A stretch of 64,000 nt of DNA, taken from NCBI GenBank assembly GCA_964016885.1, contig OZ024751.1, positions 7,750,001-7,814,000 of the forward strand, given 5' to 3'. The notes beneath the pieces are model-generated. The model was not told the DNA's origin, did no database searches, and was given only the letters and a program-made list of their open reading frames with translations. Both the position numbers and the translations under genes were made by a program. The DNA is from Eledone cirrhosa (Eukaryota). This document shows positions 1 to 64,000 of this stretch, piece after piece (within the stretch, counting starts at the first letter, position 1; the number at the start of each line of letters is the position of its first letter).

Positions 1-2307
1 GGAATTTACTGCGCTTATGGCATTTCTGCTGTTCAGATGTGACTTCAATACGCTCCTTACTCTCCGAATGTATTCAGTTCTTAACAATTCCTTCATTTTT
101 TTGTTCTTTATGCCATCAGCCTCCAGAACGCCCAAATACTTGTATCCTTCCTCAGAGTCAATTTCCTTTATCATCTCACCTGTTGGTATCTGGATCCCGT
201 TACTTCTGCTCAACCTACCCCTCTTCATCACAATGACTCCACATTTACCAATACCAAACTGCATACATATATCACTGCTGAAAATACGGACAGTGTCAAC
301 AAGCACATCCAACTCCTTCTCACTTTTCCCGAAGAGCTTAAGATCGTCCATGAAGAGGAGGTGATTGATGGTAAGTTCTCCCCTTCCCAACTTGTATCCT
401 GCTCTCACTTTTCGCAGCATAATGGTCAAGGGCATCAGGGCAAGGACAAACAACAGAGGGGACAGGCTATCTCCCTGGAAGATACCTCTCTTGATCTTCA
501 CGCTTTCCAATGATACTCCAGTTGATGTCAACTCTGTCTCCCAGGACCCAATACTCCTGCCTAGCAACTGTCTGATGTTATCTGCCACCCTGAAGATCTC
601 CAGGCTTTTGGTGATCCAGGAATGAGGCACCATGTCAAATGCCTTTCTGTAGTCTATCCATCCCATGGCAAGATCAGTGTGTCTCCTCCTGCAATTCCCC
701 ATTACCATCTTATCAATAAGTAACTGGTCCTTTGTACCACGTGACTTCTTTCGGCATCCTTTCTGTTCGTCCGGTAACAAGTTGTTTGTGTGGAGGTGAT
801 GGTAGATTTCCTCAGACACAATGCTCGTCAACAGTTTCCACATTACGGACAGACATGTGATAGGTCTATAGTTGGTAACATCATTACCCTTGATTCGGTC
901 TTTCATTATCAGAACTGTGGTACCTTTTGTCAACCACTCTGGCACCTCACCCGACACCAAGCAGTCATTGATCATGGCCGTCAGCTTCGGGTGGAGGGAT
1001 GTTAAATGTTTAATCCAATACCCCTGCACACCATCTGGGCCTGGTGATTTCCAGTTGGTTAGTTTTTTGGCCTGCCCCTTAAGAGTTTCAACTGTGATAC
1101 TCAAATCAGTTTGTTGTTGTGCTTGCTCACCGATCTCCCTTTGTACTGTCTCAATCCACCCTGCCTGGGCATTGTGTCTAACATCCTGCTCCCATATTCC
1201 TCTCCAGAATGTTTTAGTTTGCTCCGCCCCAGGGATCAAGTCGTTGCCTCTTTCTTTCCCCTCAAGCTGTCCAAACAGCATCTTCTGGTTGTTGTCGAAC
1301 ATGCGGTTCTGTTTATACTGACTGACTCTGTTCTCGTATCGCCTGATTTTTGCACTCTTTGCTACAATGCGTTGCTTCAGTTCCTCTATGATAATATTTA
1401 GCTTTTTCCTCCTAGTTTTGTATTTTATTTCCAGCCTATTTTTAGTGCCTATGTTTTTTAGTGTCCCATTCAGTAGTGACTCAAGCTTTCCTATGTCATT
1501 TCTCATTTCCCCGATTTGCCCACTCAGTCGCTTCTTCCACCACGGCTCTGCTCTTTCTTGTCTGTTGTTTCCTCTCGCTTTTATACCAAGTAGTTTCCTC
1601 ACAGTATTTGCTGTTGCTTTGAGGATATTGTTGCACTGGTGAAGGCTCCTCGCCTCAAGGTATGGGATGACTTTGTTTACCTTAGCTGTTGTTTCTTTTA
1701 ACTTTTTCCTGTCTACAAATCTTAGGTTCATAGGTCTCCCACTATCATTGTTCAATTCATCTACCACTAAATTTAGGATGTCAACCGAATCTTGTCCTAG
1801 CCCGTCAGCATTCATCTCCTCAGTGGCCGTATCTCTGTTCCAGGTATTATTTATCTCAGTATTCAGATCATTGTCTGCTTCGGGTGGTTCCTCCGTTCTC
1901 AGGACCTCTTCACCTTCATTTCCCACTGGCTCGCTTGTCTGGCATACTACACCCGCCATCTCCAAGCCATTCTCTCTGCTCAGTTCCTCCAGTTCCAGCT
2001 CGCTTATCCATCCATTAGTTATTATTACCCGAGCCTGCCCGGCCAATTTTTGTTCATCTAATTTAAATAAACCAATCTCGTTCCAGATGTTATGCATCCG
2101 TTTCCTGTAGCCCCTCTCCTTGGGGTTACTTTTCAGGTAACATTGCATAACAGTTCTATTCAATTCTTTCGTCCAGTTGGTTCTGGCCCCTTTCCTTCTT
2201 CTCCTTCCTCCAACATCAGCAGTATTTGGTTGACAGTCAGGTTCCTGCTGCTGAGCCAGGGGGCACCTGTTGGGTGAGAGTCTGTCACATGACGTTCTAG
2301 TCTCCAT
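1..2307 (-). CDS. R4/Dong-clade non-LTR retrotransposon ORF (family B), N-terminal domain plus reverse transcriptase, running off the left window edge
   Basis: The minus frame from ATG 2307 reads METRTS...RTNWTKELNRTVMQCYLKSNPKERGYRKRMHNIW (R4/Dong N-terminal motif), then RGIFQGDSLSPLLF and INHLLFMDDLKLF (Met at 351-349, same frame). It is absent from the ORF track, consistent with no stop before base 1. Confidence 0.9.
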   Translation of the reverse strand, partial: METRTSCDRLSPNRCPLAQQQEPDCQPNTADVGGRRRRKGARTNWTKELNRTVMQCYLKSNPKERGYRKRMHNIWNEIGLFKLDEQKLAGQARVIITNGWISELELEELSRENGLEMAGVVCQTSEPVGNEGEEVLRTEEPPEADNDLNTEINNTWNRDTATEEMNADGLGQDSVDILNLVVDELNNDSGRPMNLRFVDRKKLKETTAKVNKVIPYLEARSLHQCNNILKATANTVRKLLGIKARGNNRQERAEPWWKKRLSGQIGEMRNDIGKLESLLNGTLKNIGTKNRLEIKYKTRRKKLNIIIEELKQRIVAKSAKIRRYENRVSQYKQNRMFDNNQKMLFGQLEGKERGNDLIPGAEQTKTFWRGIWEQDVRHNAQAGWIETVQREIGEQAQQQTDLSITVETLKGQAKKLTNWKSPGPDGVQGYWIKHLTSLHPKLTAMINDCLVSGEVPEWLTKGTTVLIMKDRIKGNDVTNYRPITCLSVMWKLLTSIVSEEIYHHLHTNNLLPDEQKGCRKKSRGTKDQLLIDKMVMGNCRRRHTDLAMGWIDYRKAFDMVPHSWITKSLEIFRVADNIRQLLGRSIGSWETELTSTGVSLESVKIKRGIFQGDSLSPLLFVLALMPLTIMLRKVRAGYKLGRGELTINHLLFMDDLKLFGKSEKELDVLVDTVRIFSSDICMQFGIGKCGVIVMKRGRLSRSNGIQIPTGEMIKEIDSEEGYKYLGVLEADGIKNKKMKELLRTEYIRRVRSVLKSHLNSRNAISAVNS

Positions 2308-3377
2308 TTCACCGTTATTCGAACTGTTTATATTCGATATTTAAACACTCTTATCGAGGATTGGCGAATGTATGGTTACATAGCCATCTGTGGATTCGCC
2401 GTTCCACTTGGCCCTTGTGTGGCATTATCACCACGTTGTATACGAACACACATAAACAAACAAACACACAGGTAGAAAGGGCCCCAAAAATGAATAAGCA
2501 TAAGTTTCATTGTAATGTAGTGTTCGAATGTCTGACTTAGTTTTTGTTTTATTAGTTTTAGTTTTTCCCCCTCTTCTCTGTCCGTCCGCCTGCTTCTCTC
2601 TTCATTCTTATTTTCTTTACGTTTTTTTGTTTTTTTTTTGTTTTTGTTTTTCTCTGTTTGTTTTTCTCGTTTTTTGCTGTTGTTGCTGTGCTGCTTTGGT
2701 TTTGTTGTTTGTTTTTCCTTTTTTCTTTTGAGTCTATCTATATATGTTGATGCCTTCCTCTTTTTTAGTAGTAGGAATTCTATAATGTGGTGGCAGCAGC
2801 CAGCCGGGATATGTGGGTGACTGGCGGCGGTAGCGATACTGAGACAGTGGTGGTGGTGATGTCGATACCGAGGCAGTGGTGGTGATGTGATAGTATTAGT
2901 GTAGTGATGGTGTTGTAGCGGTGGTAGCAGTGAGGGGGTGAATGAGTGGTGGCGGCGGTGATGGGATAGTGGTGGTAATGATGGCAGTAGTGAGCGGTGG
3001 TGGTGAAATTGCCGTTATCTGGCTGTTGTGTTTAGTGTACACAGGTGATGAGGTGGGTGGTGTATCTAGTTTCTGGTGTTGGTGAGTTTGGCTGTTCTAT
3101 ATAATGTAGACAGAGGAGAGGAAGGGGGGGGGGGTTTCTTCCATTTATAGCCATTTTCTTTTTTGGATATACAGTGTACAATACAAAGTTGAATATTTGA
3201 ATATTTGAGCCTTATAACAATATATTTTGGGTCCGAATTTTTTTGGGGCTCAAGCCGGGTGCTTTACGTAGCATTTGTACTAAGAGTTGTTATTTCACAA
3301 ATGATTTAAATATGTTAAAAATTCAAAACTTACCGGAGCGATTTCATGACCTCCGCCACCTCGTGCGTCTTCTTCCC
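2308..3377 (-). mobile_element. Probable long 5' leader of the family B Dong element
   Basis: Continuous with the ORF, with no (ATT)n break. It begins right after the (TAA)n tract at 3378-3400 and contains ACC-rich and A-rich low-complexity segments. Confidence 0.55.
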
Positions 3378-3400
3378 TATTATTATTATTATTATTATTA

Positions 3401-4439
3401 TTTGCATTTATCTTGCTTTATGTTTATACGAGTTATCACCAAGTCACAACCAGTGACCTCAAGAGACAACAAGGTCCGCCATGTTCAAGAAAGAACATAC
3501 ATATTCACACATGCATCCTTAGTGTTTAGACTTGTGATGTACTTATATTGACAGGATCTTCCTTAGTATATGGGCAGTTCCCATTAGTACTATCTTTTGT
3601 ATTTCTCCTATACGCGGGTTTCCTGGGATTTGCGATAAGTAGTCGTTAGACCCCTTAGGTATCATTCCCAGAGCGCCTACAACCACTGGTATTGTTTTAG
3701 TTCTCAATTTCCACATTTTTCCAATTTCTATCTCCAGGTCATTATACTTGCTCAATTTTTCAAATGTTTTTATAGATACATTCTTGTCTATTGGAACAGA
3801 CATATCAATTAGCAGGCATACCCTCCTTTGAAAGTCCTTCAATATTATATCAGGTCTATTTGCATCTATTTTTCGGTCTGTTTGGATGCTAAATTTCCAC
3901 AAGATTGAGATGTCATCTTTTTCAAGTATGGGAGGTGGTTGATGCTCCCACCAATTCTTTTGATGGGGCAGGTCAAAATTCTTACACATTATCCAATGTA
4001 TGTATTGTGCAGCTCAGTCATGCCTGTTTAGGTATTCGGTTGGAGCTATAGGACTGCACATTGAAATTATATGGTCAATGGTCTCTGGTTGTTTTTTGCA
4101 TACACGGCATAATGGGCTGCACCCATTTTTTATTATGTTGGCTTGGTAATTTTTTGTTGGCAGACACTGATCTTGTGCGGATATAATCAGTCCTTCAGTC
4201 TCCGATTTCAGTCCAGAGGATGCCAACCACTGATGGGTTAAAGTTTTGTCAACATCAGGATTGTTAGCTCGCTCTGGGTATTTTCCATATAGAGGCTTTT
4301 CTTGCCATTTCTTAGCCAGTTTCTGTAGCAGTTCTTTCTTTGCAGTTACTTTTACCTGCTTTGCTTTTTCTGTGTTTTCCATTTCAGCAGTAAATGGGAC
4401 TTCTGAAATTTGTAGTCCATTACTGTATCTTTGTGCATC

Positions 4440-4440
<1 letters not shown>
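3401..4440 (-). mobile_element. 5'-truncated R4/Dong element, family A (C-terminal zinc finger/RLE region and 3' UTR)
   Basis: Near-identical to 4469-5508. Encodes CRVC..H..C, RHD and NRPDII, with a premature stop after RHD. Flanked by (ATT)n on both sides. Confidence 0.95.
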
Positions 4441-4468
<28 letters not shown>

Positions 4469-4470
<2 letters not shown>

Positions 4471-6989
4471 TGCATTTATCTTGCTTTATGTTTATACGAG
4501 TTATCACCAAGTCACAACCAGTGACCTCAAGAGACAACAAGGTCCGCCATGTTCAAGAAAGAACACACATATTCACACATGCATCCTTAGTGTTTAGACT
4601 TGTGATGTACTTATATTGACAGGATCTTCCTTAGTATATGGGCAGTTCCCATTAGTACTATCTTTTGTATTTCTCCTATACGCGGGTTTCCTGGGATTTG
4701 CGATAAGTAGTCGTTAGACCCCTTAGGTATCATTCCCAGAGCGCCTACAACCACTGGTATTGTTTTAGTTCTCAATTTCCACATTTTTCCAATTTCTATC
4801 TCCAGGTCCTTATACTTGCTCAATTTTTCAAATGTTTTTATAGATACATTCTTGTCTATTGGAACAGACATATCAATTAGCAGGCATACCCTCCTTTGAA
4901 AGTCCTTCAATATTATATCAGGTCTATTTGCATCTATTTTTCGGTCTGTTTGGATGCTAAAGTTCCACAAGATTGAGATGTGATCTTTTTCAAGTATGGG
5001 AGGTGGTTGATGCTCCCACCAATTCTTTTGATGGGGCAGGTCAAAATGCTTGCACATTATCCAATGTATGTATTGTGCAGCTCTGTCATGCCTGTTTAGG
5101 TATTCGGTTGGAGCTATAGGACTGCACATTGAAATTATATGGTCAATGGTCTCTGGTTGTTTTTTGCATACACGGCATAATGGGCTGCACCCATTTTTTA
5201 TTATGTTGGCTTGGTAATTTTTTGTTGGCAGACACTGATCTTGTGCGGATATAATCATTCCTTCAGTCTCCGATTTCAGTCCAGAGGATGCCAACCACTG
5301 ATGGGTTAAAGTTTTGTCAACATCAGGATTGTTAGCTCGCTCTGGGTATTTTCCATACAGAGGCTTTTCTTGCCATTTCTTAGCCAGTTTCTGTAGCAGT
5401 TCTTTCTTTGCAGTTACTTTTACCTGCTTTGCTTTTTCTGTGTTTTCCATTTCAGCAGTAAATGGGACTTCTGAAATTTGTAGTCCATTACTGTATCTTT
5501 GTGCATCTTTTGTAATGGAATATGATCTTTTGGTGCTTTCGTGTTTCAAAACGAGTTTGATCATCCAATCATGTGATTCCCTTAGATATGTGGATAATCC
5601 AATTGTTGCAGTTTTCAACGCAATGTCTAACTGGATTAACCCACGTCCTCCTTCTTTCCTAGGGAGATATATTCTATCTATGTCTGCCTTAGGGTGATGC
5701 ATTCTGTGCATGGTTAAGAATTTTCGGATTTTTGTATCGAGCCTACGGATCTCTGTGCTTGACCAGTTGATGACATTGTAACTGTAGGTTACTACTGGTA
5801 TGGCAAGCGTGTTTATGGCATCGATCCTATTCCTTGCATTCAATTCCGTTCTTAAGATTGCTCTGACTCTGCGGTAACATTCCTTCCTTATCCTTTCCCT
5901 CATTGTCGAGTGCTTGATTCCGTCTCCTTCACAAACACCTAGATATTTGTAAGTTTGTTCTTGATCAAGCTCTCTTATCACGTTCCCCCGATCAAGATTA
6001 ATGTCTGAACTCTTCAGCAGCTTTCCTCTGGTGAACGTTGCTTTGGCGCATTTATCCAGTCCAAACTCCATTTTAATGTCATCACTGAACTGCTTCACAG
6101 TGGATAATAGCCCTTGCAATTGTTCATCATTTTTTGCAAATAGTTTCAGGTCATCCATGTAGAACAGGTGATTAATGGTTTTGTCATAGACTCTATATCC
6201 ATGTTTTGTTTCATTGAGCATTTTACTTAATGGTATAAGTGCGATGCAGAATAAAAGCGGTGATAAAGAGTCACCCTGAAAAATTCCACAATTAATGTTA
6301 ACTTCTCCAGCTTCCAGTGATTTTGTTTCACTATTCAAAAGGAGTGTCGTTCTCCATGTCCTCATACTGAATGACAAAAACCTCCTGATAACGGGGGATA
6401 TTTTGAAAATCTCTAAACATTTTTCAATCCAACTGTGTGGCAAACTATCAAATGCTTTTTTATAATCTATCCAAGCAATCGATAGATTTTTGTGTCTATT
6501 ATGACAATCTTCCAGTATCATTTTGTTAACCAGAAGCTGATCCTTACAGCCATATGAGCCTCGTTTACACCCTTTCTGCTCAATGGGAAATAGGTCATTT
6601 GTTATCAGGTGGTCATATGTGTATTCAGTTAGGACTGATGTTAAAATTTTATACATTGTGGTCAAGCAGGTTATCGGTCTGTAATTTTTGGGATTGTTTG
6701 TCTCATCATTCTTCGGTAGCAGGAATGTAATGCCGTTAACTAGCCATGATGGTATCTTTTCTGGCTCCTTAACTATTTCATTGTAAAGTTGGGCTAACAG
6801 CTCATGAGACTCTGTGAAGGCATTTATCCAAAAGTTTTGTATTTTGTCTTTTCCTGGGGATTTCCATTTGCTGGTTTTTCTTAGAGCCAAGCGCAGCTGT
6901 TCAACTGTTATATTTTCCCATGTTTGTTCTTCAAGGTCAGCTGTTTCTTTCATTTGTCTGTCTATCCATGGGGCATGTATGTTATGAAC

Positions 6990-6992
<3 letters not shown>
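4469..6992 (-). mobile_element. 5'-truncated R4/Dong element, family A
   Basis: Contains the 780-aa RT+RLE ORF and a 3' UTR of about 140 nt ending in (TAA)n; (ATT)n lies on both flanks. Confidence 0.95.
4611..6953 (-). CDS. Reverse transcriptase plus restriction-like endonuclease (N-terminally truncated)
   Basis: Motifs KSPGKD, NYRPITCL, IDYKKAFDS, GIFQGDSLSP, LFYMDDLKL, CRVC-x8-H-x4-C, RHD, RPD..D..P..EK..KY and VVGALG. Confidence 0.93.
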   Translation of the reverse strand: MKETADLEEQTWENITVEQLRLALRKTSKWKSPGKDKIQNFWINAFTESHELLAQLYNEIVKEPEKIPSWLVNGITFLLPKNDETNNPKNYRPITCLTTMYKILTSVLTEYTYDHLITNDLFPIEQKGCKRGSYGCKDQLLVNKMILEDCHNRHKNLSIAWIDYKKAFDSLPHSWIEKCLEIFKISPVIRRFLSFSMRTWRTTLLLNSETKSLEAGEVNINCGIFQGDSLSPLLFCIALIPLSKMLNETKHGYRVYDKTINHLFYMDDLKLFAKNDEQLQGLLSTVKQFSDDIKMEFGLDKCAKATFTRGKLLKSSDINLDRGNVIRELDQEQTYKYLGVCEGDGIKHSTMRERIRKECYRRVRAILRTELNARNRIDAINTLAIPVVTYSYNVINWSSTEIRRLDTKIRKFLTMHRMHHPKADIDRIYLPRKEGGRGLIQLDIALKTATIGLSTYLRESHDWMIKLVLKHESTKRSYSITKDAQRYSNGLQISEVPFTAEMENTEKAKQVKVTAKKELLQKLAKKWQEKPLYGKYPERANNPDVDKTLTHQWLASSGLKSETEGMIISAQDQCLPTKNYQANIIKNGCSPLCRVCKKQPETIDHIISMCSPIAPTEYLNRHDRAAQYIHWIMCKHFDLPHQKNWWEHQPPPILEKDHISILWNFSIQTDRKIDANRPDIILKDFQRRVCLLIDMSVPIDKNVSIKTFEKLSKYKDLEIEIGKMWKLRTKTIPVVVGALGMIPKGSNDYLSQIPGNPRIGEIQKIVLMGTAHILRKILSI

Positions 6993-7065
<73 letters not shown>

Positions 7066-7066
7066 A

Positions 7067-7251
7067 GGGTGGTGGATTGGCAGTATCGGTAGAGGGTCAG
7101 ACACCATGCTTTGCAGCATAGTTACGTCTCTTTACGATCTGAGTTCAAATCCCGCCGAGGTTGACTTTGCCTTTCATCCTTACGGGGTCGATAAAATAAA
7201 GTACCAGTAATGCACTGGTTAATTGCTGGCCTTGTGCCTAAAGTAGAAACA
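7067..7251 (+). mobile_element. tRNA-derived SINE (octopus-type) inside an (ATT)n tract
   Basis: A box TGGCAGTATCGG, B box GAGTTCAAATCC, body CTTTCATCCTTACGGGGTCGATAAAATAAAGTACCAG, tail GGCCTTGTGCCTAAAGTAGAAACA followed by (ATT)n. Eleven copies are visible in the window. Confidence 0.9.
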
Positions 7252-7323
<72 letters not shown>

Positions 7324-7330
7324 GTTATTA

Positions 7331-8810
7331 CTCTTTGAGTCTCAGTCATTGATGTTAGTTAACTGGAATGTTTGTTGATATGAATATCAAGCCACTACCT
7401 GCAGCCTCAGATATTCAGGACGTATCGGAGGGTTCTTGCTGTTCCCAGCAAGCATGCCTTTTGAAGCGTTCCAAAAAGCGTGAAGGGGCCAATTTTCTTT
7501 AACCATCCTGGAAACTTTTTGAGATAGTCCCTAGTGCGCCTATGACAGTCGGGATCACTTTGACTTCATGGCAGTTCCAAATCCTTTTTAGCTCCCACTT
7601 TAAGTCCTGGTTTCGGTTAATTTTCTCCCTCTCCTTCTCTTGCACTCTCGTGTCGAATGGACAGGCCACATCCACAATCAGGCACGATCTTTTTTCCTTG
7701 TCCAAAACCGCCAGGTCAGGTCTATTGTGTTCCAGTTTTTTGTCCGTCTGTATCCTAAAATCCCACAGCACCTTCACCTGATCGTTTTCTATCAGCGACT
7801 CTGGCTTATGCTCATACCACTTCTCAGAATGTGGTAAATTGTTTACTTTGCATAGGTGCCAGTGGATCAACCTGCCCATCACATCATGTCTCCAGCCCTT
7901 ATAGTGAGTCTGGGCTAGGTGTTTGCACTCGGATACAATGTGAGCCACAGTCTCCTCACTCTCTCCACCGATCCTGCACAGTGGGCTAGCCTCCTCCTTG
8001 TAAATATGGTGTTTCAACCACCATGTTTTGAGGGCCTGCTCTTGCGCAGCCATTAACATTCCTTCTGTAGCCTTTTTAAGGTCTCCTCTTTTCAACCAGT
8101 TCCATGTCTGTGGATCTCTGAATTCAGTTTTCTCAAAGAAGGTACTATGAAAGGATTTATCCTGAAGGCTGCTCTTTCTCCTTGATGTTATTTCCTCCTT
8201 GGACATCCCCTGGCCTATTGTCCCCTCCTTCAGTACGGTTCTGAGCATTGGCTCCTTACTATCAGTCACGTATGTGTGTAGGTTGTTTTTGTCCATCTGA
8301 ACACTGTCCTCTATGCTGATAAGACCTCTTCCACCTTCAGATCTCCTTAAGTAGAGTCTATCGACATCACTCCTCTTGTGGAACATGTTGTAGATAGTCA
8401 ATAGCTTCCTAGTCTTCCTATCCATTTCTTTTTGTTCAGCAACATTCCATCTCAGAATTCCCGCACTGTACCTAATAATAGACACAGCTCGGGAATTTAC
8501 TGCACTCTCTTGTTCTTCACGCTTCCCAAGGATTCTCCAGTTGATGTTAACTCTGTTTCCCAGGACTTCATACTTTTGCCCAACAACTGTCTGATGTTAT
8601 CTGCCACCTTGAAGATCTCCAGGCTTTTGGTGATCCAAGAATGAGGCACCATGTCAAATGCCGTTTTGTAGTCTATCCATCCCATGGCAAGACCAGTGTG
8701 TCTCCTCTTGCAATTCCTCATTGCCATCTTATCAATAAGTAACTGGTCATTTGTACCACGTGACTTCTTTCGGCATCCTTTCTGTTCGTCGAAAGAAGTC
8801 ACGTGGTACA
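7331..8810 (-). mobile_element. 5'-truncated, internally deleted R4/Dong element, family B
   Basis: ORF 7499-8485 has RHD, HNRPDL, VDVACPFD and VIGALG. Bases 8492-8504 match window 1-13 and 8505-8790 match 486-771, so about 470 bp including GDSLSP and MDD are deleted. Confidence 0.92.
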
Positions 8811-8880
<70 letters not shown>

Positions 8881-8893
8881 ATTATTATTATAA

Positions 8894-8997
8894 TACACAA
8901 AATAAAAATCTGTACACGAACAAATCCCACATCGTACCGTCCTGTGCCATCTGTAATGTTTTTCTTGATGTCAGCCCTTGTGGCCAATAAAGAAATC
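8894..8997 (+). mobile_element. 3'-terminal stub of a Tx1-type LINE
   Basis: GTACCGTCCTG...CCCTTGTGGCCAATAAAGAAATC followed by (ATT)n matches the 3' ends at 48920, 52050 and 59877. Confidence 0.8.
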
Positions 8998-9653
8998 ATT
9001 ATTATTATCATTATTATTATTATAATTATTGAGAAGGTCGTTGGGGAAGAGTCGTCAAACATTCCTCTTCGTGGTTTATGTGAGAAGGTAGCGTAACTAG
9101 CTGATTCGGCTAGATCTCCAAGTGGCACAACTCAAGCTCATCGATGTTGTCGAAATATGTTAGGGTTGCCCGGATATTTCATGCAAATTTTCTGAACAAT
9201 GTTTTTCTTCGGCTTGATGTAAGATTCAAACCCTCATAAAAACAGATATCTGACTATAGTTTTAGAGGCTTTGCACTTTGACATTATCTCGCATATCACC
9301 TACAATTTATATTTCCAGAGATGATCGAACCTCTGAAGAAATTTATTTTATGTGTTAACATTTTTCATATGGGTACAAAATATGACGTTAAGAGTGCAAC
9401 TCTTTATACACATGTGTCATGGTCATTGTCATTTGTAAATTACAAAACATAATATGGTGGATGACGTGAACAAATAAATTATTCTTTGCCATAAAGCATG
9501 CAAAACACATATTATATACAGGAATGCGCACAGTATATAACCACAAACAGACAAGCACATATTTAAATTATGCACACATATATATATATGTCCATCTCTT
9601 TCTATCTAGATATACATATATAGCCATCTCTTTCTATCTAGATATACATATAT

Positions 9654-9710
<57 letters not shown>

Positions 9711-9857
9711 GATAGATATATAGATAGATATAATGCCTGTATATCCCCCTCCCCCTTCTCTCTCTCACTATATATATATATACGGAGTGTATATGTATAT
9801 AAATATATATATATATATATATATACATATATAGTATATAGTATATATATATATATA

Positions 9858-9905
<48 letters not shown>

Positions 9906-10182
9906 TATACCATCTAAAACATGATTCTAACGGGATTAGACTGAAGTACATGACTTTGATCGCCATACGTCTTTGAAATACATCGCACGTTATGTAGTGA
10001 CATAGTGATGTAGTGTGACGGCTTTAATGAAAATAGTGGAAACCAAAAGAAGAGAAATATTATGTAAAAGAAAGAAATAACAAACTAAAAAAGGAAATCT
10101 GAAAAAGAAAACATCTGAATCGACTAACACAAAGATGTAGATATACACAAAAGTGGCTGCGTTTCAGTTGAATGTATACATA

Positions 10183-10303
<121 letters not shown>

Positions 10304-10877
10304 GAGTGTGTGTGTGTGTATATATAGACATTGGGGAAATGGACAGGTTAATAATGTCACAGACAGATGGAGAGAGAAAATGAGAAGAGTAGAGAGAGAC
10401 AGTGAGAGAGAAAGAGGGAAATGCCTGACACAAGCAGACATACTTAGATAAAGAAATGACAGACATTGCAACAGAGAGAAAGATATAAAAAAATTCTCAT
10501 TACGTTGTACCACTTCAGAAAACACAATGCTGTTTTGTTTGTCCATTCTGTTAGTTGCTGATCGATCTGACTTACTACGGTCTGGTGTTATATAAGAGAA
10601 ATTTGCTGCTAGTTTGTAGCATGTCATGGACAACCACGATGAAATGTATGTTTTGCTTGTTCTATTGTTGTTATGTTATTCAATGATATACCATAGCAGA
10701 ATGTTCATATTGATGCTAGGCATACGTTAAGCAATATAAAAAAAAAAGTTAGAAAATTATAGAAAATTCTGTCTATACATATTTGACAGTTACGTTTCAA
10801 ACTGCTATTACACACACACATCCATACACACACGCACACATACACTCACACGCACACGTATATATATATATATATAT

Positions 10878-11290
10878 TCTAGGGCGGGTAAAATTCCCGA
10901 GATCCATGGACGTGTTATCTCCAGCAGACTCTGTCCCTCGTTATCGCTGCCATGTCCTGCGTCACCAACAGACCAGTGTCAGTCCTTAGGGCATCAACAT
11001 ACGTTAACCTTGGTCTTCCTCTTCCAGTGTGTCCGTGCAGGGGCTTCCACAGGCGCACTGAGTGCTATGTCAAATCTGGATGTCGGTGGGTATCTCCAGC
11101 TAATCCCAGTCTCCTCTGTGTCATTTTTGAGCCTACTTTTGGGAGGCTCCCATACAGCTCTGAGATTTTCATCCTCAGTGTATACTGATTAATGTTCAGA
11201 GCCATCCTATATATATAGCGAGATAATATATAAACGCTTAAACACAGAAGCCGAAAGCGGTTGGTGCAGCGGTCGGAGTTTAACATTCTC
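10878..11290 (-). mobile_element. RTE-clade LINE 3' fragment, degenerate
   Basis: The minus strand reads [25 protein letters not shown] and LWKPLHGHTGRGRPRLTYVDALRTDTG..DRVCWR, a typical RTE C-terminus. Confidence 0.85.
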
Positions 11291-11349
11291 GGTATCTCTC
11301 TGTTTCTATCTCTCTCTCTCATATATATATATATACACACACACACAAA

Positions 11350-11443
<94 letters not shown>

Positions 11444-11522
11444 TATATATATATATATATATTAGAAAGTGAGGGTTTTTTACAAAATGAAAAATAACCG
11501 AGGTGTCCTACACGAGTGAAAG

Positions 11523-11820
11523 TATAAAGAACAAAAGATGAAACCGAAAATGCCACTGGAGTCTTATTAAAATATATATATATATATTTATTTGGTTCTT
11601 TTACCGGTTTCGCAGTTCTTCTGGTTTTCAAAAGTAGAGTTGAGATGGAGGGTCTGTGGGTTTTCTCACAGATGTGAGAAAAACCACAGCCCCTACATCT
11701 CCACTCTACCTCTGAAAAGCAGAAGAACTGCAAAACCGGTCAAAGAAACAAATAAATATATATATTTTAAAAAAAATAAAACTCCAGTTGCATTTTCGAT
11801 TTCATCTTTTTTTCTTTATA
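11523..11820. repeat. About 300-bp imperfect palindrome (foldback/MITE-like)
   Basis: Arms of about 148 bp centred on CTCACA-GA-TGTGAG at 11671-11672, with scattered mismatches. Confidence 0.9.
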
Positions 11821-11829
11821 TATATATAC

Positions 11830-11941
<112 letters not shown>

Positions 11942-11963
11942 GATTTTCATAGGTTGGTGTAAA

Positions 11964-12012
<49 letters not shown>

Positions 12013-12149
12013 TAATAAAAACAATGAATAAACAAAGAAACAGTTCCTTATATTAAAAAATTCATCATTTTACGATCGCTTCTAGTATATATATGTTAGT
12101 GTTGGTATGCATATCCTATAGATCTATGTAAAATGTTTACAAACTATAT

Positions 12150-12325
12150 TGGCAGTATCGGTGGAGCGTCTGATGCCAAGCTTTACAGCACACAGTTATG
12201 GCCATTTACGTTCTGAGTTCAAATCTCACCGAGGTTCAATTTGCATTTCTTCCTTACGGGGTCGATAAAATAAAGTACCAGTAATGCACTGGTGTAATTG
12301 CTGTCCTTGTGCAAGGAGTAGAAAC

Positions 12326-12327
<2 letters not shown>
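12150..12327 (+). mobile_element. tRNA-derived SINE (part of an inverted duplication)
   Basis: Same family as 7067; identical to the reverse complement of 14588-14764. Confidence 0.88.
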
Positions 12328-12383
<56 letters not shown>

Positions 12384-13772
12384 ATTGGTGCTCAGAAATA
12401 GCGATATACTTATGAATGTATGTGTTCTATATTTAATAATATACGGCTTGTTTATGAAAAATTTGTTGAAGGACATTCTCTATGAATTTTAATGTTATTA
12501 CGAACGTCACATACCTAGCTTCAGGTAATGCAGGGGGAAGTAATCCACCATGTATCACTCATAAGTGCTTATCATGACTACATATCTCTCCGATTTAACT
12601 GAGGCTAAACTAAACTGGATTCTTATAGAATTCTGCTTACGTTTATTGAATAATTTTGGATGAGAATATTTTCCCCAGGATATATGTAATGTAGTTAATT
12701 AACAACAGGATTATGTCATCTATTGACATGCCTGTGGTATTCAGTAACAACCAACGTTCAAACCCTCCTTCCGCTTAAGTTCTGGAAGTTCTTAACGTTG
12801 TTTTTAATCTCTTAAGCGTGTACGAAAGTCCTACTCTCACTAGAATATTGTTCAAGAATGTTAATCGAATAACCAGGATATGGCAACTGTGAAAATTATA
12901 AGATTGATTGGGTTAAGAAATCGGAAGTGTAGTAATACTATACAGGCCTATCACTATGTTATCAACAACCTTATCAATATTCTAAGTCAATAATGAAATA
13001 CAAAAACATTTTTTTTTAAATATCGAGATAGCAAAGAGATTGACCCAATGTTCGCTCTGATTTCATTCAGGAAAATACAAGTCACAAGATAAAGAAAGAT
13101 ATGGATACGCTTGTAAGTGCTTTGTCTTGTTTCTTTATATAAAGTTCGTGTTGGATATATACGTATTTCTTATATGGTAATATATATATACATGTTCCCT
13201 GATTGTAGATATACAGTTCTGGTTTATTTCTGCATACCACACATCAGTGCTTCTATTACCTCTCCTAGGATGGCAATTCAACTCGCAAAATCATTGGACG
13301 TGAAATTGTATGCAGTTATGAGAATTCTTTACGGTGATAGTATTTTCTATTTAGATCACAATTAATGCCGCTACCTTGACTTTTGGGGTTAGCTGTCAGA
13401 AATATAAATGCTCTACTACGATATTTAAGAGTTATTACGCTTTATATAATAATTACTAGTCAGTTAGGAACATAATTTGGGACATTATTAATTGCCCGCT
13501 CTCGTTGGACATGTAAACACACAATTGTTATACTGTCTATTCATTTATATAAATACTAATATTACAGTTGGCTCATGGCCTTCATCGTTTCTATTTCTCG
13601 AACGACAAATGTGATGCTTTGTAACATATGATGCGTTGACCCCGTGTGGATATACATTATATCCTATGTTTCACAATGACGATTCGCATGATTACCATGA
13701 CGTTGAAGTTGGTGTTGTTGGAGGAGTTTATCTATATAGACACGGACACACAGAAAAACATACACACACACA

Positions 13773-13810
<38 letters not shown>

Positions 13811-13862
13811 CCGTCGGGGTCGTGATTCTTTTCCTACACACACACACAAATACACACACACA

Positions 13863-13908
<46 letters not shown>

Positions 13909-14325
13909 TAAATCTACCAAAATGTACGGTAGTGTCCAATCCGTATGAAGAACTCAATGTAATCCGAATATCATGAAAAGAGAAGATGTATTCAAACATT
14001 TTTTCGATGAAAAATAACGGAAAACAGAGTCAAGATAAATTAATAAAAACAATGAATAAAGAAAGAAAAGTTCCTTATATTAAAAAATTCATTATTTTAC
14101 GATCGTTTCTAGGATATATATGTTAGTGTTGGTATGCATATCCTATAGATCTATGTAAATTGTTTACAAACTATCAGAGGGAATATACATACGTACACAT
14201 ATATATGCTGTCTTCAGAAATAATGATATTTGTTTGTTGAAAAAAACCAACAAAGATTTAATACAATAGGTCTGTTTGGGAACAGGTTTTGAATTGACCA
14301 ATAGAAAGATAGTGAAGGTCAAGAT

Positions 14326-14455
14326 GGTAAAATAGTAGTAAAAGAACCTTAATTTATGGGTAGAGGAAGGTAGATTTCATAATATTCTTTTCATCAAAAA
14401 CTGAAATCTACCTTCCTCTACCCATAAATTAAGGTTCTTTTACTACTATTTTACC
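14326..14455. repeat. Perfect 54-bp inverted repeat with 22-bp spacer
   Basis: 14326-14379 is the reverse complement of 14402-14455. Confidence 0.95.
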
Positions 14456-14546
14456 GTATATTATTAAATATAGAACTATTTTACCGTATATTATTAAATA
14501 TAGAACACATACATTCATAAGTATATCGCTATTTCTGAGCACCAAT

Positions 14547-14587
<41 letters not shown>

Positions 14588-14588
<1 letters not shown>

Positions 14589-14764
14589 GTTTCTACTCCT
14601 TGCACAAGGACAGCAATTACACCAGTGCATTACTGGTACTTTATTTTATCGACCCCGTAAGGAAGAAATGCAAATTGAACCTCGGTGAGATTTGAACTCA
14701 GAACGTAAATGGCCATAACTGTGTGCTGTAAAGCTTGGCATCAGACGCTCCACCGATACTGCCA
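14588..14764 (-). mobile_element. tRNA-derived SINE
   Basis: Reverse-strand B box (GATTTGAACTC) and the family body and tail. Confidence 0.88.
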
Positions 14765-15139
14765 ATATTATGTATTTGCGTGTGTGTGTACATATATGTC
14801 TAAGTAACGTACATTATAATACTATTTTCTTTAGCAAGAAGAATATGTTATAACATCATTGTTCCTGTCTCTGGAAACAACGATTATTGCTTAGACTTTC
14901 GTGGAAATTACTGTCTGTAATAAGTATAATGATCATGACCATAATGGCCGTGAAGTCCATAATATAAGGTTATTATCTCCATAGCCAACACCATTGCAGT
15001 CATTGTAGATGTAAATAATGGTGAGTTGTGTCTGTCTCTGAACAATGTCGTTATAATAAGTCATTATGAAAGAGAATCTGAAGATTATCTATTTTGTGAA
15101 TAGGTAGCTACTTTAACTAATATCTATGATTGACTGTGT

Positions 15140-15920
15140 TGATAACGATGATGATGGTGGTGACGATGGCGATGGTGATGATAATTATGACGATGATGAT
15201 GATGATGATGACGACGATGTCGATGATGAGGATGACGATGATGGTGACGACGATGATGATGATGACGATGACGATGATGATGACGACGATGATGATGGTG
15301 ACGATGATGACGACGACGATGATGATGATGACGATGCTGATGATGACGACGATGATGATGACGACGATGATGATGACGATGCTGATGATGACGACGATGA
15401 TGATGACGACAACGACGATGATGATGACGACGACGATGATGACGATGCTGATGATGACGATGATGAGGGCGTTTATGAATTCGATGTATGTGATGATGAC
15501 GATGGTGTTGATGATAATGGAGTCAGTGATGATGTTTTTGATGACGAGGAGGATATGGATGTTGATGACAACGGTGATGATGATGATGAGACGTTCTTGT
15601 CGATGTGGATCATGTTGTTGATGATGATTATGCTGATGATGTAGACGACGTTTTTTTATGATGATGATAATGCTGATGATGATGTCGTTGATGATTGTGT
15701 TGATAATGTTGATGGTGATGAAGATTATGTTGATAATGATACTGATGATGATGATTTTGATTTTGATGATGATGGTTAAAGATCATGATGATGTTGATTA
15801 TGTTATGTATGTTGATGCTTTTGGTGTAGATGGTAATATTTATGATGATAATGATGATGATGATGATGATGGTGTACATGAGGTTTATGATGTGGTGGTG
15901 GTGGTGGTTGTGGATTATGA
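15140..15920. repeat. Degenerate (GAT/GAC)n low-complexity tract
   Basis: Directly visible; similar tracts at 16470-16880, 22080-22480 and, as (CAT)n, 23575-24150. Confidence 0.95.
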
Positions 15921-16920
15921 TGAAAATCCCTTCCTCCTCATATACTCATTCCATTCAGAAATGCTTCAATATATTTTTTTTCTTCGCCTTTTTACACTTA
16001 ACTCCATCTAAGAATTTCAAGGAGCTTCCAGAAGGCGGAGCAACATTCACAATGTTAACAGCTGCAACTTAACAATACATCATTGAATATTCAGAAAGTT
16101 TAGTGTAAGGGGTTTTAACCGTAGTGCCAATAAATCTAAAATGCTTAATGAATGTGCTGAAGTGAGGATTGTGAGCGTTTGGGAAATAAAAAGAAAAAAA
16201 GAAAAACGTTATGTATCGTAACAAGAGCATCGATGTTGATGCTTGAAATGTTATCGATTTTTTTTCATTCTTTCTTTCTTTCCTGTCCTGCGACATTCAG
16301 CTGTGTGAATGTTTGGAGAGAAATGGTGACGTAGTCAGTTGTTTCTACTCAGTAATGTGATTAGAACCGATTGAATTGGACACGAATTGATGACGAGCGA
16401 CATTCGATGTTGTGAACGTAAGGCGAGGAGAAAGAGATACTCAGTAATATATGCTGACCAAACTACTCTAGTGATGATGGTGATGATGATGATGATGCTG
16501 TTGAAGATGATGAGGGTAAAGATGATGACGATGAGGGTAAAGATGATGACGATGACGATAATGATGACGATAGGGATTATGAGGAAGATGATGACAAATA
16601 TGTTAATGTTGACGATGGTAATGATGGTGTTTAGGATGGTAATGATGATGATGATGATTATAATTATAACGATGATGGTGAGGGTAATGAGGATTATGAT
16701 AATGTCGATGATGATGATGACGATGATGATGAAGATGATATTGATGATGAAGATAATGGTTACGATGATGAATATAATAAAATGACGACTGATGATGGTG
16801 ATGATGATAACGAGTGTGGTCGTGGTGGTAATGATGATGATGATGATGATGGTGATAATGATGGTTATGGCGATAATTATGTTAGTGAAGTTGGGGTTTA
16901 TAGGGAGTGTGATAATAATA

Positions 16921-17128
16921 AATGTATCTACTTTAGACACAAGGTCAGTGATTTGAAGGAGGTGTTTAAGACGATAAAATCGACCCCAGTGTATTACAGA
17001 TACTTTTTTTAACGAACCCCTAAGGATGAAATGCAAACTTAACACCTGTCGGTTTTGAACTCAGTACGTAAAAGGCCGTAACTATATGCCACAGGCATAT
17101 AGTTACGGCGTTCTACTGACACTGCGAA
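16921..17128 (-). mobile_element. tRNA-derived SINE, diverged
   Basis: CTACTTTAGACACAAGG tail, CCCCTAAGGATGAAA body and TTTGAACTCAG B box on the reverse strand. Confidence 0.75.
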
Positions 17129-17152
17129 TATGATGATGAAAATAATAATGTT

Positions 17153-17328
17153 GATTTCTACTATAGACACAATGGCAGCAATTCTTGGGGGGGGGGGCGA
17201 GGGGAGAGTCAATTAAACCTACTCTAGTTAGTTAATGGTACTTTATTTTATCGACCCCGTAAGGATGAAAGTCAAATTAAAATAGCCGTAACTAAATGCT
17301 GTTGTCCGATGCTCTAACGTTACTGCCA

Positions 17329-17330
<2 letters not shown>
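17153..17330 (-). mobile_element. tRNA-derived SINE with internal deletion, next to (AAT)n
   Basis: TATCGACCCCGTAAGGATGAAA body and TACTGCCAA 5' end; the B-box region is missing. Confidence 0.75.
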
Positions 17331-17402
<72 letters not shown>

Positions 17403-17697
17403 CAACAACATACACTCCAGGATAGCTACGTTTACATTGTGGCGTGATCTCCTCTTCCATTATATTCTGAATGTCCTCATATGTTTCTTTCTTATTTAAT
17501 TAAAATATTCCTCTCCTGAAAAAACTGTAATTGCTAATCTAATGCTTTCAATATTTTTCATCATGATCTTCCTCCCGTTTTATAAATATTCCTGTTTGTT
17601 TGCTCATTGGATTATTTTCTTTCTTTTTCATGTTGGATCCATTTCTGTTCGATTTATCAAGGTAAAATTGTTTTCCTTTATCCGTTTTCAAATTAAT

Positions 17698-18010
17698 CTT
17701 CTTCTTCTTCTTCTTCTTCTTCTTCTTCTTCTTCTTCTTCTTCTTCTTCTTCTTCTTCTTCTTCTTCTTCTTCTTCTTCTTCTTCTTCTTCTTCTTCTTC
17801 TTGTGAGGGTCGTGGGGGTGGGGCGTGTGGGGTGGGGAAGAAGTTTTCAAATACTCCTTCCAGCGTGTCTTGTCAGATACAATCATCGCCAACTAATCCA
17901 GCTGTATCCCCAACTGATCTAGCCAAGCTCCTGGATGTTATCCAACCATTTTGCTCGGGATCTACCCCTGGGCCTCCTGTCCATGTATTATCACATTTCT
18001 GGTATTTGAG
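17698..18010 (-). mobile_element. RTE-clade LINE 3' end with (AAG)n tail
   Basis: The minus strand reads RRPRGRSRAKWLDNIQELG and IVSDKTRWKE, followed by the (AAG)n tract at 17698-17802. Confidence 0.7.
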
Positions 18011-18129
18011 AAAATGGGAAATGTGGTCAAAAATGTTACAACTCCTACTGAATATATCAAATCATTCATCTAGGTAATGTTGTTGATATGAAATTTTGTT
18101 GATATGAAATGTTGTTGATATTTCGTTCT

Positions 18130-18720
18130 ATTGTTTACTCTTGTATAGATTGGTCCTTTAATTGACACATATTTCCCCATTTTCTATTATAAATATCATT
18201 ATTGTTTTTATTATAATTTGTTACTACTGTGATCGGCTGGGTTGTAACTTCATTCTCAGTATTTTGGAAATTTAGCAGATTTAAAATATATGAGGAAAAA
18301 TATATTTCATGCGCCCTGTCTACAAAAAACGGTATGGTATCGTTTCTCTTGTCTCTGATACTTTTAATTTGTAAGACAAACGGATTATCCATTGGTAAAT
18401 TAGTTCCACAAATGCTTAACCAACAATCAGTGTAAAATTAACTATTCTGCAGAACTGATGCATAACAAAAAAACAAACTAGTATTCTCAAAATGATTGGT
18501 AGCACCAAGGGTTGCTAGTTTAGCAGATGGATGACTAAATGGGAAAAATTCTACAGCATTTACATAGAGAGAAACCATCAAATTTAATGTATGTATGTAA
18601 ATCCTTACTCCTAATGATTTGATTCGTTTTATGTACCATTAAGAATTTCCTTTGCGTGGTTCTATAAATAAAATGTTATCAATTACCGTACTTCAAGGGA
18701 CTTACCACGAAATAAACAGG
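18130..18720 (-). mobile_element. Possible highly degraded Penelope-like element
   Basis: Ordered weak motifs R(fs)IDNILF, DLHTYIKF, IPF and PITVVTNYNKNN resemble PLE RYIDDIF, LHPSIKF and PFVTTYNPNN. Confidence 0.4.
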
Positions 18721-19794
18721 CCTACTAAAAAAATAGCTATTTTAAAGGTAGTTTTAATTTGTTAAGTGTCTCATTTTTCTATCGTTGATTCACAACAAAT
18801 CCATGTCCAATAATTAGTCGACTAAATGCTAATATACATTTTAATCTAAGCTTAGAGATATGTGATTTTGCATGATACTTTTCCTTCTTTTACCGAATAA
18901 CTGTATATATGGATGCATTTTAATATTGAAATTATTATATATGCTTTTCCCTACGCAAACCAAAGAAATAAATAGCAGCAAACGTTCCAGCAACTAGGAA
19001 ATATTTATTCATGGGAATATTTTAACGTGGAAGCAGAGAACAAATATATAGACAAACTACATATGGGTTTATATCTGGGATTAACATTAACGAAAGCAAA
19101 GAAGTGATAATGGAAAATGAGGAGATAAAACTTGAACAACGAGTATCTTGTAAAATATCACAACAGAAAACACTTCAGAAGACAGACGTATTGGCCACCG
19201 AGGTATTAGAAATAGCAACAATAATGTAGAACATACAAGATGAGAATGCTACGCAATAGACAGAAAATCAGACAACGTTAATATAAATGGAAAAAGCAAA
19301 CTAAATTACCTTAGAACAAATGTAACGCCCGGGCGAGCTAGAGAATGATATAAAACTTTATATAACAGAAGCATTAGGAATTAAAAACAAGAAAACTGTA
19401 AGATATCGGAACCAAATTGAAAATGATGGATAAAAGAAGTAACTCCACAAGACAGGATACGAATATTGGAATAGTGGTAGAATGAAAGCATAAGGGAGCA
19501 TGTTAAAGAATGCATCACTTTATTTGATCCTAAAAAAAAGACATTGAGTGAAAAACAAAGATTGTATTACTGTGTGGAAGAAATTCCTCGACAATCACTC
19601 AATCTAAATAAGGAAAACGAAATTTTCCAGAAAGAAGCCAAACTACAATACTGGCAGAATATAATGTTCTTTATAGAAGGGATGTAGTTTCAAGAGCGAA
19701 AATAGAATGACCATAGTTACATGATACTATTGGAACAAGTAACAATATCATAAAGGGCCACAGTGGAAACACTATATGGGATGGACTCTCCCTT

Positions 19795-19834
<40 letters not shown>

Positions 19835-20539
19835 GTAAATGATAAGACACACTCACACACACACACACACACAGATACACACACACACACACACATACAC
19901 ACACACACATATATATAAACGAACTTATTAAATATATTGATATATAGATAGATAAATAGATAGCATATATATACGTATTTAGTATATATATAAAGATATA
20001 TATATATATATAAATGTGGGAGTGTGGGTGTATGTGTGTGTGTGTGTGTGTGTGCATATGTGTGTGTGTGTGTGGAGTGTGTATCCCTGCTCGAGTCAGT
20101 GCTTTTGGTGGATGTGGGTGATGTATGTATCTTAACATTCGCTTCTGCTACGATATTCCACTTAATACATAATCCCAATATTTGTATGTTTTCTGTTATC
20201 TAATTTTATTGATGTATTTTCTATGGTTTAAGAATTAATTATTAACTCTATTGGTTTATAGTTTTTAGATGAAATACTCTGTTATAAAATGATTTGATAT
20301 TATCAATAACGTAATTTATTTTCGCCAGAGTTAAGTGCATACCCGATTAATAAGATGGCAGGAAAATATTGTAGCTAATCATATTGGGCACGTTTTCTGA
20401 GAAAATTCGTACTTCAAAGATATATGAACCAATAAAAATCGCATATGAATTTCTATCTGTTACACACGCAGTGACTAACAACAGAATATTTTAAGTCTGC
20501 GTGTCTCACATATATGCGTAGCTTGTGAATAAAAAATTG

Positions 20540-20760
20540 AAGGGGTCTCGCTGGCCGTTTTGATGACGCATGCTAAACATGTTTTGTAATGTATCGTCTT
20601 CTTGGCTGATTTCATCGTCTGATTGGCTAATCAACCGACGAGAGTAATTGTTTCTCAAAAGCATCCATATTGTTTGCACGTTTATTTATCATTTCGCTTT
20701 CGAATCTTCCTCCTGCATTTCGTCGTTTAACATCAACATATTCTTCTCGTTTTGGTAAGT
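20540..20760 (+). promoter_or_regulatory. Candidate Pol II promoter and first non-coding exon
   Basis: Local CpG enrichment, TGATGACGCA (CRE-like, 20561-20570), CTGATTGGCTA (reverse CCAAT/NF-Y, 20619-20629) and donor GTAAGT at 20755 followed by very AT-rich sequence. Confidence 0.35.
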
Positions 20761-21177
20761 TGTATTGTTAATTTATATATGATTTTTTTAATTTATGCTA
20801 TTTTTTTCACTTCGTTATATCATATTTACTTGTATATTTGTCCATATTATTGTTCGTTTTATGTTAGATTATTTTATTATTATTATGTTAGATTATTTTT
20901 GTATTATTATGTTAGACTATTTTTATGTAATATTTAAATTTTTATTAATTCAACTATAACAATTATTATGTAAAATATATTTATTTAATATTGATTGTTT
21001 TTTGTAGTTGTTTATATTAAAAGTCTGAAAATATATTTATACATCTTAAAATAATATTTATAAGATCATCTATAAAATAACAATTATATAATCTAATTAC
21101 ATTACAACGATAATTTATTATTAATATATATCATGTTTAACTAGAGTTATTATAAGCGTTGCCGTAAAACAATATTA

Positions 21178-21597
21178 AACTAGACCTGAAAAATGCGCAA
21201 GCTCAAAAGAGCCACATAATGTTATAATAAACCTTCAAAAGTGTGGTACTAGAGTTGTTGCTCAAACATATTGCAATCATTATCTATCGTACACTCTGTG
21301 GCATCCTCAAGACGTCACGATAATTATTTAAGTGCATTTTTAATATAGAATTCGGTTTAAGTGTATTTCGTATTAATCATTACTAAACATCTAATATGAG
21401 ATATTGAACATTAGCTTAAATAATGATTGTGTTGTCTTGAGTTCGTTATGAGCCTCTTTTTTATAAAAGGATGCCACAGTGTGCACGATAGATAATGATT
21501 CCAATATTTTTGAGCAACAACTCTAGTACCACACTTTTGAAAGTTTATTATAACATTCTGTGGCTCTTTTGAGCTTGCGCATTTTTCAGGTCTAGTT
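21178..21597. mobile_element. MITE-like element with terminal inverted repeats of about 130 bp
   Basis: 21178-21307 is nearly the reverse complement of 21468-21597; weaker symmetry continues inward (21308-21333 vs 21414-21440). Confidence 0.8.
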
Positions 21598-21640
21598 AAA
21601 TATAGAGTAAGCTGCTAATATTATATGAGATCGAAAATAG

Positions 21641-21848
21641 TTGGAAATGTCGGTTAGAGCATCGGGCACATGCTTTATGAAGTATAGTTACAGTCCTTTA
21701 CGGTCTGTGTACAAATCTTGTCGATGTTAGCTTTGCTTTTCATCCTTAGGTGGTCGATTAAATAAAGTTCCATTAATGCATTAGCGTTGATTTAATCGAA
21801 TTTCCTCTCCCTCGAAATTGTTGGTGTTGTGCCTTAATCATTAACCAA
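21641..21848 (+). mobile_element. tRNA-derived SINE, old and diverged
   Basis: GCTTTTCATCCTTAGGTGGTCGATTAAATAAAG body and TTGTGCCTTAA tail. Confidence 0.75.
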
Positions 21849-22739
21849 TAATATGAATAAGGTTTTGGCTATTCTGAGATAACTAACGTTGAAATATCTG
21901 AGTGGCATTCGGAGAGAAAATATATCTAACTTTGCCACACTGTACTTAAAATAGAGCGAGCACACCTATCAAACCTATTTACTAAAATATCAGTATAGAT
22001 ATAATTAACTAATTATCCAGGAGAAGATAATAATTGCGACACGTTACGGCAAATAGATGTACATTTTGGAGTTAGGTAGATGATGGTGATGATGGTGATG
22101 ATAGTAAAGATGATACTGACGACGACGACGATATTGATGATGGGGATGAAGACGATAATTGTGATGGTGATGATGGTGATGATAATAAAGATGTTACTGA
22201 CGACCACGAAGACGATGATGATGCTGATGCTGATGATGAGTACCATGATGACGGAGACCATCACAACAATGATGGTATGGATTATGTTGATAAGAAAGAA
22301 TAGAAGACTGAAGAGGCGGAAAAGGATAATGACGGTGAAGTCGAGGGTGATGATGGCGATACTGATTATATAGATGATGATGCTTCTGACGGAGATAAGG
22401 ATTTTATAGTTAATAAGTTTGACGATAAGAATAACGTAGCAGATACTACTGATGATGATGATGGCGATGGCTATGATGTGCTAGATAAGACTTACGAGAA
22501 ATAAATAAACGTGCGGTCACTTAAGAAATATCTACATATATTCATACATACGAGAACATGGAAAACATATCTAAAAAGTCACATATAATACATGTATACG
22601 TAAAATCAGGAATACATGCTCTAAATATATCTACACACTTTCATATATAACACAGATACACTCATAGTCAGACATGCATACGTACTAATCACACACACAC
22701 ACACAGGCGAGCGCACACACATATATATATATATATGTA

Positions 22740-22797
<58 letters not shown>

Positions 22798-22821
22798 CAC
22801 ATCCAGGCATGCTTAATGCAC

Positions 22822-22895
<74 letters not shown>

Positions 22896-22898
22896 ATG

Positions 22899-22946
<48 letters not shown>

Positions 22947-23387
22947 AATATATATACATTCAAACACGAGCATACATATGCACGTACATGCACACGCACA
23001 CACACACACACACATATATATACAGCACGTACCTAAGTATAGACCTGAACATTCCTATAAATACACGTACACACATAAACACATAAACACATATATACAT
23101 ACGCAGATACGACCATAGTTACCTATACATATTCGACAATACATATATGCAAATATATATGGAGAAAGACCCAGAGAGAGGGGAAAGGAATGGGAAAAAA
23201 TGAGTGATAAAATCACAGCTCTAAGAAGTATAGAAAAACTATTCAATTGATTGCTAAGTGGGTTTAACATAATTAAACAGCAGATGGTAATTCTGTAGGG
23301 GAAGCAACGTAAATCACATTATCATTATAATCACCATCGTCATCATCATTATCAACATCATCATCCCGGTCATCATTACCATACAAT

Positions 23388-23574
23388 GGCGGTAGATCGG
23401 CAGTATCTGTAGAGGGTCGGACGCCATGCTTTCCAGCATAGTTACGTCCCTTTACGGTCCGAGTTCAAATCCCGCCGAGGTTGACTTTGCCTTTCATCCT
23501 TACGGGGTCGATAAAATAAAGTACCAGTAATGTACTGGTTTATTGCTGGCCTTGTGCCTACAGTAGAAACAATT
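23388..23574 (+). mobile_element. tRNA-derived SINE with 13-bp target-site duplication
   Basis: Full A/B boxes, body and tail; TSD ATCATTACCATAC at 23372-23384 and 23575-23587. Confidence 0.92.
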
Positions 23575-24999
23575 ATCATTACCATACTCACATCCCGTCC
23601 CTTCCCGTACATCCTCTTCATCATCATCAGCATCGTCATTATCATAATCATCCTCTAACTCCTCCTTCATTTATTCGTCATCATCAAAATCATCATTGCA
23701 TTCATTATCATCATCATCATCAGCAGCAGCAGCATGTTCAACATCATCAGCAGCAGCATTATCATCATATTCATTATCATCATCATCATCGTTATCACCA
23801 TTACCATCATAATCATAATCATCAGCAGCATGAGCATCGACATTTATCATCATCATCATCATCGTCATCGTCATCGTCATCGTCATCACTATCAAACCTC
23901 AACATCATCATCAACACCATCATCATTATTGTCATTATTATCATCATAATCATCAACATGACCATCATCAGAATGATCATCGTTGTTTGTCGCCATCATC
24001 ACCAACATCATCATCATCATCAGCATGATTACCGTCGTGTATTATCGTCGTCCACGTCGTTATCAATATCGTCACCATCATCTCCATCGCCAATATCGTC
24101 ATCATCGTCACCACTATCATCATCATCATGTTTGACTTCATCACCATGAACACCAACACTGTTATATAACATAATAAATGAACGCCAACGCAAGTGAACA
24201 TTATTGCTATCTAATCTTCGAAAATGTTCAAGATAAAACAACATTGAATACGAGGATTTAAATGTTCAGCATGTTATGTAGTGTTTTATATCGTTCATGT
24301 ACTTCCTCAGTTTAACGCATGATAAAGCGAAGATACAATGTCATCTCTCTTGGCAACAGCCTCTTGTTGATGATATCTCAACTATACCTGTGTTATTGAA
24401 TGTCACAAAACGTTTATATGCAGATATGGTTTGAAACACATAAATACATACGTACAAACAGATACAACACACACATACAGACACACATATATATGTCTAT
24501 ATTTTGATATTAGTGGATGTGCAAATGTAATAAAAGTTTTAATGAGGGAATGGAAGTGGTGAATTGTATGATGGCTGGGATTTATGTTAAGAAGTAAGGA
24601 GTGGGAAAGAAAGAAGGGAAGTGTTGGGTAATTGGAGCATGGTAATGGGTGGAAATAATGTCTGTGTGTAGAGATGCAAAACGGAATGGAGAAAATTCGA
24701 AATAGTGATTTTCTATGAAAATATATATATTTTGAGTTATGAATATTGGGATGTCCATACGTTGAAGGGTTATATATACAGTCTGTGATGGGCATATATT
24801 TGTTGTGATATGTTTATAGTGCGTTGAGCAGCGGTGCGACATGGAAGGAGGTGCAGATGTGTACAAATATGTAGTAAACTGTAAGAGTATTTAGTTGTAA
24901 TTCAGTATTTATCACTACATTGTTCCCACCAAAAGGAGCAGTGCAATCAAGGCGAAAACGGGATGCTGTCACTTATGTACGGAGAAGCAAAGTTTCCTT

Positions 25000-26190
25000 G
25001 ACAAACAAGGATATCAAGAACTGAAACGTTTGACATAGTATGAATACGTGAGTTGAAGTGAAAGACAAAAGGTAACGTGTTTTTCTTTAAGCAGATATCT
25101 CATATAAAATTGGTGAAACGATCTCTCCAATGAATGTGAAAACACAGAAGAAGGATTTAACATGATATATGAAATAAAAGTAGTGGATGTATTGAAATGT
25201 AACGCAATGGATTCGGGGGCAACAGACGGATCCGGGTTTGATATAAAGATCATTAGAAGAGTTGAGGACTGAGAAACGAGGCAGATTTGGTGTGCGGTCG
25301 AACAGGGATAGTTAATGAAATGGGGTGGACATTGTGGGATCTAGAAGTAGGAAGCAGATTGTACGAGGGTGACATGAGTGTGGGATGTGAGGGCGGAATA
25401 TATCAAGCTTGTGTTCTCGAAGAAGCTGGTTGTGATCACTTGTGTGTGGATAGCAATGTCGCACAAAATACTGCGCCTTTAAGTAAGACAATAACAAAAA
25501 CATGGTCTTTATTGCATCCCAGCGTATAGTAATTTGGAGTGGGAGATACAACATTTAGAGTGGTTGGGCTGGGGCGAGGCAAAGTGAGTTACGGCTTAAG
25601 GACGGCGATTATGTAGATAATGTAAGTAGGGAGAGAATGAGAAAGAGAGAATAGGAACGATTGAAAGATTGGTTTGGGTCTCGAATGTGTTAAAGATGAC
25701 AAGAAAAATATAAGAAGAGAAGATGTGGGAAGGAAGTTAAGTGCTGGGGGAAATGAGTAGACATACACCGATAATGTTAATCCAATTAACACGGGTGAAG
25801 TTGGTGCCACAGATGCAATCATCGATGCATCTGACATAATATTCTAGTAATGGATTAGTGGAGTGTGAAAGCGTTATGTCTAAAGGCAGCTGGTAAATAG
25901 TTTGACTTATTGCTCATGGCTCTCTTGGTTATATAATGGTACAATTCACTGTAAGAGAAAACACGAATAACACATTTAGGCTGAAGCTGAGCAAAGCAGC
26001 AAAGTGTAGAGCTGATCAAGATAAATATTGAGAACACAGAGTTCATTTGCCTCTCAGGTATTACAGTGTTCATTCTTTAAACTATTTAGGAATATGTAAG
26101 AACAAGGAGGAAATGAAAAAAAGATTCAAAGAGATGGAGAACGAGGGTGGTGTCATGGCTGTGGGGACAAATGGTAATGTCTAAGGGAGG
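25000..26190 (-). mobile_element. Degenerate Penelope-like retroelement (RT and probable GIY-YIG remnant)
   Basis: The minus strand gives, in PLE order, HDTTLVLHLF, FSYSELYHYITKRAMSNK, PLLEYYVRCIDDCI (25853-25812, RYIDD motif), SFPPALNF and SIALHFN, with many stops and frameshifts. Confidence 0.7.
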
Positions 26191-29100
26191 AAGATATATA
26201 TATGAGTGATGTGTGATAATTATATATATATATATATATATATATGCGTGTGTGTGTGTGTGAATGTGTATATATATATATATGTGTGTGTGCGTGTGTG
26301 TGTGTGTGTAGGTATGTATGTATATAAGTACGTACGTGCATGAATCTGTGTGTTAGTGTATAGGTATTTATATAAGTATATACGTGCATGAATATGTGTG
26401 TGTGCGTGCGTGTGCGTGTGTGTAGGTGTGTATGTATATAAGTATGTATGTGCAGGAACATGTGTGAAAATATCTTTGTGGCTGTATAAGAAATCAATAT
26501 TTCTTTCATTTTCGCTCAGGCATTGTCCATGATATAGTATGTGCGGAAAGAGAAATTGACGTGATATTGCCATCATTAGCAGTAGTAGTAGCAACAGTAG
26601 TAGTAGTACTTCTGGCAGCCGTAGCAGCTGGCGGTGCAGCTGCAGAAGATTCTAATTTACACACTAAACAATTGAAGTAAACATCAAAGCCGAGATTACA
26701 TAAAATTAATGTCAATTTTTTTCAGCAGAAAAACCAAGACAGTGAGAATCTTAATGTTTTTTCACAAATTCTTCTCTTCATTTAACTCATAGTTTTGAAT
26801 TAGCTTTTTTGAAGTTTGTTTTCGGTAGTAGCGCTAGCTGTTGTGATTCTTCTGTTTGTTCTTGCTATTGTTTTTTTCATCATTTCTTTCTCAGGTATTT
26901 TGTTTTTGTTTAAGTTTTGTATGTGTTATTATTTTTGTTTTTATTACTTGATTCTTGATTTCTTCATCTTTCGCTCTCACCCTCGCATTCTCTATAATCT
27001 TCATTTTTCTCTAGTTATGCGACCACCATCTCAAGGGGTATACCGTAATTAATCAACCATGTAAATTGTTTTTGTTGTTTACTTCTCCCATTTATATCCC
27101 CCCCCCCCCCTATAATATCTCCCTCTATCTTCCCCATTCCCCTTTTCTCTCTCTGAAGATCCAATACGCTAATCATTTTAATTTAATTATTTCGACATTA
27201 TTGCACAATTCAAAATAATTGCTTCGTTGATATTCACTTGATTTCACATACAGTCTACACAGAGTTTTAATATTGATAACATTCACTATTTACAGAGCGA
27301 CCTTGAATAGAAGTTATATTCACAAATGTTCGAGCCGGTTAAGTTTCATTCAGTGTCGTTGTTAAGTTTCACGTCGGCTTTGCTTGAACAGAACTATGAT
27401 CGAAGTTATTTGAGAAATTACTCTGCTGACATTGATCATTACAGACATATATATATTGAAAAGTTTGAAGTCAAATGTAAACTGAATTTAGCAACCATTT
27501 TCTACAGAACGAGTACCAAATTACAGCTTTTTGTCGGCTTGTTATCTTTCAGTTATCGGTCTTATTGTTTAGCTGAATGTCAACGTCTATCGATCTAGCC
27601 TGTGATCAAATGATTTCCAGTTGTTAGCATCAAGCCACATTAGGTGTACAAATAGAGATATGTACAATGTCTATTTTCCCTAGATCCCTAAGATGCGATT
27701 TAAATTAAACAACGTCTTCTATTTCTAGCATGTCATATGGCAAAATTAAGTTTATCTCACTGAAAGCCTCATACGTGTCCCTATGATGTATGAAGCAAAA
27801 CTGTTTAGTTTACAATGATACATCCTCAGGATTGGGTGATAGTCATGAAGTCATAACAACCTATCCGTAAATCAAACATGTGGACATTGAATTCGATGTT
27901 AGAAACGACATGGGTGTAAGACATAGCTATTTATTTTAATAGTATGTACAAATATTAATCAACTTTATTGTCGAAAGATTTATATATTTACTTAACTTCG
28001 ATATATTACGTTGTATGCATGTCCCTATACAATTTATTGCGATCACATTAAGATCATATTGAAAAGCTGCTATCATTTCTTATTAAAGGTGTCGTTATAT
28101 TATTCAAATATATTTCAGTAATATTTCTTTACTGAAATCTATATTTTGCTGTAGATTTACATGTATTATATTTCTTCTTGAGTGACTCTTAGCAGTATGA
28201 CATTTATTCGCGCTGAATCATAGGTAACGATATTTTAAACAAATCTGTTTGAATTTCAGGGCCAATGTTTAATAGGTTACGCTAACACATAAATTATCAT
28301 TCTCGCTCCTTGTACGCCAAAAGAAAATATATCGATTTCTTTCATTGAAAATCTCTTTTTTTTCTTTTCGATGAAACCTCAATGAATGAACAGTTTCAAA
28401 CCTTTCCTAGATCTCCATTATCCTAAATTAAATGTGACTGAAAGCTAGAATTTCAAAGAGAAGAAACAATGTCGATTGCTAAATATAATGTTCAAGAGAG
28501 AGCAATTTTCTTTGGTTCGTGAAATAATCAATACACAATATCCATAGATAAGAGTGAAATCAATAAATAGATTAATTCGAGTTTGATATTGTCCGTCTCA
28601 ATTTCCAAATATGGTGATTGATTTCTATCACTAAATTGATTTCTGTCAGTGTGATGAGGTGGATTTAAACAGTAACCATTCCAAAATTAACCGGTAATTA
28701 TGATCCTTAGCAATGCCAACATTTCTTTAATTGACAACATTTCAAATCACATCCATCAATATTATTTCCAATACTATCAATTTTCCTTCAGGATCCAGCA
28801 TCAGATAAACATTGTCGATTTTAGATATTTGGCGGCAAAAAAAGACAGAGTAAACTTTTATTTTAAACCTATATAATAAGTTGGGTTTATTGCAAGTAAA
28901 GAGATTTTATTTAGTTTACTGACAATCATTGAATACTAATTACATATATTTACATCAGACATTGCGAGTATGTGGGAAGGAAGCAGAATTCCATGTTTCA
29001 TATTGCAATCACAGACATGTTCCAAGATCGAATCATGGAGAATTCGGCATGTTAATATCGTATTTTGAGTTAGACATACTATGTAATAATCATCTCATAT

Positions 29101-30838
29101 TGCTTTCGACTCCCGCCTAACGGTAAACAATTGTACTAAACAGAATATAGAATACGCCCTTATCCATTTAACTGTCTGCAACATTAGCATCGTTTTATTT
29201 TAAGTGTGTTGAAGGAAATAATGGTAATACATTCAAAATAAACAAGTCCTTAATTACACGAATGCCAATGTTGAGGCACTCATCCTTTGGCGCAGTCGCA
29301 ATGAAATTTTGTTTAGACGGGAAATGCTGTTGCATTTTAGTCCATATTTTTTAGAATACAGCGCTATATAATATTGCGGCGCATTATGCAGTCGCATATA
29401 GATGTTAATTTCAGATTAATCTGAAGATATATTAGGAAATTGGAGGATGTGTTCAATTTATCTCAAAATGGCAGGAGGGCAGAATTGAATACCAACAGAA
29501 AATTGGATTGAATATATTGTTATCATCATAAAATTGCATTTACGAAACTAATGTCTTCCATACATTGATGATGATTTTATGGATTCCATTCAGAGGAATG
29601 CAGTAAATATAATACACAAAAGAAATACGTCTGAATAAATCATTTCTACAAGAAATTAGTATTTGAAATACATTACGCCATACATTATCTTCTTTCCTAC
29701 AAATCCCTCAATTGTTTTAAATTAATTGTATGATTTTAAATGGTATTATAGGATATTCCTATCTGGGTTTAAAACGGATAGTCTTATAATGTTTCAGCCG
29801 GCGCCATAACATGTTTTTGTTGAATGTAATAGAAATAGTGTTTAATGCAAATCCACATGCGAGGTTATTTTATGTTCGAAGATAGATGATTAGACGCTTT
29901 TAAAATTCAACATATAATTCATAAATATTAGTATTATTTAGAAGATCAATAGCTAATCATATAGGTAAAACATATTAAATATATTATTTGGAAAGATAAA
30001 TAGTATTATTATACTTACACGGATATGTACAAGCCAATTAATTCATAGACGTTGAAAATAAACACCGCCGTAAATACTCACAATGAAAATGTAATATGCA
30101 AATGAGGTTATGTAATAACATGAAACGATCCATTTAGAAATCCTGGATTACTAATACAACTAAATTAGAATAACGTTTCAATGTAACTAACGACTAATTG
30201 CAGCGTTTTATTTAGTAAAGCGGAGAATATAAAAAATCGCATTAGAGGTAATGAATATATCTGCGATTTTAGAATGTCATAAAAGACAAATATAAATCTC
30301 ATGAAATCACTCCAGGCATACATCAAAATCACTTTCATTTTCCATTTTCTGATTCCATGATTAGTTAAATGCACAACTACCGAACATTTTAATCAGTAAC
30401 TGGGTTAATCCTCACGTCAATGCAATTCAAATGTTCTGTCAATATGAACCACACCATGTTCTATAATGTAAAGTACATTAAGTGTTTAATGCCGTCTAAA
30501 CATAACCAATCCCATGTAAACCTAAGGAGAAACCATTTTCAAAATTATGCAATCCATTCCAAGAATTAAAAATATTTACGGAGGTAGATTTTATTAGAGA
30601 GTTAATATTGATCATGAAGGAAATCTGCATTGTACTATACAAACTATATATTATAAAGGTTTAGAAGTTTTAGATTTAAAATAGGAAGCGTAAATGACTC
30701 ATCAATAATAGGTTTTGCCAGAATATCTAAACGAAGTACGAAATACATGAAATATGTTGTGCGTGTATATCTGCCCTGGGGAAATCCGATTAAGTATATA
30801 TCCCGAGCTCTCACTCTCTCTCTCTGTCTCCCATCTCG

Positions 30839-30915
<77 letters not shown>

Positions 30916-30921
<6 letters not shown>

Positions 30922-30952
30922 CTTTACATATGCTGCAACACTGACGTCAAAT

Positions 30953-30988
<36 letters not shown>

Positions 30989-31025
30989 ATTTGACGTCAG
31001 TGTTGCAGCATATGTAAAGATTTTA
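30916..31025. repeat. Perfect 110-bp palindrome centred on (TA)n
   Basis: 30916-30955 is the exact reverse complement of 30986-31025, and the centre is self-complementary (TA)n. Confidence 0.95.
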
Positions 31026-32350
31026 TTTGTATATTTTAATGGGTCTTGCACGTATATCTGGTGAGATGTCGAAAAGGTGTCAGCCCTGTCACATTGATTG
31101 TTACCTGAACTAATTGATATCGAAACAATTGTAATATGCAAATAAACTGTGTTTATATGCTGCAACATTGACTTCGACTTTTTAAAATATATTTACACTT
31201 TGCACACTACACCCGTAACACTGGAGTGCAATCCAAATGAAACGGACCTTGTACCAACATTGAGTGCTTCGAGTGGCGCGCCGCCTGTAACTATCCTTAC
31301 GCACACTTATTCACGCACGCATGGATGTCTGTATGTATGTATACGTTTTGGTATGATATATACAAATAAAAATGTATAATCTATAATCACATGCATACAA
31401 ACCTAAATCCCATGATTCATTCGAATGTTATTTCGTAAAAAAATATGGAGTATGTTCATATGTGCGAATATAATTTGGAGTAGAATTATTGAATAAATCT
31501 CCTATCATATCTAACCTCATTTCTTTAATGTTACTAGTGACCTGCCATTACTGCAGCGTTAACTGGTATTTCGGATCACGAGAAAAATATCTGCAGCAAC
31601 ATCCCAGAAAGTTTTCCTATAAAGTACAGCCATAAAATATGACATTCCCCCAAATAATAGAGAAATGTTGCTACTACCACTTGTATGATAATATACAATA
31701 AATCTAGAATTAATCTAGAATAGATAGAATAATAATTGAAAAATCATAACGATGGAATTTTCACTGTAAACGAGAACGTCTGTACTACGCACTCCTTACG
31801 CGCTTATTTTTACCACAAAACTATTTACGATGCTTGTTGTAAATGTATGTGATGTTGTGTAGGGAGGTGGGCAATGTATACATTTTGCTAAATTACGAAA
31901 ATATGAAGAATATGTTTTCCTTATTCTTGTGAAAGCTAATTATCAGAATGATTAGAATTAAATTCTCCAAATATCAGTCGCTCTGCAACAGGTTTGGAGT
32001 CGAGCCGGCGGCAGTAAATTTTCTGATGTCCTTAGCCCTAGATCGATACTCATGCTCACCACCATCAGCACACAGTTAGCTATCCGAGGTGAGCCTTATG
32101 AGCTGGAATGGCTGTTCCAGCGCGGCGTCTCCATCACCATCCTCTGGATCAACGCTTTCTCCACTCTGTTCGCCGGGGCTTCAGGGCGGCGAGCATGTAG
32201 GTCTCTATTTGCTTATAATTGTGAGAGATGGGGGAGAGCGGGAGAGACGGAGGCAGTGATAGTCGGAGTTTCGATTTTTGTATTCGAACCTTCTGCTTGT
32301 GTATATGTTTCAGACACACACTCGTGTATAGAATCAATATTATGTAAATG

Positions 32351-32537
32351 GGCAGTGGATTGGCCGTATCGGTATAGAGTCGGACGCCATATTTTGCAGC
32401 ATAGTTACGGCTCTTTACGGTATGAATTCAAATCCTGCCGAGGTTAACCTTGCCTTTCATCCTTACCTGGTCGATAAAATAAAGCACCAGAAATGCAGTG
32501 GGGTCATTGCTGGCCCTGTGCCAAAAGTCGTAACAAT
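32351..32537 (+). mobile_element. tRNA-derived SINE with TSD
   Basis: Family body and tail; flanks ATTATGTAAATG (32339-32350) and ATTAAGTAAATG (32538-32549). Confidence 0.88.
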
Positions 32538-33986
32538 ATTAAGTAAATGTCTTTCTTTATTTGATAAGCTGATCTAATTTGAATTATATTGCTAGTGTAG
32601 GTCTTATTGGACCTACATTTGAACCAGTGGCTATGTTCTGTTTTATATGAGGTATAATTAAACCAGGACGATGTTATCGTGAATGCAGTATTCCTGCACT
32701 TTTAAAATTCTGGAAACAGAAGCGAGAAATAGCAGCAAATTCAACTAGTCCAATAATATCATAAAGGCTATTTATTAACTCACATTTTCAGTTATATATA
32801 GGCGACTGTTTGACTGCCATGTTTTCAGATCAGTCTTCTGTTGTCCGACATATTACCGAGATTATCTTCGGGGACCAACATATCCATTATCACTTTGACT
32901 AATGAAGCAAAAAATCAATGTGACACATGGTCATACGTGTACGTGTGCATGTTCAATTATGTAACAGATAGTGATTAGTGCAATGTTTCAATCTCATTAT
33001 ATTGCTGCTAATTATTTTCTCGAGATAAAATCAGCTGCCGCTTTTATCAATTTGCTAAGGTGATAAACTGCCACAAGTGACATTGCATCGCTTTGAATAC
33101 ATTTCAAACTTCAGTTCTATCAATCCATAACCTTCGGATTTATTTTATAATTGATGTTTCTTTCTTTACATTCAGTCACCCAAACCTTGATAAACCAATT
33201 GTCTCGAAGGAGGCAGCGTATCGATGTAATGGGGAATAATCCATCTGTTACGGTCGTCCTTCTGTGTATGAAATACATGTTATTATCATTAACATCACCC
33301 TTATATCACGTACGGCCACTCTCAGCTTCTATAGAGCGCAGGAGAAAATTGTTATTATCCAGGGATGCAATTGACATTGTTATGTTCAAATTCTATCAAC
33401 GCATATTTAGATAACTAATAACGCATATACAATGTTGTATGATCACTCTTTATGTTAGTGCCTGAATGAATTGATAACACGCCGTAGGAACTATCTTCCG
33501 ATGTTTATGTTTACTACTTTCATATGTTGCTTCAAAAAATTGCAATTATTGACACAAATTGAAACATCCAACCCCACGTCGTTTTCCGCTTGATGTGTAG
33601 TTATTGACGTCACATATAGCACCAATGTCGACAGGAATCTGAGGGCGTCACAACCTAGTTTTCGTTATATTAGAATAAAATATTCTAGAAATTGACAAGG
33701 GAAAGTGGAAGACTGTGTTATTCTTTTCATATACTTATTCGACAGTCTTGGAAACAAATTCATCTATAAGTAAGCATGTTTTTGAAGCAGCGAGCGAGTT
33801 TGAAATTATAAATAGAAGCTTTCGCAGTACTTTGTGACTAAAGAATTTTAGCCTGCTAGTGGCGTTTAGAACCTTCTAAGAAATTGAAAAACATGAGTAT
33901 TGACTTACATAGAAAATATTTCCATAATACACTCACATTACTCTATCACTTTTTAATAAATGCAAGTTGCACACAATCATTATAAT

Positions 33987-34160
33987 TGGTTCTACTTTTT
34001 GCAGAAGGGCAGCAATTACCCCAGTGCATTACTGTTTTATTTCATCGACTTCGTAAGTTAACCTTGGCGGGATTTGAACTCAGAACGCAAAGGGCCATAA
34101 CTATATGCTGAAAAGATAGTTTCCGATGCTCTACCGATACTGCCAATCGACCCACCACAG
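33987..34160 (-). mobile_element. tRNA-derived SINE with 14-bp TSD
   Basis: Reverse B box GGATTTGAACTC; TSD ACAATCATTATAAT at 33973-33986 and 34161-34174. Confidence 0.88.
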
Positions 34161-37117
34161 ACAATCATTATAATATTAGAACACTTGAAATGCGGCGAAT
34201 TTCTTAACAACTTCACATTCTACTGAACCACATATTTTGGTTAATACGCCTTCATATATATCAATCACTTCTGGTTTAGGTAAAATCAAATGTATTTAAA
34301 ATAAACCGTTTAAAACATACTGCAATTAAATCTCTGCTTTTTCTAGAAATAAATTTGGATTGCAGTTTTTATCCTTCAAATTGATTTCATTCAAATCGTA
34401 ACATTTCCACATAAAAGAAATAATCTGCATAGCATTTGATGTAACGTGACATAAATCCTTCTGAAATCACATAAAATATAAAGTTGCTTCACAGCAAATT
34501 ATATAACATACACAATCTTTTACGTCAATAGTTATAGAAGAAACTGATAATTAAAGACATTCATGTTCCTGGGAATCTGTACAAGGAAAGCAAAACGTCT
34601 GTAAATCTACTTCGTGTTGCATAGATTAGAATCTATGTATCTCTTTTATTTTTTGTTTATCAATGGAAAGCGTACAGTGGCACAGACGTAGAATATAATG
34701 TGAATCTTCCAACCGAAATGAAAACAATGAATAACGGAAGAATGTGAATTATTTTTAGCGATAATTTAAACAATATTAAAATAATAATGAATCGCAACAA
34801 GAGGCGTTTTGAAAACATCCTTTTTAGAAAATGCATTGTAACTTTTGGCAGTCTTTGTCTTACGTTTTACACAACGATGATCTTCAAAGCGCAACGCATG
34901 CAGTTGTCAATAGAACAAAAGAATAATCTTTTCTAAATCGAAAAGATTATTATAATCCCCAAAGAATGCCAGTGTACACGTAATCCCCTTACAGAAAAGA
35001 ACTTTCTAGCAAAGGCAAAATTCTCTTGAAAGTAGCTATGTAAAATACAGCTGCCTATAGGCAATACAATTGTTAAGAATACTGGCAAACCAGAGTAGAA
35101 TTCTTAGCCCAATATTATTCTTAAATTTGAGAAATCGTGTCATTAGACATTGTTCTCAAATTCGATAAAATCACTGAAAATCGATAAAACTTACAATCTA
35201 GTGCCAATGGCTATGGAATTGTAAAATCAATATATCTTATTTGTTCACTAAAATGTTGTAAAATGACAAAAGCTGCTGTATTCAATTTCAAAAGATATAG
35301 AAGAATATATAATTCACATTCGCTTATTTAAAGTCCGTGAATTTTTTAATCAATGTTTTATAATTTACAACAATTTACTAAGAAAATGGTATATTATACT
35401 TCAACTTTACTTCGCCTTTTCTGACTGTGAAATGTGGCACACCTTTCAACTAGAATTCCTATAAGACATTGCTAAAAGAATGATTATCAATTGGCACATC
35501 TAAACATTTCGATAGGCTTGTTTGAATTATTTTCTATCCACTTGTTCCCTCTCAGCTGTAAACCATAAAATCCAAAAAGGAATTTTATTGAAATCTCCGA
35601 GGAAACGGAGATGATATTGATACTACTATGTTCTCTCAATCTAAATAATGTCGAAAACATTAGTCAAGTTTATTTAGTATGATTAGATGGTCACCCTGCA
35701 TATTTAAATTAATTAATTATACTACATATTTTTGTTCATAGACAATCTCTGTATTATTACAACGAATATGAACTGAGATCGACTGTAATCACTAAGATAG
35801 TTCAAGCTAGTAAAATACGTTAATACATTTATTATACTACTCGAATATTACCAAAGGTGTTACTGCTAAGGAATACAATATGAACAACTATGTCTCTCTA
35901 TATTGTTCTGAAACTAAATTAACTTTGAACGTTGTCTAGACTGTAGAAGATATAATGGTATATTGGGTAAACTTAAAGTAATTTCCTGCCTCTACTACAG
36001 ACGTAGAAATATAAATCTCTGAGTGGAAAGATCAAAGGAATAATAGAATGTATAGAATGTGTTAGATTTCAAACAGTTGAAAGGTCTGCTAATCAGTTTA
36101 GTATTAGCGAATGTGTGCGAATACCATTAACAATATATTTTAAAAGAGTTCAACATATTTTCATCACCTTCTGTTATGATGGTTGCTTCAATTGTAACAG
36201 TAAATAATATGTTCATTGCAAGTACGCAGTTAATAGTCTCTACGTTACTATAATAAATGCACTTCCATAAATTTAAGAATATTTTATTAGCCGTTACATC
36301 CATACAGGATGTTAGAAAATTAATTCCAAATAGTTCACTATGTCTTAAACTTGTATATAACTGACCAACATTCTTATCATTCTGTTCAAGTCTGCTCTGT
36401 GTGCAGAACTGACTAACAAAAAAAAGCAATCATAATCTCCATGAACATATTGTTTCTGTACTATGTATATATTTAATGCGACATATTTCCTGTTGCGTTG
36501 TTTCGTCTTGATGTTCCCCAAATATTTTTTCCTACAGTTTGATACCAGACAGAAATGTCTGCTTTCAGCCCTACGTTTTCTGTAAATCTTTGACTCCGGC
36601 TCTTATAGGCTGTTATTCTCTTATATTGCATGACTTAAATAACGTATTTCAATTTCTACGTTGGAAAGTTTTAGTTATTTTCGTTTTGCGTTCTTTATAC
36701 AATAAGGACAGTGTTTTATATATATATATATGGAATGTAGAAAAGTGACACATGAGTTGATATATATAAATAAATAGTAAAAAGGAAAAAGATACAGTAG
36801 AATGTGCTGGAGGGATTTTTTCAGTATAATATCAAACATTTATTTATAAAGTAGGGATTTCCGCATTTAATCGTGTACCGGTTTCAGTTTGATATGCTTT
36901 TTCAAGGACGGAGGAGCATAGTGCGGTTAAATTGCATATTTATACGAATAATAATAAAATAGGGAAAAAAGAATTTTAGTTTTTGCATACATATTGATTG
37001 AGGGATGTTCTTATTTTGTCCGAAGTTTCCTTTCGTTCTCTGTTATTGTTGATCAACAGAGGTGGTAGCAGTTTAAAGTTGGCTTTAATTGTTGGCTTCG
37101 ACTGGTAGTAGTGGAGA

Positions 37118-37193
37118 GAAGAAGAAGAAGAAGAAGAAGAAGAAGAAGAAGAAGAAGAAGAAGAAGAAGAAGAAGAAGAAGAAGAAGAAGAAG

Positions 37194-37223
<30 letters not shown>
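37118..37223. repeat. (GAA)n microsatellite
   Basis: Directly visible. Confidence 0.98.
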
Positions 37224-37224
<1 letters not shown>

Positions 37225-37306
37225 GTGGGATGGGGAGAAGAAAACGAAGGAGAGGGAGGTGTCGAAGAGGAAATAGAAGGAGGGACAGGGGATAGGTGTG
37301 TTAATA

Positions 37307-37417
37307 ATTGTTTCTACTTTTGGCACAAGGCCAGCAATTATATCACTGGTACTTTATTTTATCGACCCCGTAAGGATGAAAGGCAAAGTTAACCTCGGCG
37401 CGATTTGAACTCAGACC
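37307..37417 (-). mobile_element. 5'-truncated tRNA-derived SINE
   Basis: Tail, body and B box on the reverse strand; the A-box part is absent. Confidence 0.88.
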
Positions 37418-37870
37418 AATGCAAGGACTATGGTAAGGAAGGAGATGACGGAGAATGGGTGGGTGTAGTAGAAGGAGACGGCAAACAGCTGTAGTTGTGA
37501 TATAATCATTGTTAATAAGGGCAACCTGTAGGTGGGATTGGTTTGAACGATTGAATGAGCTTAGAGTTGACTGAGGTAGTAATTTTTTCTAAAAATATCT
37601 ATCTTGGTATTCCTGTCTGAAATGCTGGCATTCTTAAATTGACCACCAGTGTGGGTGTTTCTAAGAGATCTCCCTATAATACTGGCATTCTTAAATTTCA
37701 CTATATACTTCTATCATTGAAGAACATATAAAGCTTAAACCGGTACACGATTAAATGCGGAAATCCTTACTTTATAAATAAATGTTTTACTTGTATACTG
37801 AAAAAAAAACCTCCACCAGTTTCTGGTGTAATTTTTTTATCTTCATTATTTGTTTATATACATATATAGC

Positions 37871-37911
<41 letters not shown>

Positions 37912-39231
37912 GTATATATGGAAGTAGTAGATGCAGTAGGACAGATATCAATGGAATTGTTTACACACACACACATACACAGACACACACACACACATAC
38001 ACAGACACACACACACCCGTACGTGTATATATTACTGATGAATTAATGATATACATAAAAAATATCACATACTTTTCGAATTACAAATTATGCACGCGAT
38101 GAATTCACGTGTACCTGTGTATGTGATCAATTGTATGTGTATATGCGTGTGTATTTGTAAATACCTCAAATCTGTAAAACCTTGTTATTTAATTAATTAA
38201 TCAGAGAAAATAGATTTTGTCTGAATCATAGGTTGTTTAATTCTTCACATGGAACTAATTTATTGACATCTACAAATTAGCGTAATATTACGTGAATAAG
38301 CCAAATCTATTTGACAGTAATTTAAAAAAATATAATGAATGCCTAACTGAAATGTTTGAAATATTTTAATTATTAATTTCATTATCAGAAACCAATGGAA
38401 TACACCACATTAATCCTATCTAAATTTTAAATAAAATAAACAATATTACACAAACCTAATAAGCAAAGGAAGACGTTCTGAGAGCACCAAACAATAATAA
38501 TAATATTGACATTAAAAGTTGTTCCGCCTTTAGTTCTAAAGACATTTCAATCTATGAAGAAACCACACAAATATAATCATAAAATTCAAAGTAACATGAT
38601 TTTCATTTATTTTCGATTGGTTTACAGTAATTTCGAAGTATCGTTCAATCAATACACTCCCGATGTCTTCTGTCTACAGCCAAAATTATTTTATAATAAC
38701 CCAAGAGTTTTATTGTACGTAGGTCATAGTCTTTCCAAATAATTCTGTAATGATTTGCCTGTCATTTGTTGTATCGTAGAATAACTATCCTATTATGTAC
38801 GTATATAAAAAGTAGTCAAGCATTGTTTGCAATCAGAACAACGCAAGTGTTCCCCAATTGATGCAGTGCGACTTACAGTTAATGTCAGATGTTTCGATTT
38901 TAAAGTCATGTCTACAAGAATACAGTAACCATGCGAGTTATATATGTTCGTAGTTGTATTTTCTCCGTCTTGTTCTACGTAACCCATATTCCCTACACAT
39001 CTCAAAAGAACAAGAGCCGAGCAAAGAAGAATTACATAGGAACAACACCACTCATTGAGAAGGTCGAATAATGTATGACCAAATGCATTGAACAATATCT
39101 GAGTTAATAAACTAACCCATTAATTATATACTTAACTAACTATTTATATATTAGAGTAAAAATCAGCTGGCGCGCGTCATTTTATTTGCAGCATGGCTCT
39201 CCCTATATATACATATATATATACGGATTTT

Positions 39232-39390
39232 CTGGAGTAGGAAGCTGTCATTCCCTGACGTTATCTCTAGGGATTCGGAAATCAGCAGACAGGACCTGGG
39301 GGCAGCGATGGGGGACAGGGGATTCTGGGGCATGAGAGTGAGATCCATCATCTCGACAGTAGTCGACGAGTGATGAGTGATGATGATGAT
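39232..39390 (+). mobile_element. RTE-clade LINE 3' end with (TGA)n tail
   Basis: Reads SRKLSFPDVISRDSEISRQDLGAAMGDRGFWGMRVRSIISTVVDE*, then TGATGA repeats. Confidence 0.75.
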
Positions 39391-39629
39391 ATATATATGG
39401 TCATATATATATATATGTACGGCAACACTCACCTTTTTCCATTTCTTCGAGGGTTATAAACCCCACTATCAGGCTAGAAATGTCTTTAGTCTAAAAATAC
39501 GGTGAAAGCTTATATTTTCTAATTTCTAATTTCAAACTCGCGCCGCGCCGTTTCAAAAACATACTTACATGTTTACGTTTATGATTTGCTTGTTTATATA
39601 TATAAAGGAACGATCGACTTTCGTCAAAT

Positions 39630-39821
39630 CGGACCGAGGGAACAATGTTTCCGTTGGTCCTTCCAATTGCTAATACTATCAATCGGTCGCAACTCCAGGT
39701 AGAAGGAGCAACGTGAAATAAAGTGTCTTGCTCAAGGACATAACGCATCGCCTGGTCCAGGAATCGAACTCACAACCTTACGATTGCGAATCCAATTCTC
39801 TAACCACTCAGCCACACGCCT
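39630..39821 (-). mobile_element. tRNA-derived SINE of a second family, CORE-like
   Basis: Minus strand: A box TGGCTGAGTGG, B box GAGTTCGATTCC, then TGTCCTTGAGCAAGACACTTTA, which resembles the CORE-SINE central motif. Confidence 0.85.
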
Positions 39822-40240
39822 TCACATATATATATAGATATATATATATCTCTATATATATGTGTGTGTGTGTGTGCGCGCGCGCATGTGTGTGTATGTG
39901 TGTGTGTGTGTGTATACTGATACTCATATAATATATGTTTTCATACTAGTGTACACATAATTATACTGTCAATGTGTTCGTTATAGATAACATATTGCTT
40001 AATCAATTTATAGATCTATTATCTCAATGGATATAAGCTCTCTTTATTTCTGACAATACCCGATTAGTTATGAGATAATATGTGTGGGTATAGAAATGAC
40101 TGATTGGAGACGAATGAAATCAACGACATAGACAATAGAAATAGTTAAAATACGGCTGCTTACACTCATTACTTTTTGTCAGCTAATTATTATTAGAACA
40201 ATATATTTGCGTTTAGTACCGACGTAATTAAGCAGATTTA

Positions 40241-40476
40241 TAATGAAACGACGTCCACGCCTGGCCATTCTATTTTTGCTAGGTGGACGCCAGATTGTAC
40301 AATGAAACGACGTCCAGGCATGGCCATTCCATATTTGTTAGGTGTACACCAGGTTGTATAATTAAACTGTGTCCAGGCATGATTGTTCCATTGTTGTTAG
40401 GTGTACACCAGGTTATACAATCAAACGGATTCCAGGACTGGCTATTCCATCTCTTCTAGGTGTACGCCAGGGTATA
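40241..40476 (+). repeat. Four tandem units of about 59 bp, diverged
   Basis: Unit consensus AATNAAACG..GTCCAGGCATGGCCATTCCAT..TTGTTAGGTGTACACCAGGTTGTA. Confidence 0.9.
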
Positions 40477-40813
40477 TATTTCAATAAGTTCTTTAGTTTT
40501 CTAGGTCATTAGAACTTGATTTGTGAACTTTGTTTATGTAGATACTGACTCTATAAGGTAACGTGGCCTTTGTGTGTTTCGAGATATCCTTCACTTCCAC
40601 AATTATGTTTGTGATTGCAATTATAATTGCTCATGTGAGTATTTAAATATCAGCAACATGATGTAAGCAATAATGTGGTGTTTTATATTTACAATCGGTT
40701 TCCTATAGACACATTATTCTAATCTGTTTAATATATTCGGGCGCAACACTGCTTAAATAGTATTGTAAATCCATTAGGCACAACGTTGTGGTATTATATT
40801 ATGTATTATGTAT

Positions 40814-40987
40814 TAGCAGTATCGGTAGAGGGTTGAACGCCATGCTTTCTAGAATTGTTACGTCCCTTTACGGTTTGAGTTCAAATCCCGCGGAGATTAA
40901 CTTTGCCTTTCATCCTTACGGGGTCGATAAAATAAAGTGCCAGTAATGTACTGGGTAATTGCTGGCCTTGTGCCTAAAGTAGAAACA
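40814..40987 (+). mobile_element. tRNA-derived SINE with TSD of about 19 bp
   Basis: Family body and tail; flanks ATTATATTATGTATTATGT (40793-40811) and ATTATATTATGTAGTATGT (40988-41006). Confidence 0.9.
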
Positions 40988-43464
40988 ATTATATTATGTA
41001 GTATGTTAACATTCTGTTAAGAAATACGAATTTCTGTTTTTTTTTAAATGTATTTCTATTCGAGTTAGTACGATTTGACTTCCTTCATTTGTTCCTTCTA
41101 AATAACTTCAATTCCTTTCTATTAGTATCACATAGTAAAATGAACATAGATTACTATTGAATTTTTACTATTATGCTGCTATCTGTATTGAATCTAGATA
41201 GCTGCTGACAGCAATGCCTGTTCATTCTTTATACCATTTGTTACTACAATACTCACTCATACAATGGTTTAGTTCAGCAGTATCATTCGCTTACTGCTGT
41301 TACTGTCACTAACATGTGTTACTATTACTCGCGGAGATGACAAGCAAGATGAATGACCGAAAAAATATTCCATTTGATAATTATAGAGTTTAAACTATCA
41401 AATCCCCCATTGCTCCTGATGACAGATAAACTGTTAATAATAAAAAAAAAATGGTTAGCTTTCTTTGAGTTGACATAGCGCATGTTATCTTCTTTTAAAA
41501 GTGTTCGTTTGTTTCTTTTCAAAGGATAAAATTTAACTTTCATTACACTACAAAAGTTGTTGTGGAGTAACGCTGACATTTGAAATGTTTGAAATGGATC
41601 GATAGAATGCAAAATCTTGACAAAGGAATTGTGGATTAGATTTGCAAAAGGTGTTACTATGCGGACTTGATCAGTTTATTAGATTTTAAAATTGCTATGT
41701 TAATATGTTAGGCTCCATTTGTAGGCTTTCGTTTAAGTGAAGGCGTTAAGAGTCTCTGACTTCGAACTGCCTGAAATAAAGGAGACAGATAATGCGATGA
41801 GACGTCATTACATTAGCCTGAGTAAATTTAAATTAAGTGTTATCAAGAAGAGTAATCATATGATCAAAGATATAAAGACAAGATTGAGTAATTAGGTGAG
41901 AAGAGTGAGGGACTCACAAAATTAAGAAACTCATAAATAAAAGCAATAAGAAGAGAAGACAAAGAATGAAGAAGCCAACAGCAAATACAAGCCTGAATTA
42001 ACACACCTCCAAAAAATCATAGTAATTAGGGTGCTAAATTTTGTAGCACATTATATAATTGTGAACACTGTATTAATTGTAAAACACCAAATGCTATTTG
42101 TTTTCTGAAATTGTTGTTGATAATGATTATAATGTTGTTGTGATTATATCGTCCTGGTGTTGTTGCTGTTGATTTTAGCTGTAGTGATGGTGGTGGTGGT
42201 GGTGGCATTTGTGATGGGTTTTTTTCTGATGATAGTGTTGGGCGGGCGTGCTGGTCGAGATGTCTTTTTCGTGACTGTTTACTCGGCGTGTGTCTGCGTC
42301 GGGAGGGGGACGTCCGTGGGGCATGCACTGACGACGTTGTTGTTGATCCAATCTATCAGGTGCGATGCTGGTAATGGTGTCGCTGGTGTAGTTATGAATT
42401 GTTGCCAGTAGCAGTGGTTTTTGTCGTGTTGATGGTTGTGGTGGCGGTGGTGGTGGTAGTGGAGCTGGACCCGCTGGTGGTGGAAGAGATGTTGATGGTG
42501 ATGCTACTATTAATGCTGCTGCTGGTCTTATGGCTGGTGCTGTTGCTTGTGCTGCTGCAGCGTTTGGTGGTGGTGGTGGTGGTGGTACTGCTTCTGGTGC
42601 TGTTGCTGTTGGAGCTGGTGATGGTGCTGCTAGTATCGGTAGTGGTGGTAGTTAAGTTGCTGCTACTGATGCTGTTATTTGTAGTGCTGGTTAGTGTGGC
42701 GCTGACTTTGGTGCTGCTGTTGCTTCGGTTACTGGTGGTATTGGAGCTGCATCTGTTGATGGTGTTGCCGGTGTTGCTATTGGAGCTGGTGCCGTTGCTG
42801 CTACTGCTGTTGCTGCTGCTGGGTGTGGTGGAAATGGTTGTGTTTACCATATTGTTATTCCAGAACACCACCTTTATAGCATTTGTATTCCTCAAGGAAA
42901 TTGAATACCTGTTGATTCGGGAATGACTCTATGTCATTTCATTTCATTTTCTTTTCTTTTCTTTTCTTTTCTTTTCTTTTCTTTTCTTTTCTTTTCTTTT
43001 CTTTTATTGATAAAACCAAACTATCTTCCTCTTCTCATCACCAAACTCCAACGGTGAACTTTACACAAATTTCTGCACGATAACAAAACGCTTGTTTAAT
43101 TATACAATACATTCAAAGTTAATAGTAACAATTATAACCACACATGGTGGTAAATAATAACTATGCTGGTCATCTAGCCAGTGGAAACCGAGTTAGTTGA
43201 ATCACGTCCACTACAAAGACGAACGTGACAGATTCTGGAAAGTAAAAGTAATGTCCGGATATTCTACATTATATCATCCAACTCCATGAACTCTGGCACT
43301 CAGTCACACAGAGACAAATGAAAACAACAAACAGGGAGAAAATTGAATTAAAATAGAATTAGAATTAGAAAATCAATGGAGGAAGCAAACGTGTTACTTA
43401 TTTTGAACATTTTATATAAATTTAGCTTTAGTTACGAAATGTCCCATTGATATTGATATTGATA

Positions 43465-43515
43465 CACTACTACTACTAATGCTGCTACAACTACCTCCGC
43501 CACCACAATCACTTT

Positions 43516-43578
<63 letters not shown>

Positions 43579-43636
43579 CAGGACAACCACTACTGCCACT
43601 GCTGTGGCTACTACTACTACTACTACTACTACTACA

Positions 43637-43670
<34 letters not shown>

Positions 43671-43674
43671 TTAT

Positions 43675-43724
<50 letters not shown>

Positions 43725-43740
43725 TGGCTGCAGCTACTGC
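43465..43740. repeat. (CTA)n compound microsatellite
   Basis: Directly visible; (TTTTC)n at 42946-43005 and (CA)n at 43859-43930 lie nearby. Confidence 0.97.
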
Positions 43741-43856
43741 TGCTTGTACTATCACTTATTTTTAAAGAAATATAAACGTATTGAAATTCACACATCGGTT
43801 TACCTAGCAGTAATTTAATTAACTATATATGTTAAGGTATCATTAGAAGAGAAACA

Positions 43857-43932
<76 letters not shown>

Positions 43933-44039
43933 ATATATATATGTATAAGTATGTATATATATATATATATATATGTAAAAGGTAAACAGAAATAACAACA
44001 CAATGGGTACAGTATATGGAAGGTGTATATTAGGTTAAC

Positions 44040-47000
44040 GCTTGTATATTTCTATATTTTTATAAATAATGATAACAGCTACTGTGATAACAAGAACACC
44101 AACAAGAACAACGACAACAAGAAGAAGAACACTTTCGACAACAAGAAGAACACTTTCGCTGCAGCAGCAGCCAAAAATAGGCCATGCTTCAACGTTGGCC
44201 CAGGGTTGCCTGGGCCAACTTAACTGTCCCTGTAGAAGCTATTGAGTCAGTGGAGCGCAGAACAGTGCATTATAGATGCATTTCAGCATAAACCAAAAGG
44301 GCAGGTTTTGTCCCACAAGAAGATGTCAATGTCGCGGTGAGGTGTATCAGAGATGACACCGAATACATAGCGAGTGGCAGACAGTACGGCACCATTTTGG
44401 TGCTGTTCAAGTCAGATGCCCTAGCTATGAAACACGCTATGACGTTTTGCAAAACCAGCAAGGTCATAATCTACCCCTCCCAAATGGGAAAAAGAACAGC
44501 CTGTCTCCGCATTCCCAGAATCCCACCAGGACTTAACATGTGGTGGCTTCTGGGATGTGTGACTGTGGAGGGGACGGATACCGTCCCGATAGAAGTGACA
44601 AGAACGGCCAGAGGACTAGTCCGGGGTTGACCTGGAGATCCTTCTCCAGATCAGGCCCGAGAATCTGAAGACAATCCCGGACCACACCCGCCTTCAGAAT
44701 GGGACGGTCATTCATATTATGACCGAGGGCAAAAGGACGCATTGTTTTGTTTGTGGAGAAAAAAAAACCTTTTGCGACCTTCTGCCATCAACTGCTGAAA
44801 GATGCAAGAGGTCGAAGGGCTCCACTGCTGCCGACGCCGAGGCGAGGACGGCAACCAACATCAACACCGACAAAACCACCAGCAACAACACCAATAGAAA
44901 GACCACCACCAACATTGACAAGCCAGGGCGGAAATGAGGAAAGTTGTCAAATTCCCCCGCCCCCAAAGATAGATACATCAATAAAAACAGAAACGCACAC
45001 ACATAGACACTTACAGACACAGGCCCCTCATCTACCAGTAGTGAAGATGAGGGAAAACCAAAATCCCCCAAAATACAAACAAGGAAACACAAAAAGAAAA
45101 CAAAAACTCAACAAACACAAAATACACAATAAAAATAGAGACAGCACCCACGCAAACATCTCTCCAATAACACCAACATCAACACAACTATCACCATCAC
45201 CAGAATCCCCCAAACGCAAACAACCTAAAGAGACGCAATAACAAATACACACACAAACATCTGAAACCACAGACACCGCACTCAACAAAAACTGTCACAA
45301 CCGAAACAACACCACCAAAACCATCACCACCCCAGCCACACAAACAAATAAAATCACACCAACAAAATGTAGTCCTCGTCAGGAGGGCCAACAAATAACT
45401 GATGGCCCTCGTAGCACGAAGTGAAAATATACAAAAAGAAGGGGACATTTTTAAATCGAGCACATTTCGCGTGGCGGAAGATTTGTTTCATGTGCAAATG
45501 TCGCTCGATTTATACAAAGAGATACGAGACAGCTTTGCTCGGGACGTGTGAACCCCGAACGTAAAACTCGCTTCAAGACTTTTAAAGGGGATCCAAAAAG
45601 AAACCCCATCAACTATGGAGGTCGAACCACCTGAACTTCACAAGAGCCCGGAAGGTAAGTAAACCTTTCCTCTCTCACTCTCTTTTAATCTGCCAACATG
45701 ACCGTATTAAGAGTAGGAATTTGAAATGTTCGAGGCCTGGGATCGTCCTGGAAGCAGGGTCAGCTGCTCAACGACCTCAGGTCTCTAGAAATGGCGAGAC
45801 CAGGATTTCCGACACGCGCACACTAGCCCCCATTTTCGACGACTATAAAATCTTTGCATCTGTTAGTCGACCGGGAATGGGAGGTGGTGTGGAAGTGTTG
45901 TTTAGGAAAGGCTTGGATCTCCAGGTAAGGTCGATTTTCCGGGACCCGGGTAGGAATTTGGTCGTCCTGGACGTGAACAATAAAGAAGGTGGTGCTTTTA
46001 AACTGGTGGCCGGATACGCCCATACTAGAGCACGACGGCCGGAATTCTTTAGGCGCCTGGAAGCCTTTCTGGGTACGTCTCGCCCGTTACTGTTAGCGGG
46101 GGACTGGAACGGCATCTTAGACTCACGCTGGGACTGTGTGGGAGTAACGATAGAAGCGGGGGGTGCAAAGGCCTCAAGAACCTGATCGGCCAGTTCCAAC
46201 TGTCTGACAGGTACCGACTAGATTTCGCTAAATCGCCAGTGTAGACCTGGACTAACCACATAGGGTCATCTAGATTGTATATTGACAGGATATTCATTCT
46301 GAAAATAGACAGAAATTGTGTAAGCTGGCCACGTTTTAAACGGTCTCCTATTCAGATCAGCAACTAACGTGCTTGCGGCGAGAATGGCATTATACCATTT
46401 CTTCAATGCGAAACACGAACATTGCATTGTCAAAGTTAAGGCGCGAGCTCTAAGAAACGAGGGAACCAAAGCCGTACGATGGGCCTGCGTAGCAGAGGCG
46501 CAGCGTGGTAATAAAACCACAATTCGGTCTTTGACGGACCGAGATGGACACGAGCTGAGCGATTCCAAGTGGATGTGTGAGGCCTTTCGCTAACATTTTG
46601 CTAGGTTGTTCGGGGGAAGTGGCGGGTCAGAGGCGGTGGCGGACTTCAGTCCCTACCTCGATGGCTTGTCGCAATTCTCGATTGCCGACGCTGGGCGCTG
46701 CGAAAGGCCGAAGCTTCAGCCGAGATTCAGGATCCCCTTTTTGGCTGCATGAGGCGCAAGTCACCCGGTTTGGATGGTCTGCCCTCCGACCTTTACGTAA
46801 ATATGCCAGAATTGTTCTCCAATCTCCTCGAAGCGCTGTACTGCAACTGGCAGCAGTACGGGAGCATTCCAAGTTCTGTGAGCCGGGGCGTAGTGACTCT
46901 GATAAGGAAATACAAGAACAAGAGGAACACATTAGACAATTACAGGCACATAACACTGCTCAACACACAGTTTAAGATTTTGGCGCTTGTGGTCGGGGGC

Positions 47001-48920
47001 ACAAACTTGCGCAATACCAACCAGGTCCATACTCAACAACCTCCACGTGATGTGATAGATCATAGAGAGGGTGGTGTGTAAACCTGGCTTCGGTGGGGAT
47101 CTGATCAATTTAGATCAATGGAAAGCATTCGATAGGGCCGACCATCGGTACCTGGAGGCTGACCTCGGCCCTGTCTTCAGAAGCTGGATCGCTGCAATGC
47201 ACAGCGGCACCTGCTCGGTAGTCAAAATTAATGGCCACCTCTTGGAACCGTTTCAGGTCTCCTGATCGGTCCGTCAAGTGTGCCCTTTCTCCTCCCTTCT
47301 GTACGTATTGACTCTCGAGCATTTACTAGCGGAAGCTGGAGCTGTTGCAGGGCATCCCGCTGGAACCGTGACGCAGAAAGGCTGTGTCGGCTTATGCGCA
47401 CTACATCACCGTGATGGTGTCGGACACCTCAGAAATCGAGGTGGTCGGCAACTTATTGGGGATAATGAAAGGTTGACGGGAGCAAAACTTAACCCGCAAA
47501 AGTCGGGGGGCTTGCAACTCGGCACCTGGAGAGACTAGTCTATGCCGTCCAACAGCGTCGTTAGGCGCTGGACGGACCGGTAAAGTTGCTCGGGGTTTGG
47601 TTCTGGCCAGACCTCCAGTTGGATAATAATTGGGACGAGGTGACAGGAAGGGTAGCCAGTCGTCCCTTGCCTCCGTTTGCGCTTCGCCATCTTGGAGCGG
47701 CTCCACTTCAAATTCTTGTGGAGAGTCAGGTTCCGCTGGTGAGGCGGTCGATCTACTGCCAGCACCCTCTACGAGGAGGGCTGGGCTTGCAGTGTCTAAT
47801 GATGCGCAGACACGCGCTGAGGCAGCGGAATCTCCAGATATTCTGCCTAAATGGTGAACACGTGTTATCGCCGATTGTCAGACGGGCCTTTCCGCAGCTC
47901 GTTTCTTTGACTGAGCTGCAGTCCTAGGGTCAAGAAGAGACCAATACTGGGTGACTGGCATCTGGAATGTTGTCAGGCACTCACTGCCCTCTATCAGGCG
48001 GGCAATGCGATCAGTGGAGCCCCCCACTCTCGAGTTCTATAGAGGAGTAGTGGTGTGCAAGTGCGACGACGCACTAAGAGAGGCTCTGGGAGTCGACGAA
48101 GTCGAACTAACCAGTCTGTTCCGAAGGACTTTCGAGCCGGGGACGATGGATAATTTCCAAAAATCCCTCGTTTGGCAGTGCTACCGGTGGGTGGGTGGGG
48201 TGGGGGGGGGGGACACTGCCGGTTCAAGATAAACTCTACAGACACAGAAGTGCTGTCAGACGGACCTGCCCGACATGCATGCAGAGCGACGAAAGCGTTC
48301 TGCATGCACTCCTCCAGTGTCCGTGCATTACTGACTTGTGGAGTTATGTCGAACAGCTGTTGTCGCGTGCAGACCGGAGCCCGGTATCGGCCGAGTCCAT
48401 AGTGAAGATCGACCCGCCGCGTTCTTTTGGCCAATTTTCCTCTGTCTGGTGGCAGTAGCAAAAGAGATTGTGTGTTGGACGAGGTTGAAAGGACTGAAGA
48501 CAGACACTTTTCTCTTCGGCCAATCCCTCATCAACGTTTTCAAGTTTCACTTGGAAAGGAAGGTGAGGGTGGAGAGAGAAGTGCTGCCCCACAGAACATT
48601 TGCTGAAAGGTGGGTGAATGTGGCGAGAATGGCACGTGAGAGTGAGTCTACTCTGGTAATGCGCCTGTAGGTGGGTGAATTTGAGGAGGAGAGGAGTGCG
48701 CTTCCAGGTTGCTCTCGAAGCGTCGGATCGTTCAGGATTGGTGGGGTACTTGAACGAACCCTGGGTGGTCATCCCCCCTATTGGGGAATTTTTCTCGTAT
48801 TTTTCTTGTTACTTTGTTATTGTTATTCATATTGTTTACTCGATTTTTCTGTAAAACCCCACTCTCCCTGTCTTTTTATTGTCACCTGTATGTCGGCCCT
48901 TTTGGCCAATAAATGAAATC
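44040..48920 (+). mobile_element. Degenerate near-full-length Tx1/L1-clade LINE
   Basis: ORF1 remnants (ASGRQYGTILVLF, EGKRTHCFVCG). ORF2 runs from ATG 45698 (MTVLRVG) with LAGDWNG, KSPGLDGLP, NLDQWKAFDR and a C-terminal zinc finger, ending at 48670. 3' end AATAAATGAAATC plus ATT repeats; many frameshifts. Confidence 0.92.
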
Positions 48921-48928
48921 ATTATTAT

Positions 48929-51900
48929 GAGACGGCGGTAACTACGGCGGAGTAAGTTATTTGAAATTTTATTAGTTATCGAAAGTTCTATATCATATTT
49001 TTTACATCGGTGTGTAGTTAAAGGACCCCTCTATCAAAGGAGGTGGTGTTTTAACTGTATTTCGCACCCTTGAGGGCTAAATTTGCATTTATTTACAATC
49101 ATAACCACAAAATTGTGTTTAAAAAAAACATGGCGGACCAAAAGGTTTTGTCCACAGGGAGGAATAGCGAGTTGCTCGGAGGGTGGAACAGCCATTTCCA
49201 CCCAATCACAAGCCAAAGTAAAAAACAAGAAAACAGCAGCAGCAGCGACAGCGACAGTGGTAGTGACAACAGCAGCAGCAGCCATTGGAACAGTAGTTAG
49301 AAAAATCGAACACCACCACCACCACCCCCAATAACAACAATAACAACAATAACAACAGCAACAGCCATAAATAACCCAAAGAACAACAACTATAACAGCA
49401 GCAACACAGAAAAAACCCACCAACGACGGCAATAAAGACAAAACTAGTGATGGGTCAACAGAAATCAAAACAAACACGTCTTTCGCTAAAGCGACAAACA
49501 ATTTTTAACAAGTACACATCACTAACAAAGAGATAAACAAGCAACAGTGTTAGTTAAAAAGACCGGACACAGGGTAAGTCTCATTCGCCCAGCTGAGATA
49601 ATAAGAAACAAGCTTTTGTGTTCGGTCTGTTATCGCAATATCGGATCAACATCGTGGCGAGTTGAACGGGCAACGGAGTCACAGGTCTAAAGAGCTATAG
49701 GGACCGTCTGGGCACAGAAAACATATATAGCCCGGGGATCGAGATATGGCACTGTGGGTGTGCTCTTCGCTACACCAGAAGAAGCCAGAGCACACTCCAT
49801 TGCACCACTCCGCAGTGACGAAATCATAATGATGCCCACATACTGCGGCCAGAGAGTCGTGAGGTTTTGAGTGACCCAGGTTTCGCCCTCAGTGGGGATG
49901 GCGTGGTTGACGGCAGTCGTCCTCGCTGACGTTGAGGATTCAAAAATCATACTCAACGTCATGCGAATAAGACAGTAAAATTGGACAGGGTCGGGGATGG
50001 ACCTAGTCATCCAGGGTGCTCTTCCAAATTGCTCTCGAAGCGTCGGGCCGTTCAGGATTGGTGGGGTACTTGAACGAACCCTGGGTCGCCATCCCCCCTA
50101 TTGGGGACTTTTCTTGTATTGATATGACGCACCTTAAGGGATTGATATGACATGACGCACCTTAAGGGATTCTGCCCCAAACTTACCAAAACAGGCACGC
50201 GCCCATCCCTTCTCCCCACGCCGTACCCCGCAACAGCAGCGGACAAACAAACAAAGACCAAAGTGGTATTAGAGAAATCACCATCCCCAACAACAAAAGC
50301 ACCATCTCTTCCACCAACCACAGAACCAATGGAGAGCATACCCCTTCCTGATATAGCTAAATCGGACAAGGAGTGCTATGAGGCTGAAGTGTGGAAACCT
50401 ATTACAACAAAAAAGGAGGAACTCCATACACCCCCCCCCCCAAACAAAAAAAGAAGATATCACCGTGGTGGTGTCGAACGCCAAGCACATCGATGTTATC
50501 GGAACTACACTAAGTGAATACGAGGCGGTGACAGGGGCAATGATCAACCAGGAAAAGTCGGTGGGCCTGCAGCTCGACACCTGGAGGGGAAGGTCCATGC
50601 TGTCCAACTGCGTCGTCGGGCGCTGGAAGTGCGAACCGGTTAAATTGCTAGGGGGTCAAGTTCGGTCCGGACCTCCAGACAGACAAATACTGGCACGAGG
50701 TGACGAGCAGGGTGGCTTCTCTCACCCAGAAATGAGAAGAGAGGAAACTTTCCCTGAAAAGTCGAGAGGAGGTGGCGAATGCGTACCTCTCGTCCGTCAT
50801 CTAATACCGCATGACCGTCGTGCCTTGTCATAAGCCTCGGCTGACTGAGTTGGAGCTTTTGCTCTATCGCTTTTTGTGGAAGGGGCGAGCTCTGATGGTC
50901 AGGCGGTCCATCTGCTGTCAACACCCGCTACGTGGAGGGCTGAGCATGACGTGGCTGTTGATGCGCAGACACGCGCTGAGGCTACGATTTCTCGACCTCT
51001 TCCTCGACGGTGATCAGGAGTGGTCGCCGTTGCTAGACGCGTTTCCCCCAGCTCCTCTCCTTGACAGAGCTGCAGTCCTGGGTCAAGCGAAGACCGAGAG
51101 GGAGCGCTTGGAGACTGGAATGTCTTCAGGGGCTCACATACCTCGACCAGTCGGGCAATGTGATCGGTGGAAACTCCACCTTGGCGTTCTATAGAGGATT
51201 AGTGGAGGGGAAGAGCGACGACTTACTTGGAGAAACTCTAGGCCTCGACGAAAATCAACTAGCCAATCCCTTCGGAAGAACTTTCAGGCCGGAGCCTATG
51301 GACAATTTCCAGAAAATCCTCTCCTGGCACTGCTACAGTGGGGCTTTGCCAGTCCGGGATAGACTCTAGAGGCATGGAAGTGCCGTCAACCGGTCATGAT
51401 CTAGCTGGGCGCAGGGCGACGAAACCGTCCTGCACGCACTCGTCCAGTGTTGAAAATTGCTGACTTGTGGGTTTATGTCGAACACCTGCTGTCGTGTGTA
51501 GAACGGATCCGGTTATCAGCTGAATCCATTGTGAGGATTTCCCGGCCCTCTTCGTTTAACCGGGAAGGGCACGCAGTTTTTATCTGTCTGGTGGCCATAG
51601 GGAAATAGATAGTATGGTGGACGCGTCTGAAAGGGCTGAAGACGAGCACTTACCTATTCGGTGATGCCCTGATTAACTTATTCAAATTTCATTTGAGGAG
51701 GAAAATCAGGGTAGAGAGGAAAGTGCCCTTTTCCCAGCATTTTGTTGAAATTGGGTGAGAGAGGCAAGAAAGGCCCGAGTGAATGTACCTCCTCTGAGTA
51801 GATGTCTGTAAATTGAAGGTGGAAAACTGGGAGAGGGCACTTGCTTTTGTGGGCAGGGTCGGCGTGGCTTTTTCTTAATGGGCTTTCTCCACGATGGCCC

Positions 51901-52050
51901 TGGGGAATTTTTCATTGTTCTTTTTTGCTACACCCTCTGTTTTTTGGAGTTTTTTACACGCAGAAATGCCCATTTGTACCGTCCTGTATTGTCCTGAACT
52001 GTCCTTAATGTCTACTTTGTGTAAACTCTTGTAGTTAATAATAAAGAAGC
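48929..52050 (+). mobile_element. Tx1/L1-clade LINE with a large internal deletion and a foreign insert
   Basis: 5' UTR plus ORF1 homologue (ATG near 49130; RGSRYGTV, MPTYCGQ, THLKGFC) joined at 50456 directly to the post-YADD part of ORF2 (DITVVVSNAKHI). The 3' UTR resembles 59617-59877. Confidence 0.9.
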
Positions 52051-52078
52051 ATTATTATTATTATTATTATTATTACAG

Positions 52079-53855
52079 TTGCATTTATCTTGCTTTATGT
52101 TCATACGAGTTATCACCAAGTCACAACCAGTGACCTCAAGAGACAACAAGGTCCGCCATGTTCAAGAAAGAACATACATACTCACACATGCATCTTTAGT
52201 GTTTAGACTTGTGATGTACTTATATTGACAGAATCTTCCTTAGTATATGGGCAGTTCCCATTAGTACTATCTTTTGTATTTCTCCTATACGCGGGTTACC
52301 TGGGATTTGCGATAAGTAATCATTAGACCCCTTAGGTATCATTCCCAGAGCGCCTACAACCTCTGGTATTGTTTTAGTTCTCAATTTCCACATATTTTCA
52401 ATTACTACCTCCAGGTCCTTATACTTGCTCAATTTTTCAAATGTTTTTATAGATACATTCTTGTCTATTGGAACAGACATATCAATTAGCAGGCATACCC
52501 TCTTTTTAAAGTCCTTCAATATTATATCAGGTCTATTTGCATCTATTTTTCGGTCTGTTTGGATGCTAAAGTTCCACAAGATTGAGATGTGATCTTTTTC
52601 AAGTATGCGAGGTGGTTGATGCTCCCACCAATTCTTTTGATGGGGCAGGTCAAAATGCTTACACATTATCCAATGTATGTATTGTGCAGCTCTGTCATGC
52701 CTGTTTAGGTATTCGGTTGGAGCTATAGGACTGCACATTGAAATTATATGGTCAATGGTCTCTGGTTGTTTTCTTGCATACACGGCATAATGGGCTGCAT
52801 CCATTTTTTATTATGTTGGCTTGGTAATTTTTTGTTGGTAGACACTGATCTTGTGCTGATATAATCAGTCCTTCAGTCTCCGATTTCAGTCCAGAGGATG
52901 CCAACCACTGATGGGTTAAAGTGTTGTCAACATCAGGATTGTTAGCTCGCTCTGGGTATTTTCTATACAGAGGCTTTTCTTGCCATTTCTTAGCCAGTTT
53001 CTGTAGTAGTTCTTTCTTTGCAGTTACTTTTACCTGCTTTGCTTTTTCTGTGTTTTCCATTTCAGCAGTAAATGGGTCTTCTGAAATTTGTAGTCCATTA
53101 TTGTATCTTTGTGCATCTTTTGTAATGGAATATGATCTTTTGATGCTTTCGTCTTTCAAAACGAGTTTGATCATCCAATCATGTGATTCCCTTAGATATG
53201 TAGATAATCCAATTGTTGCAGTTTTCAACGAAATGTCTAACTGCATTAATCCACGTCCTTCTTCTTTCCTAGGGAGATATATTCTATCTGTATCTGCCTT
53301 AGGGTGATGCATTCTGTGATTGGTTAAGAATTTTCGAATTTGTGAATCGAGCCTACGGATCTCTGTGCTTGACCAGTTGATGACATTGTAACTGGAGGTT
53401 ACTACTGGTACGGCAAGCGTGTTTATGGCATCGATCCTATTCCTTGCATTCAATTCCGTTCTTAAGATTGCTCTTACTCTGCGGTAACATTCCTTCCTTA
53501 TCCTTTCCCTCATTGTCGAGTGCTATTTCCGTCTCCTTCACAAACAGCTAGATATTTGTAAGTTTTTTCTTGATCATGTTCTCTTATCACGTTCCCCCGA
53601 TCAAGATTAATGTCTGAACTCTTCAGCAGCTTTCCTCTGGTGAACGTTGCTTTGGCGAATTTATCTAGTCCAAACTCCATTTTAACGTCATCACTGAACT
53701 GCTCCACAGTGGATAATAGCCCTTGCAATTGTTAATCATTTTTTGCAAATAGTTTCAGGTCATCCATGTAGAACAAGTGATTAATGGTTTTGTCATAGAC
53801 TTTATATCCTTGTTTTGTTTCATTGAGCATTTTACTTAATGGTATAAGTGCGATG
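52079..53855 (-). mobile_element. 5'-truncated R4/Dong element, family A, frameshifted
   Basis: Collinear with 4470-6246; ORF pieces 52220-52804, 52752-53513 and 53510-53728; (ATT)n on both sides. Confidence 0.95.
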
Positions 53856-54091
53856 GTATTATTATTATTATTATTGAATGCCATGGTTGACGGAGGCTCG
53901 GCTCTGTAAGGTATAGTAATTTTTAACCGTTAAAACAATTGTAAATTGTTTAAAACTTGAACCAAATTGTTTATAAAGACACCCTCCTCCTCGTGAGAGG
54001 GGTCTTTCTGTCCGTTATTTGGCCCTTCGGGGTTAAATAACCACTTATTGGGGTTTTGTACCCAAAATTTCATTTTAAACAAAAAAACAAC

Positions 54092-56188
54092 ATGGCTACG
54101 AAAAAGAAATTTCATACGTCACTCCCACTCATTCCGTCTTCTTCTTCCTCAATCATCACTACAGCAGAGAGAAGATTGTCTCTCTCCCTCCCTTCTTTAA
54201 ATGTGTCTCTCTCCCTCCCTTCTCTTTCGCAAGCAACGAAAGAAAAGAAAAGTCTCGTGCAAAGCGTGCAAGGTTTCTCCACGACGACGACGACAGCGAC
54301 GAAACAGGTGTGCGGGAAATACGAAAACCCAGTTCATTCGTCTGACGTCAGCAATAATAGCAGTAGCAGCCGTAATAACAACAGCAACAGTGACAATGAA
54401 AACAACAGTAGCAGCCGCAACAGCATCACCAGCAACATAAACAACAACAGCATTAGCAGCAGCAACACCAACAACAACCACAGCAACAGCGGCGGAGGCA
54501 GTAGTCGTAGTACCTGCAGCAACAACAAAAGTACCAGTGGCTCTGACGACAACAACAACAGCAGAGAAAAACCAATCTCATTTGCAGGTATTGCGAAAAA
54601 CTTGGAAACAATCCTCATAACAAATGAGGAATTAGAGGAAGCGAAGAAGATGGTGACAAAGAACGGACACCGAGCAATCTGCAAGGCAGCGGAAAAGTTT
54701 TTCGAGACCCAAGAGCACTGTACGGTCACGTACCGTACAGTAAGTACAAAATCCCGTAGGGTGGAAAGAGCCACGGAGGCCCAAATACAAAAAGCCTTGG
54801 GGTCTGTGTGGCAGCGGAAAACGCACATCACCCGAGGCAAAAAATATGCCACCGTAGACGTACTTTTTGCCACACCCCAGGAGGCAAAGGCCCAATCAGT
54901 AGTGACCCTAAGGAGCGAGGAAATGGTGTTGGTGCCCTCCTACTGCGGGCAAAAAATTGTGAGGGTCAAACTGACCCACGCCCCCCCCGGAATGACCCCT
55001 TCTTGGCTGGCCGCGTCTGTCCTCGTCGGAATCGAGGACAAAACAACTGTACTGCAAGTACAGAAAAAAGTAAGAGAAGATTGGGTCGGCTCCTCCATTG
55101 AGATGCTAATCCAAACCAACCAGGAGTGCATCGAAGCTATCCCGGATGTGATAGACTTCGATAACGGCACTCAACTGCCCATAAGTGTTGAGGGCAAACG
55201 CCCGAAATGCTTTCGCTGTGGATCGAAGACTCACCTCAGGGCCTTCTGCAACGAGAAGACCCTGAGAAAGGAGAAAACCCCCCTCCTTCCGAATCCGGCT
55301 CCACGGCTACCAGCAACAGGACAAGCGGCAACCAGGAACGATAGGTCCGTGGCACCCATACCCACTCCACGGAAATCAAAGACAGCAGCAGCAGTGGAAA
55401 TATTAACAACAACAACAGCAATACCAAATGCAGCTGCAACAGAGACTCCAGTGCAAACATCACCAACAACAACAAGTGAAAGAGTGGAGCTGGTACCCCT
55501 CCCCGACCTTACAGAATCAGACATGGAGTGTGAGGTGGGAGAGGGATGGCAAAAGGTCGCAAGAAGGCACAAACGCAGAAGCAGCGCATCGTCGCCTTTG
55601 AAAAGGGAGGAAAGAAATGAGAAAAGGGTAAAGTCTACTGCAAAGAGACCCACAGCAGCAACACCACCAACACCATCAAAACCCACACCAGCACCACCAT
55701 CACCACCGGCGACAACCCCACCGCCAACAACACCTTCAACACCACCACCACAAGCACCAACATCGCAAACACAACAACAAAACACACACACCCAGCAACA
55801 ACGACAAGAAAATAGCAGAACCACACCCCACCCCCAGAAAAACAAATGCACGGCAATAAACACACACAACAAGAAACTAATGACTTACATAATTGAACAC
55901 ACAGACATTTCACAACAGGACTACATAATACCAGCACCAATCAAAACGCCAACTAACATAAGACTGCTAAAAATAGCACAGAAACAATACACAAACACTA
56001 AAACGAAATTCCCCAACGCAGTTGGTGATTTCAGGGACCTAGGAGGAACCATCAATCGAAGAGTATATTCAGACATTCTCTTAGAAGAGCCGACGACCAG
56101 CCGAAGGGACGATTCAACGGTCCCTTCACCAGACGATCAAGTGAAAAGGGATGTAAAAACCATCCCTCCTCTACCAAAAGTACGGTAA
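54092..56188 (+). CDS. Tx1 ORF1, gag-like nucleic-acid-binding protein (698 aa)
   Basis: The first ATG is at 54092 (AACATGG); the track start at 54056 is TTG. It has a CCHC knuckle CFRCGSKTHLRAFC plus Ser/Asn-rich and Pro/Thr-rich low-complexity segments. Confidence 0.88.
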   Translation: MATKKKFHTSLPLIPSSSSSIITTAERRLSLSLPSLNVSLSLPSLSQATKEKKSLVQSVQGFSTTTTTATKQVCGKYENPVHSSDVSNNSSSSRNNNSNSDNENNSSSRNSITSNINNNSISSSNTNNNHSNSGGGSSRSTCSNNKSTSGSDDNNNSREKPISFAGIAKNLETILITNEELEEAKKMVTKNGHRAICKAAEKFFETQEHCTVTYRTVSTKSRRVERATEAQIQKALGSVWQRKTHITRGKKYATVDVLFATPQEAKAQSVVTLRSEEMVLVPSYCGQKIVRVKLTHAPPGMTPSWLAASVLVGIEDKTTVLQVQKKVREDWVGSSIEMLIQTNQECIEAIPDVIDFDNGTQLPISVEGKRPKCFRCGSKTHLRAFCNEKTLRKEKTPLLPNPAPRLPATGQAATRNDRSVAPIPTPRKSKTAAAVEILTTTTAIPNAAATETPVQTSPTTTSERVELVPLPDLTESDMECEVGEGWQKVARRHKRRSSASSPLKREERNEKRVKSTAKRPTAATPPTPSKPTPAPPSPPATTPPPTTPSTPPPQAPTSQTQQQNTHTQQQRQENSRTTPHPQKNKCTAINTHNKKLMTYIIEHTDISQQDYIIPAPIKTPTNIRLLKIAQKQYTNTKTKFPNAVGDFRDLGGTINRRVYSDILLEEPTTSRRDDSTVPSPDDQVKRDVKTIPPLPKVR

Positions 56189-56223
56189 GTGGTCTTTCCC
56201 ATCTTTTCCACTCTATTTTAAAC

Positions 56224-59200
56224 ATGACCTCACTCAGAATAGGCAGCATAAATGCGCGTGGCTTGGGGTCGTCATGGAAGCAGTGTCACCTGCTCAACGA
56301 CCTCAGGTCACTAAACATAGATGTAGTGGCCATCAGCGAGACCAGAATCTCCGAAGCACGGGCCTTCGCACCGATCTTCGGCGGCTACGATGTGTACGCA
56401 TCTCCCAGCCGTCCTGGATCGGGTGGAGGAGTTGCTGTGCTTTTTCGGAGAGGTTTGGATCTCGCCATACGGGCCATCTTCCTGGACCCAGAGGGTAAGC
56501 TGGTGGTGCTGGACGTGGCCAGCGGAGACGGGCAAGCTTTCAGGCTAGTGGCCGTCTATGCCCCGACAGGAGCAGGGCGGCCTGATTTCTTCCGGCGTCT
56601 GGAGACCTTTCTTGGAACGTCCCGCTCTTTAGTGGGCCACTGGAACGGGATCTTAGATGCACGCTGGGACTGTGTGGGATTAGCGGATAGGGGTGGAGGG
56701 TGCAAGAGCCTCACCAACCTGCTCAGGCGTTTTGAACTGTCTGACAGGTACCGATTGGATTTCCCGAATGTGCCAATGTGGACTTGGACAAACCGCATAG
56801 GGTCATCCAGATCATATCTAGATAGAGTATTTTGTAGGGAAATAGATAGGTCTAGCATAGGCTGTCCACAATTCAAGATAGTCAGCTACACGGACCACAA
56901 ATTCGTGATCTGTGTGCTTGACTTAGATAGGCTTCATAGACGAGGACCCGGCTACTGGAAGCTAAACGCGTCCTTACCAGCGCGCAAGGCCTACAGAGAC
57001 CGGATTAGCGAACTAGTTAAGCGGGCGTTAACGGGGGCCATCGTCAACAACAAGTGGTGGTTTGCTCTGAAAAGAGCGATTAGAATAGAATCGATTAGGT
57101 TTAGTAAGGCTTTAGCAATAGAGAAAAATAGAGCAGAGGGAGAACTAGTTAGAAAATTAGACGAGGCGCTTAGCAAAGGCATTGCGACCGACGTGCTTGC
57201 GGCGAAATTGGCCCTTGAACAATTCTTCAATGCAAAGCACGAAGGCTGCGTTGTCAGAGCAAGGGTGCGTGCTCTCAGACACGAGGGGTCGAAAGCCGTT
57301 CAATGGGCCCGAGTGGCGGAGGCGCGTCGTGGCAACAAAGCCACGATCCCGTCTTTGGTGGACCACGACGGGCGCATGCTACTCGATCCCGGGAAAATGT
57401 GTGAAGCTTTTCAGCGACACTTCGCTCAGCTTTTCGGGGGCAGCGGTGGGCCGGGTAGAGGGATGAACTTTAGTGTCTACCTCGACGGACTGCCGCGGCT
57501 CTCGGCCACTGAGGCGAGGGGTTGCGAAAAGCCGATAACAGCCGCTGAAGTAAGGGAGGCAATGACTGGCTGCACAAGGGGTAAATCGCCTGGTTTGGAT
57601 GGTCTGCCCTATGAACTTTACGTACAGATGCCAGACTTGTTCGGAGGCCTCTTGGCGGACGTCTACTGCAACTGGCAACAGAACGGGAGAATTCCCAGTT
57701 CTGTGAGCCGAGGAGCGGTGGCACTGCTGAGAAAGGATCCGAACAATTTCCGGCCATAACTCTGCTAAACACAGAGTTCAAGATTTTGGCCAAGGTGCTA
57801 GCAAAGAGGTTGGCGCTTGTCGTTGGTGGTCTGGTGGGAGAGGCGCAGACATGCGCCATTCCTGACAGATCCATCCACGACAACCTCCACCTCATGCGAT
57901 ACATCATAGAGAGGGTAGCTAAGGAACCTGGCACGGGTGGGTCCTTGATCAATTTAGATCAGTCGAAAGCTTTCGATAGGGTCGACCATCGTTACCTAGC
58001 GGCAGTCCTGAGGGCGGCTGGCTTTGGGCCCGTCTTCAGAGGCTGGATCGCTGCCATGCACAGCGACATCTGCTCTGTGGTGAGAGTGAACGGTCACCTG
58101 TCGGAACCGTTCAACATCATGCGCTAGTCCGCCAAGGATGTCCCCTCTCGTCCCTCTTGTACGTATTGACTCTCGAGCCATTACTGCACAAACTGGAGAC
58201 GTTGAGGGGAGTCCCGCGCGAACTAGGATGCGGAAGATCCGTGTCAGCATATGCGGACGATGTCACCGTAGTGGTGTCGAACGCCAAACACATCGAGGCG
58301 ATCGGCACTACACTAAGAGAATACGAAGCGGTGGCAGGAACAATGATCAACCAGGAAAAGTCAGTGGGCCTGCAGCTCGGCACCTGGAGAGGCAGGTCCA
58401 TGCCGTCCAACAGCGTCGTCGGACGCTGGACGGACGGACCGGTTAAATTGCTAGGGGTCTGGTTCGGTCCGGACCTCCAGACGGACAAAAACTGGGACGA
58501 GGTGACGAGCAGGGTGGCTTCTCTCACCCAGAAATGGGCGGAGAGGAAGCTATCCCTGAAAGGTCGAGCGGAGGTGGCTAACGCGTACATCGCGTCTGTC
58601 ATCTGCTACCGCCTGACCATTCGTACCTTGTCCTAAGCCTCGCCTGACTGCGCTGGAGCGTTTGCTCTTTCGCTTTTTGTGGAAGGGACGTGCTCCGATG
58701 GTCAGGCGGTACATCTGTTGTCAACACCCGCTACGTGGAGGGCTGGGCATGCCGTGGCTGATGATGCGCAGGCACGCGCTCAGGCTACGACATCTCCACC
58801 TCTTCCTCGACGGTGATCAGGTGTGGTCGCCGTTTGCTAGACGCGTATTTCCCCAGCTCGTTTCCTTGACGGAGCTGCAGTCCTGGGTCAAGCGAAGACC
58901 GAGAGGGAGCGCCTGGAGACTGGAATGTCTTCAGGCGTTTACAGCCCTCGACCAATCGGGCAATGTGATCGGTGGAAACTCCACCTCGGCGTTCTATAGA
59001 GGATTAGTGGAGGGGAAGAGCGACGACGTACTTGGGGAAACTCTAGGCGTCGACGAAAATCAACTAGCCAATCTCTTCCGAAGAACTTTCGGGCCAGGGC
59101 CTATGGACAACTTCCAGAAATCTCTGGCCTGGCAGTGCTACCGAGGAGCCTTGCCAGTTCGGGATAAACTCTACAGGCATGGAGGTGCCGTCAGCCGGGC

Positions 59201-59616
59201 ATATCCGAGATGCGCGCAGGGCGACGAAACCGTCCTGCACGCACTCGTCCAGTGTCCGAAAATTGCTGACCTGGGTTTATGTCGAACACCTGCTGTCGCG
59301 TTTAGGACGGATCCGGCTATCATCTGAGTCCATCGTGAGGATTGCCCTGCCCTCCTTCTTTAGCCGGGAAGGGCAGGCAGTTTTTATCTGTCTGGTGGCC
59401 ATGGCGAAAGAGATAGTATGGTGGACACGTTTGAAAGGGCTGAAGACGAGCACTTACCACTTCGGTGATGCTCTGATTGACTTTTTCAAATTTCATTTGA
59501 AAAGGAAAATCAGAGTAGAGAGGGAAGTGCTCTCTTCCCAGCATTTTGTTGAAAGATGGGTGAGAGAAGCAAGAATGGCCCGAGTGAATGGGCCTACTCT
59601 GAGCATATATCTGTAA
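56224..59616 (+). pseudogene. Tx1 ORF2 (APE endonuclease, RT, zinc finger), disrupted
   Basis: Motifs SINARGL, ISET, AVYAP, SYLDR, TDH (APE) and KSPGLDGLP, DQSKAFDRV, YADD (RT). Frameshifts lie near 57756, 58125, 58620 and 59270. The APE GDWN motif reads GHWN. Confidence 0.9.
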
Positions 59617-59875
59617 ATTAAAGGTGGAAAACTGGGAGAGGGCACTTGCCTTGGTGGTCAGGGTCATTGTGGCTTTTTACTGGGCTTTCTCCACAAATGT
59701 CCCTCCGAAGACTCCCCCGTATTGGGGAATTTTTCATTGTTATTTTCATTGTTATTCTTGTTACATCCTCTGTTTTTGTTTTTTACAAGCAGAAATGCCC
59801 ATTTGTACCGTCCTGCATTGTCCTGCACTGTCCTTAATGTCTACTTTATGTAAACCCTTGTGGTTAATAAAGAAA

Positions 59876-59928
<53 letters not shown>

Positions 59929-60185
59929 TATATGTATGTATTGTGTCCCCTTAAAATGTATACACACTTTTTTTTGAATGCTGATGAAGTGTGTATATAT
60001 ATTCGTGGGTACACTCTTTATATATATATATATATCCATCACCACCAAAGAAGTCAAAGGAGCCATTTATTACAGAGTCGGGTTAGATCGATACAGATCG
60101 ACCTTTGAGCTGATCAATAACGAAACGCGCCTTACCAATCAATAAACGTAATGAAGGAGTAACCACTCGTCCTTCATTTATTTTA

Positions 60186-60325
<140 letters not shown>

Positions 60326-60382
60326 TAGCGGCGATGAATTAGTTTTGCGAGGTTTTTTATATGAAATCGTGTGTCGAAACAA

Positions 60383-60674
60383 ATATTGTTATACTTGGGG
60401 AGGGTCATATTTGTGTAATATTGCCAGAATTAATAACAGAACACACTCACTGCTTGGTTGGTTTTCGCTTCTCGCTGTCTTTTATATCGGTATTATTTTG
60501 TATCTGTATTATTTTTTAACCGTTGGTCAGTCAATGGCAACATTGACGACCGAGTAAGTTAGATTACCGATATAAAAGTCAGCGAGAAGTGAAAACCAAC
60601 CAAACAGTGAGTGTGTTCTGTTATTAGTTCTGGCAATATTACACAAATATGACCCTCCCCAAGTATAACAATAT
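60383..60674. repeat. About 290-bp foldback with GCAA-capped apex
   Basis: 60383-60492 is nearly the reverse complement of 60565-60674; inner stem GGTC-A-GTCAATG/GCAA/CATTGAC-GACC at 60525-60551. Confidence 0.9.
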
Positions 60675-60690
60675 ATATATATATACATAA

Positions 60691-60773
<83 letters not shown>

Positions 60774-60783
60774 AATATAAATA

Positions 60784-60830
<47 letters not shown>

Positions 60831-60921
60831 CTTGAATAAACATGTTATTTTTACGTAAATACATTTTTTCCCATCACAATTTTCCCGTCCAATCATTCTA
60901 TCTTATTTCTCATTCTTTTTT

Positions 60922-60950
60922 CTGATGCAGGACTAGCGTCCGAAACGTTA
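60922..60950 (+). ncRNA. Degenerate minimal hammerhead motif (Penelope pLTR-type)
   Basis: CTGATG-CA-GGAC-tagc-GTCC-GAAACGTTA: stem II and palindromic AACGTT are intact, the core has C at position 9, and stem I is poor. Confidence 0.5.
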
Positions 60951-61113
60951 ATACTCTCTTTCCTGATATATCAAGCGTTAACCTAATATATCCTTTCCAT
61001 ATACTGTACCGATCGTTTTGCTATTGCTGTTTAACTTTTACATACATGTAAACTGAATTTAAAACGATAATTTCTTGTTTTTGGATATGTCACAATCTGT
61101 AAAACAACTTTTG

Positions 61114-61174
61114 TATTTTATCTGATGGGGGCGTACCAAAATGATGGTATTCTTGAAATATATATAATAAAATA
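61114..61174 (+). ncRNA. Minimal type I hammerhead ribozyme motif, A9G variant
   Basis: Stem I TATTTTAT/ATAAAATA; CTGATGG; stem II GGGCGTACCA/TGGTATTCTT (G-U rich, one mismatch); GAAA-TATATA-TA. Confidence 0.6.
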
Positions 61175-61304
61175 AATCTGGTTTTATAAAGATAGTTTCC
61201 ATTTATTAATATGATTGATATTATAGTCCAGAAGAATCTTGTAGTGTGCTTTGAATCCGTTAAAATAAATATGTTGAATAACCAAAAAATTAAATAAATC
61301 TTTG

Positions 61305-61358
<54 letters not shown>

Positions 61359-62820
61359 GATATCTACGGTAGAATAAATCCCTGAAAACAATAATACATT
61401 GAAAGGAAAACAGAGTCATGGTATAAGTTAAATCAATGAAATAAAAAATGATATTTTTAACAGCTTTAGAAAAACCTCTCGAGTTCATATATATTTTAAC
61501 TTTAATTATATCTCATAAAATAATACAACTGGCTTTCCACATAATACATATAGTTAGCACCCCAAACACTTAAATTGGGTTTATACTAACATATAACCTA
61601 ATGTTTGTTGAGTGAGATGGTTACCAGTCAGAGTTTAGCTTTATGCTATCTCTGTTATTGTATTAAATTATATATATATATATATATATATTTATACAAA
61701 TATAAATTAGCGAGATTCGTATTTCGGTTTTGGAAATTAGCGAAAAACAACTTCCGAGATGTGTGGCAAGCGCTCAATAATTCTAACGAACCAGAGCTAC
61801 ATATATATATATATATCGATATGTTTTTCTAAAGCTGTTAAAAATATCATTGTTATATTTCCCGTATAAGACGAACATTCTTATATTTTATAATAGCAAA
61901 CGCTCTCACGTCTATCAAGCATCAATGCTGTAGTCAATTTTATTATAACTTACGTAAAATTATAGTATTCTAACTTACTCCACAGATATAATAGATGATT
62001 ATATGCGTATATAAAGAGAAAACAATTACATTTGAATTGAATAAGTGTTGTGATATTGCGGAATATATTACCAGTGTTGGATGGAACAAACGCATTGTCA
62101 GTATAGCAGGCGCAGTTATATTAAATAATCGATTATTAATACTGAAGCCAAAGTTATTGAATATGACTATGTGACTTCTACATCTGGATTATATTCATTA
62201 TATTAAGATGACATAATGTAAGACAATTAATGTGTTGCTAATTACCCAAGAGCTATTAGACGTAGTCATTTTTCAACACCAGACTGTCTTATATATATTC
62301 CTTTTATAATTATTGTAAGAATATATAAATGGATATAATTACGCAGCATTTCATTTAAAATCGATTAATATGTATATTAATCAAACCCTCTCTCTATCTC
62401 TCCGCAAACACGCACGCACACGCATATTATAACACAAACGCACACACGTGCATGCACACACAGACACACACACATATATATATATGTGTGTGTGTATACG
62501 TATGTATGTATTTAAACGACGACGTTTCGTTAACATGTAGATTTTAAACATTTAGATTTTTAGTGTGTATTGATATGTTAAGCACGTTTCGCATATGATT
62601 AGCTCAGTGTCACCCATAGAAGCCTTGGACCCGACTCCATTATCTATCTGCTCTTCATGTTTTTATTAATATATACATTCTGCCTGTGCATAGATTGCTT
62701 GATTTTGTACCTCCACCATTAATTCACTGAATCACACAGAGTGTGTATATATATATAAGCTTCCAACAGAAATGGTCGCATTCTTTAAGGGTATGTCAAT
62801 ATTTATTTATAAAACTGCTC

Positions 62821-62898
62821 TATATTATATTTTATCTGATGAAAGCACACCATAATTTAACTTGGTGTCCTTGAAATATGTATAATGAAATAAATATG
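62821..62898 (+). ncRNA. Minimal type I hammerhead ribozyme motif, canonical core
   Basis: CTGATGA at 62836; stem II AAGCACACCA/TGGTGTCCTT (9 of 10 paired); GAAA at 62873; short stem III; AUA cleavage triplet at 62882-62884; 14-bp stem I with one bulge. Confidence 0.72.
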
Positions 62899-63049
62899 GT
62901 TTTATAAATATAGTTTCCATTTGTTAATATATCGTATTTTTACTCCAATAATTTGTTGAGTGTTTTTGGAAATAAAGATAATATGAAAATCGTATGGTGC
63001 TTGTCTTTCATTTTATTGGCGAGACTGGAAAATAGCAATGATCATCACC

Positions 63050-63300
63050 GTGTACCGTACATTTTCAACGTTAGCATGGGTTAGACGTGTTATCCTGTTA
63101 TGAGATTACCTAGGTTAGGTTGCGCTCATATAGAACTGATTTCGGCTAGGTTTCTATATCTGGATGCCCTTCCTGACACCAAACATTTTTACAGTGAGTG
63201 CCAGCTGCTTTTTGTCGTGATACCTGCAGGACTTTCACAGGGTTGCCTGAGTGCTTTACTCGTGACACCTACACGACCACATTAATGTGGGCTAGGCTCT
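63050..63300 (+). repeat. Probable old interspersed repeat
   Basis: Contains GGATGCCCTTCCTGACACCAA, a motif I recall from metazoan non-autonomous retroposons; single copy here. Confidence 0.4.
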
Positions 63301-63519
63301 TTTTTGTCGAGTCACCTATACGATCACTTTACAGTATGAGCTGGGGATTTTTGTGGAAGTGCTATGTGGGGTTTGGGGTGGGTATATAAACGTATGTAAT
63401 GAGCGGATTAGTATGACATGGGAGGTGATTGGAAGGGGGTGGAATGGAAGGTGGTGTATAGTAGATATATGCTTCTGCCTGTGCTCATGGGAAGGCGGGT
63501 TTTCTCATTTACTGTATAA

Positions 63520-63990
63520 CGCCAGAGATCACGGCACTGTATCATCGACTGTTAAAGGTGCTATTGTGAAAAATTCACTTTTATCCCCTCATCCAAAGTC
63601 TTGTTTGTGTTTTACTACCACATAGCGTCCAACAATTGTGAGCGCACTTCACCTTTTTATACTGCTTTCAGCCTCCATACAAATCACTAGTCCATACCTA
63701 CGTGATCTACTCTCTTGCACATATCAGAACCCTCTGATGCCTAATTTCTGTCTCAGTTCGTTTATGCTTGCCTTTCACGTATATTAATATTACACATATT
63801 TTCATCGAAACTTGCAAGCTTTATTTCTTTCCAATCTTCGCAATTCCTACTCACACTGTGTCCAGGCCTTACTAACGCCACACATTTCTGTTAACATAGC
63901 GGAAGCTATTTTTATAGCGTTTGATTGCCGTGGTAGTCTGCTCTTGCTGGTCCGTTGCAATGGGTACATGTAAAACCTACGGTCTTAGCT
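63520..63990 (-). mobile_element. RTE-clade LINE C-terminal remnant
   Basis: Across frameshifts the minus strand gives SKAW..ELRRLERNKA..MCNINIRERQ..NELRQKLGIRG..VQESRSRRYGLV, an RTE C-terminus. Confidence 0.72.
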
Positions 63991-64000
63991 AAATTACCTG

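What the first reader, a model, noticed from the sequence alone, without database searches (positions are those of the whole stretch)
61070..62980. Pair of hammerhead ribozymes in diverged direct repeats bracketing 1.7 kb of non-coding DNA
Seen: 61070-61270 and 62780-62980 are diverged direct repeats of about 200 bp, and each folds into a type I hammerhead (stem I, CUGAUGR, 10-position stem II, GAAA, tiny stem III with a near-palindromic loop, AUA site). Stem II differs between the copies but stays paired (GTACCA/TGGTAT vs ACACCA/TGGTGT: T-A to C-G and G-U to A-U), while loop II is unrelated. Known: minimal type I hammerheads with palindromic loop III mark Penelope-like pLTRs and retrozymes and cleave as dimers. 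Inference: cleavage at 61166 and 62884 would release a 1718-nt RNA with no credible ORF, i.e. a non-autonomous Penelope- or retrozyme-like unit. Alternatively these are two independent solo pLTRs.
Basis: partly seen in the sequence, partly recalled or inferred. Interest (0 to 1): 0.8.

Follow-up and report, generated by a model that had tools for sequence, protein, structure and literature searches.

The report
Stacked hammerhead-bearing retroelement end fragments
Two hammerhead self-cutting RNA motifs lie 1.7 kb apart in this animal DNA, but they are likely the leftover tips of two separate Penelope-like jumping-gene insertions piled up at TA repeats, a known kind of debris, not the two ends of one new 1.7-kb element.

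Summary
The two type I hammerhead folds are real (61114-61174, 62828-62892, + strand). They are the only strict hits in 64 kb, and 0 of 100 shuffles gave one of this quality. Stem changes between them all keep pairing. The firm repeat is about 105 bp at 81% (72% if stretched to about 180 bp). Copy 1 has G at core position 9. The single-unit reading is not supported. The copies are 71% alike around the ribozyme, as related Penelope-like (PLE) families are (71%, 71%), whereas twin pseudo-LTRs I fetched as controls are 84-98%. The spacer is a patchwork of TA runs and an inverted repeat pair, with no Neptune-like or Hydra ORF remnant in a search that had power to find one. A third, unrelated hammerhead core sits 200 bp upstream, next to a repeat end with a second copy elsewhere in the window. 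Public contigs show the same layout: hammerhead ends of different PLE families stacked between TA runs. Most likely these are two independent 5'-truncated PLE ends (about 0.72). The parent element, copy number, expression and cleavage are all untested. Ordinary; interest low.

The parts
61114..61174 (+). Hammerhead copy 1 (type I): stem I 61114-61121/61167-61174, core 61122-61128 with A9 to G, stem II 61129-61138/61145-61154 (three G-U pairs, one mismatch), GAAA 61155-61158, palindromic helix III 61158-61165, predicted cut after A61166
62828..62892 (+). Hammerhead copy 2 (type I, intact core): stem I 62828-62835/62885-62892, core 62836-62842, stem II 62843-62852/62863-62872, GAAA 62873-62876, helix III 62876-62883, predicted cut after A62884
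61111..61212 (+). Firm homologous core of repeat copy 1 (81% to 62825-62930); stretches to 61075-61243 at 72%
62825..62930 (+). Firm homologous core of repeat copy 2; stretches to 62781-62957
61098..61188 (+). Distal extension of stem I in copy 1 (61098-61105 with 61181-61188), 8 of 8 paired
62808..62906 (+). Distal extension of stem I in copy 2 (62808-62815 with 62899-62906), 8 of 8 paired; part of a long rod in the minimum-energy fold
60922..60949 (+).
   Evidence: only hit in the window and 0 of 60 shuffles, with a pattern drawn up after seeing it
60966..61050 (+). 3' end of a different repeat, 40 nt downstream of the third core; its second copy (44049-43966, minus strand, 86%) runs into a TA tract, so this element likely ends at about 61050, before copy 1 begins
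61307..61354 (.). (TA)24 run, 140 nt after the first cut site; inferred target and 3' boundary of copy 1
62746..62757 (.). TA run immediately before copy 2; inferred 5' boundary of copy 2
61438..61861 (.). Inverted pair of a 57-bp repeat (61438-61494 and 61805-61861, 88%), each inner end next to TA, with a further TA run at 61669-61690: signs of a patchwork spacer
61167..62884 (+). The 1718 nt between the predicted cuts: 28% G+C, longest ATG ORF 71 aa, several microsatellites, no Pfam family in the parts scanned, no Neptune-like or Hydra ORF remnant

Best explanation
The two type I hammerhead motifs are likely the retained 3' tips of two separate, 5'-truncated insertions of related (TA)n-targeting Penelope-like retroelement subfamilies that piled up at one TA-rich spot, so the 1.7 kb between them would be older host DNA and other debris rather than the body of one element. 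Shown: the folds, the divergence pattern, the TA runs at two of four boundaries, the patchwork spacer, the absence of Neptune-like and Hydra ORF remnants, and a third unrelated hammerhead core 200 bp upstream. Inferred from known PLE biology: the PLE protein nicks AT-rich DNA and reverse-transcribes from a point a little downstream of the hammerhead; synthesis stops early (here 71-77 nt upstream of the core if the TA boundaries are right, near the base of the extended stem I hairpin), leaving a piece of about 250-280 bp. In the parent element the ribozyme would work as a dimer through its palindromic helix III, because a 2-bp A-U helix III costs +4.7 kcal/mol as a hairpin and gives -2.2 to -3.2 as a duplex. 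At this locus the motifs are probably passive. If a read-through RNA paired them as a double hammerhead, copy 2's intact core would cut at 61166 and copy 1's A9G core would have to cut at 62884, so release of the 1718-nt piece would be impaired.
For: Identity over about 115 columns around the core is 70.6% (84/119) for the window pair, 70.9% and 71.1% for two pairs of related PLE families, 98.2% and 84.1% for two twin pLTR pairs, and 46-50% for unrelated families in one stack. The 60 nt upstream are 51% alike in the window pair and 97% in the L044 twins. Of 30 stem positions 29 pair in both copies, and all 8 differing nucleotides in them keep pairing; neutral drift of twins does this in 1e-4 to 2e-3 of simulations (structure drawn from these sequences, so optimistic). 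TA runs flank copy 1 at its 3' side and copy 2 at its 5' side. The upstream element has its own second copy ending in TA. Profiles from 60 Neptune-like proteins and 8 Hydra ORF pieces find nothing in six frames of the window (best domain E 0.58, none in 59.9-64 kb), while 19-20 of 20 simulated 300-nt remnants at 10-15% decay are found. Natural analogues: L046 holds 4 and L047 7 hammerheads of several PLE families within 6 kb, mostly followed by TA runs. In L052-L054, 6 of 10 hammerheads have a TA run 30-118 nt downstream, and ends of Neptune/Nematis-like elements there use an AU-only palindrome with an AUA or AUC site. Literature: most PLE hammerheads occur as single motifs of truncated elements (PMC4209133); Hydra and Naiad PLEs prefer (TA)n (PMC8557442); PLEs tend to insert next to older copies (PMC6765202).
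Against: No parent ORF was found, so the PLE link rests on resemblance. The motif lacks two conserved marks of metazoan minimal PLE hammerheads (extra nucleotide after A9, G10.1-C11.1; PMC4209133) and has a longer stem I. No TA run marks the 3' side of copy 2. The only two copies in 64 kb lie 1.7 kb apart in the same direction, which random insertion would seldom give and needs local targeting. Both copies seem to start at a similar distance from the core, which also fits a short element with a fixed 5' end. The twin and family controls are only two pairs each, from other animals. No profile was built for Penelope/Poseidon, Naiad or Chlamys ORFs.
Confidence: 0.72

Rival explanations
1. Both copies are monomers of a short (about 250-280 bp) dispersed, non-autonomous hammerhead repeat with fixed ends, a solo retrozyme or SINE-like element, mobilised by a PLE enzyme but no longer attached to any ORF. 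The spacer is still unrelated DNA.
For: Similar inferred sizes and 5' starts (61051-61306; 62759 to about 63040); a rod-like extended stem I in copy 2; helix III of 2 bp plus a 4-nt palindromic loop, as in canonical animal type I hammerheads (PMC4209133; PMC7229834 passages); solo monomers are common in retrozyme families (bioRxiv 10.64898/2026.07.22.740005).
Against: Homology fades beyond about 105 bp and the outer flanks do not align above chance. Circular folding of the putative monomers is no better than shuffles (z +2.19 and -0.32). Stem II is 10 positions long rather than 4. No tandem copies. One of two circular-permutation tests gave a weak signal (3 of 500 shuffles, one of 8 alignments tried, AT-rich); the other gave none.
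Confidence: 0.13
2. One reading: one old non-autonomous element in which two hammerhead repeats bracket 1.7 kb and a double hammerhead releases a 1718-nt RNA that could be circularised and retro-copied.
For: Same orientation, close spacing and no other copy in the window. The stem I strands and palindromes of the two copies are mutually compatible (heteroduplex -3.2 kcal/mol). No ORF.
Against: Family-level divergence with all pairs kept. (TA)24 shortly after the first ribozyme. The spacer holds further TA runs and an inverted repeat pair. Copy 1 has A9G. Reported animal retrozyme units are 51-972 bp, and PLE twins bracket an ORF (PMC4209133; L044 and L053).
Confidence: 0.09
3. An old local duplication of one ribozyme, kept by selection for the host, for example to process a long non-coding or intronic transcript.
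For: Pairing is conserved despite 19-28% divergence, and the two copies are neighbours.
Against: The neighbourhood is repeat debris (LINE remnants and microsatellites), with no host gene seen among the ORFs scanned. Copy 1 has a core change. Selection in the parent element families explains the pairing equally well.
Confidence: 0.05
4. Chance resemblance in AT-rich DNA.
For: Very low G+C; isolated motifs fold no better than shuffles; no Rfam hit; the two-sequence shuffle control of pair counts is uninformative (269 of 500).
Against: 0 of 100 window shuffles and 0 of 43 outside core matches reach this anatomy. Slid registers pair only 40-54% against 100%.
Confidence: 0.01

Closest known systems
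Hammerheads in the terminal repeats (pLTRs) of metazoan Penelope-like elements (Cervera and De la Pena 2014, PMC4209133)
   Same: Type I fold, long helix II, palindromic unstable helix III predicted to need a dimer, occurrence as isolated motifs without an ORF, high sequence variability within a genome.
   Different: No extra nucleotide after A9, A10.1-U11.1 or G-U in place of G10.1-C11.1, 8-bp stem I with a distal extension rather than 4-5 bp, and no ORF link shown.
(TA)n-targeting EN+ PLE clades Hydra and Neptune (Craig et al. 2021, PMC8557442; loci L044-L054 fetched here)
   Same: Hammerhead close to the 3' end followed by a TA run; stacking of ends from different families; long stem II and 8-10 nt helix III palindromes in Hydra (supplementary file S2); an AU-only palindrome with an AUA site in Neptune/Nematis-like ends.
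   Different: No sequence likeness by eye to the listed Hydra motifs, including Hydra-1_Obim, or to the 3' ends of the three octopus Naiads read. The palindrome here is 8 nt and AU-only, against 4 nt in the Neptune-like examples. No ORF remnant of either clade in the window.
Non-LTR retrozymes of animals (Cervera and De la Pena 2020, PMC7229834; Li, Clavereau and Pollet 2026 preprint 10.64898/2026.07.22.740005)
   Same: Type I hammerhead with a weak palindromic helix III in a non-coding AT-rich repeat; thought to derive from PLE ends.
   Different: Those are tandem units of 51-972 bp with a hammerhead in each unit and, in the canonical ones, loop 1-loop 2 contacts. Here there is no tandem array, the spacing is 1718 nt and the spacer is not repeated.

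Membership tests
Type I hammerhead ribozyme | Core C3 U4 G5 A6 N7 G8 A9, G12 A13 A14 A15.1, U16.1 H17 | tested here: met
   Copy 2 complete; copy 1 has 10 of 11 positions (A9G)
Type I hammerhead ribozyme | Three helices around the core, open end in helix I | tested here: met
   19 of 19 named pairs form in both copies; slid registers give 40-54%
Type I hammerhead ribozyme | Self-cleavage after H17 | not testable with these tools
   No assay possible; no RNA run available
Rfam hammerhead families | Match to a curated covariance model | tested here: not met
   No hammerhead family among the 26 matches at E up to 10 in 54000-64000
Minimal PLE hammerhead (min-HHR, PMC4209133) | Palindromic positions 15.2-16.2 and loop 3 | tested here: met
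   8-nt palindromes, one with a G-U
Minimal PLE hammerhead (min-HHR, PMC4209133) | Long helix II (7-8 bp) | tested here: met
   9 pairs in 10 positions
Minimal PLE hammerhead (min-HHR, PMC4209133) | Extra nucleotide between 9 and 10.1, and G10.1-C11.1 | tested here: not met
   Copies 1 and 2 have neither; the third core at 60922 has both
Penelope-like element (EN+) | RT plus GIY-YIG ORF upstream of the hammerhead repeat | tested here: not met
   Within the window only: no Neptune-like or Hydra remnant. Pfam blank, but Pfam found only 4 of 5 intact PLE pieces, 3 above cut-off. Other PLE clades not profiled.
Penelope-like element (EN+) | Family copies elsewhere in the genome joined to a PLE ORF | not testable with these tools
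   No genome held; no relatives in the public collections searched
Penelope-like element (EN+) | Near-identical direct pLTR pair flanking one element | tested here: not met
   70.6% against 84.1% and 98.2% in twin controls; 51% against 97% upstream of the ribozyme
(TA)n-targeting PLE clades (Hydra, Neptune, Naiad) | Ends abut (TA)n | tested here: inconclusive
   Clear TA runs at copy 1 3' and copy 2 5', a decayed TA-like tract at copy 1 5', none at copy 2 3'; TA runs are common throughout the window
Non-LTR retrozyme | Tandem units under about 1 kb with a hammerhead in each | tested here: not met
   No tandem array; spacing 1718 nt; spacer not repeated in the window
Non-LTR retrozyme | Abundant linear and circular monomer RNA | not testable with these tools
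   No RNA run was listed for the stretch

The most novel reading that the evidence does not exclude
The pair is a working heterologous double hammerhead that cuts a read-through transcript into a 1718-nt non-coding RNA which is circularised and retro-copied: a giant animal retrozyme, about twice the longest unit reported (972 bp), born by capture of host DNA between two PLE ends of different subfamilies.
Probability: 0.07. Interest if true: 0.6.

Novelty: new member of a known kind. Interest (0 to 1): 0.2.

Why it matters
As most likely read, it adds one uncatalogued hammerhead variant (AU-only 8-nt helix III palindrome, 10-position stem II, extended stem I) to a class already counted in thousands per animal genome, and gives a tag for finding its parent retroelement. 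It also warns against reading two nearby hammerheads as one element: stacks of ends from different PLE families give that picture by themselves. If the unit reading were true, it would show how long non-coding retrozymes can arise from two unrelated PLE ends, which would be a useful test case for the proposed PLE origin of animal retrozymes.

Tried and rejected
No whole genome is held, so genome-wide copy collection was impossible. Sequencing runs: 8 listed, 3 holding half or more of the words, all 3 from one sample; no RNA holder listed, which is no evidence either way. No reads or contigs were laid, so copy number, element ends and variants across copies remain open. Rfam gave only microsatellite-driven miRNA-like and other weak matches. 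Pattern scans for relatives found nothing in viral, metagenome or prokaryote genome contigs. Looser patterns gave 21 metagenome and 22 viral matches, all rejected as chance: none had a stem I above 3 bp and the best model score was E 0.27. A two-sequence covariance model found no third copy in window 1-62400 or 62520-64000, and none in 3 genomes reached through the PLE loci. Host identity: a search with the window's LINE RT returned mostly unnamed proteins at 44-67% identity and did not settle the taxon. My impression of an octopus-like genome is recalled, not tested. Naiad and Hydra consensus ends in the supplement of PMC8557442 did not match by eye or by short strings; line-wrapped FASTA can hide string matches. 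RNA-editing idea: A/G differences outnumber C/T 9 to 2 in the core, but p = 0.066 and polarity is unknown with two copies, so not claimed. GAAACG-type words at about 60123 (+), 62528 (-) and about 62590 (-) lack a full core or stems and are not counted as hammerheads. The first neutral simulation used a wrong register for the distal stem and was replaced. Lunse et al. (dimer cleavage of PLE hammerheads) is not held and is cited only through the review PMC6765202. Supplements of the bioRxiv preprint were not seen and may list related repeats.

Full report
Setting. The window is AT-rich, microsatellite-rich DNA (26% G+C in 60001-62000; 12% masked as simple repeats) with several LINE remnants carrying RT, endonuclease and zf-RVT domains. 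I take it to be animal DNA; that is inferred from these features. No genome is held, and a homology search with the LINE RT did not settle the taxon. My impression of an octopus-like genome is recalled and untested.

Observation. Both motifs are in the sequence as described. A strict type I scan of both strands of 64 kb finds exactly two hits, with cores starting at 61122 and 62836, each with an 8-bp stem I. In 100 block-wise dinucleotide shuffles the same scan gave 0.06 hits on average, and 0 of 100 with an 8-bp stem I and a short helix III. As an outside control, 43 matches to a core pattern in metagenome and viral contigs never had a stem I above 3 bp. All 19 named pairs form in both copies, against 40-54% in slid registers; the shuffle control of that tool is uninformative with two rows (269 of 500). 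The cuts would fall after 61166 and 62884, 1718 nt apart, and the longest ATG ORF between them is 71 aa.

Corrections to the observation. The firm repeat is 106 columns at 81% (61111-61212 vs 62825-62930). It stretches to about 180 bp at 72% (137/190), but the flanks alone do not beat shuffles (47 of 500 upstream, 89 of 500 downstream). Copy 1 carries G at position 9 and three G-U pairs in stem II, and its minimum-energy fold is not the hammerhead (forced fold 1.9 kcal/mol worse; copy 2, 1.6). That A9 matters for activity is recalled; the section of PMC3088659 I read says core mutants usually keep only modest activity and does not list A9G. Rfam has no hammerhead match at E up to 10. Both copies extend stem I with a further 8-bp helix, and copy 2 folds into a long rod (z -2.4 over 146 nt).

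One unit or two insertions: divergence. Twin pLTRs of one insertion start out nearly identical (general PLE knowledge, checked here on two examples). I fetched PLE loci from public contigs and measured identity from 40 nt before to about 70 nt after the start of the core. The window pair is 70.6% alike. Twin pairs around one ORF are 98.2% (L053) and 84.1% (L044, where BLAST gives 94% over 151 nt). Related but distinct families are 70.9% and 71.1%, and unrelated families in one stack 46-50%. The 60 nt upstream of the ribozyme are 51% alike in the window and 97% in L044. Of 30 stem positions 29 pair in both copies, the one mismatch is shared, and all 8 differing nucleotides in paired positions keep pairing. 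Neutral decay of twins did so in 1e-4 to 2e-3 of simulations. That figure is optimistic, because the structure was drawn from these sequences. The pattern is what two subfamilies that diverged under selection on the RNA would show. The controls are few: two pairs of each kind, from other animals.

One unit or two insertions: anatomy. Copy 1 is followed 140 nt after its cut site by (TA)24, and copy 2 begins right after a TA run at 62746-62757. No TA run marks the 3' side of copy 2. The spacer holds further TA runs and an inverted pair of a 57-bp repeat with TA at the inner ends. Upstream of copy 1 lies a third, unrelated hammerhead-like core at 60922-60949 of the usual minimal PLE type, with C at position 9 and a decayed stem I. 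It is the only such hit in the window and appeared in 0 of 60 shuffles, with a pattern drawn up after seeing it. The stretch after it, 60966-61050, has a second copy at 44049-43966 that runs into a TA tract, so that element likely ends before copy 1 starts. Three hammerheads from at least two unrelated families thus sit within 2 kb on one strand, and a model of the pair finds no further copy in the parts of the window searched.

Is the spacer a decayed PLE body? Pfam found nothing credible in 32 stop-to-stop fragments and 12 read-through frames, but Pfam is weak for PLEs: it matched 4 of 5 intact pieces, 3 above the curated cut-off. I therefore built profiles from 60 of the 120 Neptune-like proteins listed (every second one) and from 8 Hydra ORF pieces. 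Neither finds anything in six frames of the window (best domain E 0.58; nothing in 59.9-64 kb). With held-out elements, 300-nt pieces were detected in 20 of 20 trials at 10% decay, 19 of 20 at 15% and 10-11 of 20 at 25%; 1000-nt pieces in 20 of 20 throughout. tblastn with 7 Hydra proteins agreed (best E 0.17, elsewhere). Penelope/Poseidon, Naiad and Chlamys ORFs were not profiled.

Natural analogues. The fetched loci come from contigs filed in prokaryote MAGs; that they are animal DNA is inferred from their PLE content. L046 has, head to tail on one strand, a Hydra-type end, an element with RT and C-terminal GIY-YIG, a Hydra fragment and a second GIY-YIG element with a CX4CxxC linker (Neptune or Nematis type). 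Each ends in a hammerhead followed by a TA run: 4 hammerheads in 6 kb. L047 has 7 in 6 kb, in both orientations. In L052-L054 (L052 overlaps L046), 6 of 10 hammerheads have a TA run 30-118 nt downstream, and the Neptune/Nematis-like ends use an AU-only 4-nt palindrome with an AUA or AUC site, the same start as the 8-nt palindrome here. Clusters like the one in the window therefore arise without any single unit.

Mechanism, shown and inferred. Shown: folds, divergence pattern, boundaries, patchwork spacer. Inferred from the literature: PLE protein nicks AT-rich DNA and starts reverse transcription inside its RNA downstream of the hammerhead, and hammerhead cleavage was not needed for insertion in vitro (PMC11167929, parts 1-2 of 4 read). 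Most PLE insertions are 5'-truncated and keep a single terminal repeat (preprint 10.64898/2026.07.22.740005, parts 1-3 of 5 read). Most PLE hammerheads are single motifs, need dimers and cleave weakly (PMC4209133, parts 1-2 of 4 read). Hydra and Naiad clades prefer (TA)n (PMC8557442: passages, section 11, supplement parts 2, 24, 53). PLEs tend to insert beside older copies (PMC6765202, passages). Helix III costs +4.7 kcal/mol as a hairpin and gives -2.2 to -3.2 as a duplex, which fits dimer dependence. By hammerhead geometry, a double hammerhead of the two copies would have copy 2's core cutting at 61166 and copy 1's altered core cutting at 62884, so the 1718-nt product would be limited by the weaker core.

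Comparison and membership. Copy 2 meets every sequence and structure feature of a type I hammerhead; activity is untested. It works like a PLE-end ribozyme, but I do not file it as a PLE, a min-HHR in the strict sense or a non-LTR retrozyme. The ORF link and twin pLTRs were tested in the window and not met, two min-HHR marks are absent, and there is no tandem array (PMC7229834, passages). I found no description of this repeat in the held literature (searches; passages of PMC13282606, which reports recently active Penelope families in Octopus vulgaris and does not mention ribozymes) or in the Craig et al. supplement. Repbase and Dfam could not be checked. An earlier AI note from another genome (e1-7858679) describes dispersed PLE end pieces that start near the hammerhead; it agrees but is unchecked and is not counted as support.

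Verdict. Real ribozyme motifs, most likely ordinary PLE-end debris from two independent insertions (0.72). A short fixed-length hammerhead repeat (0.13), the 1.7-kb unit (0.09), host-kept duplication (0.05) and chance (0.01) follow. New member of a known kind; interest 0.2. What stays open is the parent element, the copy number, expression and cleavage.

Noticed in passing
window 60922-61050 (+) and 44049-43966 (-): A third hammerhead-like core of the minimal PLE type, followed by a repeat end whose second copy, 17 kb away, runs into a TA tract.
   Followed up: partly
window 60387-60477 / 60580-60670, 11523-11820, 14337-14444, 21172-21603, 30918-31023: Several fold-back (inverted) structures, most beside or centred on TA runs; 30918-31023 is a perfect palindrome around (TA)16. 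Could be inverted 5'-truncated insertions, TA-mediated repair or assembly artefacts.
   Followed up: no
window 12146-12369 and 14545-14768: A SINE-like repeat plus TA run duplicated in inverted orientation at 99-100% identity, 2.2 kb apart, although other family copies are 72-93% alike: a recent local inversion-duplication.
   Followed up: no
window 3422-5507, 4611-7121 (-), 52099-53855: A young LINE with an open 835-aa RT frame and a 1068-bp tandem duplication of its 3' end (99%); a further copy at 52 kb (94%). Relatives at 44-67% protein identity, mostly unnamed.
   Followed up: partly
window 45695-59870: A stack of three related G+C-richer LINE copies with endonuclease, RT and zf-RVT remnants on the + strand (69-88% alike), ending in an (ATT)n tail at 59878-59921 just before the TA-rich hammerhead cluster.
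   Followed up: no
window 61128-61133: Four G-for-A differences cluster within 6 nt in copy 1 (core position 9 and stem II), as A-to-I editing of a template RNA would leave; the overall A/G excess is not significant (p 0.066) and polarity is unknown.
   Followed up: partly
L044-L050, L052-L054: Contigs filed in prokaryote MAGs carry Penelope-like elements with hammerheads, some stacked head to tail between TA runs: probably animal DNA binned into these genomes. L044 has PLE sequence inside a 490-kb contig next to bacterial-looking ORFs, a possible chimeric assembly.
   Followed up: partly
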